This document shows, piece by piece, positions 1 through 64,000 of a stretch of 64,000 bases of DNA; positions within the stretch are counted from its first letter, which is position 1, and every line of letters begins with the position of its first letter. Below the pieces are notes generated by a model that worked only from the letters and a program-made list of their open reading frames with translations, ran no database searches and was not told the DNA's origin. Source of the stretch: an uncultured Alteromonas sp. (GTDB lineage: Bacteria; Pseudomonadota; Gammaproteobacteria; Enterobacterales; Alteromonadaceae); NCBI GenBank assembly GCA_963922845.1, contig CAWUJV010000013.1, positions 2,463 through 66,462 of the forward strand, given 5' to 3'. Made by a program: the position numbers and the translations under genes.

Positions 1-182
1 CCTGTAGCAACCACGGGGACCGCTACGACAGCACTGGCCACAGACGCTGTTGTCGCTACACTTCCTGAACTGGCTAACACACTATGCTTACTCGCTTTTC
101 CGCTGTGGGTAACCGAATCATCGGCAATGGCGGTGTGGCAAATTAAGGCACTTAACATCAATGTTACTAAAGTCTTTTTCAT
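1..182 (-). CDS. Secreted hypothetical protein, N-terminal part only (ORF runs off the window edge)
   Basis: Minus-strand ATG at 182-180 with AGGAG 8 nt upstream. The translation MKKTLVTLMLSALICHTAIADDSVTHSGK... has a typical signal peptide. The frame stays open to position 1. Confidence 0.45.
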   Translation of the reverse strand, partial: MKKTLVTLMLSALICHTAIADDSVTHSGKASKHSVLASSGSVATTASVASAVVAVPVVAT

Positions 183-304
183 GATACTTTCTCCTGAGTT
201 GTGTTGTTACCAACAGTGACTACACTAGACAGAAGAATTAAATTCGTAAACCAATAAAAAGAATGTAGTATATAACTACACCACAAGTATTAAAATTTAA
301 TACC

Positions 305-1048
305 ATGAGCCAAATAAGTCTGGTTTACGACACCCTCAAACAATGCTTGCGTGAAAAGCAACTCACGTATAAACAACTCGCTAACGCTTTAAATGTCAGT
401 GAAGCCAGTATCAAGCGTAGCTTTTCACTTCACGCATTTAGTCTCGATAAGCTCGAACACATATGTGAGCATGTGGGCTTATCGTTGACGGACCTTTTTT
501 CACTATCACAAAAACAGCAAAGTAAAATTTCGCAGTTGTCGGAGCAGCAAGAGCTTGAACTGCTATCGAACCCCAAACTGCTACTCGCCGCAGTCTGTGT
601 GAGGGATGGTTGGACGTATCAAGAACTTATCCACCACTACGATATTGATGAAATCGAAGGGATAAGGTTGATGACGACCTTGGATAAACTCAAATTGATC
701 GAGCTACTGCCAAACAATCACTACAAACTACTTATTGCTCAGGACTTTCGCTGGATCCCTGGTGGGCCGCTGGAACAGTTTATGGAAAAAGAAGTAATGG
801 TGAAGTTTATGGCCCCAAAAAAGAATGAACCTTGGATGTTTCGTTTTTATTTGAGGGGGCGATACTCGCCCTCGTCCATTGCGATTATTCAGCGTCGTTT
901 GGAACAATTGCGTCAAGAAGCGGCAAAACTGAGCAATGAGGACAATGCGTTGCCGATCGACGAGCGTCAGCACGTGGGCCTTTTGATGGCCATGCGACCA
1001 TGGGAGCCATCGCTGTTTGAAAATATGCGAAGAGACGGTAAAGCCTAG
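305..1048 (+). CDS. XRE (Cro/C1)-family HTH transcriptional regulator with an uncharacterised C-terminal domain
   Basis: N-terminal HTH signature KQLTYKQLANALNVSEASIKRSFS in a 247-aa ORF. It is divergent from the partial secreted-protein gene. Confidence 0.8.
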   Translation: MSQISLVYDTLKQCLREKQLTYKQLANALNVSEASIKRSFSLHAFSLDKLEHICEHVGLSLTDLFSLSQKQQSKISQLSEQQELELLSNPKLLLAAVCVRDGWTYQELIHHYDIDEIEGIRLMTTLDKLKLIELLPNNHYKLLIAQDFRWIPGGPLEQFMEKEVMVKFMAPKKNEPWMFRFYLRGRYSPSSIAIIQRRLEQLRQEAAKLSNEDNALPIDERQHVGLLMAMRPWEPSLFENMRRDGKA

Positions 1049-1164
1049 CGGGGACTTTTATTGAGGCGCTCTGCGCCAATCAATATCTTTTTACAATTTC
1101 TGTTCGTCAATCAGTGCACGCACTGTGGTAACCTCGCGTCAGAAAAGTAAGAGTTGAGATCAGC

Positions 1165-1974
1165 GTGACTATGTTCCAAAAGTCAAAATTTTGGGGATTC
1201 CACCTGACGTTTTGGAGTATCGCCTTTGCTATCCTATTGACGTCGGGGCTATCGCAATCTAGCGCGATAGACATCGTTATAGTGAGGAATGTCCTCTACT
1301 GTGTGTTGGGTGCACTCGTTTGTCTAGCCTATGTTCCACTTCAGGAAAAAGCGACAACATTGCCCAAAACACTCTCCATTTGTTTGCTGCTGCTTTTTGC
1401 ATACGGCGTCGGTATCGGGAGCTCAGTATTGATTAATTCCAGTGCTCTGTATTTATTGACAGATCGGATATCAAATGCGCCGCTCTCATACCTATTAAGC
1501 GGTTCGTTGAACTTCGCGCTTGTGATATTGGTTTGGTGTGGTTTTTACATGAATCATAAAAATAGCCTGAAATTTATCGATGGTGTAGAAGAACAGAAAA
1601 CAGCCGATGCCCTACACTCGATGAGTAGCGTAAAACCGTTCCCGCGCTTTCTTGCTCTTGAGAAGCGTCAAAAAATCAGCTTAATCCCCGTTTCAAGTAT
1701 CTGTGTCATCAAAGCGGCCGGGGATTACATTGAGGTCACAGTCGATGATGGCACCTTTTTGAAAAAGGAATCGATAAGTCATATCGAAACGGTACTCGAT
1801 CCAAATCAGTTTCAACGGGTACATCGCTCTACCATCATCAACCTCCATTGCATCAAACAACTGGAGTCAAAAGGACGTGGTGACTACACCATCATACTAG
1901 AATCTGGTGAACAAATAGCGTGTAGTAGAACCTACATGAGCAACTTCAAAAATCGAGACGATATTGCACTGTAA
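1165..1974 (+). CDS. Membrane-embedded LytTR-domain DNA-binding protein (no receiver domain)
   Basis: The first ~130 aa are strongly hydrophobic (about 4 helices). The C-terminus is LytTR-like (ISLIPVSSICVIKAAGDYIEVTVDDG...FQRVHRSTIINLHCI). Confidence 0.8.
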   Translation: MTMFQKSKFWGFHLTFWSIAFAILLTSGLSQSSAIDIVIVRNVLYCVLGALVCLAYVPLQEKATTLPKTLSICLLLLFAYGVGIGSSVLINSSALYLLTDRISNAPLSYLLSGSLNFALVILVWCGFYMNHKNSLKFIDGVEEQKTADALHSMSSVKPFPRFLALEKRQKISLIPVSSICVIKAAGDYIEVTVDDGTFLKKESISHIETVLDPNQFQRVHRSTIINLHCIKQLESKGRGDYTIILESGEQIACSRTYMSNFKNRDDIAL

Positions 1975-2093
1975 TGAATGAGAACAGTACGCTGGGAAAA
2001 TTAGCTGCCGAGGGGTCCAGTTTGTCGACACAACGTCCGCCTCACCGAAAAGCGATTGATATCTATAGCAATTTAAAAGAAAACATTTGAGAA

Positions 2094-3599
2094 ATGTGTT
2101 TACTTTTAATGTTACTAAGGCTTCATTTAATGGTTTTTACTCGGTTCTTTTTCCTGTTTTTTTTGCTCAATCTGTCGATGCTTGGCAACGCATTATGCGA
2201 CGTTGACAAGCCACTGACCTTATCCCAAGCGCAGACGACTAACCTCGATATGCTCATCTCTCAAGCGACCCAAAAGCACGGGATCATTGGTCAGTCAGTA
2301 GCCATCTTGCACAAGGGTGTGCTAATCTACGTCGCCCACCAGGGGCTGGTTTCGCTAACCACAACCCAACCGGTTACAGACGATACTATTTTTCCTCTCT
2401 ATTCGGTTTCCAAGCTGTACTTCACGACACTTATCGCCAAGCTTGTCGTAACAAACCAACTTGATGTGACTCAGCCGGTAGGCTTCTATTTAAAAGACTT
2501 ACCCGAGCATTGGCGTAAAATAAAAGTGCGATCTTTGCTCGCGCACACCTCGGGTTTGCCTGAATTTTTTGATGTAACACAAAAAACCAGTCACGACCCT
2601 TTACACATTATATCGAGCTTAAGAGATCGGCCTTTGGTCTTCCCAACCGACTCCCAAGTGCAATACAACCAAACCAATTTCTTATTGCTCAAACTTATCG
2701 TCGAAGCGAAGTTTGGCAACACGCTAGAGAGCCTAATCGCAACTCATATATCGGGTCCGCTAGCGCTCGACAAAACTCACTACGGTGGTAAAGAAACGAC
2801 TATCGCCCAACGTTCCACCCACTATTACACTCGAGATGGCGAGACTGTCACCGACAACGGTGTACCGATCTTTGCACCCACAATGTTCGCTGCGACCGGA
2901 TTAAACGCCAATCTTCATGATGTTTCAACGTGGTTTAGTGCGTTGGTAAAAGGAGAATTTTTCCCTCAAACCTACCTCACTAAAATGTGGCAACCGTTCT
3001 ACCTAACTAATGGCCTAAAAGGAGATTACCACCACGGATGGCAATACTTGCGGGAGGGAGAAACCACCGTTGTAGGTCATTATGGGGGAAACATCATCAA
3101 TATACGGCATTTTTACACAGGCGAAGCGGCTGAGAAAGGCGTCACAATCATCCATCTGACCAATGGAGGATTTGGCCCAGACTTTAATCCGTTTGATTTT
3201 TCTTATGCCTTAGCCACCTCGGTACAACCTAGTATTGTGTTGCCCTCCATTGAATTCAAACAACGCATTTTATCGTTAGCTAAACGCCATAAGACAAATA
3301 AGATAAGGCCCTTATTTATCGAATTTCAACAACAACAGCGCGCGCAAGGCAACAGTGTAGAAATGCTTGTTAACGAGCTCGGCTACCAACTGCTCTCGGC
3401 CTACCCTGAAGCATCAGTGACGTTGTTTGAGCTTAATACTGAATCCTACCCACATTCGGCGAACACGTATGACAGCTATGCCGAAGCCCTTTACACCGTT
3501 GGAGAAGTCGAAAAAGCCAGAGCGAATTACTTACGAGCCTATCAACTCAACCCCGGCTTCAGTCATATTCCAGCCATACTCCACGAGCTCAATCAATGA
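2094..3599 (+). CDS. Serine hydrolase of the beta-lactamase/DD-peptidase (SxxK) superfamily with a C-terminal TPR-like tail
   Basis: Hydrophobic N-terminal leader, SxxK motif in LYSVSKLYF, and a TPR-like end (YDSYAEALYTVGEVEKARANYLRAYQLNP). The exact start is uncertain because there are several in-frame Met codons. Confidence 0.8.
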   Translation: MCLLLMLLRLHLMVFTRFFFLFFLLNLSMLGNALCDVDKPLTLSQAQTTNLDMLISQATQKHGIIGQSVAILHKGVLIYVAHQGLVSLTTTQPVTDDTIFPLYSVSKLYFTTLIAKLVVTNQLDVTQPVGFYLKDLPEHWRKIKVRSLLAHTSGLPEFFDVTQKTSHDPLHIISSLRDRPLVFPTDSQVQYNQTNFLLLKLIVEAKFGNTLESLIATHISGPLALDKTHYGGKETTIAQRSTHYYTRDGETVTDNGVPIFAPTMFAATGLNANLHDVSTWFSALVKGEFFPQTYLTKMWQPFYLTNGLKGDYHHGWQYLREGETTVVGHYGGNIINIRHFYTGEAAEKGVTIIHLTNGGFGPDFNPFDFSYALATSVQPSIVLPSIEFKQRILSLAKRHKTNKIRPLFIEFQQQQRAQGNSVEMLVNELGYQLLSAYPEASVTLFELNTESYPHSANTYDSYAEALYTVGEVEKARANYLRAYQLNPGFSHIPAILHELNQ

Positions 3600-3886
3600 C
3601 TCGACGCCGTCAGTTGTTTTGCGTCTTTGATGTTAACCGACTTCGCTCGATACTCAATGGCGCCTTCTCTAGCGAGATTGCCAAGTACTCTAGACAATTG
3701 ACGGACAGAGAGACCCTGCATTGCGCTAATGGACTCTCTGTTGTGTAGTGTCAAATCACTGCCGTGTTGGTGGTACAGATGACTCAGGTAACGACACACC
3801 TTTTGTCTAGTGGAATATGACGACGCTGAATGTAATGTGACCGATGCGTAGAGTTTCCGACTCAGTGCATCACACATTAATTTCAA
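3593..3886 (-). CDS. Crp/Fnr-type winged-HTH-only ORF (no cNMP-binding domain), possibly a gene remnant
   Basis: RQKVCRYLSHLY...ESISAMQGLSVRQLSRVLGNLAREGAIEY matches the C-terminal DNA-binding module of Crp/Fnr regulators. An in-frame stop lies 11 codons upstream of the TTG start, so no effector domain can be encoded. Confidence 0.5.
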   Translation of the reverse strand: MKLMCDALSRKLYASVTLHSASSYSTRQKVCRYLSHLYHQHGSDLTLHNRESISAMQGLSVRQLSRVLGNLAREGAIEYRAKSVNIKDAKQLTASSH

Positions 3887-3998
3887 AAATCCCGTATGTC
3901 TCAGACCATACTTGAGTTAAAACCAGGACTATTTAAACAGAAGCTTTTTACGCTCTTGTCCTAACGTCTCCCCTATACATAGCAATTGCACTTTCCTG

Positions 3999-4028
3999 CC
4001 AATAACTGTATTTTTATACAGTTATTGG
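3999..4028. promoter_or_regulatory. 30-bp perfect palindrome containing a LexA (SOS) box, CTGT-N8-ACAG
   Basis: CCAATAACTGTAT-TTTT-ATACAGTTATTGG. The inner 20-mer AACTGTATTTTTATACAGTT (4004-4023) matches the E. coli LexA consensus TACTGTATATATATACAGTA at 16/20, with both CTGT and ACAG intact. It lies 41 bp upstream of the 4069 ORF start. A third CCAATAACT half-site sits at 4043-4051. Confidence 0.6.
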
Positions 4029-4068
4029 TATTACTTTTCTATCCAATAACTCGAAAGAGGACCACACA

Positions 4069-4722
4069 TTGGATTTACTGCACTATTTATCACAACATTT
4101 TTATACGAAATCGCAGTTGCTGGAGCATTTACCGATTGACGCCTGTTTGGTCAGTCAATATCAACGTGAAGGATTAATGCCGCAGCCGTCGTATCGTCTC
4201 TCGCTCAACTTGCAATGCGAATCATTCTTTGGGCGTCATGATGACTTTTCTCATACCGAATACTATGCAAAAGGCTATGTCTCTTGGCTTGGGCTGGTTC
4301 ATGCGTCACCAGACAAAGTCGAGCTTTATACTGAATTCTCAAACCGTTACATCACTACTCTCAATGCATTAAAAGCCGACGGCTTTGCGCCAACTCACCC
4401 CAAACTCAATAGCGGCTTGGTCAATCACATCAACGAGGAATGGCAATACTTTATCGATGGAACATATGGCCTGTGCACCGCATCTGGTTTGCCGGAAGAT
4501 ATTGCGGCCAAGGAATATGCGATTGTCATTATTAAGGAGCTGACGGCGTTGACAACACTTTCAGCTGAGCAACGAACGGCGCTCGAACAGGCGGTCAATT
4601 TACTGGATTCATCCAGCGCGTTATTCGCGCCCCACGAACGCGAGCGTAGCTCCCGACATCGATTAGTCGACGAAGTCAGAACCTTATATCAATTAGACCG
4701 ACATATCGTAAGCGAGTGCTAA
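4069..4722 (+). CDS. Hypothetical protein with a MerR-like N-terminal HTH signature
   Basis: TTG start preceded by AAGAGG. The N-terminus YTKSQLLEHLPIDACLVSQYQREGLMPQPSY resembles the MerR-family motif (...YYEREGLLPP...). The rest is unrecognised. Confidence 0.6.
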   Translation: MDLLHYLSQHFYTKSQLLEHLPIDACLVSQYQREGLMPQPSYRLSLNLQCESFFGRHDDFSHTEYYAKGYVSWLGLVHASPDKVELYTEFSNRYITTLNALKADGFAPTHPKLNSGLVNHINEEWQYFIDGTYGLCTASGLPEDIAAKEYAIVIIKELTALTTLSAEQRTALEQAVNLLDSSSALFAPHERERSSRHRLVDEVRTLYQLDRHIVSEC

Positions 4723-5235
4723 GTAGCGCTTAACGTCATCATCAATGTCATCGAGCGAATGAAGTTGGATCCGATGTGTACACATGGTGCCAAAAGGACC
4801 GGAATCTTCCAAGCGTCCTTGTACTTCAACACCCTTGAGCTTTAAGCCTAAGTCAACCCGAGACTTGGTGGCGGGCTTGATTAACGCAAATTGATACTTG
4901 CGAATAACCGATACACTGGTTTTCTTCGGTGTGATGGTAACGTCGCTACCAAACTGAGAAACGATTTGAATAAGGGCGTCGTATACGGGCAACAATACTG
5001 TTTTACCTCTATATTGCGTCTCAACCAGATCTACCTGAGGCGCATCTTGTTGCTTGTACAATGTGACTATGGTGTTGGCAAACCCATGGGTCACACCATA
5101 CTGCGATTTGAGTAATGCAACGCCTTGAGAATGCTTGTCAAATGTATGTTCGCTGAGTACCGAGAACCATTCATTTAAAGCCTTACCCGTTTTCTCGGGC
5201 AAATTCGCGATCATGGTTTCCAACGCTTTATCCAT
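4693..5235 (-). CDS. DUF4287/DUF5655-type conserved hypothetical protein
   Basis: The N-terminus MDKALETMIANLPEKTGKALNEWFSVL...GVTHGFANTIV looks like DUF4287 (recollection of the family, not searched). It converges on and overlaps the previous gene by 30 bp. Confidence 0.65.
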   Translation of the reverse strand: MDKALETMIANLPEKTGKALNEWFSVLSEHTFDKHSQGVALLKSQYGVTHGFANTIVTLYKQQDAPQVDLVETQYRGKTVLLPVYDALIQIVSQFGSDVTITPKKTSVSVIRKYQFALIKPATKSRVDLGLKLKGVEVQGRLEDSGPFGTMCTHRIQLHSLDDIDDDVKRYLALAYDMSV

Positions 5236-5263
5236 TTCGGTTCCTAACAGATGTTAACTACCA

Positions 5264-5815
5264 TTAACTGATATCTTCACTCACATGAATTTCATGTTTG
5301 TAAATCACCATCCAACCATCTATGTAAATAGTGTTTGGTCTTCTTGCGCCATAAATACTGCCATCTTCATAGAGCGCATTGATCTCATCAAATGAGAGAA
5401 ATGCCGTATCGACACGATAAAAATTCCTTAACGTTAGCGCTTTGTCGAATTGAAAATGTTGTCGAGCAGAAACCGGTGTTGAATGAGCAATATTGCCCAC
5501 TTTAAAGACAATACCTTTGCTTGTTATATCCATTATCCGCATAGGGACATAACGAAAATGATAGTTGGAGGAAGGGTCCAGCGCGAAATAATCAACGAAG
5601 AAAAAATCATTTATTTGAGGCTCATTGACGATACTCGCAGTTCTGCGGGCATCATAGTATGAAAAAGCCAATACGCTAATCAGTAGCATTGCGGCAACAA
5701 CTAGCTCTACGTGCTGCTTCAACTGTAATTTAATCGCTTGAAACCTAGCTCTACTGGGTAGAATAGCGGCAAGCTTTTCCCACATAGCCCAGTGCAAATC
5801 AAGTGAATATCCCAT
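5264..5815 (-). CDS. Hypothetical single-pass membrane-anchored protein
   Basis: 183-aa ORF with one hydrophobic helix (VELVVAAMLLISVLAFSYY). It lies 76 bp downstream of the sulfotransferase gene on the same strand. Confidence 0.55.
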   Translation of the reverse strand: MGYSLDLHWAMWEKLAAILPSRARFQAIKLQLKQHVELVVAAMLLISVLAFSYYDARRTASIVNEPQINDFFFVDYFALDPSSNYHFRYVPMRIMDITSKGIVFKVGNIAHSTPVSARQHFQFDKALTLRNFYRVDTAFLSFDEINALYEDGSIYGARRPNTIYIDGWMVIYKHEIHVSEDIS

Positions 5816-5891
5816 TTACCTAACCTCTCATCCTTTTGAAGATATAGATTATCTTTGTCTATTTTTTATACTTTCACAAGTGTTGGCTTCG

Positions 5892-7865
5892 TTACGCTTG
5901 TTCCAAGGCGCGTTTTAGCGGTGCTAGAAACGGTTCAAAATGACGCCATTGATTAAGTCCTGAACGATAAATGGGCTGCCTAACTTGCTGCGCGCTTGGC
6001 GTGTTGATCGCCCTCTTGGTCTTGTGAAAATCAATACATGTAGGTTCAAAAGGCACACCGATAAAAGCCAGCAGTCGTTTGACCTGCCCTTCCAAATCAT
6101 CAACCACGTCCTCGTGATTAACCCGTAATACGTGTCCAGGTAGCACCTTATCCCAATGCGCCATCATACGCTCATAATCTCGGTAGTATTGACCCAACGC
6201 CGACAGGTCGTAGCTAAACGCCTGGCCTTCGGCAAACAACTGTTTGTATCCACTGAAACAACACGCCATGGGATCGCGCCGAGCATCGATGATTTTAGCG
6301 TTAGGCAGTATTAACTTGATCAGACCAATGTGCATGAAGTTATTGGGCATTTTATCTATAAAAAATCGACCCGTACCACGGTATTGACGAGTTTGTTCCA
6401 GATACTGCGCACCAAAACGCGCGAAATATTCTGGGTCCAGTGTTGTCAGCATATCTGGGTAAGTTAGGCCTTGACTGCTGCCTTGGCTTAACCGAGCGGC
6501 TAACGCTAGGATATTTTGCAGTTCCATCGTGCCATCAATGTTTGAGTGGCTCGCCAGAATCTGTTCGATCAGCGTCGATCCAGCTCTTGGTAAACCCACC
6601 ACAAAGATTGGGTCGCCTGAATCATCACCCACACCTTGCATTGACGCAAACCGTTCTGCACTGAAAAACCGACAATGGTCATCAACCGCTTTAGACGTCA
6701 TATCAGGACGATACTGACTAACCTTATATTGCCGAGCGTTTCCGCGCTGATAGTAGTTGAATGCCGTTTCGTAGTCCTTTTTATCTTCATATGTTTTCGC
6801 AATGGCAAAACAAAAATGAACATAGTCTTCATCAACGAGCCCTGTCGTATCGAGTATGCGTACCGCGCTGTCGAGTTCATCCTCAGAAAGTGAATAGGTT
6901 TTGGTATTGGTCAAGCTCCAATAGGCATCACCATAGTGCGGCCGATGCGTGTAGGCAGTTTGATAAGCAATAATGGCAGCTTCAATATCACCAATGTTTT
7001 TATACGCATGCCCCAGTTGCAACCATACGGACGCCCGCTGTGGTTCCGCTTCAACAACCTGATTTAAACAATCGATTCCGTCTTGGTAATCCCCGATACC
7101 AACATTTGAAAGCCCGAGCAACACCTGAAAATTTAAGTTATCAGGTTGTCGTGCTAACAACATTGACGCATTTTCTTTCGCCTTTTGGTATTTGCCTAAA
7201 CGATTTAACAGCATGCCATATTCGTAACGACAGCGAAGATGCGCTGGATTGATACTCAAAGCACTTTCTAAAACAAACTCGGCTTCTATGTATTGCCCCA
7301 TTTTGACGCCGATAAGACCGAGTAAATACAATCCATCTGGATGGTGTTTGTGTTGTTGTAAAAAGCGTCTGCATACCCTATCTGCTTGCGAGGACTTCCC
7401 GTCAAATAGCAACTGTGCACTACCTAACAAGGGCGGCGGTAAACTGCGCCAAAAGGTCAAATTGTCTTTGGCAAAGGCAATGCTTTTCTCGTCTCCAATG
7501 ACACTGTAAACAGACTGAAGCTGCTGCCAGCTGGCCACCAAAGCGGGATTGAGGGTAGTCGCGTCAAAAAACGCCTTAGCCGCATCACCTTGCTTGCCCA
7601 AGCTCAGGTAACAATAGCCACACTCTTGTAATGCCCGAGCGTGCTCCGGACACTCACCGAGAAGACGGTGGAGTAGCCCAAGCGCCTGTTGTGGCGCCTT
7701 GTTGTAACGCTTAGCAACCGCGCACAGATACAAGGCTTCAACTTGCTCAGATGAAGCCAAGTTGGAGGTATACGGATGTAACAAAGAATAAGCGCCGTCA
7801 AAATCGGCGCGTTTGAGGCGTTCAGTTGCGTCTTTAAGCACAACATCAATGTCACTGGGAGTCAT
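5892..7865 (-). CDS. TPR-repeat-containing sulfotransferase family protein
   Basis: The N-terminal ~400 aa are TPR-like repeats. The C-terminal domain carries the PAPS 5'-phosphosulfate loop (GLPRAGSTLIEQILASH) and a 3'-phosphate motif (ARRDPMACCFSGY). There is no signal peptide. Confidence 0.85.
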   Translation of the reverse strand: MTPSDIDVVLKDATERLKRADFDGAYSLLHPYTSNLASSEQVEALYLCAVAKRYNKAPQQALGLLHRLLGECPEHARALQECGYCYLSLGKQGDAAKAFFDATTLNPALVASWQQLQSVYSVIGDEKSIAFAKDNLTFWRSLPPPLLGSAQLLFDGKSSQADRVCRRFLQQHKHHPDGLYLLGLIGVKMGQYIEAEFVLESALSINPAHLRCRYEYGMLLNRLGKYQKAKENASMLLARQPDNLNFQVLLGLSNVGIGDYQDGIDCLNQVVEAEPQRASVWLQLGHAYKNIGDIEAAIIAYQTAYTHRPHYGDAYWSLTNTKTYSLSEDELDSAVRILDTTGLVDEDYVHFCFAIAKTYEDKKDYETAFNYYQRGNARQYKVSQYRPDMTSKAVDDHCRFFSAERFASMQGVGDDSGDPIFVVGLPRAGSTLIEQILASHSNIDGTMELQNILALAARLSQGSSQGLTYPDMLTTLDPEYFARFGAQYLEQTRQYRGTGRFFIDKMPNNFMHIGLIKLILPNAKIIDARRDPMACCFSGYKQLFAEGQAFSYDLSALGQYYRDYERMMAHWDKVLPGHVLRVNHEDVVDDLEGQVKRLLAFIGVPFEPTCIDFHKTKRAINTPSAQQVRQPIYRSGLNQWRHFEPFLAPLKRALEQA

Positions 7866-7885
7866 TTATACGATTCTATTCAACT

Positions 7886-7909
7886 AAAAAGGGGAAGCGT
7901 GGCTTCCCC
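7886..7909 (-). terminator. Rho-independent terminator or attenuator after the TonB-dependent receptor
   Basis: GGGGAAGC-GTG-GCTTCCCC stem-loop, followed on the minus strand by TTTTT. Confidence 0.7.
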
Positions 7910-7936
7910 TTAACCTTTCAGACTGCGAGAACTACC

Positions 7937-10594
7937 TTACAAGAAGTCGTAAGAGAATCGCAAGCCTACTGTTCTTGGGCGGTTAGTGATAACCTTCGGT
8001 GTAAACTGCTGCGTGTCTATATGCAGTGTTGCACTCTCATCAAATACGTTATCGATATACAACTCGGCCTTCCACTCATCGTTTGTCAAACCGAAGACCA
8101 AATTGGCGATGGCGTAATCACCCGCAACATAACGTCCTCCCTCAAACGCATTGCCGTTGCGGTCTACGTAGTTAACCCCTGCATAGTCTGCCGCTGACAA
8201 TTCTCGCTCTATCTCAAGGCCCGTACCCCGGCCGTAGATCAGATGACTCGCATCTTCAAACACATACGCATCAGCCGTCATGTTCATCAAGCGATCACCG
8301 GTATAACTAATGGATGCATTTACAAATCCGGTTAAGCCGTTTTCCAGTTCGTAGAAATAACGTGCCCGAATATTGCCACTGAATTCAGCTGAATAGGGTA
8401 GTCGACTACCAACTGGTGGCGCTATGCCTTCTAATTCAGGGTTTAAACTCACTAGCTCAGTATCCAGCCAGCTAAACGCGGCATCAATAATCAAATCATC
8501 GGTGGCTAACCAAGTAATATCGGCATCCAAACCGCGAATTTCGGCGTCACCCACATTGTCTGTAAAAACTAAGAAACTGATGTTGGTTGGATCAAAGCGA
8601 GAGGTCTGAAGATCTGTTATTTCAGAATAAAACGCCGTGGCATTAACGCGTAAAATCCCGTCGAGGAAATCCCCTTTCAAGCCTAGTTCATAGTTATCCA
8701 ACGTATCAGTAAGCGAGTAAACAGGAATGCGATAATCAGCAAACGCACCTTCGGTCGATGTCGCTGCATTACCACCCACTCGGTTAGTCACTGGTGGGCG
8801 GAAGCCCTCAGAGTAATTGGTAAATAGCAAGATATCTTCTGTTACTTTCCAGTCGAGACCAAATTTAAAGATGGTATCGTCGACAGTGAGTACACCATCG
8901 CTATCAAGTAATGACACATCCAATTGACCTGCGTTGATGGCATCAACGTAGTCTTGGCCCAAACCAGGGAAGTTCAAAATTGCTTGTTCGCCCGAGCCAA
9001 ATGCACGTAAGCGACCGCTGACATCAGCCGTTGTCGTCGCGCCCTTGTATTCGTCTTCTATTTCATACCAACGAGCCCCAAAGCTAGCCGTCAACGAATC
9101 CGTGATATCAAAATCAAGTTGTCCAAATACCGCAATTTGTTCAATGGTATGGGTCACATCATTGACAAAGCTCACTTCGGGTGCAAACGGCCCACCATTC
9201 GAATTGATGCCCTCTGTTCCGGCCAACACTGCGCCATTGTCTCTGAAGCCCTCGATGTCTAAGCTACCTAGTTGGAATTGTCCCACTGACGCCACTTCTT
9301 GGTCGTCGTAAAACACACCAGCAGTGATACGCCATCTTTCATCCGCGTCTGTGTTGACGCGAAGTTCGTGAGTTAAGCGTGTCGTCGATGTCTCTTCTTT
9401 ATAAAAGCCCGTTGGGTCGAAACACGCTTGCTCTTCTGCGGGTAGACCCGAATACAAACACGTATAGAAAGCAGAAAACGACCCACCATTGGTGTAACCG
9501 GTATAGTCAATTGTCGAGTTAATTTCTCGATCTAAATAGCCTCCCGTATACACCACGTCTAGCTTCTTCAATCGCCCTTCCAACGTCCACGTCGTCAGGC
9601 CAAACTCATCCACATTGTCCTCTGGTACAAAGCGATTAGTTGAAGATTCGCCGTCAAGATTAGGGTCGTAAGCAAAAACGCCCTCGGTATCAAGAGATTG
9701 TTCGGTATGCTGAACGAGTAAATGCCACTCGTCATTGATGTGATATGACGCACCAATTCGCGCACCCGTGTAGGTGGCATCGTTGAAATCGTCTTCGACT
9801 AATTCATCATTGGTCGGGGCAGAAATCGCTGTAGTGGCAGGCTCTAATACGCCTGGGCTATTGGCGTAGCCAGATACGCGACGAATAACTTCTACGCTGC
9901 CACCGTACCCACCATTGGCAGGATCATTGAGTACATTGTCGATCCAGCCACCCTGTCGGTCGTTGTACATCGCTACCCGGACCGCTAAGTCATCCGTCAC
10001 GGTAAAATTAAAATAGGCCTCAAGCGTGTTACTCATTTCACCGCCTTTGGTGAAGCCTACGTCAGTATCAATGCCTGCTGAGAAGCCACTGTGATCGGGT
10101 TTATTCGTGATCAGACGAACCGTTCCCGATTGAGAGCTCGCACCAAACAATGTGCCTTGAGGACCGGGTAAAACCTCTATACGCTGGATGTCAGTGGCAA
10201 AGATATCGAGGTTGCGACCTTGCATCGATACCGGCTGTTCGTCCAGATAAAAAGCAACGGCGGGCTGAATAGCCTGTACAGACGATACCGCAATAGACGT
10301 TTGTGTCGTTGCAGCACCGCGTATATAGATTTCATTTTGCCCGGGGCCGGTTCCCTGAAACACGACGTTGGGCAAAAATTCAACATAATCCTGAAAGTTA
10401 TCTACGCCTAGATTTTCTAGCGCTTCACCATTCAATGCCGTTACAGCAACAGGAATGTCTTGAATAGATTCTGACCGTTTGGTTGCAGTGACCTCTATCG
10501 TTTCAATTTTGGCCTTCGCATCCGAGTCTTGCGCGCTCGCTGACATTGATGTCAGGGCAGCAAGAACCGCACAACTCAATTTTTTCTTGTGCAT
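7937..10594 (-). CDS. TonB-dependent outer-membrane receptor
   Basis: Signal peptide MHKKKLSCAVLAALTSMSASAQ (internal Met chosen as start), plug region (IEVTATKR...IQDIPVAVTAL), long beta-barrel and terminal ...LRFSYDFL. Confidence 0.9.
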   Translation of the reverse strand: MHKKKLSCAVLAALTSMSASAQDSDAKAKIETIEVTATKRSESIQDIPVAVTALNGEALENLGVDNFQDYVEFLPNVVFQGTGPGQNEIYIRGAATTQTSIAVSSVQAIQPAVAFYLDEQPVSMQGRNLDIFATDIQRIEVLPGPQGTLFGASSQSGTVRLITNKPDHSGFSAGIDTDVGFTKGGEMSNTLEAYFNFTVTDDLAVRVAMYNDRQGGWIDNVLNDPANGGYGGSVEVIRRVSGYANSPGVLEPATTAISAPTNDELVEDDFNDATYTGARIGASYHINDEWHLLVQHTEQSLDTEGVFAYDPNLDGESSTNRFVPEDNVDEFGLTTWTLEGRLKKLDVVYTGGYLDREINSTIDYTGYTNGGSFSAFYTCLYSGLPAEEQACFDPTGFYKEETSTTRLTHELRVNTDADERWRITAGVFYDDQEVASVGQFQLGSLDIEGFRDNGAVLAGTEGINSNGGPFAPEVSFVNDVTHTIEQIAVFGQLDFDITDSLTASFGARWYEIEDEYKGATTTADVSGRLRAFGSGEQAILNFPGLGQDYVDAINAGQLDVSLLDSDGVLTVDDTIFKFGLDWKVTEDILLFTNYSEGFRPPVTNRVGGNAATSTEGAFADYRIPVYSLTDTLDNYELGLKGDFLDGILRVNATAFYSEITDLQTSRFDPTNISFLVFTDNVGDAEIRGLDADITWLATDDLIIDAAFSWLDTELVSLNPELEGIAPPVGSRLPYSAEFSGNIRARYFYELENGLTGFVNASISYTGDRLMNMTADAYVFEDASHLIYGRGTGLEIERELSAADYAGVNYVDRNGNAFEGGRYVAGDYAIANLVFGLTNDEWKAELYIDNVFDESATLHIDTQQFTPKVITNRPRTVGLRFSYDFL

Positions 10595-10835
10595 TTTTGT
10601 GTGTTTTCCCAGAGTAATTGTTATGAGTAGAATAATTTGAACTCTACTTATATTAGCGAAGAAGCCACAAAGATCAAAGTCCTTCATATCTTCGAAAAAT
10701 GACTAAAGTATGCTTTAATGACAGGAATTTACAGAGCATGCTAATCAAAGCGGTTTAATTTGTTTCACCAGAAATAAATAGTAAAGAACTAGAATTGTGA
10801 AAATTTAAACAGCAACTAACACCAACTCTTCTAAT

Positions 10836-12824
10836 TTGAAGTATTGCATTCAGGAGTTTTTTTCGGTGGTCAAAAAACATCTCAATCACGTCAATTTACC
10901 TGTTTTCGTCTCCGCGTCATTGATTATTTTGGGGCTGTTACTGTTTGCATTAGTCGCCCCCGAATTTGCGAATACGACCTTTGGTAGCTTGCAGAGTGGT
11001 CTAATTGACAACGCGGGCTGGTTTTACGTTCTGAGTGTTGCCATTGTATTGGTCGTGACCTTGTATCTTGGTATTTCCCGTTTTGGCGAGATAAGACTGG
11101 GGCCTGATCACGCACAACCGGCTTATTCATTGCCTACCTGGCTTGCCATGCTGTTTTCGGCGGGAATGGGTATTGGTTTGATGTTCTTTGGTGTCGCCGA
11201 ACCGCTTATGCACTATTTGGCCCCGCCAACCGCCACACCTGACACAATACAAGCCGTGAAAGAAGCGATGAAAATGTCATTCTTCCACTGGGGTCTCCAC
11301 GGCTGGGCCATTTATGCCATGGTCGCGTTGATTTTGGCCTATTTTAGTTTTCGTCATAACCTGCCATTAACACTGCGATCGGCACTGTACCCGTTTATCG
11401 GCGATAAAATTTACGGTTGGCGGGGCCATCTTGTCGACGTCTTTGCCGTTGCAGGCACCATTTTTGGTGTCGCCACATCATTGGGATTTGGCTCTGCCCA
11501 AGTCAATGCTGGCCTCGCTTACCTATTTGGTTTAGACACCTCGACAACGGCACAAATCATTATCATGTTTGCCATTACGTTGTGCGCGTTAATCTCAGTC
11601 TCGACGGGATTGGACAAAGGCATTCGCCGACTGTCTGAAGCCAATATGATCCTCGCTGTCCTGTTATTGCTCTTTGTGTTGGTGTTAGGCCCTTCCGTTT
11701 TCTTATTGAAAGCGTTTGTACAAAACAGTGGAGACTATGTCGCCGATATCGTAAGAAATACCTTTAACTTGTTCGCCTATGAAAAAACCGATTGGATTGG
11801 GGGTTGGACATTATTTTATTGGGGATGGTGGTTAGCGTGGGCGCCTTTTGTCGGCTTGTTTATCGCCCGAATATCTAAAGGGCGTACCATTCGAGAGTTT
11901 GTACTAGGTGTGCTATTTGTACCGACGTTATTCACCATGCTTTGGATGACGGTCTTTGGTAATTCTGCTATTCATTTCGTTAGTGATTTAGGGGTAAACC
12001 AACTGGCCGAAATGGTAAATGCCGATGCGTCTGTTGGTATCTTCGTGTTTCTAGAACAATTTCCCTTTACTCAACTACTTTCTACACTCGCCGTTATTAT
12101 GGTCGTGATCTTTTTTGTCACCTCCTGTGACTCTGGTGCCATGGTGGTAGATATGCTCTGTTCATTCGGCAATAACGATACGCCGCTTTGGCAACGTGCG
12201 TATTGGGTACTGATGATTGGCTTTGTCTCCATGATTTTATTGTTTGCTGGCGGCTTGTCTGCGCTTCAAACTCTCACCATTGCCTCCGCGTTCCCGTTCG
12301 CCATAATATTATTGATGTCTATGACAGGGTTGATGAAATCACTTCGCATTGATCTATTTAAAAAGGAGAGTCTGCAATTTACTGCCTCACCTGTTGTTGC
12401 ACCGACGAAAACAGAAAGCTGGCAAGAACGTTTGAAGAATATTGTCGACTTCCCCAGTAAGTCCAAAGTGAACCAATTTATCGATATGGAAATCAAAAGT
12501 GCTATGGCAAATGTGGTCGATGAACTCAGCAAGTTACAAATTGATGCGAATATAGAAGACCTTGAAAACGGCTTGAAGCTAGTGGTGCAACATGGCAATG
12601 AAGAAGACTTTGTCTACAGCGTTGTTCGCCGGAAGCATCAACAACCTGAATTTGCGCAGGAAAATATAGACACTGATGACGAACAATCCTATTATCGCGC
12701 CGAGGTTCACTTGCGTGAAGGTGGCCAAGACTACGATGTAATGGGCTGGTCGAAACACGCGGTGATTAACGATATTATTGATCAGTACCACAAGCATCAG
12801 CATTTTCTGCATTTGATGCGTTAG
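10836..12824 (+). CDS. BCCT-family (betaine/carnitine/choline) transporter with a long cytoplasmic C-terminal extension
   Basis: BCCT signature WTLFYWGWWLAWAPFVGLFIARISKGRTIREF and about 12 hydrophobic helices. The non-ATG start makes the 5' end uncertain. Confidence 0.9.
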   Translation: MKYCIQEFFSVVKKHLNHVNLPVFVSASLIILGLLLFALVAPEFANTTFGSLQSGLIDNAGWFYVLSVAIVLVVTLYLGISRFGEIRLGPDHAQPAYSLPTWLAMLFSAGMGIGLMFFGVAEPLMHYLAPPTATPDTIQAVKEAMKMSFFHWGLHGWAIYAMVALILAYFSFRHNLPLTLRSALYPFIGDKIYGWRGHLVDVFAVAGTIFGVATSLGFGSAQVNAGLAYLFGLDTSTTAQIIIMFAITLCALISVSTGLDKGIRRLSEANMILAVLLLLFVLVLGPSVFLLKAFVQNSGDYVADIVRNTFNLFAYEKTDWIGGWTLFYWGWWLAWAPFVGLFIARISKGRTIREFVLGVLFVPTLFTMLWMTVFGNSAIHFVSDLGVNQLAEMVNADASVGIFVFLEQFPFTQLLSTLAVIMVVIFFVTSCDSGAMVVDMLCSFGNNDTPLWQRAYWVLMIGFVSMILLFAGGLSALQTLTIASAFPFAIILLMSMTGLMKSLRIDLFKKESLQFTASPVVAPTKTESWQERLKNIVDFPSKSKVNQFIDMEIKSAMANVVDELSKLQIDANIEDLENGLKLVVQHGNEEDFVYSVVRRKHQQPEFAQENIDTDDEQSYYRAEVHLREGGQDYDVMGWSKHAVINDIIDQYHKHQHFLHLMR

Positions 12825-12854
12825 GCTTGATATCAAAGGCCTAGTTGGGGAGTT

Positions 12855-13337
12855 TTGTTTATGCAAAGAGATGAAGAACTGTTAGTTGCTCTACGCCGAG
12901 TGATTCGCGCCATTGATATGCGGTCTAAACGCTTGAGCAGAGAGGTGGGGCTTACTGGCCCGCAACTGCTCGTCATGCAGAATATAGGTAAATTTCCCGG
13001 TATCATGGTTCGCCAAATTGCAGAAAACATAAACCTCAGCCCTGCCACAGTGACGTCAATTCTCGACCGCCTAGAAGCTAAGGAATTGGTCAATCGCATT
13101 CGCAGTACCGAAGACAAACGCCGAGTCGGCGTCTTTCTCACAGATAGCGGTTTGGCAATACTCGAAGACGCGCCGCTCCCGCTACAAGAACACTTTGTAA
13201 ATCGGTTCGCTAAACTGGAAGACTGGGAACAAAGCCAAATGGTGGCGACGATGCAACGTATCGCCACTATGATGGACGCCGAGCAAATTGACGCGTCGCC
13301 CGTACTCGAGGTCGGCAGTATCGCCGAAACAAAATAG
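12855..13337 (+). CDS. MarR-family transcriptional regulator
   Basis: Winged-HTH core GLTGPQLLVMQNIG...MVRQIAENINLSPATVTSILDRLEAKELVNRIRSTEDKRRV. Confidence 0.85.
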   Translation: MFMQRDEELLVALRRVIRAIDMRSKRLSREVGLTGPQLLVMQNIGKFPGIMVRQIAENINLSPATVTSILDRLEAKELVNRIRSTEDKRRVGVFLTDSGLAILEDAPLPLQEHFVNRFAKLEDWEQSQMVATMQRIATMMDAEQIDASPVLEVGSIAETK

Positions 13338-13452
13338 GGCGTACAAAATTACGCCATTCAATCCTTCGATACGCGCAATTCCGATGACAAAAATAGGGTT
13401 TATGCGTTACCCTATAACTATTGATTTTCAGTACGTTACAGTTAGGTGACAA

Positions 13453-14811
13453 GTGGCGGAAGCGCTAGAGACGAAATTTGCTCAAAGTCAGTTGCAAGAA
13501 CTGAACGACTCGCTATTGAGTGGGCGCTTTGTCTCTGTACGTAAACTACTTCACGAGCTACCACCGAGTGACGTTGCACTCATCCTCGAATCAAGCCCTT
13601 CTAAAACCCGTAATGAGCTTTGGGAGCTGCTCGATGCAGATTTTCACGGCGACGTACTAGAAGAACTGTCAGAGGATGTGCGTAACGGCATCATCAGTAA
13701 AATGATGCCAGCTAGTGTTGTCGATGCCCTTGAAGAAATGGACACCGATGACTTAGCTGAAACGCTGAGTACCCTGCCGGATCAAGTCCTTCAAGACATC
13801 CTTGAGTCGATGGATGCCCAAGATAGACATCGAGCGGAAACCGCACTGTCATACGGCGAAGATACGGCCGGCTTTATCATGAACACCGATACCATCACCT
13901 TGCGACCCGATGTTACGGTGGACGTGGTTTTGCGTTACTTGCGACTAAAAGGTGACTTACCCGAAAACTCAGATACGTTTTATGTCGTCAATCGAACGGA
14001 CAACCTCGTTGGCTTAGTACCGGTTCCTCGACTATTAACGGCAGACCCTGACTCACGGGTTGAAGAAGTGATGGATGAGGATGCCGAGGCGATACCTGCG
14101 GATATGCCCGAACGGGAAGTTGCTAGTCTATTCGAACGATACAATTGGTTATCTGCCCCTGTTGTGGATGACAAACAGAGATTGGTTGGTCGTATCACTA
14201 TCGATGACGTCGTTGATATTATTCGTGAAGAAGCCGAGCACTCCATGATGAGTATGGCGGGTCTAGACGACGAAGAAGATACCTTTGCCCCTGTATTACA
14301 AAGTACGAAACGCCGTTCTATCTGGTTAGGTGTCAACTTATTTACCGCTTTAATGGCCGCTGCCGTCAGTGATTTGTTTGAACACACATTGAGTCAAATG
14401 GCGGTACTAGCGATTTTAAATACCATTGTTCCCAGTATGGGCGGCGTAGCAGGCAACCAAACACTCACACTTGTTATCCGCGGTATGGCGCTTGGTCACG
14501 TTAGTCCAAGTAACAGTCGTTGGCTAATCAACAAAGAACTTGCGATTGGTTTCTTAAACGGGATTATCTGGGCCGTGTTGATTGCATCGGTTATTGCAAT
14601 TTGGAAGCAAGACTTTATGTTAGGCGTCATCATCGCCTTTGCAATGCTCATCAATATGATAGCAGCGGCGTTGTCGGGAGCTACCTTACCGATCATTATG
14701 AAAAAGCTAAAAATCGACCCAGCTTTAGCTGGTAGCGTGATTTTGACGACTATCACTGATGTAGTAGGTATCTTTGCCTTCCTTGGCACCGCGACACTAT
14801 TCTTACTTTAA
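13453..14811 (+). CDS. mgtE: Magnesium transporter MgtE
   Basis: MgtE N-domain, CBS pair (GFIMNTD..., LSAPVVDDKQRLVGRITIDDVVDII) and C-terminal membrane domain. GTG start with AGGTGA upstream. Confidence 0.9.
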   Translation: MAEALETKFAQSQLQELNDSLLSGRFVSVRKLLHELPPSDVALILESSPSKTRNELWELLDADFHGDVLEELSEDVRNGIISKMMPASVVDALEEMDTDDLAETLSTLPDQVLQDILESMDAQDRHRAETALSYGEDTAGFIMNTDTITLRPDVTVDVVLRYLRLKGDLPENSDTFYVVNRTDNLVGLVPVPRLLTADPDSRVEEVMDEDAEAIPADMPEREVASLFERYNWLSAPVVDDKQRLVGRITIDDVVDIIREEAEHSMMSMAGLDDEEDTFAPVLQSTKRRSIWLGVNLFTALMAAAVSDLFEHTLSQMAVLAILNTIVPSMGGVAGNQTLTLVIRGMALGHVSPSNSRWLINKELAIGFLNGIIWAVLIASVIAIWKQDFMLGVIIAFAMLINMIAAALSGATLPIIMKKLKIDPALAGSVILTTITDVVGIFAFLGTATLFLL

Positions 14812-16307
14812 GATTGAATAGGCAAGGTCAGACTAAACGCGGTTCCTTCGCCCAACTGGCTCTCAACGCTCAATTCACCATTGAGTAATAAACTCAATTT
14901 TTTACAAATTGCCAAACCTAAGCCCGCGTGAAGTGCATTGTCAGCTTGTCGGTTACTCGCTTGGTAACGAGCATCAAATATGTATGCCAACTCGTGTTCG
15001 CTGATCCCTACCCCATTATCGGTAACGAATAGGGTAACATCGCCGTGGGACTGTTGCAGTGACAGGGATACTTGCCCACCATCAGCAGTATGGCGTATGG
15101 CATTGTCAACGAGATTAGACAAAACGCGTTCTAGCTTTTCGACATCTGTCACCACAAAAAACTCGCTATCCAAAGGTTCGACTTTTAGCGTGATACGCTT
15201 TTTCTCAGCTTTCATTTCGAACTTGTGCGCGATGTCGAATAACAATTCTGTGACCGGAATGGCTTCTTCCGTCAACGTGACTTGACCACCTTCCAAATAA
15301 GCGAGTTCAAACAATTGGTCGATCAGTTTTTTTAAGTTTTTGGCATTTTTCAACGATGTCGCCATATAGTCTTCACAGACTTCTCGACTGAGATCATTGT
15401 GTTTTAAGCTCAAGGTTTCCAAATACCCCAGAAGGTTGGCTAGCGGCGTGCGTAAATCATGGGATAAATCAGCTAACAACATTCTGCGCTCGCGGTGCCA
15501 GCGCTCTTGTTCAGCAAACTGTCCACTGATGTGGTTCAACATATCATTAAACGCATTACCTAGTCTTGCCACCTCATTGCGGCTTTGACGCGGTCTGGGT
15601 GGTTGCTGATGATCAGCGAGGTTTTTGAATCCCGTCTCACACACCGCTTCCATATCGTCACTGAGTGATTTAAGCGGCATTGTGAAGAACTTAAACAACA
15701 CCAATAAACAAACCATTAATATGCCTAATCCCGCGAGCAGAATTAACCCCAATTGTTGTAATTCATGATCTTGTTTGAGCTGTAACATGATTGACTCGTA
15801 TTTTTGCGCGCCAATAATCACGTAAAGGTAACCTTGTAAGCCATTGCTGCTGTGTACCTCGGCCACGGAAAAGACCTTTTCACCGGTATAGTCTCTCGGG
15901 TCATCGCCCAGCAGTGGTAACTGTCTATCTGCACTCAGCATTTGGTTGATTGGTGTTAGGTCAACAGACTCCCTTACTACTTCACCGGGTTTAGCAGAGT
16001 AAGTAATCAGATTGCCTGCGGTATCGAGCAAATAAAACTCAAAGTTTGGCCCAAGTACCATCAGGGTGTGAAATAGATTTTCCAAGCCGGCGTAGTCGTA
16101 AACGCCTTCTGACAATATCGGATTATCGTGTACGAGATGCTCTGCCAGATCGATATGAAGCTGCTGTTGTGCTTGGTTGTTGACCTGCGTTTGCCACTTT
16201 GCCGTGACCAATAAGCTACCCAGTAAAATCAGTACAAACACTATTGCTATACTGATACTCAGTCGCTGATAAAAACACAATTTATGCAAGAACACTGCGG
16301 GCTCCAT
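14808..16307 (-). CDS. Two-component sensor histidine kinase (HAMP-HisKA-HATPase)
   Basis: Two TM segments, H-box LLADLSHDLRTPLANL, N/G boxes (LSNLVDNAIRHT, DNGVGI, GLGLAICKKL). It overlaps the end of the response-regulator gene. Confidence 0.9.
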   Translation of the reverse strand: MEPAVFLHKLCFYQRLSISIAIVFVLILLGSLLVTAKWQTQVNNQAQQQLHIDLAEHLVHDNPILSEGVYDYAGLENLFHTLMVLGPNFEFYLLDTAGNLITYSAKPGEVVRESVDLTPINQMLSADRQLPLLGDDPRDYTGEKVFSVAEVHSSNGLQGYLYVIIGAQKYESIMLQLKQDHELQQLGLILLAGLGILMVCLLVLFKFFTMPLKSLSDDMEAVCETGFKNLADHQQPPRPRQSRNEVARLGNAFNDMLNHISGQFAEQERWHRERRMLLADLSHDLRTPLANLLGYLETLSLKHNDLSREVCEDYMATSLKNAKNLKKLIDQLFELAYLEGGQVTLTEEAIPVTELLFDIAHKFEMKAEKKRITLKVEPLDSEFFVVTDVEKLERVLSNLVDNAIRHTADGGQVSLSLQQSHGDVTLFVTDNGVGISEHELAYIFDARYQASNRQADNALHAGLGLAICKKLSLLLNGELSVESQLGEGTAFSLTLPIQS

Positions 16308-17004
16308 CTGGATTAAATTTATACCCTACTCCCCAAACCGTCTGAACCATTGCTGGATTGGTAGCATCACGCTCTATCTTCGAGCGCAATCGATTGATAT
16401 GGGAATTGACCGTATGCTCATACCCGCTGTGCTGATAGCCCCACACGGCATTAAGCAATTGGCTGCGGCTGAACACTTGGTTGGGATGATGGGCAAGGTA
16501 AGACAGCAAAGAAAACTCGATTGACGTGAGAATGATTTCTTCATTACCCCTGAAGACTTGGTGTTGGGTGGTATCGATACTCAAGTCACCGTGTTGAACA
16601 CGGTTATCTTGTGGCGCATCGTGTGATGCCAAAGCCTTGAGAACTTCTACGCGCCGAAGCTGACTGCGCACACGCGCTTGTAGCTCTCGGATACTAAACG
16701 GTTTCGTTAAGTAATCATCTGCGCCGAGCTCTAAACCCAAAACCCGATCTGTCTCAGAATTTTTCGCCGTCAGCATGACAATAATTTGTTCTGGCTTTTG
16801 CATTCGCACTTGCCGGCAAATATCAAATCCATTGACTTTAGGTAAGGTGAGATCCAGTACAATCAGATCAAAATCGCGAGACAGTGCCAGGCTTAATCCT
16901 TGTTCTCCACAGTTTGCAACTTCGACTTCAACACCGATTTCAGCCATATTTACGCGCAATAATTCAGAGAGGTCTTTATCATCTTCAACAACGAGTATCA
17001 TCAT
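16282..17004 (-). CDS. OmpR-family response regulator
   Basis: Receiver domain (MILVVEDD...DLIVLDLTLP...LTAK) and winged-helix output (VWGVGYKF). An internal Met with GGAG upstream was chosen over the ORF-track start at 17043. Confidence 0.9.
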   Translation of the reverse strand: MMILVVEDDKDLSELLRVNMAEIGVEVEVANCGEQGLSLALSRDFDLIVLDLTLPKVNGFDICRQVRMQKPEQIIVMLTAKNSETDRVLGLELGADDYLTKPFSIRELQARVRSQLRRVEVLKALASHDAPQDNRVQHGDLSIDTTQHQVFRGNEEIILTSIEFSLLSYLAHHPNQVFSRSQLLNAVWGYQHSGYEHTVNSHINRLRSKIERDATNPAMVQTVWGVGYKFNPDGARSVLA

Positions 17005-17309
17005 ATCTCCAGACTCCCCAAAAAAATTGCCTTGCCTCAGCAAAGCACAGAATAGTGGCGGGGAGAGGCCAATGTTATTACGGTATGACCGGGCTCACCG
17101 AAGGGGATGGTGAACCCAATCAAAAATATGACCGCCTCGCACCCGAATTAATTGCAAGTAAAAAGCACAAGAAGTGGTCGAACCAATACGAATAGCTCAA
17201 CCCATGAGAACAGTGTGGCAGGGATCTATCCCAAAAGTATCACGAAGAGTTAAGAATTAAGTCACAAATCCACGGGCCTGACAAAACACGAGAATCTTGT
17301 TAAAACGCG

Positions 17310-17741
17310 CTAATCGCGGTAAACGTGTTCTTTCATTTCCTGACACATTTTCACATCGGCACAAAACTCTGCTGTTGGTCTTGCCAGCAATCTCGGGATA
17401 CCAATGGGCTCACCAGTTTCTAAACAATATCCATATTCACCAAGTCGAATTCGTTCGAGTGATTGTTGAATTTTAGGTAACAGTTTTTGCTCTCTATCTA
17501 CAATACGCATTAGGATGGCACATTGCTCTTCCCAGCTCGCTCTATCACTTAAATCGCTTAAATCCGGCGGACTTAACATTTGCTCTTTTGCGTCTCTAAT
17601 TCGCTCTCGTGTTGCGTCGTGCAGTTTGACGAGTAGTTCTCGAAAAAACACCAACTGGTCTGTATCCATATAGTCGGCGTCTGGCGCATTGATTAAACGT
17701 TGTTCTTCCGGTGAATACTGTTTTCTCAGTTTGGTATGCAT
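17310..17741 (-). CDS. dksA2: DksA-family RNA-polymerase-binding protein, DksA2-type (zinc finger lost)
   Basis: The coiled-coil tip DxxDxA is kept (SDLSDRAS). The C-terminal YGYCLETGEPIGIPRLLARPTAEFCADVK has CxxT...CxxV instead of the CxxC...CxxC Zn finger, as in Pseudomonas DksA2. Confidence 0.8.
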   Translation of the reverse strand: MHTKLRKQYSPEEQRLINAPDADYMDTDQLVFFRELLVKLHDATRERIRDAKEQMLSPPDLSDLSDRASWEEQCAILMRIVDREQKLLPKIQQSLERIRLGEYGYCLETGEPIGIPRLLARPTAEFCADVKMCQEMKEHVYRD

Positions 17742-17766
17742 TGTTGTCTCCGTTTCCTCACCTTAA

Positions 17767-17789
17767 CATACGTTATAACATAACATTAA
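17767..17789. promoter_or_regulatory. Candidate Zur box in the dksA2 promoter
   Basis: CATACGTTATAACATAACATTAA compared with the gammaproteobacterial Zur consensus GAAATGTTATAATATAACATTTC. The core GTTATAACATAAC (17772-17784) matches 12/13 and the whole site 17/23. It lies 31-43 bp upstream of the dksA2 ATG. Confidence 0.6.
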
Positions 17790-17816
17790 GAAAATAGATC
17801 ATTACAATATGTTCCC

Positions 17817-18026
17817 GTGTTAATCGTTCATGCCAAAGATGATGACCGAGTCATGTTCAATGAAGCGGAGACGCTGTATGAAGAGTTAACAAAACTCGAT
17901 AGAGCGGTCACCTTCAAAGTATACCCAAGTGGCGGGCATAGCCTGAGAGACGCGCCAAAAGGTGAAGTAAACCGGCTCATTGGAGCATTCTTTAAACAGG
18001 CATTAACGGTAACAGCAACCCAATAA
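17817..18026 (+). pseudogene. C-terminal remnant of an alpha/beta-hydrolase (S9 prolyl-oligopeptidase/dienelactone-hydrolase type)
   Basis: The 69-aa ORF LIVHAKDDDRVMFNEAETLYEELTK...VYPSGGHSL holds only the last strand-helix units with the catalytic Asp and His positions. No nucleophile-elbow region lies upstream. Confidence 0.55.
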
Positions 18027-18052
18027 AAAAAGAGGCCTGAGCCTCTTTTTTT
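18025..18052. terminator. Bidirectional rho-independent terminator
   Basis: AAAAAA-AGAGGC-CTGA-GCCTCT-TTTTTT between the hydrolase remnant (+) and sspB (-). Confidence 0.8.
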
Positions 18053-18482
18053 ACTTAATCACTTTAAGCGTTGGTTTGCCTTTCGGTGGCGGCTTTGGTG
18101 CGTCTTTTTCAGTATCAGGCGTTGATGCCTCAATGTTTGTTTCTGCTGGTTCACCTTGCGGCTCTTCATCATAAGCAAACACGGTGCCCGCACCATTCTC
18201 ACGAGCATAAATTGCCAAGACTGCATTACAAGGCATACTCAAGCGACGGGGCTGCCCACCAAATCTCGCTTGAAACGCGATGCCATCCTTATCGAGATAA
18301 AAATTAACACAGGCCGACGGTGATATGTTTAATACAATTTGACCGTCTTTGACGTGTTCTTGAGGCACTTCAACCATAGTGTTGGTAGCATCAACAACAA
18401 TATAAGGTGTTAAATCGTTATCCACGATCCAATCGTAAAAAGCCCTAAGCATATAGGGCTGATTAGACGTCATACCCGTCAT
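18051..18482 (-). CDS. sspB: Stringent starvation protein B (ClpXP adaptor)
   Basis: N-terminus PYMLRAFYDWIVDN is typical of SspB. There is an ATGA start/stop overlap with sspA. Confidence 0.9.
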   Translation of the reverse strand: MTGMTSNQPYMLRAFYDWIVDNDLTPYIVVDATNTMVEVPQEHVKDGQIVLNISPSACVNFYLDKDGIAFQARFGGQPRRLSMPCNAVLAIYARENGAGTVFAYDEEPQGEPAETNIEASTPDTEKDAPKPPPKGKPTLKVIK

Positions 18483-19111
18483 AGTGGGTTGTGAATCTCA
18501 CGTTCTTGGTCAGTCAAAGAGGCTTTGAATGACGCGCGAGAGAAAATACGATTCATGTACGCATTCACTTCTTTGCTTCCTGCGCCCGTTAACGTAATGC
18601 CTAGAGCAGGCAAACGCCATAGTAACGGTGCAAGGTAACAATCCACCAAGCTGAACTCTTCGCTCATGAAGTAAGGCATTTCAGCGAATAAAGGCGCTAG
18701 TGCCAATAACGCTTCACGCAATTCGTTGCGGGCCGCTTCTACGTCACCTTCTCCGCGGAAGATTTTCGCAGCGAGCGAGTACCAATCACTTTCAATGCGG
18801 TGCATCATCAAACGGCTTTGACCACGAGAGACTGGGTAAACCGGCATCAACGGAGGATGCGGGAAACGCTCGTCGAGGTATTCCATGATGATGTGGGATT
18901 TGTACAGTACAAGTTCACGGTCGACCAACGTAGGAACTGTACCGTAGGGGTTCAGATCAATAAGATCCTCAGGCAAGTTACTCGGATCGGTATAGCTGAT
19001 CTCAACACCCACGCCTTTTTCAGCTAACACAATACGTACCTGATGACTGTAAATATCAATCGAGTCTGAGAACAACGTCATAATCGAACGTTTATTCGCG
19101 GCTACGGCCAT
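18479..19111 (-). CDS. sspA: Stringent starvation protein A
   Basis: GST-like fold (MTLFSD..HQVRIVLAEKGV..) and conserved sspA-sspB pairing downstream of petABC. Confidence 0.95.
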   Translation of the reverse strand: MAVAANKRSIMTLFSDSIDIYSHQVRIVLAEKGVGVEISYTDPSNLPEDLIDLNPYGTVPTLVDRELVLYKSHIIMEYLDERFPHPPLMPVYPVSRGQSRLMMHRIESDWYSLAAKIFRGEGDVEAARNELREALLALAPLFAEMPYFMSEEFSLVDCYLAPLLWRLPALGITLTGAGSKEVNAYMNRIFSRASFKASLTDQEREIHNPL

Positions 19112-19182
19112 TCATTTTCCTCCGTTTAGAGACTAGTTTAACTGAGTTCTCTACCCTGAAAATCAGTTATACAACAAAAGCT

Positions 19183-19208
19183 AAAAAAGGGGGCGAGACG
19201 CCCCCTTT
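19183..19208 (-). terminator. Rho-independent terminator after petC
   Basis: GGGGGCG-AGA-CGCCCCC, with a T-run on the minus strand. Confidence 0.75.
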
Positions 19209-19235
19209 GAACATTATACATAATTTAAGCGGTAA

Positions 19236-19970
19236 TTAGTGAAGTTCTCGCCAGTAATCTTTCTTCAATAAGTAAACAAAGAAGAACAAGACAACAATAA
19301 ACACCAAGACCCACTTACCAATTTTTTCTGAGCTAAGACGCGATGGTTCACCGGTGTAAACCAGGAAGTTTACAAGGTCAAGTACCGCTTTGTCGTACTC
19401 TTCAGGTGACAATGCACCGTCACCATCGGCTTTGATGCCGACTGGACGCTGTACGGTTTCACCGTCAACTAACGCTTCTTCATACGCTTCACGAGGCGTG
19501 CCTTGCAATGGCTGAAGAACATGCGGCATTCCGACTTCTGGGAATACCTTATTGTTCACACCAAACGGACGGCTTTCGTCAACATAGAAAGTGCGTAGGT
19601 AGGTATACAACCAGTCTTTACCACGTACACGAGATACCAGCGTTAGATCTGGCGGCGCTGCACCAAACCATGTTGCCGCGGCTTCACCGGGCATAGAACG
19701 CTCGATGTAGTCAGAGACTTTCTCACCCGTGAACTGTAAATAAGCTTCACCCAGCTCGTCTGGTACACCAATATCTTGGAACGTGCGTTGGTAGCGCTGA
19801 TATTGCATACCGTGACAACCAAGACAGTAGTTCATGAAGATTTTCGCGCCGTTTTGCAAAGACGCGTTATCTTTCAAATCAATTTTTGCTTCATCTAACG
19901 GGTAACCACTACCTGCAGCAACGGCCAGTCCCGGAATCAGAAAAGCTAACGCTAATACGATCTTTCTCAT
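19236..19970 (-). CDS. petC: Ubiquinol-cytochrome c reductase, cytochrome c1 subunit
   Basis: Signal peptide, heme motif CLGCHG and a C-terminal membrane anchor. Confidence 0.9.
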   Translation of the reverse strand: MRKIVLALAFLIPGLAVAAGSGYPLDEAKIDLKDNASLQNGAKIFMNYCLGCHGMQYQRYQRTFQDIGVPDELGEAYLQFTGEKVSDYIERSMPGEAAATWFGAAPPDLTLVSRVRGKDWLYTYLRTFYVDESRPFGVNNKVFPEVGMPHVLQPLQGTPREAYEEALVDGETVQRPVGIKADGDGALSPEEYDKAVLDLVNFLVYTGEPSRLSSEKIGKWVLVFIVVLFFFVYLLKKDYWRELH

Positions 19971-21232
19971 TTAGGGATCCTCGTTGGTACAGGTTTAGTT
20001 GTTTCGTTTTTGCTGTACAAGAACAACAACACAAAGAAGCCGAAGTACATAATCGTTGCGATTTGTGATGCAACAATTTTCCAGTTCTCTTGTGGTGTAC
20101 CACCCAAGTAGCCCAAGAAGATAAACACAATAGCGAACACAATTAAGTTAACTTTGTGCAGACCACTGCGGTAACGCCATGATTTAACGCGTCCACGGTC
20201 GACCCAAGGAAGCGCAAACAACGCTGCAATCGCACCAAACATAGCGAGTACACCAAATAGCTTATCCGGAACCGCTTTCAAGATGGCGTAGAACGGCGTG
20301 AAGTACCATACAGGGAAAATATGCTCAGGCGTCTTCAACGGGTTCGCAATTTCAAAGTTTGGATGCTCCAAGAACTTGCCACCCATTTCTGGGGCAAAGA
20401 ACATGATGTAACAGAATGCGAACAAGAATACACAGAACGCGACCAAATCTTTCAACACAATATGTGGGAAGAACGGCACGACATCATCAGCGATGTCATA
20501 CTTGGCAGTGTAGTATTCGTGGATTTCAAAATCGGTTTTGTCTTCTTCAGACAATGAGCCTTTCTTGTGTTTAATCGCAACACCATCTGGGTTGTTTGAA
20601 CCCACTTCGTGAAGCGCAATAATGTGCAAGAACACAAGGATAACAATAACCAGTGGCAAGGCTATCACGTGCAGAGCAAAGAAACGGTTCAAGGTTGCAC
20701 CAGAGATAACGTAGTCACCTTGAATCCAGATTACTAGGTCAGGACCAATCACCGGAATCGCACCAAATAGCGAAACGATTACCTGTGCGCCCCAATAAGA
20801 CATTTGTCCCCAAGGCAGTACGTAACCCATAAAGGCTTCAGCCATAAGTGCTAGGTAAATCAACATACCAAACACCCAAAGCAATTCACGTGGTTTCTGA
20901 TATGACCCGTAAATCATACCGCGGAACATGTGCATATAAACCACGATAAAGAACGCAGATGCACCCGTACTGTGCATGTAGCGGATAATCCAACCGTAGT
21001 CGATTTCACGCATGATGTACTCAACTGATGCGAACGCGCGCTCAGATGAAGGTTCGAAGTTCATGGTCAGCCAAATACCTGTAACGATTTGGTTGACTAG
21101 TACGATAGTCGCCAGGAAACCGAACACATACCAAAAGTTCATGTTTCGTGGTGCAGGATACTGAATGGCGTGCATGTTCGCCACGCGCATCATCGGGATG
21201 CGCTCTTCAATCCAATTCAAAAACGCATTCAT
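19967..21232 (-). CDS. petB: Ubiquinol-cytochrome c reductase, cytochrome b subunit
   Basis: Cytochrome b helices and His ligands. The start is set at MNAFLNWIEERIP, 1 nt after the petA stop, not at the longer ORF-track start. Confidence 0.9.
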   Translation of the reverse strand: MNAFLNWIEERIPMMRVANMHAIQYPAPRNMNFWYVFGFLATIVLVNQIVTGIWLTMNFEPSSERAFASVEYIMREIDYGWIIRYMHSTGASAFFIVVYMHMFRGMIYGSYQKPRELLWVFGMLIYLALMAEAFMGYVLPWGQMSYWGAQVIVSLFGAIPVIGPDLVIWIQGDYVISGATLNRFFALHVIALPLVIVILVFLHIIALHEVGSNNPDGVAIKHKKGSLSEEDKTDFEIHEYYTAKYDIADDVVPFFPHIVLKDLVAFCVFLFAFCYIMFFAPEMGGKFLEHPNFEIANPLKTPEHIFPVWYFTPFYAILKAVPDKLFGVLAMFGAIAALFALPWVDRGRVKSWRYRSGLHKVNLIVFAIVFIFLGYLGGTPQENWKIVASQIATIMYFGFFVLLFLYSKNETTKPVPTRIPK

Positions 21233-21233
21233 A

Positions 21234-21866
21234 TTACGCAACCTCCGCTTCAGAACCGATGATAAGCGTATTGTCATCAACGAACTGATAAGGTGGAACC
21301 ACCAAGTTCAACGGTGCAGGTACGTTTTCGAATACACGCCCAGCCATATCGAACTTAGAACCGTGACATGGGCAGAAGAAGCCTTCTGGCACGCCTTCGA
21401 CGTATTGCTCGAATGCGCCGTCTTTAAGATGCTGTGGTGAACAACCAAGGTGAGTACAAATACCCACAAGCACCAAGTACTCTTCTTTGTAAGAACGGTA
21501 TTGGTTTTGCGCGAACGCAGGTTGTTGCTCGGTCTCAGATGCAGGATCTTTGAGTTGGTCTTCATGCTCAGCAAGGGCTCTCAAAGTCTCAGGCGTGCGT
21601 CGAACGATCCACACTGGTTTGCTTCGCCACATAACGCGAATCAATTGACCAGGTGCAATACCACTGATGTCCACTTCAACGTCGGCGCCTGCAGCCTTCG
21701 CTTTAGCACTAGGGTTCCAGGACGCTACAAAAGGAACAGCCGCACCAGCAACACCAACAGCACCCACGACAGACGTCGCAACCGTCAAAAATCGACGACG
21801 AGGATTGTCCTTTGGCTTATCGTTGTTGAGCGCAGACTCATTTGCATCTACAGATACATTGCTCAT
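21234..21866 (-). CDS. petA: Ubiquinol-cytochrome c reductase, Rieske iron-sulfur subunit
   Basis: Rieske motifs CTHLGC and CPCHGS, with a Tat-like N-terminus (RRRFL). Confidence 0.95.
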   Translation of the reverse strand: MSNVSVDANESALNNDKPKDNPRRRFLTVATSVVGAVGVAGAAVPFVASWNPSAKAKAAGADVEVDISGIAPGQLIRVMWRSKPVWIVRRTPETLRALAEHEDQLKDPASETEQQPAFAQNQYRSYKEEYLVLVGICTHLGCSPQHLKDGAFEQYVEGVPEGFFCPCHGSKFDMAGRVFENVPAPLNLVVPPYQFVDDNTLIIGSEAEVA

Positions 21867-22116
21867 CCACTTTTCTCCAGGTTTGGAAGGTTATGGCTCT
21901 GTGCGCGAGATTAACGGTCTTTAACACAGTCCATTTTTTATCTTGTCATATCATACGTATATTCACGCGGAGTAGATTTACGTAGTGGTATGAAAGTTTA
22001 TTAAATTTATGACCGAGAATGATAAAAGAAAACCCCTTAAAAACACAAGGTTTTGGGGACATTTAAGCGAGAAATAATGCAGAATTTGTGGGATTTCTTG
22101 ATGCAACGCATCGAAA

Positions 22117-22148
22117 CAAAAAAAAACCCGGCAAAAGCCGGGTTTTTT
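22117..22148 (-). terminator. Rho-independent terminator after rpsI
   Basis: CCCGGC-AAAA-GCCGGG flanked by A- and T-runs. Confidence 0.85.
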
Positions 22149-22165
22149 GAAAGTAAAACGTACGA

Positions 22166-22558
22166 TTAACGTTTTGAGAATTGTGGACGCTTACGCGCTT
22201 TGTGTAGACCCACTTTCTTACGTTCAACGCGACGTGCATCACGAGTAACGAAACCTGCTTTACGTAGAGCAGGACGTAGCGCTTCATCATACTCCATAAG
22301 AGCACGAGTGATGCCGTGACGGATAGCGCCTGCTTGACCGCTGATACCACCACCAGAAACAGTGATGTATAGGTCAAACTTTTCAGTCATTTCTACAAGC
22401 TCTAGTGGCTGACGAACAACCATGCGAGCAGTTTCACGACCAAAGAACTCGTCTAGAGGACGCTTGTTAACGGTGATCGCACCAGTACCTGGACGCAAGA
22501 ATACGCGAGCAGTAGAACTTTTGCGACGGCCAGTGCCGTAATATTGAGTATCTGCCAT
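22166..22558 (-). CDS. rpsI: 30S ribosomal protein S9
   Basis: 130 aa, with [10 protein letters not shown]...[11 protein letters not shown]. Confidence 0.98.
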
Positions 22559-22570
22559 GTCAAACGCTCC

Positions 22571-22999
22571 TTAAATGTCCAATACTTGTGGTTGTTGAGC
22601 AGCGTGCTTGTGCTCAGCACCTGCGTAAACTTTCATTTTACGGAACATTGCACGGCCCAAAGGACCTTTTGGCAACATGCCTTTAACTGCTTTTTCGATA
22701 ACCATTTCTGGCTTCGCAGCAATTAGCTTTTCGAAAGTTGTTTCTTTCAAACCACCTGGGTAACCAGAGTGAGCGTAGTACATTTTGCCCTTCGCTTTGT
22801 TACCTGTAACAGTCACTTTCTCAGCATTGATGATGACAATGTAGTCACCAGTATCAACGTGAGGAGTGTACTCTGGCTTGTGCTTACCACGTAGGCGTAG
22901 AGCAACCTCAGCTGCTAAACGACCCAATGTTTTGTCTGTGGCGTCAACCACGTACCAGTCACGTTTTACCGTCTCTGGCTTTGCAACAAAAGTTTTCAT
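22571..22999 (-). CDS. rplM: 50S ribosomal protein L13
   Basis: 142 aa, with [20 protein letters not shown]. Confidence 0.98.
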
Positions 23000-23195
23000 T
23001 TTTAAAATTACCCGAAAAAATCGTCGTTACTAGATTTCTGTTAGTCCCAGAAATCGCCAAAAATCAATTATATGACCCCTTCGAGCCAACTGATTCTTCC
23101 ACTATCCCACTAGTGGGTGTAACTGGGCAGGGCGCGAATTATACAGGATTTGAATAAAAAGCGAACCCCTAATTACTAAAATGTAGGAGTTTTTT

Positions 23196-24008
23196 CTATT
23201 TGCTGGCTTTGGCTGTTTGCCACAAGACTTCCATCTCATCGAGGGTCATTTGCGTTAAAGGCGTGGCCTGTTGTGCTGCTAGTTGCTCGACTAGCCTAAA
23301 ACGCTTGGAAAATTTGTGACTAGCATTGCGAAGGGCAGTATCGGCATCGACATCACAATGCCGAGCTAAGTTAACCACTGCGAACAACAAATCGCCGATT
23401 TCTTCTTCTACTGCTTGTTGGTTAATTCGCTCTTGGATCAGTTCATCGCGAACTTCGTTTATCTCTTCAATGACTTTATCGATAACCGGGAATGCATCAT
23501 GCCAATCGAACCCAACCTTGGCACATTGTTTTTGGAGCTTTTGCGCCAGCATAAGCGCTGGCAACCCCGAGGGCACTTTATCGAGAATACTCTCATCCGA
23601 TTGACCTTTTGAGGCTTTCTCTTGTGCTTTGATCGCTTCCCATTGCGCGCCTAGATCATCCACAGCGGTAGATTGTGACGCGAATACATGGGGATGGCGC
23701 CTCACTAGTTTATCGGATATCGCTTTAGCAATATCGTCAAAATCGAAGTCGCCGTGTTCAGTAGCGATCTGAGCGTAAAACACAACTTGGAACAACAAAT
23801 CGCCCAACTCGTCTTTTATCTCCCCCATATCTCCAGACTCAATGGCGTCGGCCACTTCGTAGGCTTCTTCAATGGTATAGCGCGTCAAGGATGCCATGGT
23901 TTGCTCTACGTCCCATGGGCAACCTGACTCTGGGTCCCGTAACTGACGCATAATATCGAGCAAAGCTTGCGTTTGTTGTAGTGTGCTAGCCTTTTTTGCG
24001 TTTGACAT
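23196..24008 (-). CDS. mazG: Nucleoside triphosphate pyrophosphohydrolase MazG
   Basis: Tandem MazG domains (CPWDVEQTMASLTRYTIEEAYEVADAIE; EEIGDLLFAVVNLARH). It lies downstream of relA and overlaps it. Confidence 0.9.
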   Translation of the reverse strand: MSNAKKASTLQQTQALLDIMRQLRDPESGCPWDVEQTMASLTRYTIEEAYEVADAIESGDMGEIKDELGDLLFQVVFYAQIATEHGDFDFDDIAKAISDKLVRRHPHVFASQSTAVDDLGAQWEAIKAQEKASKGQSDESILDKVPSGLPALMLAQKLQKQCAKVGFDWHDAFPVIDKVIEEINEVRDELIQERINQQAVEEEIGDLLFAVVNLARHCDVDADTALRNASHKFSKRFRLVEQLAAQQATPLTQMTLDEMEVLWQTAKASK

Positions 24009-26163
24009 CTACCACGCCTTTTAACTGCCTCAATCTCGACATCACTTTTGTCAGTGTTGGCAAATCGTTGACTTCAATCGCAATCGTGATCATTGCTGTA
24101 TGATGGGTTTTGTCACTCAAACTGTTAACGCCTAGAAGTGCGACACCCTCGTTGGCCAATACGGTCGTAATATCGCGCAACAAGCCATTGCGGTCGGAAC
24201 AGAATATGTCCACTTTGGCTTCAAACCCAACATTAATCGAGCTTGACCAATTGACTTCGATTTCACGCTCTGGATGTTGTTCAAGTAGATGGGCTAATTG
24301 TACACATCCTTCTTTGTGCACACTGACACCCCGGCCCTGAGTGATATAGCCGACAATAGGCTCTCCGGGAACTGGGTTACAGCAATTCGCCAGTTGGCTC
24401 ATGAGATGGCCAACCCCTTGCACAACAACAGAATCTTTCTTGCCTTTTGACTTGGCTTCTTTTTTCACCCGTACTTTAGGGCTAATTTCGTCTGCTACCT
24501 CGACTTGGGGCTCGCGCAGTTGTTGTATATGCTTAATCACTGACATCAAACGCACATCACCCGCGCCTATCGCAGCATGCAAATCTTCAAGTGATGTTAC
24601 GTTGAACTTACTCAACACCTCAGGTTCGATTTTAGTGCCGAGCTGGGCTCTTGCGAGTTCCCGCTCAAACAGTTCTTTACCCGCTAAGCTGTTTTTCTCT
24701 TTGTCTTGCTTCTTAAAATAAGAATGTATCGTCGCACGGGCCCGTGACGAGTGCACGTAGCCAAGTCCTGGGTGCATCCAATCACGACTGGGGTTTAGCT
24801 CTTTACCCGTAAGGATTTCGACCTGATCACCACTTTGCAAATTATAGGTAAAAGGCACAATACGGTTATTGACCTTCGCACCGATACAACGATGGCCAAC
24901 ATTGCTGTGAATGTAATAGGCAAAGTCCAGCGGCGTTGACCCTTGAGGCAGGTCTACAACATCCCCTCTTGGCGTAAACACATAGACGCGATCGTCAAAT
25001 ACCTGGCTGCGTAGTTCTTCGACTATATCACCAGATTCAGCAACCTCTTCTTGCCACGCCAGAATACGTCTCAGCCAGTTTATTCGCTCGTCATACCCCG
25101 ACGATTTACCCGTTGATCCCTCTTTGTACTTCCAGTGTGCGGCGACGCCGAGCTCGGCGTCTTGATGCATTTTTTGCGTTCTGATTTGAATTTCTACAGG
25201 TTTGCCTTCAGGTCCCACTATAACGGTGTGAATAGATTGATAACCATTGGCTTTCGGTGTGGCGATATAGTCATCAAACTCATTGGGAATGTGTTTGTAA
25301 TTAGCGTGCACTGTGCCCAGTGCTGCATAGCAGTCTTGCATTCTCTCGGCGATAATACGCACGGCTCGAATGTCAAATAACTGTTCAAACGACAAATGCT
25401 TTTTCTGCATCTTCTTCCAAATACTAAAAATGTGCTTAGGTCGCCCGTAAACTTCTGCTCGAATACCTTCTTGGTTTACCAGCCCCTGCAGATCATTGAC
25501 AATATTGTCGATGTAGTCAGCTCGTGCTTGCCGCTTGCCATCAAGTTGCTTCGCAATCTGCATGTAAGTATCTGGATGAAGATAGCGAAAGGCGAGATCC
25601 TCTAACTCCCACTTTAATTGACCAATGCCTAATCGGTTAGCCAGTGGTGCGTATATGGCGGCACACTCTCGAGCGACCATCACCTTGGTCTCTTCATCTG
25701 CTTTTTTAACTTGCTGCAAAGCGCAAATTCGCTCGGCCATTTTAATCACAACGGCCCGCACGTCTTCGACCATGGCAAGCAACATGCGCCGTATACTGTC
25801 GATGTGTTGTTCGTCGTGTGACGGCAAGTTGGTCGCGCGACGGGCGTGTAACGACTTGATAGCATCCATCCGTCTCACGCCTACGATCAACTGCTCAATC
25901 TCGTTGCCGAAGGTTTCTTTGACATCCTCGTCTGTCAACGCGTGCTGCTGACAATAGGGGTAAACCAACGCGGCTTGTAGGGTCGCGTCGTCCATATTCA
26001 ACTGAGTTAAAATCTCGACCATTTCTTGGCCGACAAGAAGTTGTTCCGGCATGTGCGAAATAGCTTTTAACTTGGCCTTTGTGGCATCGCTAATCGCTAG
26101 GCTTTCCAACCAGTCAATAAAAGCTGGCCTATCTGGCTCGTGTACTTTTCTTGTCGTTACCAT
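23986..26163 (-). CDS. relA: GTP pyrophosphokinase RelA ((p)ppGpp synthetase I)
   Basis: 725 aa with RelA/SpoT synthetase, TGS and ACT regions, in rlmD-relA-mazG synteny as in E. coli. Confidence 0.9.
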   Translation of the reverse strand: MVTTRKVHEPDRPAFIDWLESLAISDATKAKLKAISHMPEQLLVGQEMVEILTQLNMDDATLQAALVYPYCQQHALTDEDVKETFGNEIEQLIVGVRRMDAIKSLHARRATNLPSHDEQHIDSIRRMLLAMVEDVRAVVIKMAERICALQQVKKADEETKVMVARECAAIYAPLANRLGIGQLKWELEDLAFRYLHPDTYMQIAKQLDGKRQARADYIDNIVNDLQGLVNQEGIRAEVYGRPKHIFSIWKKMQKKHLSFEQLFDIRAVRIIAERMQDCYAALGTVHANYKHIPNEFDDYIATPKANGYQSIHTVIVGPEGKPVEIQIRTQKMHQDAELGVAAHWKYKEGSTGKSSGYDERINWLRRILAWQEEVAESGDIVEELRSQVFDDRVYVFTPRGDVVDLPQGSTPLDFAYYIHSNVGHRCIGAKVNNRIVPFTYNLQSGDQVEILTGKELNPSRDWMHPGLGYVHSSRARATIHSYFKKQDKEKNSLAGKELFERELARAQLGTKIEPEVLSKFNVTSLEDLHAAIGAGDVRLMSVIKHIQQLREPQVEVADEISPKVRVKKEAKSKGKKDSVVVQGVGHLMSQLANCCNPVPGEPIVGYITQGRGVSVHKEGCVQLAHLLEQHPEREIEVNWSSSINVGFEAKVDIFCSDRNGLLRDITTVLANEGVALLGVNSLSDKTHHTAMITIAIEVNDLPTLTKVMSRLRQLKGVVDVKRKKG

Positions 26164-26174
26164 AATTAATCAGC

Positions 26175-27536
26175 TCACTTCCTGCTTTTTGCTGGTCCGC
26201 CAAACAATGCCATCACTTCTAGATGACGAGTGTACGGGAACATCTCTACTAACCCTACTTTTTCCATTGTGTAGCCCGCATCCAGTAAAATCTGTGCATC
26301 ACGTGCAAACGTTGTAGGGTTGCAAGAAACATACAAGACTTTATCAACTGCCTTTTCACTGATGGCTTCACAAACCTGAAGTGCGCCCTCTCGCGATGGG
26401 TCTAGCAGTATTTTATTGACGTTGTTATCGATACACTGAGCAACGCTATCGCGCTGGCTCAAATCCAAATGTTGCCATTGTACATGTTTAATGCCCTGTT
26501 GCAGTGCATTGGTCTTTGCATCCTGCACCATACTCTCGACGCCCTCTGCTGCAACGACAGTAGCACCAGTTTTTGCCAATGGCAGGGTAAAATTGCCTAA
26601 GCCACAAAATAAATCAGCAAGCGTGTCGTTCTCCGTTGGCACTAACCACGCCATCGCTTGCTCTATCATTTTAGAATTAACCACACCGTTCACTTGAACG
26701 AAGTGATGGGGCTGTGGGACAAGTTTCAGATTATCAAGGGTCCCACATTCAAGGATAGATGCGCGATGAATGAATTCAAAGTGACTTTGCTGGCTTTCCA
26801 CTACGACATTCGTATGGTGTTTTTCACCAAAGTCACGCAATCGGTTTTTATCGCCCGTTGAGACTGACTTGGATACTCTAATCGCACATTGAGTGACGTT
26901 GTCACCGGCCAGTAAACTAATATGGCCGACCTTATCCGCACTTTGTAATGAGGCGATGAGCGCTTTTAACGGTTCGAGGAGTGCTTGTAAACGCAAGTCC
27001 AACACCTGACATTGCTGAATATCAACAACGCGGTTGGTTTGTGCAGACTTATACCCTATTTTGGGCCTACTACGATCTCTCACATCAACAGCTAAACGCG
27101 CTTTGCGTCGATACCCTTTACCTTCAAAAGACAAAGGCGCGACCCAAGGAATATGAGAGAGACCAAATCGTCGCTTCCAATCGTTGTCAAGCGCCTGCTG
27201 ACGCATCTGCACGCCTGCTTCTTGCTTGACATGCTGCAATTGGCAACCGCCACAGGTCTCAACATGAGGACAAAAAGGTAATTGTCGACTATCACTTTGT
27301 ACCTGAATTGTTTTTGCAACAGCTTGCCAGTGATGCTTTTTTTTGTCAGTGATATCCGCCAACACGGTTTCACCTTCAAGTGCACCATGAACAAAGACCA
27401 CTGGCTGATGGGATTTCGCTACGCCTTTGCCATGAATGTCTACCGTGTCAATCGTCAATGTGACACTCTCTCCACTGCGCGGCTTGGCCTTGCTTTTCTG
27501 GCCGTTGCGCTTTGCGGGTTTATAAAAACTAACCAT
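26175..27536 (-). CDS. rlmD: 23S rRNA (uracil1939-C5)-methyltransferase RlmD
   Basis: TRAM N-domain, Fe-S Cys cluster (CPHVETCGGCQLQH) and a SAM-MTase C-domain (DLFCGLGNFTLPLA). Confidence 0.9.
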   Translation of the reverse strand: MVSFYKPAKRNGQKSKAKPRSGESVTLTIDTVDIHGKGVAKSHQPVVFVHGALEGETVLADITDKKKHHWQAVAKTIQVQSDSRQLPFCPHVETCGGCQLQHVKQEAGVQMRQQALDNDWKRRFGLSHIPWVAPLSFEGKGYRRKARLAVDVRDRSRPKIGYKSAQTNRVVDIQQCQVLDLRLQALLEPLKALIASLQSADKVGHISLLAGDNVTQCAIRVSKSVSTGDKNRLRDFGEKHHTNVVVESQQSHFEFIHRASILECGTLDNLKLVPQPHHFVQVNGVVNSKMIEQAMAWLVPTENDTLADLFCGLGNFTLPLAKTGATVVAAEGVESMVQDAKTNALQQGIKHVQWQHLDLSQRDSVAQCIDNNVNKILLDPSREGALQVCEAISEKAVDKVLYVSCNPTTFARDAQILLDAGYTMEKVGLVEMFPYTRHLEVMALFGGPAKSRK

Positions 27537-27553
27537 GAATTCGTTCGACTTCC

Positions 27554-27931
27554 CTAGGATTCCAGCACAACAGTGGCTACAGCATAAGACTGCTCATCTG
27601 CGATGGACACAAAAGCGTGTTTCACCCCCTTTGTTTCGCATAGACGAGCGAATTCATCCGTGAACCGAATTTGCGGTGCGCCTGCGTCATTGTTTGACAC
27701 GTGAATGTGCTGGAAACTAACGCCGCGACCGATTCCTGTTCCCAATGCTTTTACCGCTGCTTCTTTGACAGCAAATCGCTTGGCCAAGAAACGATGGGGT
27801 TGAGGTAATTTTGACGCGATAGCTTGCTCCTCCTCGGTCAAGATGCGCTTCATTAACTTACGCATTACGCCCTCATTAGCGGCGAGCCTCGCAATTTCAA
27901 CAATATCAGTACCTATGCCAACGATCGCCAC
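27554..27931 (-). CDS. acpS: Holo-[acyl-carrier-protein] synthase
   Basis: MAIVGIGTDIVEIARL..., 125 aa, immediately downstream of pdxJ. Confidence 0.95.
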   Translation of the reverse strand: MAIVGIGTDIVEIARLAANEGVMRKLMKRILTEEEQAIASKLPQPHRFLAKRFAVKEAAVKALGTGIGRGVSFQHIHVSNNDAGAPQIRFTDEFARLCETKGVKHAFVSIADEQSYAVATVVLES

Positions 27932-27933
27932 AA

Positions 27934-28671
27934 TTAGATCCCTAAACGCGCTTCCAGCATCAATTTCCTCATGTCCGCTACAGCCGTATGTAATCCATCA
28001 AACGCTGCCCTCGCGATGATGGCATGGCCGATATTGAGCTCGATAAGTTGTTTAATGGCAGCAATGGGTTTTACGTTGTGGTAGTGAAGTCCGTGACCTG
28101 CGTTAACCTTGAGTCCCAAACTGTCAGCATATTCAATGCCGGCGATTAGGCGTGCCAATTCAGACTCCTGCTCTGCTTCAGTTTTCGCCTCGGCGTACTG
28201 TCCCGTGTGTATCTCAATGTAAGGCGCGTTAGCTGCAACTGCAGCGTCAATTTGTGTTTTATCTGCATCAATGAACAGCGAAACTTGTGTACCAACAGCG
28301 GCGAGTCTCTCACAAGCGCGTGTTATTACTGGCAAGTTTCCGGCGACATCTAAGCCCCCTTCAGTTGTCAGTTCCTCGCGCTTTTCCGGCACCAGGCAAC
28401 AAAAGGCAGGTTTCACCTCTTCTGCTATGCTAAGCATCTCTTCGGTCACCGCCATTTCTAGGTTCATTCTGGTATTGAGTGTTTGCGCGAGCAAATACAC
28501 GTCTCTGTCTTTTATGTGACGACGATCTTCACGCAAGTGAATTGTAATACCATCGGCTCCCGCTCGTTCTGCAATACTCGCGGCATGAACCGGGTCGGGA
28601 TAATCCGTTCCGCGAGCATTTCTCAAAGTAGCAATGTGGTCAATGTTAACGCCAAGCAAAATATCTTTCAT
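27934..28671 (-). CDS. pdxJ: Pyridoxine 5'-phosphate synthase
   Basis: [16 protein letters not shown]...[12 protein letters not shown], 245 aa. Confidence 0.95.
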
Positions 28672-29087
28672 AACAGCTATATCTAAACCTTTGAATACAG
28701 TGATTGTAACAAATCCACCCGCACTAAAGGAGTGAATTCATAGAAAACCCAAGTTATACCCATCCGCACAGATAAACGATCGACCCAAAAAGCGCCTCGG
28801 TCTGTAGATAAACGCAAAGCGTTGCCGTAATGCTAAGTGCTACGCCCCCATCAACTCCGCAAAGGTCAAGGCTTATACCCGCTCATTTGAGGCATGGCCG
28901 TCGAACTTACTAAGGGTGTAACTTTCATTACATTTAGTACCACTAAAGCAAAGTGGAAGTGCCTTGCCATTTAGCTCGAAGACTCACGCTGGGGTTTCTT
29001 TATCTGTGCGCATGGCGTTTATTACGATATAGCTCAATAAGATGATCTACCAACAACACAAAAACCCATTTGCCGCTATGCGTTGGT

Positions 29088-29786
29088 TTAAGGACGAGAA
29101 GCGAGAAAAAGTTCTCTACTTTTTAGCGGTTTGTCACCCAACAAAGGGGCTAACAGTTGGCGACAAAGACGCTTTGCCAAGCGCGTTACGTCGTCGTTCC
29201 ATTGGTCATTAACGAGTTGCAACAAGTGTTGACCGAGGATGGCGCCTGTGGTGGCGCGTGCGACCGGAATCAAACCAGAATCCCCGGCCAATTGATACCA
29301 TAGATCCGGGTCGACAATATCACCTGTATGACTGTCAGACGTGAGATCAGGCATGACACCCAGTTCTTCCAACAGCGAAAACTCGAAACGACGCAATGCC
29401 AGTTCGATATTCACCTCGTTTTGCAGTGCCATTAACGTAGAGACATAGACATCATATAATCCCTCTGCGGGAATATGCTGAGGTAACACACGGGTCAGTA
29501 ACTCGTTGACGTACATGGCGCAAAATAAGTTTTGACCGGTCAGTTGATAGGCGTTTTCGGACGCTTCGATATGACGTAGATTTTTTAATTCGCCTTTTCC
29601 GAACAACTGCACCCGCAGTTTTTGTAATGGTTGCAACAAACTCCGTCGGTCAGACTTTTTCCCTCTTGCTCCCTTAGCAATAATCCGAATCGAGCCTAGT
29701 TCTTGACAAAAAAGATCAACTAAATAACTCGTTTCGCGATACGGGCGACGATGAACGACAAAACACTCGTACCATTTTGTATCCAT
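29088..29786 (-). CDS. recO: DNA repair protein RecO
   Basis: N-terminal OB-fold region WYECFVVHRRPYRETSYLVDLF...IIAKGARGKKS resembles E. coli RecO. Confidence 0.9.
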   Translation of the reverse strand: MDTKWYECFVVHRRPYRETSYLVDLFCQELGSIRIIAKGARGKKSDRRSLLQPLQKLRVQLFGKGELKNLRHIEASENAYQLTGQNLFCAMYVNELLTRVLPQHIPAEGLYDVYVSTLMALQNEVNIELALRRFEFSLLEELGVMPDLTSDSHTGDIVDPDLWYQLAGDSGLIPVARATTGAILGQHLLQLVNDQWNDDVTRLAKRLCRQLLAPLLGDKPLKSRELFLASRP

Positions 29787-29788
29787 CT

Positions 29789-30064
29789 TTAGGCCTGTTT
29801 TATCCTAACCACTTTCATGGTTTCAAACTCGATACCCGCGACCTCTTCAACATGACGATAGTACGTAAGATTCACCCGAGCCCCAGTCAGCGAGCGATAA
29901 TGTTGTTTTCGTTTAAACACGAATGGCACATCATAGCCATCTAACATGATCGTTTGCCTCACCCAGTCACCCTCATCCCGTTGCACGTGGGAAACCACTT
30001 TTTGTGCGTCGAGATGATTGAGCTCGGCGTGTTTCTCTAGTAAGTGTTTACTATCGCTTTTCAT
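29789..30064 (-). CDS. Hypothetical 91-aa protein, tightly coupled between recJ and recO
   Basis: Its ATG lies 14 nt inside the recJ 3' end and its stop lies 2 nt before the recO ATG. The ORF exactly fills the interval. I recognise no family. Confidence 0.65.
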   Translation of the reverse strand: MKSDSKHLLEKHAELNHLDAQKVVSHVQRDEGDWVRQTIMLDGYDVPFVFKRKQHYRSLTGARVNLTYYRHVEEVAGIEFETMKVVRIKQA

Positions 30065-31787
30065 TCTTTTCTATATGACTTACGAGTAACTGTACTGATT
30101 CTTGTCCACGGAACACATTAACGTCCAATTGATAAACAGCACGTATGGTTTTGACACTATTATCAGGCCACTGGGCCAAATCGATGTTAAACATAATGCC
30201 ATCTATTTCTTCATTGTCACTTGACCGTAAAACCAGTTTCAAGTGGTTCTGGCCAACAATGCGTTGAGTAACAATAGTAAAGTCGCCATCAAACTGCGGC
30301 GGTTCAAAGCCCTGACCAAATGGACCAGCTGTGCGTAACAGCTTTGCCGTAGATAAGGACAATTCGTCACGGCATAGCTCTCCATCGGTATAAATAACAC
30401 TGTGCTCACCCAAGCGTGCTAGATGAGTTTTCGCGATGTGCTCAAAGGCCTGCTGAAACCGCGTTAAATTTACCTCCGACAGTGTAAGCCCTGCTGCCAT
30501 TGCATGCCCCCCAAACTTCTTAATAACACCGGGGTGCTGCGTATTGATTTCCTCTAATACATCGCGAATGTGAATACCTTCAATCGACCTCGCCGACCCT
30601 TTAAGGTCGCCGTTGTCATCTTTGGCGAACGCAATAGTGGGGCGGTGATACTGCTCTTTGATGCGTCCAGCGACAATACCAATGACACCTTGGTGGAAAT
30701 CTTCTCGATATACCACTAAGCCACTGGGTGTGTGTGTGTTCTCAAACACCAAGTTTTCAACAATTTGCTGTGCTTGAGCCTTCATGTCTGCTTCGATGGC
30801 TTTACGCTGATGGTTGAGACTATCAAGCTCAGTCGCAATTTCCCGTGCAACATTGGGAGAATCGGTAATCAAGCATTCAATGCCCATTGACATATCTTCT
30901 AATCGACCAGCCGCGTTCAGTCTCGGCCCGATGACGAAACCAAGGTCCGTTGAGGTAAGTCTGTGTCCCTCGCGATTAGCCACTTCAAGCAGGGCTAAAA
31001 TTCCTGGTCGGCATTTACCACTGCGAATACGCTGAAGACCCTGATGAACCAAAATTCGATTATTTTTATCCAAGGGCACGACATCAGCAACCGTTCCAAT
31101 CGCGACAATATCGAGTAAAGATGCAAGATTGGGTGGCGCAATGCGTTGCTGTTCAAACCACCCCAAAGTTTGCAAATGGGCACGACAGGCTAACATGATG
31201 TAAAACGCAACCCCTACGCCAGCGAGATTTTTGGACGGAAACGAACAATCCGGCTGGTTTGGATTAACAATAGCGTCGGCATCTGGCAACGTATCCGCAG
31301 GTAAATGGTGATCGGTAATGATCACTTTGATGCCAAGTGCTTTGGCCCGGTTTACACCATCAAAACAAGCGATGCCATTGTCTACCGTCATAATAACCTT
31401 GGCGCCTTTCTCATGGGCCAGTTCGACGATACCTGGGCTCAAGCCATAACCAAAATCAAAGCGATTGGGCACCAGATAATCGAGGTGTTTCATACCCATT
31501 TGCGATAGTGCAAGTAGGCTCAACGCTGTACTTGTTGCGCCATCGGCATCAAAGTCACCGACTATCATCACTAATTCATCGGCGCGCATGGCATTGGCTA
31601 GCACCTCTACAGCGTGATCGATACCGTGTAATTGGTTGTAATGACACAGCCCATTGGCTGTGGTTTCAAGTTCGTCAACATTGGTGATTTTTCGACCGCG
31701 ATATATGCGGTCTAAAATGGCGGGAAGTGACGTATCGAGAGAGTCAGACGAAAGCGGCCGACGTTGGATTGAGAACACCAAAAACAC
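30051..31787 (-). CDS. recJ: Single-stranded-DNA-specific exonuclease RecJ
   Basis: DHH motifs (GDFDADGATS, TVDNG, ITDHH) and a DHHA1 region (GGHAMAAG), 578 aa. Confidence 0.95.
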   Translation of the reverse strand: MFLVFSIQRRPLSSDSLDTSLPAILDRIYRGRKITNVDELETTANGLCHYNQLHGIDHAVEVLANAMRADELVMIVGDFDADGATSTALSLLALSQMGMKHLDYLVPNRFDFGYGLSPGIVELAHEKGAKVIMTVDNGIACFDGVNRAKALGIKVIITDHHLPADTLPDADAIVNPNQPDCSFPSKNLAGVGVAFYIMLACRAHLQTLGWFEQQRIAPPNLASLLDIVAIGTVADVVPLDKNNRILVHQGLQRIRSGKCRPGILALLEVANREGHRLTSTDLGFVIGPRLNAAGRLEDMSMGIECLITDSPNVAREIATELDSLNHQRKAIEADMKAQAQQIVENLVFENTHTPSGLVVYREDFHQGVIGIVAGRIKEQYHRPTIAFAKDDNGDLKGSARSIEGIHIRDVLEEINTQHPGVIKKFGGHAMAAGLTLSEVNLTRFQQAFEHIAKTHLARLGEHSVIYTDGELCRDELSLSTAKLLRTAGPFGQGFEPPQFDGDFTIVTQRIVGQNHLKLVLRSSDNEEIDGIMFNIDLAQWPDNSVKTIRAVYQLDVNVFRGQESVQLLVSHIEKNEKR

Positions 31788-31842
31788 CTAGCAAGAAATC
31801 AAACATTGGTGACTAGTGTAACGGAAAACAATCAGGAAAGAA

Positions 31843-31864
31843 GCCCTGAGCAGAAGCTCAGGGC
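31843..31864 (-). terminator. Stem-loop between dsbC and recJ (terminator or attenuator)
   Basis: GCCCTGAGC-AGAA-GCTCAGGGC, followed on the minus strand by a T-rich tract TTCTTTCC. Confidence 0.55.
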
Positions 31865-31896
31865 ACGTAGTCGTATAATGGATGGAGCAGCGTCGC

Positions 31897-32667
31897 TTAA
31901 ATGCCTAAAGCTTGTGCAATAGCCGAAGCAGGTTGGTAACCCGGCACCATAGAGCCGTCTGGTAAAACGATATTTGGCGTTCCACTCACACCGACTTGTT
32001 GGCCAAATTGATACTGAGCCGCGACCTGATTGTCACATTGTTGGGATAACACAGAGCTACCTGCTTTAGCATTGGTCAATGCCGCTTCCGGATCTTTGGC
32101 ACACCAAACTGACACCATGTCATTGTAGTTCTTGCTGTTTAGACCCTGACGCGGAAAAGCCAAATAACGAACAGTTATCCCCATATCATTGAATTCGCCA
32201 ATTTCGTTGTGCAGCTTTCGGCAATAGCCACAGGTAATGTCAGTAAAAACGGTAATGACACTTTTTTCGTTTTTCGCCTTAAATTCAATAGCTGAATCCT
32301 GAAACGATTTAATGCCGTCTAAACGCAAGCTGCTCAGGGCTGCTTCGGTCTCGTTCTTCATGCCTTCATTAAGGTTGAACACGCGCGCTTGTAGCAGGAA
32401 ATTGCCATCTTCACTGACATAGAAGAGCCCGCGGTTTGTGTTAACTTGTAATAAGCCGGTGACAGGTGCATCACCAATTGACAGCACATCAAGTCCAATC
32501 GTTGTAGACAATTTCGACTTTAGGGCATCGTGAGCATCAGTATCAGACTGAGCGATCGTTGCCGTCGAGGCAAATAACATAGCAACGGACGTAATTAGAA
32601 GACGTTTTAACACTACTGAACTCCAAAAAATCTTAGGTGTTTGTTGGGTTTGAGTAACCCGCATCAT
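31897..32667 (-). CDS. dsbC: Thiol:disulfide interchange protein DsbC
   Basis: Signal peptide, CGYC active site and xerD-dsbC-recJ synteny. The true start is probably downstream of the ORF-track Met. Confidence 0.85.
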   Translation of the reverse strand: MMRVTQTQQTPKIFWSSVVLKRLLITSVAMLFASTATIAQSDTDAHDALKSKLSTTIGLDVLSIGDAPVTGLLQVNTNRGLFYVSEDGNFLLQARVFNLNEGMKNETEAALSSLRLDGIKSFQDSAIEFKAKNEKSVITVFTDITCGYCRKLHNEIGEFNDMGITVRYLAFPRQGLNSKNYNDMVSVWCAKDPEAALTNAKAGSSVLSQQCDNQVAAQYQFGQQVGVSGTPNIVLPDGSMVPGYQPASAIAQALGI

Positions 32668-32803
32668 TTTGTCACCGAGTATAACAATATATAAGAACGG
32701 AAAGCCGCAATTTAAATTCGATTCAAAGCAAAATTTCGTTATCTGAACGATTGTTCATGAATTTCGAACGCAATGTAGGCCAACCGTTGTCATCTGCCCG
32801 GTT

Positions 32804-33715
32804 TTATCCTCTAGGATGATGGGCAGTAATGACTTTTTGCAACCTTTCTTTTGCAACATGGGTATAAATTTGTGTTGTTGACAGGTCGCTGTGACCCATC
32901 AACATCTGTACCACTCGCAAGTCTGCGCCATGATTTAATAAATGCGTTGCGAAAGCATGGCGTAGCGTATGCGGAGATAGGTGTTGGTCTATTCCCGCCC
33001 GAGTGGCGTAGGCCTTAATTCGATGCCAAAACGTTTGTCTTGTCATTTGTGCACCTCGCAAACTCAAAAACAAGGTATCAGTGGGGTGCTTGAGCAATTG
33101 TGGACGCGCCGCTTTGCAATAGTGCACGACCCAATCGACGGCATCTTCCCCCAACGGCACTAAGCGTTCTTTGTCTCCTTTTCCGGTGATTCTCACTACG
33201 CCCTGTTGAGTGCTGAGTTGGTCCATACGCAAGCTGACCAACTCGGTTACCCGTAACCCAGTGGCATACAACACTTCTAGCATGCACCGATCGCGACACT
33301 CTACAGGATCGTCGGTATCTGGGGCGGCGAGCAAATCATCCACCTGTTGTTCACTCAAAGAGGCAGGTAAGGCTTTAGTTGCTTTCGGCGAGGCTAAATT
33401 CGTAACCGGATTGTCATGCCGCAATTGTTGATTGAGTAAATACAAGAAAAAAGCGCGCATAGCACTCATCAAGCGCTGCGTGCTGCGTGCCGAAAAGTTC
33501 GCCTGCTGCCGGTAAGCAAGATAATCTTGAATATCCTCAGTCAACACGTCACACAACGATGGGTGTTGTTGTTGGCTGAACAACGCCAATTTAGTCAAAT
33601 CCGTACGATAGCTTTGTTGCGTGTGTTCACTTAACCCTTTTTCAAGCCACAACATATCGATAAAACTATCGATTAGCTGCGTGTTGTCTGTACTTAGTGT
33701 GTCGGCCGCAGCCAT
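32804..33715 (-). CDS. xerD: Site-specific tyrosine recombinase XerD
   Basis: Catalytic R..HxxR..Y pattern (LRHAFATHLL...GHSDLSTTQIYTHV) and synteny with dsbC and recJ. Confidence 0.9.
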   Translation of the reverse strand: MAAADTLSTDNTQLIDSFIDMLWLEKGLSEHTQQSYRTDLTKLALFSQQQHPSLCDVLTEDIQDYLAYRQQANFSARSTQRLMSAMRAFFLYLLNQQLRHDNPVTNLASPKATKALPASLSEQQVDDLLAAPDTDDPVECRDRCMLEVLYATGLRVTELVSLRMDQLSTQQGVVRITGKGDKERLVPLGEDAVDWVVHYCKAARPQLLKHPTDTLFLSLRGAQMTRQTFWHRIKAYATRAGIDQHLSPHTLRHAFATHLLNHGADLRVVQMLMGHSDLSTTQIYTHVAKERLQKVITAHHPRG

Positions 33716-33716
33716 G

Positions 33717-34559
33717 TCACAGCCCTCTTTGCTGCTTCACTAGCTCGTATGCCGCTTGTATGTCTTGCGCTTTTGACTTGGCGATGTCGAGCGCTTGTTT
33801 GGGCAAACCTTTGGAGATCAGTTTGTCAGGATGGTGTTCAGACATTCGTTTGCGATAGGCTCGCTTTATCGCCTTATCATCGTCAGAGGGATTGACACCT
33901 AGAATTCGATAAGCGTCAGCAAGAGATTGTTCTTGGCTATATGACGATTGCTGTTGAGACTTTCCTTGCTGACGTTGATGACGACGCTGCCGAAAACGCA
34001 ATTCTGCCTCGAAAGCACCGATGAGAAATGCCAAGTGTTTTCGGTTGAACCCGAGTGCTTTCGCAACCCGCTCTAGTACTCGGTGTTCCTGACTGGACAA
34101 TTGCCCATCAGCGAAAGACGCCTGAATTAAAATCTCGAGAAACACTTGCAGTATATCTTTTCGACCGTGACACGCGTCTTTCAAACTGCGTAGGGTTTCC
34201 TCGATGGGATAGTCCGCCTCTTTGCCCTCACGAAATGCCTGTTGCGCTTCTTGCCGAGCCTCTCCAGTAAGCTGCATGTCATCCATCAATGCGGTGGCCA
34301 CTTGAATTTCTTCCCTCGTAACCTTGCCGTCCGACTTTGCAAGATGACCCAGCGCCGCAAACAAGCTATGAAAAAAGACGGCCTGTTGCTTCATATTATC
34401 CGGATCGCTAAAGAATCGTCCAAACCCACCCATTTGGGAGAAGTCTTGGGAATAACCTTTATCAAATAAATGCCCCACAAAGAGTCCGAGTAACGCACCG
34501 GGTATCTTGCCAAACATAAAACCGAACAAAAAACCCAGAACTTTTCCCCAAATGGGCAT
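33717..34559 (-). CDS. djlA: Co-chaperone DjlA
   Basis: N-terminal TM segment, TerB-like middle region and a C-terminal J domain (AYRILGV...HHPDK). It is divergent from lptD as in E. coli. Confidence 0.9.
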   Translation of the reverse strand: MPIWGKVLGFLFGFMFGKIPGALLGLFVGHLFDKGYSQDFSQMGGFGRFFSDPDNMKQQAVFFHSLFAALGHLAKSDGKVTREEIQVATALMDDMQLTGEARQEAQQAFREGKEADYPIEETLRSLKDACHGRKDILQVFLEILIQASFADGQLSSQEHRVLERVAKALGFNRKHLAFLIGAFEAELRFRQRRHQRQQGKSQQQSSYSQEQSLADAYRILGVNPSDDDKAIKRAYRKRMSEHHPDKLISKGLPKQALDIAKSKAQDIQAAYELVKQQRGL

Positions 34560-34966
34560 AGTGCTAATCCTCGTGCTATAAATTTACGAACAACAGTGCT
34601 CGCTAAATGAACTTAATGGCGCCAAACGCATCCATACTTTATCGATTGTTGAATGACTTACCACTTTACCGTGCTAAAACGGAAAATAAAGGGACCAATC
34701 GGCAGAAAAATCGCGCTTTATGCGTCTTAACGCTTGGTAAAAAGCAAATAAGTGCTTAGAATTGTCGGCTCGCTCACCTTTAGGGACTATAAATGGGGTG
34801 AGTTTGTTCCTTTGCAACGGTAAAAATAAAATGGATGAGAACCATGCGAGCAAGGAACATCGCAAATAATTTAGCTCGAACAATCAGTGCGTTTTTGCCA
34901 ACGACTCAGATGGTTATTCGAGATACTCGCAAGCACACGAAAATAGTACGGGCCAAACACTCTAGC

Positions 34967-37204
34967 ATGAAAAAAAGCTGCGCAACCATCGCTGTATTAG
35001 CTGTTAGCTTTCAAAGCGCGAATGCCCAAGAAGCCACGTCAGCCGTTCCACCTCTACAATTGGAATTATGTTCAGTCCCGCCTACCCAATTTAAAAGCGA
35101 CGGTTTGATGCCACCCGACAATGTCAAGGTGCAGGCCAACGAAGCTCGAATTACGCAAAACAAGGTCGCAACCTTTACCGGGAATGTCGATATCACTAGC
35201 GATGCGGCGAGAATACAAGCACAACGTGCAGAGGTGAAGAACGACGGTAAAGACGTTAAAGCTGAAGGTAGCGTGTCTTACCAAGACCAAAACATGCTAG
35301 TAAACAGCGATTCTGTTGTCCTTGATTCGGAATCAGAGTCGTTCGTCATGGACAACACTCAGTATCAATTGACCGGATTCGTTGGCCACGGCGCAGCAGA
35401 TAATATCGAAGTCTCTAAATCCGATGGAATCGTGCTCAATGACGTAAGCTTTACCACCTGCCCGATGGGCCAAGAAGACTGGCAGCTCAGAGCAAGCGAG
35501 ATCAGTATCGACAATGATGCGCGTTTAGGTGAAGCGAAAAATACGCGATTTTATGTCGGCGGTGTGCCGGTATTCTATTTGCCTTACTTTGCTTTTCCTG
35601 TCAGTAACGAGCGTCAAAGCGGCCTGCTCTTTCCAAAAATCAGTAGTTCATCGCCAACGGGCCTTGATTACGAGCAACCTTACTACTGGAATATTGCACC
35701 AAACTACGACATGACCATTGCCCCTAGGCTCATGAGTAATCGCGGCACCCAACTGAAGACCGAGTTCCGTTATTTAACTGAATCGCAATATGGGCAGTTT
35801 AATATTGAGTATCTGCCAAGCGACGATGAACTCAGTCAAGACAGTACGCGTTATTTCTATCGTTGGTACCACAAAGGCAACCTCAATGACAATTGGCAGA
35901 TCAGTGCGGATGTCAATGGCCTGAGTGATGACAACTACATCGTTGATTTAGGGTCGGATTTTTATAACAGAGCGGATACTCACCTGTTCAGAACGTTTGG
36001 CTTGAACTACTACTCTCAAGACTTGGATTTCAGTGTATTTTTCCGCGATTTCGAAATTATAGGTGACCATCCAGATACCTATCGCGCACTGCCCGAAGCC
36101 CAATTAACTTGGACGCAGGATCTAACCAACTTTGCTCAGTTCCGTATCGATTCAGAATTGGCCTATTTTGATAACGAAGCCAATGATCGTCCAACGGCAC
36201 TGCGTTTTCACGTGGCCCCTACCCTCACAGTGCCTTATATCAGGCCTTGGGGCGAGGTTACTGCGGAAGCAACCCTGTACAATACATATTACCGCCAAGA
36301 CAATGTCGAAGGTACGACACTAGAAGAAGAGGTTAACCGCACCATCGCTCAAGGTCGAATATTTGGTAATTTGCGATTTGAGCGAGATTATCAGTGGCTG
36401 GGGCAAGATGCGACTATGACGCTAGAGCCGACCGCGCAATACTTATATACCTCATTTGAAGACCAATCGAACATCGGTTTGTATGATGCAACGGCGCTAC
36501 TAATCGACTACGATGGCTTGTTCCGTGGCCGTGAATTTACTGGTCTCGACCGATTTAGCGATAACAACCAGATAACCCTTGGTGTCACGTCTCGCATTAT
36601 TGATGCAAATAACCGGGAACAATTGGTCGCTAGCATAGGTCAGATATTCTATCTCGAAGACAGTAAAATCTTCCAAGATACCCGAACCGACGACCGTTCA
36701 GCGCTTGCCGCTGAACTGGACTGGCGAATATCAGATACCTGGTTTGTCCACACTGATATCCAGATTACGACAGAAACAGACAAAGTTGAGCGAAGCAGTT
36801 TTGCATTGGAATACCGCCAAGACGAAAGCCGTTTGGTTCAATTCAGTCATCGGTTCGTAAGAAACCTATCTGGTGAGACGATTGACCAGCTTGGTATATC
36901 CGCCAGCTGGCCTATTGCAAAAAATTGGCAATGGGTGGGTCGCAATTTCCGTGACCTCGAAAGAGATCGCAGTATCGAAACGTACTTTGGGTTACAATAC
37001 GATTCATGTTGTTGGGCCGTGCGCTTCATTGCTCAACGTAACCTGACAAATCGCTTCGACGCAACGGGATTACAAAGCGTAAACGAATATGATTCAGGCG
37101 TGTCTCTGCAATTTATATTCAAGGGCATCAGTAGCAGCAACTCTCAACGTTCAATGCTACGCGATGGCATGTTTGGCTATCGCCGCCCCTATGTATTAAA
37201 TTAA
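34967..37204 (+). CDS. lptD: LPS-assembly outer-membrane protein LptD
   Basis: Signal peptide MKKSCATIAVLAVSFQSANAQ (internal Met chosen) and OstA/LptD regions, upstream of surA-pdxA-rsmA-apaGH. Confidence 0.9.
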   Translation: MKKSCATIAVLAVSFQSANAQEATSAVPPLQLELCSVPPTQFKSDGLMPPDNVKVQANEARITQNKVATFTGNVDITSDAARIQAQRAEVKNDGKDVKAEGSVSYQDQNMLVNSDSVVLDSESESFVMDNTQYQLTGFVGHGAADNIEVSKSDGIVLNDVSFTTCPMGQEDWQLRASEISIDNDARLGEAKNTRFYVGGVPVFYLPYFAFPVSNERQSGLLFPKISSSSPTGLDYEQPYYWNIAPNYDMTIAPRLMSNRGTQLKTEFRYLTESQYGQFNIEYLPSDDELSQDSTRYFYRWYHKGNLNDNWQISADVNGLSDDNYIVDLGSDFYNRADTHLFRTFGLNYYSQDLDFSVFFRDFEIIGDHPDTYRALPEAQLTWTQDLTNFAQFRIDSELAYFDNEANDRPTALRFHVAPTLTVPYIRPWGEVTAEATLYNTYYRQDNVEGTTLEEEVNRTIAQGRIFGNLRFERDYQWLGQDATMTLEPTAQYLYTSFEDQSNIGLYDATALLIDYDGLFRGREFTGLDRFSDNNQITLGVTSRIIDANNREQLVASIGQIFYLEDSKIFQDTRTDDRSALAAELDWRISDTWFVHTDIQITTETDKVERSSFALEYRQDESRLVQFSHRFVRNLSGETIDQLGISASWPIAKNWQWVGRNFRDLERDRSIETYFGLQYDSCCWAVRFIAQRNLTNRFDATGLQSVNEYDSGVSLQFIFKGISSSNSQRSMLRDGMFGYRRPYVLN

Positions 37205-37246
37205 GCGGTTCAAAACCGCAACTATAACGAAAACGAAAGAGTGTTT

Positions 37247-38539
37247 ATGAAGTACTTAATCCGTGGTCTCGTGCTCAGTATTGCTATGCTGGCCAATGCA
37301 AACGCCCAACAAACCATGTTGGACAGCGTTGCTGTTATTGTTGATTCAGGCGTTGTGCTTGAAAGTGAAGTACAGAAATTGGTAGATGAAGTTAAGCGTA
37401 ATGCGTTGGCAAATAACCAGTCTCTGCCATCCGATCGCGCGCTCAGAACACAAGCCGTCGAGCGACTGATCATGAAAAGCCTACAGATGCAGCGCGCAGA
37501 GCGTATGGGTATTCAAATCAGTGACCCTCAGCTTGATCAAACCATTGTAAATATTGCACAAAACCAAGGTGCAACGCTTGATATGCTGCGTGCGCAGATA
37601 GCCCAAGAAGGCATTGCATACGAAGACTATCGCGAAACCGTAAGAGAAGAACTCATTATCGGTGAAGTACGCCGCGCTAACGTGAGACGCCGTATCTATA
37701 TTACCGACCAAGAAATTGACTCGCTAATGAGCCTTATCGATCAGCAAGGTGCAGAGCAGGCGGAATATCGTCTCGGTCATATCCTAATTGCTTTCCCGCC
37801 AGATCCGACAGACCAAGATATCGAAGACGCGAGAGAGCGAGCGGGTAAAGTCATCAATTTGCTTGAAGGCGGTTCGGACTTTGCCAAGATTGCCATTGCT
37901 TCATCGTCTGGCTCAGAAGCTTTAGAGGGCGGTGATATGGGCTGGATGAACATCAATGCTATGCCTACATTGTTTGCAGAAGCCGTACAGAACAAAGGTA
38001 AAGAAGAGCTGATTGGTCCAATTCGCAGTGGTGCTGGTTTGCATATTTTGAAAGTACTCGACACCCGAGGGATTGAAATTGTCACGGTTGAGGAAGTCAA
38101 CGCACGTCATATACTGATTCAACCTTCTATCATTCTGAGTGAAGACAAAGCGCAGTCGATGCTGACGGAATTTCGTGAGCAGTTAATTGCCGGTGACGCT
38201 GATTTTGCAGACCTCGCGAAAGAACATTCTGCGGATCCAGGGTCTGCACTACGCGGCGGTGAACTAGGTTGGGCAGACCCCAATATGTATGTACCAGCAT
38301 TTAAAGATGCCCTTGCCGAACTTCAACCTGATGAATTCAGCGGCCCAGTGCGTTCCGTTCACGGTTGGCACCTAATCCAACTGATCGACAGACGAATTGA
38401 CGATGCCACTGAAAAACGTAAAAAAGACAAGGCATACCAACTGCTATTCAATCGTAAATTCAGTGAAGAAACGGAAACTTGGATGCGTGAAATGCGTGAC
38501 CAAGCCCACATCGATGTACTCAACGATGGGAACTCGTAA
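37247..38539 (+). CDS. surA: Periplasmic chaperone / peptidyl-prolyl isomerase SurA
   Basis: Signal peptide plus two parvulin domains (HILI...GGDMGW; HILIQ...GGELGW). The ATG at 37247 is favoured over the GTG at 37241. Confidence 0.9.
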   Translation: MKYLIRGLVLSIAMLANANAQQTMLDSVAVIVDSGVVLESEVQKLVDEVKRNALANNQSLPSDRALRTQAVERLIMKSLQMQRAERMGIQISDPQLDQTIVNIAQNQGATLDMLRAQIAQEGIAYEDYRETVREELIIGEVRRANVRRRIYITDQEIDSLMSLIDQQGAEQAEYRLGHILIAFPPDPTDQDIEDARERAGKVINLLEGGSDFAKIAIASSSGSEALEGGDMGWMNINAMPTLFAEAVQNKGKEELIGPIRSGAGLHILKVLDTRGIEIVTVEEVNARHILIQPSIILSEDKAQSMLTEFREQLIAGDADFADLAKEHSADPGSALRGGELGWADPNMYVPAFKDALAELQPDEFSGPVRSVHGWHLIQLIDRRIDDATEKRKKDKAYQLLFNRKFSEETETWMREMRDQAHIDVLNDGNS

Positions 38540-38548
38540 GGCGAATCT

Positions 38549-39532
38549 ATGGGCATAACACGTATTGCTGTCACGCCAGGGGAACCCGCTGGTATCGGAC
38601 CGGATCTTATCATCGCACTGGCTCAAGAAAGCTGGGATGCGCAACTGGTCGTTTTTGCTGATACTGACATGTTAAACGAGCGAGCCAAATTAATTGGCTT
38701 GCCGTTGACATTAACGCCCTATGATTCATCAATCGACAGAGTCCAACAACCCGGTGAACTGTTTGTTCAGCACATAGATATTGCCAAAACGGCAATAGCA
38801 GGCGAACTGGACAGTGAAAATGGTCACTATGTTGTTGAAACCCTGCGCCAAGCGTGCGAAGCCAACATGCAAGGTGACTTTGCCGCTGTGGTAACAGGCC
38901 CAGTACACAAAGGCATTATCAACAAAGCTGGTGTATCATTCAGTGGTCACACGGAGTATTTTGCGCACCAATCAAACACCGTTGATGTGGTCATGTTATT
39001 GTCTACCGAAGGCCTCAATGTCGCGTTGGCGACCACGCATATTCCGTTGGAGTATGTATCGAAAGCCATTACACGGGACCGACTCCATAAAGTCATTCAC
39101 ATTATTAATACCGACCTAAAATTAAAATTCGGTATCACGCATCCCAAGATTTACGTGTGTGGTCTCAATCCTCACGCAGGGGAAGACGGGCATATTGGTA
39201 AAGAAGAAATCATGGTCATTACGCCCGCGCTTAACGAGTTGCGTGAAGAAGGCTTAGCCATCACAGGACCACTCCCCGCGGATACGATTTTTCAACAAAA
39301 ATACTTAGATGATGCGGATGTTGTGCTAGCGATGTATCACGACCAAGGCCTACCCGTACTCAAATACAAGGGTTTTGGCGAAGCCGTTAACATAACGCTA
39401 GGCCTGCCTTTTATAAGAACGTCTGTTGACCATGGTACTGCGGTTGAACTCGCGGGTACGGGCAAAGCAGATACCGGTAGTTTCCGTAAAGCTTTAGAAA
39501 AAGCCATTACGCTTGCAAGTCATAAACAATGA
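38549..39532 (+). CDS. pdxA: 4-hydroxythreonine-4-phosphate dehydrogenase
   Basis: [15 protein letters not shown]...GLNPHAGE...DHGTA motifs. Confidence 0.95.
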
Positions 39533-40341
39533 ATAAAACACACTTAGGCCACACTGCGCGCAAGCGTTTTGGCCAGAACTTTCTGCACGATGATTACGTC
39601 ATTGACCGCATCGTTTCTGCTATCAATCCTCAAGACGGTGAAAACCTTGTCGAGATTGGTCCAGGTTTGGGGGCAATCACCGAACCTGTGTGCGAAAGAA
39701 TTAATAAACTGACTGTTATCGAGTTAGACAGAGACCTTGCCAAGCGTTTGCGTCATCACCCGTTTCACAGCAGTAAGCTCAATGTGGTAGAGCAAGACGC
39801 GTTAAAAATGGATTTCGTTGAGCTACAAAAGACGTTCGACAACCCTGCTCAACCGTTGAGAGTGTTTGGTAACCTCCCTTATAATATTTCAACGCCCTTG
39901 ATGTTCCATTTGTTTTCACATACGGGACTCATCCAAGATATGCACTTCATGCTACAAAAAGAAGTGGTCAATCGTCTTGCCGCTGGCCCCGGACACAAAA
40001 ACTATGGCCGCCTGTCGGTAATGGCTCAATATTATTGCCAAGTTATTCCCGTATTGGACGTTCCGCCCGGTGCATTCACACCACCACCGAAAGTGGATTC
40101 AGCTGTCGTTAGGCTTGTTCCACATGCCACGCCAACCGTAGACGTCGCGTCAGTTTCTGCACTTGAGACCGTCTGTGCAGCGGCATTTAATCAACGTCGA
40201 AAAACCATCAGAAATAGTCTAAAGTCTGTGTTAGAAGAACAGCAAATCAGTGATTTAGGTATTAATCCTGGCGTTCGAGCAGAGGCATTGTCGCTAGAGG
40301 ATTTTGCTAAATTAGCAAATGCTATCGCCCCTACGGAATGA
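39529..40341 (+). CDS. rsmA: 16S rRNA (A1518/A1519-N6)-dimethyltransferase RsmA/KsgA
   Basis: [11 protein letters not shown]...[10 protein letters not shown]...[10 protein letters not shown]. It overlaps the pdxA stop. Confidence 0.95.
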
Positions 40342-40350
40342 GGTTTAGGT

Positions 40351-40725
40351 ATGACGACACCCACTATGATTATCCATGCTCGGACACGTCACCTACCGGA
40401 ACATTTACCCAGTGACTCAGACAAATATGCATTTGCATACAAGATGTCGATCACCAATCCCAATGCGTTTCCGGTTACGTTGAAGACGCGCTATTGGCTG
40501 ATTACTGATGCCAATGGCAAAACCTCGGAAGTTCAGGGCGATGGGGTCATTGGCGAGCAGCCTGAAATTGCCCCCGGTGACACCTTTCAATACACCAGCG
40601 GTGCGGTGGTCGATACGCCAGTGGCAAGCATGCAAGGCTACTACGAGCTGGAAACAACGGCAGGCGAACGGTTCAAAGCCAATATTGATGTGTTTCGACT
40701 AGCTGTACCGAATATTATTAATTGA
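40351..40725 (+). CDS. apaG: ApaG protein
   Basis: 124 aa with RYWLITDANG...GEQPEIAPGDTFQYTSG. Confidence 0.9.
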   Translation: MTTPTMIIHARTRHLPEHLPSDSDKYAFAYKMSITNPNAFPVTLKTRYWLITDANGKTSEVQGDGVIGEQPEIAPGDTFQYTSGAVVDTPVASMQGYYELETTAGERFKANIDVFRLAVPNIIN

Positions 40726-40729
40726 TTCT

Positions 40730-41557
40730 ATGGCAAGACACTACAGACAAACGCTGGTAGTTGGTGATATTCAAGGATGTTTTAATGGGCTGATGCGCCT
40801 GCTCAAAAAAGCCGAATTTGATCCCAACAAAGACAAACTGTGCGCCGTAGGTGATTTGGTTGCACGTGGAGAGGATTCTCTTGCCACGGTTGAGTTCTTG
40901 ATGTCACTGGGAAAACACTTCACCACCGTACTTGGCAACCACGACCTGCACTTACTCGCCGTGACACAAGGTATCCGCAAGTCAAAACGCTCGGATAACT
41001 TGGATAACCTATTGGCTTCAAAGCGGTTACCGGAAATTGTCGACTGGCTGAGGCAATTTCCATTGGCACAACAACTCAACAACAATACATTACTGGTTCA
41101 CGCAGGGCTCTATCCCAAATGGTCATTTAAAAAAGTCGTTAAGCTAAGCAATGAGGTATCCAGTGAGCTTAAGGGCAAACACTGGCGGCGCCTACTAGAA
41201 AATATGTACGGCAGTGAACCTACGCAATGGCAAGGCAGTCATGAGGGCTATGACCGGTTGCGCTTTATCATCAATGCGTGTACCCGTATGCGTTTTTTGT
41301 ATCACAGTGATTTATCACTTGAGTTTGCGACGAAAACCGCTGTCAATGATGCACCAACTGATCTGACCCCTTGGTTTAGCGTTGAAAACTCGCACATCAA
41401 GTCTGACCACATGGTATTATTTGGCCATTGGGCTGCATTGTCCGGACAAACCAACCAACCACACCTACAAGGGTTGGATACAGGGTATGTTTGGGGGCAG
41501 TCAATGACAGGATATCGTCTAGAAGATGGGAAACGCATTAGCGTCTCACACAACTAA
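40730..41557 (+). CDS. apaH: Bis(5'-nucleosyl)-tetraphosphatase, symmetrical
   Basis: Intact metallophosphatase motifs (VGDIQGC, GDLVARG, GNHDLHLL, GHWA), 275 aa. Confidence 0.95.
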   Translation: MARHYRQTLVVGDIQGCFNGLMRLLKKAEFDPNKDKLCAVGDLVARGEDSLATVEFLMSLGKHFTTVLGNHDLHLLAVTQGIRKSKRSDNLDNLLASKRLPEIVDWLRQFPLAQQLNNNTLLVHAGLYPKWSFKKVVKLSNEVSSELKGKHWRRLLENMYGSEPTQWQGSHEGYDRLRFIINACTRMRFLYHSDLSLEFATKTAVNDAPTDLTPWFSVENSHIKSDHMVLFGHWAALSGQTNQPHLQGLDTGYVWGQSMTGYRLEDGKRISVSHN

Positions 41558-41894
41558 CCCCGTCAACGCGACCATCACATGGAAAATCGGTTCAAGAAAT
41601 TCATTTTTGAGTCGATGTAGTACAACAGAGCGATCTAAAGATAACCAACTGTTTAGGCGTCGTTTTTGTCCTCAATACGTCAAGCAGTGCTGCACATCAA
41701 CTGTATGTGACTGGGTTAACATAGATCAACGAATCGACAGAAAAGACGTCGTCGAGTATTAGATTGCACTAAAGTTTAAATTTTAAAAGGTGCAGTTTGG
41801 TCTTTTTTTTGTCACACTGGTTTACAAAAGATGTTGAAGTTTATTGACTTTAGCGCTTGACTATAACAACAACGCAGATACATCAGGAGTCCCG

Positions 41895-43919
41895 ATGAAT
41901 ATCACTGTTGCGAGACGTATTATTGGTGGATTTCTTTCCATCGTACTATTACTCGTTTTGGTAGGCATTTTCTCGTACACCAACCTGAGCAAAATAGGTA
42001 GTGCGACGGAAGAGGTAAACCAACTTGCCATTCCTACTTTGTCAGGGAGCAGCGCGCTAAAAGCGTCATTTTTGAATATGGGCCGACTGACGTTCGAAGC
42101 CTATATTGAAGAAACACTTGGCGGTTTGGCGACTAAACAAGAAAGTTTCAATTCGAGCAAATCTACCTTCGAATCCGAATATGCATCGTTGGCTAAGACA
42201 GTTGCAGACGAGAAGGCGCTGAAAGGGACGCTCAGCCGAGTAAAAACGTTGTACGATGACTACGCAGGAAACGTAGACAGTTTGTACCAAAGCCGAAAGG
42301 CGGCGATGGATATTCGCAACGCCATTGCGGATACGATTTCAGATGCCGAAGACAACGCGGATGACGCGGCGACTTATGTCTTGGATTTTGCCGACATGGA
42401 CGAAGTGCAACGAAATCGCAAATTGCGCCGCGCGGCTGAACTTGGTGGCAACCTAGAAAGCAGCTTATTGACGCTCCTTACTACGTCCTCTGAATACGTA
42501 AAAACGGAAACCATCGTTCGAGCACAAACGCTGGGCAATGAAGTTGAGCTGGTTGTCAGTCAGGTACAAGGTCATTTAGACGCAATGCTTGAAGCTGCCG
42601 ACGGTGCTGACAGCTCAGGTACGCTTGATGAAATCTCTGATATGGTTGAAGCCGCACTTGATGCCGTGCGTGGCGACAGTGGTATCTTGAAGCTACACGT
42701 TGAGCGCTTGAATCATTTGACTGACTCACAAGCTGCATTGACGCGTTCAGATGAAAACATCAAACAAGCTATAGTCGAACTTGAAGACCTTCTTAACCTT
42801 GCCAACAAAAAAGCCAAGGACATTGAGGTTCAAGTGAATGACAAGGTGACTGGTGGTACGGTACAAGTTATTGTTGCTGTTGTTATCTCAGCAGGTGTTG
42901 CCTTTGGTATTGGTATTTGGATTGTGAATTCTATTACCAAGCCACTCAATCGGGTAAACGAGCTACTTACTATTGCGTCGTCAGGTGATCTAACCCATCG
43001 CCTAGATGATTCCGCCAGTGATGAATTTGGTGAGCTTGCCCGTAACTGTAACAAGCTCATTGCCAGCCTGAAATCACTTATTGCAGGTATCAACGACCGT
43101 GCAGAGCAGTTAGCGGCTGCATCGGAACAAACTTCTGCAGTGACCGCGCAAACCACCAGCTCGATCCAAGAGCAGAAGTCGCAAATTGCCCAAGTGGCAA
43201 CCGCGACGACGGAAATGCACTCAACGTCGCAGCTTGTTAGTCAAAATGCGGAAGACACGCTGGGGCAAATCCGCCATGCAGATAGTGAAGCGGAAAAAGT
43301 CCGTAAGATTTCTGTCGAGAACAAAACAACCATCGAAGTACTGGCTAAAGATGTTGAAGAAGCGGCAAACGTTATCAACAAGCTTCACCAAGACAGTGCC
43401 AGTATTGGTGGCATCCTTGACGTTATCCGTGGTGTCGCAGACCAAACCAATCTGTTGGCATTGAACGCGGCGATTGAAGCGGCCCGAGCAGGCGAACAAG
43501 GTCGAGGCTTTGCGGTAGTTGCTGATGAAGTTAGAACGCTTGCAAGCCGGACTCAAGAATCAACGCAAGAAATTAACTCTATGATCGAGGTGTTACAAGC
43601 TGGCGCAGAAAAAGCGGTAGCGGTGATGAACCAAGGTAAAGAGCAAACCGGCGTTTGCGTACAGCAAACAGAGAATGCAACTAAAGCGCTGGACCTCATC
43701 TCTGATGCGGTTCACAAGGCATTTGATGTCAGTACTCAAATCGAACAGTCGGCTCGCGAGCAAAACGTTGTATCTCAAGAAATCAGTGAAAAGCTTGAAG
43801 GCATTGTTAACATTGCTGAAGAGACGACGATTGGTGCACAACAAACGTCAGATTCTAGCCACGAAGTCGCTAGACTCGCCGAAGAGTTACAACAGTCAAT
43901 CCGACAGTTCAAAGTGTAA
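41895..43919 (+). CDS. Methyl-accepting chemotaxis protein with a large periplasmic helical sensor domain
   Basis: TM1, a ~300-aa periplasmic region, TM2, HAMP, and the signalling hairpin ([35 protein letters not shown]). The ATG at 41895 is preceded by GGAG. Confidence 0.9.
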
Positions 43920-43933
43920 CTTACAGCATGCGT

Positions 43934-43959
43934 AAAAAAGGGGCGTATGCCCCTTTTTT
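43934..43959 (+). terminator. Rho-independent terminator after the MCP gene
   Basis: GGGGC-GTAT-GCCCC followed by TTTTTT. Confidence 0.8.
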
Positions 43960-44093
43960 ATTGCTCGCACACACCCTGTTACAACAAATGTCATATCAAC
44001 AGGGTAAACTTTAGAATAAAATTCCACCGTCGAGATTGCATTTTTAGCGATCAGTACCGAAAATTACGCTATCCCTTGTGGTTTGAGAGGCTA

Positions 44094-45614
44094 ATGAAAG
44101 TCGTACGTATTGTTTTTCGTTTTTTATTCCTGTCATGCGCTTTGTTTATTAGTGCGCTCAGTCATGGGCAACAACAATCGGCAACACTGGTTTTTACTGC
44201 CGACTTACCCGTCATTAATAGTTCTGAACACGGCGACTATGCGCAGTTAGCGCGCTTAATTGAAACCATGCGGCAAGAGGACCCGTCGACGTTCTTCTTG
44301 TTCGGTGGTGGTAGCCTAGCCCCCAGTCATCTGTCCTCGTTTGACCGAGGCGCTCACATTATCGATATCCTCAACAGTATCGAACCCGATGCGATGTCTG
44401 TGACCAAACGTGAATTCAGTTATTTTGAAGATGAGTTTTCATTGCGCGCTTATGAAGCGGCTTTTCCAATGGTGTTAAGCAATGCGTTCGATCCCTTCAC
44501 ACAAGGGAATGTCGATGGCGCTAATGACAGTGTACTGATCGAAAAAGGAGGGATCACTATCGGCATTTTGTCGGTCATTCACGAATCAGTGATTGAAGAA
44601 TATTTGCTACAGCGATTGCAAATCACCGACCCTTACCGAGCGATCAAAACCGAAGCTGCAAAATTGCGAGAGCAAGGTGCACAGCTGGTTGTACTAATGT
44701 ATTCCAGTTCTTATCCCTTCATAGATTCGCTGTTGTCAGATAGCACCATCAATGTCGCTCTGAGAACCGACCCTCATTACGAGCTGTCAGCAGCAAAAGA
44801 GTCAACAGCACACCCGAATCGTATCTTGGTCAACCAAGCCGGCGTTGCCGCTATTCTCGATTTAACCTGGCCCACTGACAAACCGAACGAATTGTCGATT
44901 TCATGGCGCAACCAAGTATTGGAAACCGTCCCCAAAGACCCGGTGATCAATCATCAAATCCGCAGCTACACCCAACGCATCGAACGACTGCTGAATGAAG
45001 AGCTAGCGACGACCTCACAAAGCTTCGACACGCTGCGCCCTTCTGTGAGAACGCAAGAGAGTGCATTTGGTAATTTAGTTACAGATGCGTTAAGAGAAGC
45101 CGCGCAAACGGATATCGCCATCATCAACGGTGGCGCTATAAGAGGTGAAAAACAATATCAATCTGATGCAGTTATCACCCGTCGAGACATTGCTGAGGAG
45201 TTGCCGTTTCGCAGTCGTATTATGGTGGTAGAAGTCACGGGCACGCAATTATTACTCGCACTGGAAAATGGTCTAAGCCAAATTGAAGGCGTGAAAGGAC
45301 GTTTTTTACAAATGTCAGGCGTAGAGGTTGTTTTCGATGGTTCGAAGCCGATTGGAAGTCGATTACTGTCAGCCACAGTTGCAGGGAAACGAGTCAAGCC
45401 AGATGAAAAGTATACGGTGGCGATGTCAGATTATCTTGCAAAAGGCGGGGATGGCTTTGCTATGTTTAGCAATGCAAAACGCCTCGGTTTTAGTCAGCAG
45501 GTTACGCCGCTTATTTCTGATATTGTGATCAGTTATTTCAGGAAAAAACAGTCATTAACGGCTATGATTGAAGGACGCATAAGAAGAACTGACACCCCTG
45601 GGGCGGGTCAATGA
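44094..45614 (+). CDS. Periplasmic 5'-nucleotidase/metallophosphoesterase homolog with degenerate catalytic motifs (probable pseudoenzyme)
   Basis: Signal peptide MKVVRIVFRFLFLSCALFISALSHG (ATG 44094, GAGAGG upstream). The C-terminal 5'-nucleotidase substrate-binding domain is well conserved (FGNLVTDALR, INGGAIRG, YLAKGGDGF), but the N-terminal metal-ligand motifs are replaced (see finding). Confidence 0.8.
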   Translation: MKVVRIVFRFLFLSCALFISALSHGQQQSATLVFTADLPVINSSEHGDYAQLARLIETMRQEDPSTFFLFGGGSLAPSHLSSFDRGAHIIDILNSIEPDAMSVTKREFSYFEDEFSLRAYEAAFPMVLSNAFDPFTQGNVDGANDSVLIEKGGITIGILSVIHESVIEEYLLQRLQITDPYRAIKTEAAKLREQGAQLVVLMYSSSYPFIDSLLSDSTINVALRTDPHYELSAAKESTAHPNRILVNQAGVAAILDLTWPTDKPNELSISWRNQVLETVPKDPVINHQIRSYTQRIERLLNEELATTSQSFDTLRPSVRTQESAFGNLVTDALREAAQTDIAIINGGAIRGEKQYQSDAVITRRDIAEELPFRSRIMVVEVTGTQLLLALENGLSQIEGVKGRFLQMSGVEVVFDGSKPIGSRLLSATVAGKRVKPDEKYTVAMSDYLAKGGDGFAMFSNAKRLGFSQQVTPLISDIVISYFRKKQSLTAMIEGRIRRTDTPGAGQ

Positions 45615-47311
45615 CCGACGATAATAAGAATAACAAACAGGTTCGAAACAAAACCCGCCGATACTCGTTGACCAAAATCATCAACAGCGGCCTTTTTGTC
45701 ATCGTAAGCTTGGTGATTATCCTCGCGCTTTCCACTTATTATCGACTCAGTGAATTCAACGATACGCTAAATGACGTATCCGAAAAATCCCTCACTACCG
45801 TCATCAGCTCTGGCGAAATATTCATTCAAGTGAACAATCTTGCCCGTGTCAGCGAGCGCCTTGTCAATGCGAATAGTGATCCACACCGGCGTATAAGCTA
45901 TGGCCAAATCAACGATCAGCTCGCCGTGCTGACCGGCATTGCTGAGCGGCAAAAAGAAAATGCGTATATGCTGCTGCAACTGTATACCATTTCCAAAGAA
46001 CTAAGTGATTTGAATCAGCTAGTCATTCGCAAGCTGACTATCCACGATAAAATGTTAGAGCAACAAACGCGCATGTACGACATTTACGAGGCGTTAATGC
46101 GAACGCCCGATGACAGCGCCAGTGCCAACCCTCGTTGGAAACAAAACATAGCTGAGATCGTCACCCATACCGGTGAAATCCTGATTATTGACAGGCTTAA
46201 TGTTGTACGAGAAAAAAAGCAAAGCATGACAGACCTGTTTGACGGATTGAAGCAAGACATCAAAGACGGTAATTACGTGCTTCCAGCAGAATCGTCACAA
46301 CTCATAAGCCAACTCGAACACGCGATCACCGACAACATAGAAGGTATCTTCTCGCTGCGCCAAGAGCAATTGAAAGTAATGGGACGCTCCAGAGGCAGAG
46401 CGAACATGGTGAACAACCTGATTCTAGACTATGCTCGGCTGACTGAGTTCGAATCGTATCAGCTCAACTCCCGCATTTTAGAAGACGCGCGAAACGCGTC
46501 GGGCACCATCAGCGCGCAAATCCAAAACATCAATTTAGTCTTCTTGTTTATTGTGCTCGTCATTGTTGGTTTTAGTGCTTTCGTTCATCGATTAGTTGTG
46601 GCTCGTCTATTACGTCTTCGTACTCAAATTCAGCAACGCCTAGAGGGCGTAGAACAAGACATCGCATTATTTGGCAATGACGAGATATCTGATCTTGCCG
46701 AAACCTTTGATTCTTTTGCTAAAACCATTGAGAATCAAAAACAAACGCTATCAGAGATGAGTTTGGTTGACGCATTGACCAGCGTCGCCAATCGACGGGC
46801 GCTTGATGAGCGTTTTGAACAGGAGATTGGCATCGCCATTCGACGCAAGTGGCCTATTACAGTGATGCTGCTTGATATCGACTTTTTCAAACAGTACAAC
46901 GACAACTATGGTCACGGCAAAGGTGATGATTGCTTGCGCCAAGTCGCCCATATCCTTTTGACTTGTTTGCCGCGTAAAACGGATTTCGTCGCACGCTACG
47001 GCGGTGAAGAGTTTGCTATCATCCTGCCAGACACACACGTGACGGGTGCGATAAAAGTTGCCGAGCACATCATCGATAGCATGGCACGGGCCCGTATCGA
47101 ACATGAGTACAGTCGAGCGGCTGATTTTGTTACCCTCAGCCTTGGCATAGCGTCAACAGAAGATATCAGCGCTGATGAAGGTGAACTGCTATTAGAACAA
47201 GCTGATAAAGCGTTGTATAAGGCAAAACGAAAAGGTCGTAATCGATACGAGTATTTTGATTCGGGTATATTAGATAGCCCAGTCGTTGTTGATTTGAAAC
47301 CAGTAAAATAA
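45611..47311 (+). CDS. Membrane diguanylate cyclase (periplasmic sensor - HAMP - GGDEF)
   Basis: Two TM segments flank a ~270-aa periplasmic domain, followed by a HAMP-like linker and a GGDEF domain with an active site RYGGEEF and an I-site RKTD. Its start overlaps the previous stop (ATGA). Confidence 0.9.
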   Translation: MTDDNKNNKQVRNKTRRYSLTKIINSGLFVIVSLVIILALSTYYRLSEFNDTLNDVSEKSLTTVISSGEIFIQVNNLARVSERLVNANSDPHRRISYGQINDQLAVLTGIAERQKENAYMLLQLYTISKELSDLNQLVIRKLTIHDKMLEQQTRMYDIYEALMRTPDDSASANPRWKQNIAEIVTHTGEILIIDRLNVVREKKQSMTDLFDGLKQDIKDGNYVLPAESSQLISQLEHAITDNIEGIFSLRQEQLKVMGRSRGRANMVNNLILDYARLTEFESYQLNSRILEDARNASGTISAQIQNINLVFLFIVLVIVGFSAFVHRLVVARLLRLRTQIQQRLEGVEQDIALFGNDEISDLAETFDSFAKTIENQKQTLSEMSLVDALTSVANRRALDERFEQEIGIAIRRKWPITVMLLDIDFFKQYNDNYGHGKGDDCLRQVAHILLTCLPRKTDFVARYGGEEFAIILPDTHVTGAIKVAEHIIDSMARARIEHEYSRAADFVTLSLGIASTEDISADEGELLLEQADKALYKAKRKGRNRYEYFDSGILDSPVVVDLKPVK

Positions 47312-47336
47312 GCCCCCTACAAGCTTGCAGAGGGCT
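47311..47336. terminator. Imperfect palindromic stem-loop between convergent genes (candidate bidirectional terminator)
   Basis: AGCCCCCTACAAG/CTTGCAGAGGGCT: 13-bp arms with 2 mismatches and weak T-runs. Confidence 0.45.
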
Positions 47337-47343
47337 TTAAAGT

Positions 47344-48693
47344 CTATTCAAACAATTCTGCGTGTAATTGCTTCACAATGTTCGAACTGTCTGCTTCATT
47401 GACCAAGAAGGACAAGTTGTGAGGGTTAGCGCCAAAACATATCATTCTCAAGTTGTAGTCAGCGACAGCTGCTAATATCTTGCTCGATACGCCGACTTTT
47501 GAGTGCATGTCATTACCCACCACTGTCACGAGATCAAAGCCCTGCTCTACCTTCACGTCACAGATTGTTTCTAACTCTTCAATCGTTTGCTTATTCAATC
47601 GCTCGGCGACAGAATTGGCTGGATTGTCGAGTGTAAACGAAACCGATATTTCTGATGTTGTGACCAAATCAACACTCAGTTTATGCTTGGCAATAATCGC
47701 AAAGACTTGTTGCAAAAAGCCTTGCGCATACATCATCTTCGGCGTTTTAACCGTTACCATGACTTGCTCTTTACGGCGCGTAATAGCGCGGTATGGCGGC
47801 TCATGTTCACAGTCTTTGACGATCCAAGTACCACCCTTTTCAGGCTCTTTGCTTGACCCGACAAACACCTTAATATTCTTACGAAGCGCCGGTTCCATTG
47901 TTGCAGGATGCAGAACTTTAGCGCCGAAAGTTGCCATCTCAGCCGCCTCTTCAAAGCTGAGTTCGGGTAGAGGACGCGCGGCCTCTGTTATGCGAGGGTC
48001 AGTGGTGTAGACGCCAATTACATCGGTCCAGATTTCACACGCTTTTGCGTCCAATGCTTCAGCAAGGAGTGCAGCTGTGAAATCCGATCCTCCGCGGCCT
48101 AACGTGGTGGTTTTCCCTTGTTCGGTTGCCCCCACAAACCCCTGAGTAATGACGACAGAATCTTTGATCTCAGGGCGCAGTAAAGACCCAGCAAGAGACG
48201 CAATGTCCTCAATTTGAGGCGTGGCCGCACCGTGCACGTCATCGGTTCTCAATACTTTGCGCACGTCAAAGTTAATCGTGCTCACGCCCTGCTCTGCCAA
48301 CACTTCACTAAACAACAATGATGACATACGCTCACCCATTGAGAGCAATTGATCTTTTAAATCAACGCGATGCAATATCTCTTCGTGAAACGCCAGAGAT
48401 TTCAGCTCTTCGAGTAAGTCGTTTAATTTTGTCTCAACCGAGGCGTCGGCATTTAGTTTATTGAGAATCGCAAACTCTATCTTAACGATAGCTTGATACT
48501 TGTCTTCAATTTGCTCCTGAGTCATGGCGTTGTGCGCCAAATCGACTAATAAATTGGTCACGCCAGCAGAAGCACTGACGACGACGATACGCGTATTGTG
48601 ATTATTGGCTACAATCTGCGCGCAGTTTTGCATTGTTTCGTAGGTCGCCACACTGGTGCCGCCAAACTTTGCAATGGTTAAATCAGTTGTCAC
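47344..48693 (-). CDS. lysC: Aspartate kinase (lysine-sensitive type, LysC-like)
   Basis: KFGGTSV...VVVSA kinase N-terminus and C-terminal ACT pair, 449 aa as in E. coli LysC. Confidence 0.9.
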   Translation of the reverse strand: MTTDLTIAKFGGTSVATYETMQNCAQIVANNHNTRIVVVSASAGVTNLLVDLAHNAMTQEQIEDKYQAIVKIEFAILNKLNADASVETKLNDLLEELKSLAFHEEILHRVDLKDQLLSMGERMSSLLFSEVLAEQGVSTINFDVRKVLRTDDVHGAATPQIEDIASLAGSLLRPEIKDSVVITQGFVGATEQGKTTTLGRGGSDFTAALLAEALDAKACEIWTDVIGVYTTDPRITEAARPLPELSFEEAAEMATFGAKVLHPATMEPALRKNIKVFVGSSKEPEKGGTWIVKDCEHEPPYRAITRRKEQVMVTVKTPKMMYAQGFLQQVFAIIAKHKLSVDLVTTSEISVSFTLDNPANSVAERLNKQTIEELETICDVKVEQGFDLVTVVGNDMHSKVGVSSKILAAVADYNLRMICFGANPHNLSFLVNEADSSNIVKQLHAELFE

Positions 48694-48749
48694 ATTTATC
48701 TCCGGTTCCTCAACACTGATGAGGTAAAACGAGCAAAGCCTAAACTTTA

Positions 48750-49196
48750 CTAAGGATTCAAAGTTATCTTATGGCCGACTTTAATATTGTTGTCGGCGAA
48801 CCACCCTTGGTTCATCTCTAGCGCAAACTGAACCTGTTTGGATGCTGCCACTGACGTGAGGTCATGAGGCTGCAACGGTTTGATATCTGTTATCACGCCA
48901 TTTCTGTCGATAAAGGCCACATCAAGGGGAATAAACGTATTTTTCATCCACATGCTGGCGCGTTTTGGCTCATCAAAACGAAAGAGCATACCGCAATCTT
49001 CACACATGGCTTTTCGATACATCAATCCACGAGCTCGCTGTTCAAACGTTTGAGCGTACTCAACGTTCAGCTTGTTATTGTTTATCTTTATTGTTATTTC
49101 ATCAAAATCGATATCTTCTTGTGCATTCACGCCGATGAAAGACATTGAAGCGACCGCAAGAAATGCCAAACCAAATAAATTACGCCATGTTTTCAT
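48750..49196 (-). CDS. DUF192-domain secreted protein
   Basis: Signal peptide followed by RARGLMYR...MLF...MWMKNTFIPLDVAFID, typical of DUF192 (recollection). Confidence 0.7.
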   Translation of the reverse strand: MKTWRNLFGLAFLAVASMSFIGVNAQEDIDFDEITIKINNNKLNVEYAQTFEQRARGLMYRKAMCEDCGMLFRFDEPKRASMWMKNTFIPLDVAFIDRNGVITDIKPLQPHDLTSVAASKQVQFALEMNQGWFADNNIKVGHKITLNP

Positions 49197-49302
49197 TACT
49201 TATTCCTTCATTCATTGGGTTGGATAATGCAGCGGTAGGGCATGCACCAGCAGAAATATCAGCCGCTAATAATGCCATTAACCGCTAGACGCAATCAAAC
49301 AT

Positions 49303-49332
49303 TAAAAAAGCCGGGGGAACAAGTCACCCGGC
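49303..49332 (-). terminator. Rho-independent terminator after acnB
   Basis: GCCGGG...CCCGGC stem with an A-run upstream on the + strand (a T-run on the minus strand). Confidence 0.7.
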
Positions 49333-49363
49333 TTCGTCATTAAAATGCTACAGCAAGATAACG

Positions 49364-51976
49364 TCAGGCGACGCTCAACGTTGGAATAATCTTGGCTTTG
49401 GCTTCCTCTTCCGCCTGTTTAAATGACGGCATTTTGTCAAAGTTCAGATACTGGAATACCTCACTCGACATAGCGTCAATTTTGCTCGCATACTCCATGT
49501 ATTCCTCTGCCGTCGGAATGCGTCCCACTATCGCTCCAACCGCAGCGAGTTCTGCTGAGGTAAGGTAGACGTTCGCGCCGTCACCTAATCGATTGGGAAA
49601 GTTTCGAGTGGAGGTCGACAACACTGTTGTACCGGCCTCTACCCGTGCTTGGTTACCCATGCAAAGTGAGCAACCGGGCATCTCTGTGCGGACTCCGACT
49701 CGCCCGTAGATATTGTAATACCCCTCTTCCATCAACTGGGCTTTATCCATTTTAGTTGGAGGCGAGACCCAAAGGCGTGTTGGAATCGTTTTATTGTATT
49801 GTTCCAGTAATTTACCCGCTGCGCGAAAGTGACCGATATTTGTCATGCACGATCCGATGAACACTTCGTCAACATTATCGCCAGCGACATCGGACAACGT
49901 CTTCGCGTCATCGGGATCATTGGGACAACACACAATAGGCTCTTTGATATCGGCTAAGTCAATTTCGATGATTTCCTTGTACTGGGCATCATCATCCGCC
50001 ACCATTAACTCTGGATTGGCCAGCCACGCTTCCATCTTTTGTGCCCGGCGTTCAAGGGTGCGGGGATCACCGTAGCCTTCATTGATCATCCAGCGCAACA
50101 TAGTGATGTTAGAGCGCAGGTATTCTGATACTGACGCCTCTGACAATTTGATAGTACAACCGGCGGCAGAACGCTCTGCTGACGCATCTGATAGTTCAAA
50201 TGCCTGCTCTACGGTCAATGATTCCAAACCTTCGATTTCGAGAATACGGCCAGAAAATGCATTCACCTTGCCTTTTTTCTTGACAGTCAGTAACCCTTGT
50301 TTAATGGCATATAAAGGAATCGCGTGTACTAAATCGCGTAGCGTAATTCCCGGCTGCATTTCGCCTTTAAATCTCACCAAAATGGACTCTGGCATGTCTA
50401 ACGGCATGACTCCCGTTGCAGCGGCAAAAGCAACAAGTCCTGATCCCGCGGGAAACGAAATCCCCAAAGGGAAACGAGTGTGTGAGTCACCTCCTGTGCC
50501 TACAGTGTCAGGCAGCAACATTCGATTTAACCATGAATGGATGATGCCGTCGCCAGGTCGCAGGCTCACGCCACCGCGATTCATCATAAAATCAGGTAAC
50601 GTGTGTTGGGTTTCAATATCTACCGGCTTGGGATAGGCCGCCGTATGACAAAAAGACTGCATGGTGAGGTCTGCACTAAATCCGAGACAGGCTAAATCTT
50701 TAAGTTCATCGCGCGTCATCGGACCCGTTGTATCTTGAGAGCCGACAGTGGTCATTTTAGGCTCACAGTATGTGCCAGGACGAATCCCTTCCACACCACA
50801 CGCTTTACCGACCATTTTTTGGGCCAAAGTGAAACCTTTGCCCGTATCTTGCGGTTGCACAGGTTTTCGGAATAAATCCGATGGCGCCAAATCTAATGCT
50901 TCACGGGCGCGTTCAGTCAAACCTCGACCAATGATCAAGTTGATACGACCACCCGCTCGGACCTCATCCAATATCACATCAGATTTATAATCGTATTGGG
51001 CTAATACTTCCCCCGTTGCTGCTAGTGTTATCTTGCCTTCTAGCGGGTAGATATCGATTACATCACCCATATTCATTTTTTCGACATCGGCTTCAAACAC
51101 TAGGGCACCGGCGTCTTCCATCGTGTTAAAAAATATCGGTGCCACTTTCGACCCAATACAGACGCCACCACCGCGCTTGTTAGGTACACCTGGTAAATCC
51201 TCGCCAAAGAACCACAGTACGGAGTTCGTCGCTGATTTACGTGAGGACCCCGTTCCGACGACATCACCAACAAAGGCGACGGGGTAACCTTTAGATTTGA
51301 TCGCATCTATTTGATCAAGAGGTCCTGTGACGCCGTGCTCGCTGGGTGAGAGCCCATCGCGTGTCATTTTATACATGGCCTTAGCATGAAGAGGAATGTC
51401 GGGCCGTGACCAAGCATCAGGTGCCGGTGACAAATCATCCGTATTGGTTTCACCAGTCACCTTAAACACGCTATAAGTCATTTTTTCTTCTAGTTCTGGG
51501 CGAGACGTAAACCACTCCCCTTCAGCCCATGACTCCATCACATCCGCAGCAAAGGGATTACCTGCTTTGCGCTTTTCGTCAACATCGTGAAACGCGTCAA
51601 ACATCAATAGCGTATGCTTAAGCTCTTCTGCAGCGAGTTCTGCCAAGTCGGGATCTTCTAGCAACTTAACTAAGGTTTCTATGTTGTAGCCTCCGTGCAT
51701 ATTGCCCAATAGTTGCACCGCCGCGTCGCGGCTGATGAGCTCGCAGGTTTCCTGACCTTTTGCGATGGCACTTAAAAATCCAGCTTTGACATAGGCGGCT
51801 TCGTCCACACCCGGAGGTACTCTATCCGCTAACAAGTCCAACAAGAAAACCTCTTCTCCCGCTGGTGGGGCTTTGATCAACTCAATCAAACCCGCTACTT
51901 GCTCCGCAGTCAGTGGTTTTGGGGGAATTCCTTCAAGTGCACGCTCTTCAACGTGTTTGCGATACTCTTCTAGCAC
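49364..51976 (-). CDS. acnB: Aconitate hydratase B / 2-methylisocitrate dehydratase
   Basis: 870 aa with the N-terminus [22 protein letters not shown], characteristic of AcnB. Confidence 0.95.
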
Positions 51977-52327
51977 GATAATTTCCTCTTGTATTGACTT
52001 GGGTACTGCGTTGATGTCAGCAGTAATCGCTTCAATTAGAACGGCTAAATTATAGCCTTTAGTCTAACAATTTTGAATGAACCACCCATGACTTGAGGCC
52101 AATACCCAACATTTACAAAACCTATCAAAGTCACATAATCTTTTTTAAAAAACCGATTAATTCGCGGTTAAAACCTGCCACAGGCAACCTACTCACCCGC
52201 ATAAGCTATTGATCGACTCGCGGCGCACTTACGCCTTTGGGCGCAGCCATCTAGCTCGAATCCTCTCATTGAGCGACTATTTGTCTAAGCGAATTAGCAT
52301 TAAATGCATCATTCAACATGATTTATA

Positions 52328-52343
52328 TAGGACTATAGTCCTA
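52328..52343. promoter_or_regulatory. 16-bp perfect palindrome (candidate operator) next to a consensus -10
   Basis: TAGGACTATAGTCCTA. TATAAT lies at 52357-52362, so the palindrome covers the expected -35 position, ~90 bp upstream of the acyl-CoA ligase ATG. Confidence 0.5.
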
Positions 52344-52431
52344 GTTAATGCGCCATTATAATGTAATCAAAATGTTAATCCTTTTGATTGTCTGCTAACG
52401 TATTGATTCAAAATCTAATGAGGGATTCGGA

Positions 52432-54009
52432 ATGCACGACTTAGTTTTGCCACCAACGGCTACATCTCTACCTGACTACATAGAATCTTGCTTAATAAAA
52501 TACGCCGACAAACCTGCATACACGGCACTAGGTCAAACCTACTCGTTTGAGCAAATCGACCATGCATCTGCGTCTCTCGCGTCGTATTTCGCCGGAGAGT
52601 TAGGTCTGCAGCCCGGTGACCGAATCGCCATTCAACTTCCCAATTTGATTCAAAATCCCATTGCGGTTTACGCCGCCTTGCGCGCAGGGCTTGTCGTCGT
52701 CAATACCAACCCGCTCTATACCGAAAGAGAAATGCACCACCAATTCAATGACAGCGGAGCAGTTGCACTTGTTATCCTAGCTGACCTGTTGCCAAAGTAT
52801 GACGCGATTAAAGCAGATACACCGGTCAAGCATGTGATCGTCACCAGCGCGACTGAACTGTTGGACGCGGGAACAGCTCCCAAAATAGACAATACTATCG
52901 CTCTATCTTCTGCTATTTATGCTGGCGAAACCTTGCCCAAAGTAGTGAGGGAGTCGATTGATTTAGACACCTTGTGCATGTTGCAATATACCGGTGGGAC
53001 TACGGGTGTTTCCAAAGGCGCCGCGCTGAGTCATCGCAATGTGCTCAGTAACAGCACGCAGATGTTCGACAGACTGGGGAAAGGCTTCAAAGAAGGCGAA
53101 GAGCTTGTTGTCTGCCCATTACCGCTTTATCACATCTATGCGTTTACTGTTTGTATGATGACCTTTTTCGCAAAAGGTTGCCAGACCTTGCTGATCCCCA
53201 ATCCAAGAGATATCGATAGTTTTGTTCAAACCCTCAAAGCGCATTCAATGACAACGTTTGCGGGTATCAATACCTTGTTTGTCGGACTGGGTCAGCACCC
53301 AGAATTCAAGGCCGTCGATTTTAGTCGCTTACATTTAACGATTTCAGGCGGCACTGCCTTAACCAAGGGCGCAGCAACGCTTTGGGAAGAGGTGACCGGT
53401 TGCACCATTACCGAGGGCTACGGCTTGTCTGAAACCGCGCCAGTATTAACATTTAACACACCAGGCGAGGAGGAGTTTGGCTCCGTTGGTCTTCCGCTTT
53501 TGGCCACAGAAATCGCACTTTTAGATGACAATGACCAACCCATAACCGATAAGCAGCCAGGCCAAATAGCGGCAAGGGGTCCGCAAGTAATGCTCGGATA
53601 CTGGAACAGAGATGACGAAACCGCCAAGGTTATGACCGATGACGGGTTCTTCAAAACGGGAGACGTAGGCGTATTTCTAGAAAGTGGGGCAGTAAAAATC
53701 GTTGACCGCATTAAAGACATGGTAATTGTCTCAGGTTTCAATGTATATCCCAACGAAGTTGAGGACATCTTGGCGTCTCATCCACAAGTGCTAGAGGCCG
53801 CCGTGATAGGAAAACCTGACGACAAAACCGGTGAGCGAGTATGCGCCTACGTTACGGTGTCAGATGAGTTAGACGAAGCCAGTTTAAAAGCCCATTGCCA
53901 AGCAAGTCTTACGGCGTACAAAGTACCTAAAGAATTTAATGTTATCGATGAGTTACCCAAGTCAGCCGTAGGCAAAATTCTGCGCAGGAAATTAAGAGAT
54001 AACAATTAA
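52432..54009 (+). CDS. AMP-dependent acyl-CoA synthetase (long-chain fatty-acid-CoA ligase-like)
   Basis: AMP-binding motif YTGGTTGVSKGA, GYGLSET, and a C-terminal ...PKSAVGKILRRKL. Confidence 0.85.
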   Translation: MHDLVLPPTATSLPDYIESCLIKYADKPAYTALGQTYSFEQIDHASASLASYFAGELGLQPGDRIAIQLPNLIQNPIAVYAALRAGLVVVNTNPLYTEREMHHQFNDSGAVALVILADLLPKYDAIKADTPVKHVIVTSATELLDAGTAPKIDNTIALSSAIYAGETLPKVVRESIDLDTLCMLQYTGGTTGVSKGAALSHRNVLSNSTQMFDRLGKGFKEGEELVVCPLPLYHIYAFTVCMMTFFAKGCQTLLIPNPRDIDSFVQTLKAHSMTTFAGINTLFVGLGQHPEFKAVDFSRLHLTISGGTALTKGAATLWEEVTGCTITEGYGLSETAPVLTFNTPGEEEFGSVGLPLLATEIALLDDNDQPITDKQPGQIAARGPQVMLGYWNRDDETAKVMTDDGFFKTGDVGVFLESGAVKIVDRIKDMVIVSGFNVYPNEVEDILASHPQVLEAAVIGKPDDKTGERVCAYVTVSDELDEASLKAHCQASLTAYKVPKEFNVIDELPKSAVGKILRRKLRDNN

Positions 54010-54135
54010 TTCACAACGCACTTTTAATAAACAGGTTACCTTTTGTAACTTCAATAGAAATAAACGAACGTCGTAATCGTTTATTTGAATTTTTGAATAT
54101 CATATTCCTCCCCCACTTAGGTGGCAGGAGGATTT

Positions 54136-54663
54136 ATGATGAATCGATTAATTACATTTCTAGCGTTATTCACGCTCTCGACTGCCGCCCTTGCTGGGCA
54201 ATCTGGTTATGCTGTTGATTACCTTCGCGGAGAAGGTTCGGTCAATGGCATAAAACTCGCCTATCAATATCACTTAGGCAACCCACTGAACAATGATTGG
54301 CCTATCGAAGTCACACTTGAGTCCAGTGTGAACTTTTGGGAGTACGGCGATCCAAACGAATACGATACAAATTTTGTGCTAGCCGTATCGCCCATCGTTA
54401 GATTGCCACTCACACAATGGGGCAACTATCCCATCGAAGGTGAATTTGGTATAGGCGTGGCCCTTTTGGACGATACAAAGTTTGCGGGGAAAGACGTTTC
54501 AACGCACTATCAATTTGAAGACCGTCTTGGGATTGGCACGTATTGGGGTAAGAACAAAGAATACCGTTTGTCTTTGCGCTACATTCACTATTCGAATGCG
54601 GGATTTAAAAAGCCTAACCCTGGTTTAGACTTTATTTCCCTGTCGTTTAGTCAGCGTTTATAG
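54136..54663 (+). CDS. Acyloxyacyl hydrolase / lipid A deacylase PagL-like outer-membrane protein
   Basis: Signal peptide MNRLITFLALFTLSTAALA, beta-barrel-like alternation and an HYSNAG motif near the C-terminus. Confidence 0.7.
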   Translation: MMNRLITFLALFTLSTAALAGQSGYAVDYLRGEGSVNGIKLAYQYHLGNPLNNDWPIEVTLESSVNFWEYGDPNEYDTNFVLAVSPIVRLPLTQWGNYPIEGEFGIGVALLDDTKFAGKDVSTHYQFEDRLGIGTYWGKNKEYRLSLRYIHYSNAGFKKPNPGLDFISLSFSQRL

Positions 54664-54703
54664 GCAATGCCGCATCGAGTGGCTATGGCGTTATACGCGA
54701 GTC

Positions 54704-54725
54704 CAAAGGGCGCATCAAGCGCCCT
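54704..54725 (-). terminator. Stem-loop between convergent genes
   Basis: AGGGCGC-ATCAA-GCGCCCT, with a short TTT on the minus strand. Confidence 0.5.
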
Positions 54726-54743
54726 GGGATAACGTGATGAGCC

Positions 54744-55907
54744 CTAACGATTATCGATTGTAAAACTTGCCTCATGACCTACTACGCGAACAGGTTCACC
54801 GTCTTCCAGTTTTGGTGAATACCGCCATGAGTGCAATGAATCAACAATAGATTTGGTAAACGCTACACTGCCCATTGAGCGGTCTGATACTTGAACGTTT
54901 TCAATGAACCCTCTTTCATTAATATCGAAATTAACGAAAACGTGTGCATATTTTGGGCTAATTCCCGGGGATGATAACGCACTCGACGCAGTTAAGCCGT
55001 CTGTAGACACTTGAATCGTTCTCAAATTTTCACCCAAACGATGACGATTGCCATACAGCAATTGTGGAGCCTTACCTGAATCTAGTAACTTAGCAATCTC
55101 AACAACCATACTATCAGCTTGTTTGTGGCGTCCCAACTTATCCAGTGATTTCACCAAGCGAGAACGTGCCGCAAGTGACATTTCACTCAACTTTTGTTCG
55201 TCATTGTCTAGCGCTTGTACGACAAAACTGAATTTCTCGGCCGCCTGTTCATGACGTTTTTTGTCCTGAAGCAGTTTAGCGTTGGTAAAGATAGCCTCAA
55301 CAGTACGACTGTCTTGTTTACCAAACTGGTCAATTAAAGCGGTTTCCGCGTTGCGCGTTATTTTCAATACCTCGTTGAGCTCCATTGGAATCGGACCGGC
55401 TGTATTGAAATTATGCATTAACACATAGTGCTGCTCAGCCGCATAAGCGGTATCCTGCTGTGCAATTTTTCGTAAATCAGCTGCTAGATTTAGGGCAGCA
55501 TTTCTCTGATGCTTAACTTTGTGTGGATCGACGGAATCAGACACAAACTGCGTGATACGATATAGCGACTGGTTTGCTGCAATACGCAGTTTAATCATAT
55601 CGTCTTGCTGTGTTGACACTGTAACGACGTCTTTTAGCAGCGGCCATGCACTATTGATATCACCGTTATCAATCAGCGTGTCAGACAATGCTAACTTAAT
55701 TTGTTGGACCGAAAAGGCATTGTCACCGTGCTGCTTGATGGCTCTATTGAGAGACACTCGCATGGATTGCGCTGTGTGGTCCTGAAGCTGTTTTGATTCT
55801 TCGATAGCAAGGTGAGTTTGGCCGGCGTTTGTATTGGCCTGCACACTACCTAAAATGGCAACAGAAATTACACAAGAGAGGGCTCTGCGGAAAAACTTGG
55901 CTTTCAT
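54744..55907 (-). CDS. Secreted helical-repeat protein with a TonB C-terminal-like domain
   Basis: Signal peptide MKAKFFRRALSCVISVAILGSVQA. The C-terminus VFVNFDINERGFIENVQVSD...SWRYSPKLEDGEPV fits the TonB_C pattern. It has no N-terminal TM anchor or Pro-rich spacer. Confidence 0.65.
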   Translation of the reverse strand: MKAKFFRRALSCVISVAILGSVQANTNAGQTHLAIEESKQLQDHTAQSMRVSLNRAIKQHGDNAFSVQQIKLALSDTLIDNGDINSAWPLLKDVVTVSTQQDDMIKLRIAANQSLYRITQFVSDSVDPHKVKHQRNAALNLAADLRKIAQQDTAYAAEQHYVLMHNFNTAGPIPMELNEVLKITRNAETALIDQFGKQDSRTVEAIFTNAKLLQDKKRHEQAAEKFSFVVQALDNDEQKLSEMSLAARSRLVKSLDKLGRHKQADSMVVEIAKLLDSGKAPQLLYGNRHRLGENLRTIQVSTDGLTASSALSSPGISPKYAHVFVNFDINERGFIENVQVSDRSMGSVAFTKSIVDSLHSWRYSPKLEDGEPVRVVGHEASFTIDNR

Positions 55908-56009
55908 AACATCATTCCTTCGTTGTTATTAACTTGTTCAAATATAAAGCTAATCCAAGCTGATGATAAGGTCAAGGAAAGTCAAAAAACACAGGTAACC
56001 GTCGCACAT

Positions 56010-56034
56010 AAAAAAAGGCGCAACTTATTGCGCC
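56010..56034 (-). terminator. Orphan rho-independent terminator (no annotated gene upstream)
   Basis: Minus strand reads GGCGCAA-TAAG-TTGCGCC-TTTTTTT. Confidence 0.8.
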
Positions 56035-56532
56035 TTGGAAAGACCTTGGACAAACAACACAACAAGGCTTACACACAGAGAAACATCGCGAAAATAGTAC
56101 AACTGAGTAAATTGCATGGTGCTTTTACTGAGTACTACGCGAGAGGATTCACACCCTCCACTTCATAATATACTACTTTAGTATAAGTTCTAGTGTTATT
56201 TTTATACTATCTCGCGTGAATAAATGTACGCTCACCGTGAGTATTCGAGCGAGATGACAAGGCACACTCCTGTACCTTAGAGACCCAAATGAAAGTAACA
56301 GCTGAGCCATTCGCCACCTCAAAGGCCAACCCAGAGTCAGCTCGTTGAGACCTTTAATTCTTCTTACAGCTGATACAAAGCAATGTGTAACAATGCCAAG
56401 CTGGTCGTTGATATCAAGTCCTTTAGACTCAAGATTAATCCTATATCTATGCGATTGGTTTCATAAGCAAACGCGTATACTCGCGCTTTTTAATCAAAAC
56501 CTAACATCTCCACGTTCACCGTTAAATAAGAC

Positions 56533-56562
56533 AAAAAAAACCAGCCTCTAGGACTGGTTTTT
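56533..56562. terminator. Bidirectional terminator after the TPR (TtpD-like) gene
   Basis: A8-CCAGCCT-CTA-GGACTGG-T5, a stem with one bulge. Confidence 0.7.
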
Positions 56563-56579
56563 CGTATTAGCAAATTAAG

Positions 56580-57917
56580 CTATGAAGATAAGTCCGCCGC
56601 AATTCGCTCAGCGGCTTGCTTTTCCCCATTGACAAATTGAAGCCATTGTTTAGCCATACCTCGGCTACTTGAATGTTTCTCTGCTTCTGCCAACTGGTTT
56701 AGCGCTAACGCGTACTCTTTCTTATTGAAGTGAGCCATTCCCATCACTAGGTAAACCGTACCAGGATTTCTCAAATCACCTTTTTCAACGGCACGTTGTG
56801 CAGCAGCAATCGCGTCATCCCAACGTTCCATGTTTAAAAGAATCTGGGCGACCTGCGCATCCAGTTCACCGTCATCAGCCAACTCAGCAGCAGCCATCAG
56901 TGCCGGCACAGCTTTGTCGTTTTCTTTCGCTAACGTCCAGCTTTGCCCTAAGAACTTAAGGTTTCGCAAATTTTTCTCAAGTGTGCCTTCGTCAATCGCT
57001 TGTTCCATCAACAATGCCCCTTTGTAGGGTACGCGATGGTAGTAATAGAGCTGCGCGAGATTGAATACGTCAGCACCTTTCTCAACATAGCCTTGCTGAT
57101 AAGCCGCTTCCATAATGGCCAATTGCTTTTTCTCTTCGCCGAGCTCGCCATACATTCCCGCGAGCTGAATCCAATATTTAGGCTCGTCGTACAACTTGAT
57201 CATTTTAATCAACACATCTTTCACTTTACGTGGCTGCTTTAGCTCATAAAAGATAGCGCGTTGAAGAATCAACCAACCTTCGTCAGGTAGCATGCCTTCC
57301 GCTTCTTGGTTTTCGATAGCCTGAGTGATAAAGGTTTCAGCTTCAGCATATTGCTTGTTCTGATAATACGCCTGTGCTTTGATCACCCAATTTTTTGGCG
57401 GTATTTTACCTGTATTGAGTGATTCCCAGCGATTGAGGTATTCGATACTTTCAGCGAAACGGCCTTGCATCAAGTTCAATTGTGCCAAACTGAACAAGGT
57501 GCTTAACTCAAAGGACTCGGGAATGGGTTGCTGCTCAACGACCAACGCAAACGAATCCATCGCTTTATCGTATTGCTCGTCGTTGTAATAGATAAATCCA
57601 TAGAAGTTATACATCATCGCAAGTTCGTAACTGTTCATCGAACCTGATTTATCTTTTACTTCGTCGAGAATGTCGATAGCGCCTGGGATATTGTCAGCAT
57701 CGGCTTGTGCTTGAGCACGTGCCAGTTGTTCGTATACCTTTGAACGCAACGCTGGTGTGCGGCGGGTCTTTTTCTCACTGGCTTTTTGTTCCTGCGCCTG
57801 CACATCCAATGCAATGATCGAAGTCATCACTGATAATGATACAGTCGCAGTAGAAAGAGAAAGCGCAGCGAAGAGATATTTAGAAATCAATGTCTTTTTC
57901 ATTGGCTTACCCATCAA
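56580..57917 (-). CDS. ttpD: TPR-repeat protein, TtpD-like last gene of a TonB2-type cluster
   Basis: Signal peptide plus TPR repeats. It overlaps the tonB stop, and its position matches Vibrio ttpD. The start could instead be MKKTL at 57902. Confidence 0.7.
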   Translation of the reverse strand: MMGKPMKKTLISKYLFAALSLSTATVSLSVMTSIIALDVQAQEQKASEKKTRRTPALRSKVYEQLARAQAQADADNIPGAIDILDEVKDKSGSMNSYELAMMYNFYGFIYYNDEQYDKAMDSFALVVEQQPIPESFELSTLFSLAQLNLMQGRFAESIEYLNRWESLNTGKIPPKNWVIKAQAYYQNKQYAEAETFITQAIENQEAEGMLPDEGWLILQRAIFYELKQPRKVKDVLIKMIKLYDEPKYWIQLAGMYGELGEEKKQLAIMEAAYQQGYVEKGADVFNLAQLYYYHRVPYKGALLMEQAIDEGTLEKNLRNLKFLGQSWTLAKENDKAVPALMAAAELADDGELDAQVAQILLNMERWDDAIAAAQRAVEKGDLRNPGTVYLVMGMAHFNKKEYALALNQLAEAEKHSSSRGMAKQWLQFVNGEKQAAERIAADLSS

Positions 57918-58515
57918 TTTGGAACGTCAAACGGTTTTGCACGCCAGATACTTCTGTCGCTTCACCATTTGCCACGCGAGGTTTGTACTTGAACTTAAGT
58001 GCTGCGTCTTTTGCCGCTTGTTCAAATATTCCTGCTGGCTCTGCTTCAATCACGATTGGATCGCGAACCGAACCTTGCTTTGTAACCGTAAACTCAAGGA
58101 TAACGTACCCTTCGATGCCGCGTTGCAGAGCGCGACGTGGATACACTGGCGCCACTTTTACAATGGGCAGGTACTCACCGTCACCGGATTCTAATGCCAA
58201 TCCACCATCTAACGAAATATCGTCGCCGACATCGGCAGCAAAGTCTAAGCCACTGCCTTCGGCATTTGGCGTAGGCGAGTCCATCTGCGGCTGATTCATC
58301 TGCGGCGGTGGCTCTTTGGGCTTAGGTGGCTTACGTGGCTTGCGGTCCTTTTTCTGAACTTGCTCTTCAGGCTTAACGCGTACGAAGTCTAATACGCTGC
58401 CTTTTGGCGGTTCAGTCAAAGCGCTGCCACTCATTTGTATCAGAGACTGCATCAGGAAGAATAACCCCAATGTAATCCCTGCTGACAACAACAATGCGAT
58501 TAGAAATCGTACCAT
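57907..58515 (-). CDS. tonB: Energy transducer TonB
   Basis: N-terminal TM anchor, Lys/Pro-rich spacer (KPRKPPKPKEPPPQ) and TonB_C (PVYPRRALQRGIEGYVILEFTV...). Confidence 0.9.
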   Translation of the reverse strand: MVRFLIALLLSAGITLGLFFLMQSLIQMSGSALTEPPKGSVLDFVRVKPEEQVQKKDRKPRKPPKPKEPPPQMNQPQMDSPTPNAEGSGLDFAADVGDDISLDGGLALESGDGEYLPIVKVAPVYPRRALQRGIEGYVILEFTVTKQGSVRDPIVIEAEPAGIFEQAAKDAALKFKYKPRVANGEATEVSGVQNRLTFQIDG

Positions 58516-58517
58516 AA

Positions 58518-58925
58518 TTAAGGCTCTTGAGCTGCGATTGAAACGTCAAATACGCCTGCTGCACGTGATGCATCCATCACTTTGATCAGGGTCTCTGTTG
58601 TCGCTTTCTTGTCGGCTTGGATTACCACAGAACCTTGTGGGTTCTCAGCATGTAAACGCTCGATATTGGCCTGAACTGCGCGTTCATCAACACGGCGTTT
58701 GTTAATCCAAATCTCACCCTTATCAGAAATAGCAATAAGAATGTTAGCTCGATCTTTTTTGACTGCTGTCGCCGCTTCTGGACGGTTTACATCGATACCT
58801 GCCTCTTTGACGAAAGACGCGGTTACGATGAAGAATATCAACATGATAAATACAACGTCCAACATGGGCGTCATATCGATATTCGCTTCTTCCTCATCAA
58901 CGAGGTTTTGAAAATGCTGCTTCAT
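58518..58925 (-). CDS. exbD: Biopolymer transport protein ExbD/TolR
   Basis: IDMTPMLDVVFIMLIFFIV, 135 aa. Confidence 0.9.
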   Translation of the reverse strand: MKQHFQNLVDEEEANIDMTPMLDVVFIMLIFFIVTASFVKEAGIDVNRPEAATAVKKDRANILIAISDKGEIWINKRRVDERAVQANIERLHAENPQGSVVIQADKKATTETLIKVMDASRAAGVFDVSIAAQEP

Positions 58926-58955
58926 AATGCTTACCTTACCTTAATGCCCAGGGCA

Positions 58956-59474
58956 TTAACGTTGAACTATTAATGCATCCTCTAGATGCATGCGCTCAGA
59001 TTTCACTGTTCTGGTTAACCAAGTCGAGGCAAATACCCCAGACAAAGCGCCAACCATTCCCGCCATTGTGGGTATAGTTGCTTTGGACACGCCCGATGCC
59101 ATAGAACGGGCGTTGCCTGAACCAGAAATTGCCATCACGTCGAAAACTTCGATCATACCGGTCACCGTTCCCATCAAACCTAACAGTGGACACAAGGCCA
59201 CCAATGATTGAATGATAGGAATGCTACCGTTTAGCTTTAAGCTGATATCAGAAATGACTTTCTGACGAATTTGCTCAGCGTTCCAAGATGACCGGTCTTC
59301 TCTGTTTTGCCACATTGTGACGGCTTGACGCACATTGTTTTTGTGCGTCACGAAAACATATAGCGCACGCTCGAGGATCAAAAGCCACATGACGAAGATT
59401 AAGAACCCGATGACCAACAATACTTGGCCACCTGTTTCTGTAAAATCGCGTATTGCTTCTAGAAACTCGATCAT
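58956..59474 (-). CDS. exbB: MotA/TolQ/ExbB proton-channel protein
   Basis: 172 aa with three TM segments and the motif LLGLMGTVTGMIEVF. Confidence 0.9.
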   Translation of the reverse strand: MIEFLEAIRDFTETGGQVLLVIGFLIFVMWLLILERALYVFVTHKNNVRQAVTMWQNREDRSSWNAEQIRQKVISDISLKLNGSIPIIQSLVALCPLLGLMGTVTGMIEVFDVMAISGSGNARSMASGVSKATIPTMAGMVGALSGVFASTWLTRTVKSERMHLEDALIVQR

Positions 59475-59479
59475 GATGA

Positions 59480-60847
59480 TTAGCCTCGCTCTGCGCGCTC
59501 AGCAATCACACCAGACGCCTGCTCTTGCAAAATATTGACGATGTTTTTGCTTTGTGTATTCAGCAATGCATATAGCAAGGTAGTTGGGATAGCGACAACA
59601 AGACCAAGTACCGTCGTAACAAGTGCTTGTGAAATACCGCCTGCCATCAATTTAGGGTCACCAGTACCGAACAAGGTAATGGCTTGGAAAGTATTAATCA
59701 TACCCGTAACCGTACCCAATAGACCGGCAAGTGGCGCAACTACCGAGATAATCTTGATGACGGTTAGGTTGCGTTGTAGTTTAGGTAGCTCACCCAGAAT
59801 TGCCTCTGTTAAATGCAGTTCGAGTGCTTCTGTGTCTGCTTTAGGGTAAGCATCACGTACTTTCAGTACACGACCCAATGGGTTGTTATCTTTTACGTCT
59901 TTAGACTTAAGCTGGCTATTGACCTTCATGCGCGTCAAAGACAGTGTGATGAATCGCTCTAGTGCCAGTAGAAGACCAATCGCACCTACAACCAAGATGA
60001 TGTAACCAACAAGACCACCTTGCTCGACACGCTCTTTAAGGTTAGGCGCTTGAACAAGTAGACCAAGAATCGAACCACCAGTTGGATCTAGACCGAATTT
60101 AACCAACTCACCGCTTGATGCTTGAAGCGCGGCAGCACTCTCACCGTAACGCTCTGGTGGTTGACGAACTAGCTCTGCTACTGTGCCAGTTACACCGTTG
60201 TAATCGAGAAATTGACCGTCAGAAACCAAGGCAAACGGCCCTACGCGAACCACTTCTTTGTTCACTTTCGCACCACCAGCTTCAACGACATCGGTAGTGA
60301 AGCGTGTAACTTTGCCTGCTTCGGTCATTTCGCGTTGCAGTTCAAACCACACGCGCTCAATCTCTTCGATAGAAGCTAGCTTAGAGCTAGAGCCCATTGA
60401 TTGTGCCATGTCATCAAGGAATTGCGAACGACCTGGGATTTGCGCCGATACGACAGAGTTATAGAACTTGTTCTTAGTATCGCCAGCGACTTGTTGAAGC
60501 ACACCAAATAGCTCTTTCAATGAGCCAAGGCGGTTATCCAACGTGCCGTTCAAATCGGCAATTTTGAATTCATTTTCTTCAAACTGTGTTTCAAGACGCT
60601 CTGACTCTTTAAGCATGTTATCGCGAAGCTGAGCCGTTTCGCGCAAGATGCGGTCTTGCTCAGAACGCATAGAGATAAACTCTTGCTCACGTGCTTTATT
60701 TTGTTCAGTTTGAGCAAACTTACCTTCTTCTAGCTGCTTGAGCAACGCGTCAAGGTCAAGGGCGCGATCATTAGCCGAAGCACCGAAGCTCAGAGTTGCA
60801 GCAGTAAGACCAGCAGCAACGAATTTTAACGATTTCAACATTGTCAT
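59480..60847 (-). CDS. ttpC: Large MotA/TolQ/ExbB-family protein, TtpC-like
   Basis: 455 aa: signal peptide, periplasmic coiled-coil N-domain, and a C-terminal ExbB-like channel (LAGLLGTVTGMINTF). This is the Vibrio TonB2-system architecture. Confidence 0.8.
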   Translation of the reverse strand: MTMLKSLKFVAAGLTAATLSFGASANDRALDLDALLKQLEEGKFAQTEQNKAREQEFISMRSEQDRILRETAQLRDNMLKESERLETQFEENEFKIADLNGTLDNRLGSLKELFGVLQQVAGDTKNKFYNSVVSAQIPGRSQFLDDMAQSMGSSSKLASIEEIERVWFELQREMTEAGKVTRFTTDVVEAGGAKVNKEVVRVGPFALVSDGQFLDYNGVTGTVAELVRQPPERYGESAAALQASSGELVKFGLDPTGGSILGLLVQAPNLKERVEQGGLVGYIILVVGAIGLLLALERFITLSLTRMKVNSQLKSKDVKDNNPLGRVLKVRDAYPKADTEALELHLTEAILGELPKLQRNLTVIKIISVVAPLAGLLGTVTGMINTFQAITLFGTGDPKLMAGGISQALVTTVLGLVVAIPTTLLYALLNTQSKNIVNILQEQASGVIAERAERG

Positions 60848-60854
60848 GTACCCC

Positions 60855-61613
60855 TTAGTCCGTAATCGCTACTGGTAGTGTTAGCAAGTCTGGCGCAAGC
60901 TGTTTCTTCGCCATACGAAGGCCTTTAGTTACCTGTGTACGGTAGCTGCTATCTAGCTCTTCCCACTGACGCGTTTGTTTGTTCCAAACACCTTGTTGAC
61001 TCGCATCGCGAGTTTGATATATCAATGCAGTACGGCCGACGCGAAGGAATTCTACGTCACGCTCTTGACCGCCGATTGAATGAATTCCAGTGTACGCTTC
61101 CATTGTGCGGCCGTAGTCCATTTCAACTTGGTACGCTTCCATTACACGACGGAATTTTTCAGAAGAAGCGACATCTGCTCTATCCATCATCGCTTTTAGG
61201 TCTGCAATACGGTCTGCTCGCTCTTGAGCAAGAAAAGGGACATCCAATGCAATAAACTGCTCTAGGCCATCAATCATGCGAAGCATTAATGGAGTGATCT
61301 GGCGCTCAATGACTGACACTTCATCAATCGCTGAGTTAAGGTCTACCATTTCTTGGTTTTGATTGGCAATTTGCTTGCGAAGTTGGTTGTTGTAAACCTC
61401 CAAGCCTTCGATTTCTTTGCTCAGTGTTTTGAACTGCTGCAATTTACTATCAATTTGATCAGTAATGCCGTCAATTGTCTGTTGTGATGCCGCCGCAGAC
61501 TCATTAATTTCAGTGGCTGTTTTTACCGCTGGTTTTAAGACGTCGTCTTCTTGAGCTAAGGCGGAAGATGCCATGACGGCAGACGCCACGAGCAAAGTGT
61601 TGAAAAGCTTCAT
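60855..61613 (-). CDS. ttpB: DUF3450-type periplasmic coiled-coil protein, TtpB-like
   Basis: The start is set at MKLFNTLLVASAVMASSALAQ (internal Met). The protein is coiled-coil rich and is the first gene of the cluster. Confidence 0.7.
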   Translation of the reverse strand: MKLFNTLLVASAVMASSALAQEDDVLKPAVKTATEINESAAASQQTIDGITDQIDSKLQQFKTLSKEIEGLEVYNNQLRKQIANQNQEMVDLNSAIDEVSVIERQITPLMLRMIDGLEQFIALDVPFLAQERADRIADLKAMMDRADVASSEKFRRVMEAYQVEMDYGRTMEAYTGIHSIGGQERDVEFLRVGRTALIYQTRDASQQGVWNKQTRQWEELDSSYRTQVTKGLRMAKKQLAPDLLTLPVAITD

Positions 61614-61971
61614 ACATTCAAACCTTAAAGTTAAAAAAAATCGGATGTATCCGACCCTAAAAATTCTGCGCGTAGCATAGGGGCTTTCCATGACAGTTTT
61701 ATTACATATCCGTCATATTTGAAGTAACCCAAACACGCTTAAATCATTATTATTCGTTTAAAATCAATAAAATAACATCTCATTCAATGTGTCATATAAA
61801 TTCGCATGACAAATCAGTCGATGGTTTATTCGACTCGTATCCACTGCAATAAGTAGAGGAAGTCTATGAATTTAATTCACAAAATCATTGTGAACGCGTT
61901 TTATGACAATGTTGTTAAAGAAAACGCTTTACCATCAATTCAACGGTTTATAACCAATTAGGCGTAGTAAT

Positions 61972-62000
61972 AAAAAAAGGCCGCAAAGCGGCCTTTTTTT
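61972..62000. terminator. Bidirectional rho-independent terminator after the TonB-dependent receptor
   Basis: A7-GGCCGC-AAA-GCGGCC-T7. Confidence 0.85.
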
Positions 62001-62014
62001 GCAACACAGACAGT

Positions 62015-64000
62015 TTAGAAATCGTAAGAAAAACGAATGTCGAAAGTCGTTCCGACAGTTTCGTTCCAAATGGCGATGCCTTCCTGTTCAATTTGCTTCT
62101 CTTCATCCAATACATTGCGCGCTCTGAAGCGAATCGTCGTATTGAAGTCAGGGTAGTAGGTATAAACCAAATCCAACGAATGGAACGGTTGCTCTTCACC
62201 ATCTTCGAAGCCATTAGCACCTGGGATAATGATACGCGGACCGAATACGTTGTATACCAAAGACGCACTGTGCTCACCGTTGTCCGAGTCATAACCTAAT
62301 TGTAGGTTAGCAACCCATTCAGAGTGGCCCACCAAGCGACGCTTGTCGTTTGTTGGCGCGTTAGTGATTTGGAACGCTTCGAATGCTTCGTCAGACGTAT
62401 TGTCAGACACCGCAAAGAAGACTTGTTCGAAGAACAAACTATCGCGATTTTGAACACCCAAGGTCACTTCAGAATCAGAGAACGTAAAGTTACCTGATGT
62501 ATAGAAAGCATTACCCCAGTCACCCAAGAACGCTAAGTCTTGTAGGAACTCAATCTCAATACCATACAACTCACCGGTTTCACCGTTTGCGGTAAGAAGT
62601 TGCTGCGCCCCTTCTGTCGCTGATGGAAGTTCGATAAGTTCAATTGGCGAATCGATATCCTTGTAGAAAAGTGCAACTGACAAGTTATTGCCATTTTCAC
62701 GGTACCATTCCCAACGGAAGTCGATATTGGTCAAGTCTGAACTTTGTAGTCGCGTAGAACCACGAACAAGTAAGTCTGTTAACGGGTCAATATAGAAGCT
62801 GGTCGATAAGTCACGCAAATCAGGGCGAATTGTCGTCTCACTAACGTTTAGTCGTAGTTGGTGACCACCGTCCATTTGATACGTGACCGCAAGCGATGGA
62901 TAGAAACTATCTTCTGATACCGCAAGCTCGGCCAATTCTTCTGAAGTCGCGTCGAATACCCCGATATGTGGTAAGTTCGGAATGGAGATTTGTTTAAAAT
63001 CTTCATAACGAACACCACCCGTGATACGCCACTCTCCAAAAATAGCATCAGCTAAAAAGTAGTACGCATCAATATCTTGAGCTGCAACGTATTTGTCACC
63101 GCCTATGGTATTGTCTTCAAATTCAACATCAAATAGTGGGTCGGCAAGGACGTCATCGCTGAAGATTTGACTGTAGTCACCACCCGCGAGGAAATCACGT
63201 GGTACGCTTCGTGTTAGCAAGTCTACTGTGACATTGTCACCAGCACGGGCTTTCTCAAAGAAGTCGGCGCCCACTTTAAATTCAAGCTCGTAACCACTAC
63301 CAAAAACAGGAAGTGAGGCATTCCAGCCATAGCTCTTCGCTTCATCTTGAAGCGTTTGCCATGTGTATTCAACACCACTCACCTGACTTAAGTTGGTTGT
63401 CACTTCGCCCGTATTCTCGTCGATCTCTTGGAAGAACAAGGCTTCGAAACCACCTGGTGCTTCACGGCTTGCTTCTGACTCAGAGTAATACCAATCTGCG
63501 CCAATATTCCAGTAGTCTGGGAAGTTGTGAATCCCTTTTAACTGGTGAGAAATCATTTCACGTTCTTCGTAGATAACGTCTACAACACGTTGTTGTTCAA
63601 AAGGTTCAGCAATCGTGTTAGTGGACTCTCTTAAACGGTCACGTAAACGATCACGCGCATCGTGAAGAATCATATTGTTAAATTCAAAACGGTGGTTGCT
63701 GTTGTATTTGAATCCAACGTTAAACATCCCACTCCATTTAACCGAGTGTTCTGTCGATTCACCGTCCTCGAATTCGTTGATACCAATGGTACCGTCACCC
63801 GTTCGGGCTAGATTGTATACGTTGCGCTCTTCACTGGCCTGCCAACTGTTTGAGTAACTGGCTGCCGCTAAGAAACCAAGACGCATATCATCGCCAAGGT
63901 CTAAGTAATCACCAAAATTCGCGCCAAACGAGTAGTTTGGATCGAGAGACTCTGGCGTCGCAGAAATATCGCGATTCAACTCAGACAAGATGGCAATATT
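62015..64000 (-). CDS. TonB-dependent outer-membrane receptor, C-terminal ~660 aa (5' end lies outside the window)
   Basis: Beta-barrel repeats ending in ...TTFDIRFSYDF. The frame is still open at the window edge. Confidence 0.85.
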   Translation of the reverse strand, partial: NIAILSELNRDISATPESLDPNYSFGANFGDYLDLGDDMRLGFLAAASYSNSWQASEERNVYNLARTGDGTIGINEFEDGESTEHSVKWSGMFNVGFKYNSNHRFEFNNMILHDARDRLRDRLRESTNTIAEPFEQQRVVDVIYEEREMISHQLKGIHNFPDYWNIGADWYYSESEASREAPGGFEALFFQEIDENTGEVTTNLSQVSGVEYTWQTLQDEAKSYGWNASLPVFGSGYELEFKVGADFFEKARAGDNVTVDLLTRSVPRDFLAGGDYSQIFSDDVLADPLFDVEFEDNTIGGDKYVAAQDIDAYYFLADAIFGEWRITGGVRYEDFKQISIPNLPHIGVFDATSEELAELAVSEDSFYPSLAVTYQMDGGHQLRLNVSETTIRPDLRDLSTSFYIDPLTDLLVRGSTRLQSSDLTNIDFRWEWYRENGNNLSVALFYKDIDSPIELIELPSATEGAQQLLTANGETGELYGIEIEFLQDLAFLGDWGNAFYTSGNFTFSDSEVTLGVQNRDSLFFEQVFFAVSDNTSDEAFEAFQITNAPTNDKRRLVGHSEWVANLQLGYDSDNGEHSASLVYNVFGPRIIIPGANGFEDGEEQPFHSLDLVYTYYPDFNTTIRFRARNVLDEEKQIEQEGIAIWNETVGTTFDIRFSYDF

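What the first reader, a model, noticed from the sequence alone, without database searches (positions are those of the whole stretch)
44094..47311. Catalytically degenerate periplasmic 5'-nucleotidase homolog translationally coupled to a membrane diguanylate cyclase: a candidate extracellular-nucleotide to c-di-GMP sensor pair
The 506-aa secreted protein is clearly a UshA/5'-nucleotidase-family member. Its C-terminal substrate-binding domain keeps the hallmark stretches FGNLVTDALR, INGGAIRG, LPF and YLAKGGDGF. The N-terminal calcineurin-like metallophosphoesterase motifs that ligate the two metals are nearly all replaced. Motif I (ND-H-G) reads TADLPV, so the His is lost. Motif II (GGD) reads FGGGS, so the Asp is lost. 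Motif III (GNHEF) reads VTKREF, so the Asn and His are lost. The downstream sH-G and GGH-type histidine motifs read LMYSSS and LRTDPH. ApaH in the same window shows the intact versions (GDIQGC, GDLVARG, GNHD), so the degeneracy is not a reading artefact. The stop of this gene overlaps the start of the next gene (ATGA at 45611-45614). That gene encodes a two-TM protein with a ~270-aa periplasmic domain, a HAMP linker and an active-looking GGDEF domain (GGEEF plus an RKTD I-site). A nucleotide-binding but non-hydrolytic pseudoenzyme made in fixed ratio with a cyclase that exposes a periplasmic domain resembles periplasmic-binding-protein/cyclase pairs such as NspS-MbaA. It suggests sensing of extracellular nucleotides or nucleosides (eATP, eDNA breakdown products, or cyclic or linear dinucleotides) to set c-di-GMP levels. 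An MCP gene lies immediately upstream but has its own terminator. I am not aware of a described system of this composition.
Basis: partly seen in the sequence, partly recalled or inferred. Interest (0 to 1): 0.7.

Follow-up and report, generated by a model that had tools for sequence, protein, structure and literature searches.

The report
Dead nucleotidase partnered with c-di-GMP cyclase
A secreted protein that looks like a nucleotide-cleaving enzyme but has lost its catalytic metal site is always encoded just ahead of a membrane sensor that makes (or leads to) the biofilm signal c-di-GMP, so it is probably an undescribed way for bacteria to sense nucleotides outside the cell.

Summary
Window 44094-45614 encodes a 506-aa secreted protein with the two-domain 5'-nucleotidase fold. 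Every dimetal and catalytic residue of the N-domain is replaced, and every nucleotide-contacting residue of the C-domain is kept. Its stop overlaps (ATGA) the start of a 566-aa TM-sensor-TM-HAMP-GGDEF cyclase with intact GGEEF and RKTD I-site.

New evidence:
- The pair is a conserved two-gene module: 79 of 80 genomic loci from about a dozen genera, the exception being a contig end.
- No family member of 87 keeps the catalytic His.
- The cyclase's periplasmic domain is an all-helical, distantly TorS-like sensor.
- The same sensor domain also occurs on TorS-type hybrid histidine kinases. In 7 of 7 such loci examined, a degenerate nucleotidase gene lies immediately upstream, and in 4 a REC-GGDEF regulator follows.

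So the pseudoenzyme travels with the sensor domain, not with the output. Best reading: a periplasmic, non-hydrolytic nucleotide-binding co-receptor with TorT/TorS, NspS/MbaA or PruR/DcpA logic that sets c-di-GMP. Ligand, physical contact and signal direction are untested. No description was found in the literature searched. I rate it a new variant of a known kind.

The parts
43934..43959 (+). Terminator hairpin of the upstream MCP gene (A6-GGGGC-GTAT-GCCCC-T6). It separates the MCP from the module.
   Evidence: Read directly. The MCP is adjacent only in four close relatives.
43988..44017 (+). Candidate sigma-70-type promoter of the two-gene operon (ATGTCA-18-TAGAAT).
   Evidence: Consensus scan (9 of 12 matches). 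The number of such sites in the region is not above the shuffled expectation, so this is weak.
44094..45614 (+). Gene for the secreted, catalytically degenerate 5'-nucleotidase homolog (506 aa).
44094..44165 (+). Sec-type signal peptide (MKVVRIVFRFLFLSCALFISALSH).
   Evidence: Sequence. The model shows an N-terminal helix at residues 2-22. 97 of 113 full-length homologs have an N-terminal hydrophobic segment. Export is inferred; no dedicated predictor was run.
44172..44918 (+). Degenerate metallophosphoesterase-like N-domain. FGGGS at 44301-44315 replaces GGD. KREF at 44406-44417 replaces NHEF. The family-specific invariant segment D84-x3-H88-x2-D91 lies at 44343-44366.
45012..45470 (+). 5_nucleotid_C domain with the nucleotide pocket retained: Arg319 (45048-45050), GGAIRG (45129-45146), LPFRS (45201-45215) and DYLAKGGDGF (45429-45458).
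   Evidence: Pfam hit. Residue table. Coordinates.
45611..45614 (+). ATGA overlap of stop and start (translational coupling).
   Evidence: By the first-ATG rule, 55 of 79 orthologous junctions overlap, and 27 of these overlap by 4 nt.
45611..47311 (+). Gene for the membrane diguanylate cyclase (566 aa).
45746..46522 (+). Periplasmic all-helical sensor domain, distantly TorS-like, between TM1 (45677-45745) and TM2 (46523-46591).
   Evidence: AlphaFold2 secondary structure. Pfam TorS_sensor_domain hits in orthologs. hhalign against E. coli TorS gives probability 85.6%. The profile search found 192 relatives.
46580..46732 (+). HAMP linker.
   Evidence: Pfam (22.9 bits, just under the gathering score). 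44 of 54 orthologs hit HAMP at E up to 1.
46763..47245 (+). GGDEF catalytic domain with the I-site RKTD (46973-46984) and the GGEEF motif (47000-47014).
47310..47337 (.). Hairpin terminator shared with the convergent aspartokinase gene. It ends the operon.

Best explanation
The two genes form one sensory module.

1. The first gene product is exported to the periplasm.
2. It has the 5'-nucleotidase two-domain fold but no dimetal centre and no catalytic His-Asp dyad, so it cannot hydrolyse by the family's mechanism.
3. Its C-domain keeps the two aromatic residues that sandwich the base, the Asp that holds the ribose and the Arg residues that hold the phosphate. It therefore most likely still binds a nucleotide-like ligand.
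4. I infer that ligand binding drives or stabilises the hinge closure typical of this fold, with Lys105 and Arg106 standing where Asn116 and His117 would be.
5. The ligand-dependent shape is read by the all-helical, TorS-like periplasmic domain of the cyclase dimer.
6. The signal passes through TM2 and HAMP to the GGDEF domain and changes c-di-GMP synthesis. The RKTD I-site provides product inhibition.
7. In other lineages the same sensor domain sits on a TorS-type hybrid histidine kinase, often followed by a REC-GGDEF regulator. Output is again c-di-GMP.

Shown: gene order and overlap, loss of the catalytic residues, retention of the pocket residues, co-conservation with the sensor domain across two output types, and the intact GGDEF motifs.

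Inferred: export, ligand binding, hinge closure as the signal, physical contact with the sensor domain, and the sign of regulation.
For: Fold and domains.
- Pfam detects only the C-domain.
- The AlphaFold2 model (pLDDT 87.2) matches whole two-domain 5'-nucleotidases at E about 1e-39: 3ivd, 2z1a, CD73 and UshA.

Residue table over 81 family members against UshA.
- His43 becomes Met or Leu.
- Asp84 is Gly in 55, and Asn, Ala, Asp, Arg or Ser in the rest.
- Asn116 is Lys in 72.
- His117 is Arg in 76 and is never His.
- Asp120 is Ser in 74.
- Arg379, Arg410 and Asp504 are kept in 81 of 81.
- Phe429 and Phe498 are Phe or Tyr in 81 of 81.
- The same pattern holds in three histidine-kinase partners that are 33-36% identical. 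In the alignment that adds all six kinase partners (87 sequences), the equivalents of Arg379, Arg410 and Asp504 are identical in 87 of 87.

Gene pairing.
- 79 of 80 loci have the cyclase immediately downstream. Junctions mostly overlap or have gaps of at most 63 nt.
- Only these two genes are conserved in the neighbourhood.

Sensor domain.
- One ortholog passes the Pfam gathering score for TorS_sensor_domain, and 12 of 54 hit it at E up to 1.
- hhalign against E. coli TorS gives probability 85.6% and E 5.6e-6.
- Of the best 150 of 192 relatives, 94 carry GGDEF and 38 are histidine kinases. Ten long hits were scanned: nine are histidine kinases, most with receiver and Hpt domains like TorS.
- 7 of 7 kinase loci have a gene with only 5_nucleotid_C immediately upstream, and 4 are followed by REC-GGDEF.

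Precedents for periplasmic partners that control sensor enzymes: TorT-TorS, NspS-MbaA and ScrB-ScrC (PMC8050422), and PruR-DcpA (PMC11194511).
Against: - There is no direct evidence of ligand binding, of a complex, or of any effect on c-di-GMP.
- The link to TorS covers only the first half of the sensor domain and is weak when the cyclase family is used alone.
- The structure search with the full cyclase model returned only GGDEF matches.
- The N-domain is the most conserved part of the protein and carries new invariant acidic and His residues. These could form a new site, catalytic or metal-binding, rather than an interface.
- I saw no obvious covariation between partner motifs and sensor motifs.
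- The identity of the ligand is open.
Confidence: 0.6

Rival explanations
1. The pseudo-nucleotidase is a ligand-independent periplasmic regulator of the cyclase, comparable to YfiR acting on YfiN. It would bind and repress or activate the sensor domain and be released by envelope, redox or folding stress rather than by a small molecule.
For: Strict pairing with the sensor domain fits any binding partner. The N-domain, not the nucleotide pocket, is the most conserved region. That would suit a protein-protein interface.
Against: The equivalents of Arg379, Arg410 and Asp504 are identical in 87 of 87 sequences, and both stacking aromatics are Phe or Tyr in 81 of 81, at 33-55% overall identity. 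This is hard to explain unless the pocket is still used.
Confidence: 0.15
2. The protein is still an enzyme with a rebuilt active site. The invariant Asp84, His88, Asp91, Glu112-Asp113-Glu114, Arg118 and Glu121 would form a new metal or acid-base centre. It would make or destroy a periplasmic signal that the cyclase sensor domain reads itself.
For: There is a cluster of new invariant charged residues near the former active-site region. PA2072 shows that a periplasmic sensor can couple nucleotide hydrolysis to c-di-GMP control (PMC12625894).
Against: All canonical ligands and the catalytic His are missing, and PF00149 is not detected. No related chemistry is known for this fold without the dimetal centre. 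Fixed-ratio co-translation suits a stoichiometric partner better than a catalyst.
Confidence: 0.12
3. It is a co-receptor as in the best explanation, but the ligand is not a nucleotide. It could be another phosphorylated or anionic compound, as SoxB of the same superfamily acts on a protein-bound thiosulfonate.
For: NCBIfam lists SoxB among the weak full-length matches (E 1.5e-16). Family-specific invariants sit in the C-domain: Arg373 next to the stacking Phe, plus Glu322, Asn327, Asp331 and Glu391. These suggest a specificity different from UshA and CD73.
Against: The base-stacking pair and the ribose-binding Asp are the features specific to nucleoside recognition, and they are kept. The best sequence and structure matches are true nucleotidases with bound nucleosides.
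Confidence: 0.1
4. The adjacency has no functional meaning: a decaying nucleotidase gene happens to lie next to a cyclase.
For: None beyond the loss of the catalytic motifs.
Against: The family is under strong purifying selection, with dozens of invariant residues. It is paired in 79 of 80 and 7 of 7 loci across Gammaproteobacteria, with kinase-variant members named from Alphaproteobacteria and Desulfobulbaceae and Campylobacterota-labelled bins among the cyclase pairs. Junctions are conserved as overlaps.
Confidence: 0.02

Closest known systems
TorT-TorS (periplasmic TMAO-binding protein plus hybrid histidine kinase)
   Same: A periplasmic ligand-binding protein is encoded next to a membrane sensor whose periplasmic domain is an elongated all-helical bundle. 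The sensor domain here is distantly homologous to the TorS sensor domain. Relatives carry the TorS-type HisKA-HATPase-REC-Hpt output.
   Different: The partner has a 5'-nucleotidase fold, not a Peripla_BP_1 binding protein. In the window the output is a GGDEF domain. In the kinase variants the downstream regulator is REC-GGDEF, not TorR. Homology to TorS covers only the first half of the domain.
NspS-MbaA and ScrB-ScrC (solute-binding protein plus c-di-GMP enzyme)
   Same: A secreted binding protein is encoded upstream of, and acts on, the periplasmic domain of a c-di-GMP-metabolising membrane protein (PMC8050422).
   Different: Those partners are classical solute-binding proteins and the sensors are dCache-like. 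Here the partner is a pseudoenzyme and the sensor is a helical bundle.
PruR-DcpA (pterin-binding periplasmic protein controlling a cyclase-phosphodiesterase)
   Same: An enzyme-derived fold that no longer catalyses binds a small metabolite in the periplasm and controls a c-di-GMP enzyme through its periplasmic domain. The two are encoded as an operon conserved across Proteobacteria (PMC11194511).
   Different: The fold differs (molybdopterin-binding-like versus 5'-nucleotidase). The ligand class and the sensor domain also differ.
UshA, CD73 and E. coli c4898 (PDB 3ivd): periplasmic or ecto 5'-nucleotidases
   Same: Same two-domain fold, C-domain nucleotide pocket and export.
   Different: The dimetal ligands and the catalytic His-Asp dyad are all absent. 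Many new invariant residues appear in the N-domain. The gene is obligatorily paired with a sensor gene, whereas E. coli ushA has unrelated neighbours.
PA2072 of Pseudomonas aeruginosa (CHASE4 eATP receptor)
   Same: An extracellular nucleotide is sensed in the periplasm and changes intracellular c-di-GMP (PMC12625894).
   Different: It is a single protein with a CHASE4 domain that binds and hydrolyses ATP and a phosphodiesterase output. No separate partner and no nucleotidase fold are involved. No CHASE4 hit is found here.

Membership tests
5'-nucleotidase / UshA family | Two-domain fold: metallophosphoesterase-like N-domain plus 5_nucleotid_C domain | tested here: met
   The AlphaFold2 model (pLDDT 87.2) matches 3ivd, 2z1a, CD73 and UshA over about 520-545 aligned columns at E about 1e-34 to 1e-39.
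5'-nucleotidase / UshA family | C-terminal substrate-binding domain (PF02872) with the phosphate-binding Arg residues, the stacking aromatic pair and the ribose-binding Asp | tested here: met
   PF02872 at E 3.7e-41. Arg319, Arg350, Phe372, Tyr447 and Asp453 align to UshA Arg379, Arg410, Phe429, Phe498 and Asp504 and are conserved in 81 of 81 family members (Phe/Tyr for the two aromatics). The Arg379, Arg410 and Asp504 equivalents are identical in 87 of 87.
5'-nucleotidase / UshA family | Dimetal-centre ligands (UshA Asp41, His43, Asp84, Asn116, His217, His252, Gln254) and the PF00149 signature | tested here: not met
   No PF00149 hit. His43 becomes Leu/Met, Asp84 becomes Gly, Asn116 becomes Lys. 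His217, His252 and Gln254 have no equivalents.
5'-nucleotidase / UshA family | Catalytic His117-Asp120 dyad | tested here: not met
   His117 becomes Arg (76 of 81, never His). Asp120 becomes Ser (74 of 81).
5'-nucleotidase / UshA family | Nucleotide hydrolysis | not testable with these tools
   Needs an enzyme assay.
Periplasmic partner plus transmembrane c-di-GMP enzyme (NspS-MbaA, PruR-DcpA type) | Partner gene adjacent to, co-oriented with and co-conserved with the enzyme gene | tested here: met
   79 of 80 loci, mostly with overlapping junctions. Only these two genes are conserved in the neighbourhood.
Periplasmic partner plus transmembrane c-di-GMP enzyme (NspS-MbaA, PruR-DcpA type) | Partner is exported to the periplasm | tested here: inconclusive
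   The N-terminus looks like a signal peptide. No dedicated predictor or experiment was used.
Periplasmic partner plus transmembrane c-di-GMP enzyme (NspS-MbaA, PruR-DcpA type) | Partner binds the periplasmic domain of the enzyme and changes its activity with ligand | not testable with these tools
   Indirect support only: the partner follows the sensor domain across two output classes.
Periplasmic partner plus transmembrane c-di-GMP enzyme (NspS-MbaA, PruR-DcpA type) | Partner has a classical solute-binding-protein fold (this applies to NspS and ScrB, not to PruR) | tested here: not met
   The fold is that of a 5'-nucleotidase.
TorT-TorS system | TorS-type periplasmic sensor domain (PF21689) | tested here: inconclusive
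   The window protein has no hit. Ortholog P0232 scores 29.6 bits against a cut-off of 27, over profile positions 1-109 of 275. 12 of 54 orthologs hit at E up to 1. hhalign gives probability 85.6% and E 5.6e-6 over the first half. Searches with the cyclase family alone are weaker.
TorT-TorS system | Partner is TorT, a Peripla_BP_1 binding protein | tested here: not met
   The partner has only PF02872.
TorT-TorS system | Hybrid histidine-kinase output (HisKA-HATPase-REC-Hpt) | tested here: not met
   The window protein ends in GGDEF. Relatives of the sensor domain do have this output.
Active GGDEF diguanylate cyclase | GG(D/E)EF active-site motif and conserved catalytic residues of the GGDEF domain | tested here: met
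   GGEEF at 464-468. Asp422, Asp424, Asn430 and Asp439 are invariant in 54 orthologs. PF00990 at E 3.8e-49. The domain matches WspR and PleD.
Active GGDEF diguanylate cyclase | RxxD I-site five residues before the GGDEF motif | tested here: met
   RKTD at 455-458. Arg455 and Asp458 are conserved in at least 90% of orthologs.
PA2072-type eATP receptor | Periplasmic CHASE4 domain | tested here: not met
   No CHASE4 hit in the cyclase or its orthologs.

The most novel reading that the evidence does not exclude
The 5'-nucleotidase fold has been repurposed as a ligand-binding co-receptor. It has lost its metal centre, and its substrate-induced hinge closure now serves the role that Venus-flytrap closure plays in solute-binding proteins. 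This would define a widespread, previously unrecognised class of periplasmic pseudoenzyme receptors for extracellular nucleotides. Candidate ligands are eATP or AMP, breakdown products of eDNA or eRNA, and linear or cyclic dinucleotides. The receptors dock on TorS-like sensor domains and feed c-di-GMP either directly (GGDEF fusion) or through a hybrid kinase and a REC-GGDEF regulator. They occur in Gamma- and Alphaproteobacteria and Desulfobulbaceae, and in bins labelled Campylobacterota.
Probability: 0.45. Interest if true: 0.85.

Novelty: new variant of a known kind. Interest (0 to 1): 0.72.

Why it matters
How bacteria perceive nucleotides outside the cell is largely open. The one mechanistically described bacterial eATP receptor found in my searches dates from 2025 and uses a different domain (PMC12625894). 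This module offers a second, phylogenetically broad candidate route that links external nucleotides to c-di-GMP, and so to biofilm and motility decisions.

It comes with a clear, testable set of residues and two natural output variants. It would also be a clean bacterial example of a pseudoenzyme turned receptor. Finally, it would correct database names: many members are labelled 'bifunctional metallophosphatase/5'-nucleotidase', which the residue evidence contradicts.

Tried and rejected
- Structure search with the full-length cyclase model returned only GGDEF-domain matches.
- A PDB profile search with the periplasmic-domain alignment found only coiled-coil noise.
- hhalign of the cyclase-only profiles against a single E. 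coli TorS sequence was weak: probability 30% and 1%. Only the broader profile of 129 sequences reached 85.6%.
- The first word-indexed homolog search with the sensor region found only 4 proteins.
It was replaced by local HMMs.
- Looking by eye for covariation between partner motifs and sensor motifs showed nothing convincing.
- I considered the upstream MCP as a third component and rejected it. It has its own terminator and is adjacent only in four close relatives.
- I considered 43947 as the start codon and rejected it.
- Six literature searches found no description of a nucleotidase-like partner of a cyclase or kinase.
- Neither of two broad reviews mentions one.

Full report
**The observation**

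The window carries two same-strand ORFs: 44094..45614 (506 aa) and 45611..47311 (566 aa). The stop of the first overlaps the start of the second as ATGA at 45611-45614, preceded by a G-rich Shine-Dalgarno-like stretch. A longer ORF from 43947 is not the real start. It runs through the hairpin-T6 terminator of the upstream MCP gene at 43934-43959, and its extension is absent from all homologs. A hairpin at 47310-47337, shared with the convergent aspartokinase gene, ends the unit. The unit is therefore a two-gene operon.

**The first protein is a 5'-nucleotidase fold without the catalytic machinery**

- Pfam detects only the C-terminal domain (PF02872, residues 307-459, E 3.7e-41) and no PF00149.
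- NCBIfam gives only sub-threshold matches to UshA, CpdB-like, Nt5e and SoxB models.
- The AlphaFold2 model is confident (mean pLDDT 87.2). Over its whole length it matches E. coli c4898 (3ivd), the Thermus 5'-nucleotidase (2z1a), human CD73 and E. coli UshA at E about 1e-34 to 1e-39.

I verified the UshA residue numbering on the K-12 sequence. I then aligned UshA with the window protein and 80 orthologs. PDB sequence and profile alignments to 3ivd and CD73 give the same correspondences for the GD and GNHEF motifs.

| UshA residue | Role | In the family (81 sequences) |
|---|---|---|
| Asp41 | metal ligand | variable (D/E/N/G/S) |
| His43 | metal ligand | Met or Leu |
| Asp84 | bridging metal ligand | Gly in 55; Asn, Ala, Asp, Arg or Ser in the rest |
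| Asn116 | metal ligand | Lys in 72 |
| His117 | catalytic | Arg in 76, never His |
| Asp120 | catalytic dyad | Ser in 74 |
| His217, His252, Gln254 | metal ligands | no equivalents |
| Arg375 | phosphate binding | Arg in 64 |
| Arg379, Arg410 | phosphate binding | Arg in 81 of 81 |
| Phe429, Phe498 | base stacking | Phe or Tyr in 81 of 81 |
| Asp504 | ribose binding | Asp in 81 of 81 |

The roles of these UshA residues are taken from my knowledge of the published UshA structures, not from a tool result.

No family member combines even the minimal ligand set. The N-terminus is a plausible Sec signal peptide; export is inferred.

**The N-domain is not decaying**

It is the most conserved part of the protein. 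Across 87 sequences that include six distant kinase-associated members, the following stay at least 93% identical, most of them fully invariant:

- N-domain: Pro77, Ser78, Asp84, Gly86, His88, Asp91, Asn94, Pro98, Glu112, Asp113, Glu114, Arg118, Glu121, Phe124, Pro125 and Asn130.
- C-domain, family-specific: Glu322, Asn327, Asp331, Asn345, Arg373, Glu391 and Arg495.

This is strong purifying selection for a function other than dimetal hydrolysis.

**The second protein is an intact-looking cyclase with a helical periplasmic sensor**

- Pfam and NCBIfam find GGDEF (E 3.8e-49) and HAMP.
- RKTD at 455-458 and GGEEF at 464-468 are in place. The residues expected for catalysis are invariant in 54 orthologs.
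- The AlphaFold2 model (pLDDT 85.7) shows TM1, an all-helical periplasmic region of about 260 residues, one long helix through TM2 and HAMP, and a GGDEF domain that matches WspR and PleD.

The periplasmic region has no Pfam hit in the window protein. However:

- 12 of 54 orthologs hit TorS_sensor_domain (PF21689) at E up to 1.
- One ortholog passes the gathering score: 29.6 against 27 bits, in register directly after TM1.
- A 129-sequence profile of the domain aligns to E. coli TorS residues 5-159 with probability 85.6% and E 5.6e-6.
- Narrower profiles gave weaker results.

I take the domain to be a distant relative of the TorS sensor domain, with moderate confidence.

**Co-conservation**

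A scan of one genome per species found 128 relatives of the first protein, of which 80 loci were fetched. They come from Alteromonas, Aestuariibacter, Paraglaciecola, Glaciecola, Psychrosphaera, Rheinheimera, Kangiella, Psychromonas, Marinomonas, Nitrincola, Psychrobium, Agaribacter and others.

- In 79 of 80 loci a cyclase of the same architecture follows immediately on the same strand. The exception is a contig that ends about 490 nt after the stop.
- By a first-ATG rule, 55 of 79 junctions overlap (27 of them by 4 nt) and 20 have gaps of at most 63 nt. The other four are start-codon-rule or frameshift outliers.
- Clustering all neighbouring ORFs shows that only these two genes are conserved (81 of 81 and 80 of 81). 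The flanks vary.
- The MCP upstream in the window is adjacent only in four close Alteromonas relatives. It is not part of the module.

**The key new result: the partner follows the sensor domain, not the output**

An exhaustive profile search with the periplasmic domain alone found 192 cluster representatives. Of the best 150, 94 carry GGDEF and 38 are histidine kinases. Of ten long hits scanned, nine are histidine kinases, most with receiver and Hpt domains as in TorS (HisKA-HATPase-REC-Hpt); the tenth carries PAS domains.

I looked up the genomic context of seven of these kinases.

- In all seven, the gene immediately upstream on the same strand has 5_nucleotid_C as its only Pfam domain on record. 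It is 496-503 aa wherever it is complete; in L085 and L086 it is cut by the contig end.
- The junctions overlap or leave gaps of at most about 40 nt.
- In four of the seven, a REC-GGDEF response regulator follows.
- Three of these partners were aligned to UshA. They are 33-36% identical to the window protein, also lack His43 and His117, and also keep the C-domain pocket.
- Named members of the kinase variant come from a Desulfobulbaceae MAG and from Novispirillum itersonii.

So the degenerate nucleotidase travels with the periplasmic sensor domain whatever the cytoplasmic output. Both architectures lead to c-di-GMP synthesis. This is what a direct periplasmic partnership predicts. It is hard to reconcile with chance adjacency or with a metabolic role.

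**Most likely mechanism**

| Status | Steps |
|---|---|
| Shown | operon structure and overlap; loss of the catalytic residues; retention of the nucleotide pocket; pairing with the sensor domain; intact cyclase motifs |
| Inferred | export; binding of a nucleotide-like ligand on the C-domain; ligand-linked hinge closure; reading of that state by the TorS-like sensor dimer; transmission through TM2 and HAMP to GGDEF; product inhibition at the I-site |

- The large rotation between open and closed forms of UshA is established knowledge of the family and is recalled here, not tested. In the closed state Lys105 and Arg106 would sit where Asn116 and His117 contact the phosphate.
- The model's best TM-scores are to the disulfide-trapped UshA entry 1oi8 and the 'intermediate form' entry 4wwl (0.61 and 0.60). 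The open-form entry 1hp1 and 1ush score 0.54. This is a weak hint only.
- The sign of regulation and the ligand are unknown.

**Rival explanations**

- A ligand-independent regulator of the YfiR kind. The invariance of the pocket argues against it.
- A rebuilt enzyme that uses the new invariant Asp/His/Glu cluster. This cannot be excluded by sequence.
- A non-nucleotide ligand.
- Meaningless adjacency. This is refuted.

**Comparison with what is known**

The logic matches TorT-TorS, NspS-MbaA and ScrB-ScrC (review PMC8050422). It especially matches PruR-DcpA, where an enzyme-derived, non-catalytic periplasmic fold binds a pterin and controls a cyclase-phosphodiesterase (PMC11194511).

It is not a member of any of these families. 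The partner is neither a solute-binding protein nor a PruR-like fold, and in the window the output is not a kinase.

Periplasmic sensing of extracellular ATP coupled to c-di-GMP has been shown for PA2072 through a CHASE4 domain (PMC12625894). The concept therefore has a precedent, but the components differ.

A 2022 census of c-di-GMP sensory inputs lists only intracellular nucleotide sensing and does not mention a nucleotidase (PMC8846402). Six full-text searches found no description of this pairing. The library searched lacks most subscription journals, so absence there is not proof.

**Verdict**

I rate it a new variant of a known kind (periplasmic partner plus membrane signalling enzyme) with an unprecedented partner fold. 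It is broadly distributed and comes in two output architectures. Interest 0.72.

Noticed in passing
L083:4456-10327, L084:3467-8123, L085:179-4863, L087:3507-9457, L088:2429-6727, L089:2503-7881, L090:1433-6348: A second architecture of the module: degenerate nucleotidase gene, then a TorS-type hybrid histidine kinase with the same periplasmic sensor domain, then (in 4 of 7) a REC-GGDEF response regulator. Named members of this variant come from a Desulfobulbaceae MAG and from Novispirillum itersonii.
   Followed up: yes
window 44343-44366 and 44427-44456 (aa 84-91 and 112-121 of the first protein): A family-specific cluster of invariant charged residues in the N-domain: Asp84-x3-His88-x2-Asp91, Glu112-Asp113-Glu114, Arg118 and Glu121. 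It is absent from UshA. It could be a docking surface or a new metal or ligand site.
   Followed up: partly
window 45201-45215 (LPFRS): An invariant Arg373 directly follows the base-stacking Phe372, where UshA and CD73 have Gly (PFG). It may redefine ligand specificity.
   Followed up: no
window 41844-43919: The upstream MCP has a large helical periplasmic domain of about 300 aa (partial 4HB_MCP_1 hit), its own terminator, and orthologs up to 83% identical over the parts held in the loci, in four Alteromonas loci (L006, L009, L010, L011). It is not conserved with the module elsewhere.
   Followed up: partly
L012:9260-9793 (- strand) and 24 other loci: A secreted DUF3016 protein of about 180 aa is encoded convergently just downstream of the cyclase in 25 of 81 loci. 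I did not resolve whether this is lineage synteny or a functional link.
   Followed up: partly
L068:8541-9070 and L078:8552-9065: In two Alteromonas genomes the GGDEF region of the paired cyclase is split between two reading frames. This could be a frameshifted pseudogene or an assembly error.
   Followed up: no
database names of homologs P0003, P0022, P0041, P0048, P0057 and others: Many family members are annotated as 'bifunctional metallophosphatase/5'-nucleotidase' although none has the metal ligands. This is probably a systematic misannotation.
   Followed up: partly
window 34835-41557 and 47344-51976: The module, with the MCP, sits between the housekeeping run lptD, three ORFs in the positions of surA, pdxA and rsmA, apaG and apaH, and the convergent aspartokinase, DUF192 and aconitase-like genes. 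lptD, the aspartokinase and DUF192 were confirmed with Pfam; the other names are read from the translations or from gene order. In 29 other loci the module lies next to three ORFs of about 500, 155 and 950 aa that look like pepA, holC and valS by size and sequence, so it has moved between housekeeping neighbourhoods.
   Followed up: partly
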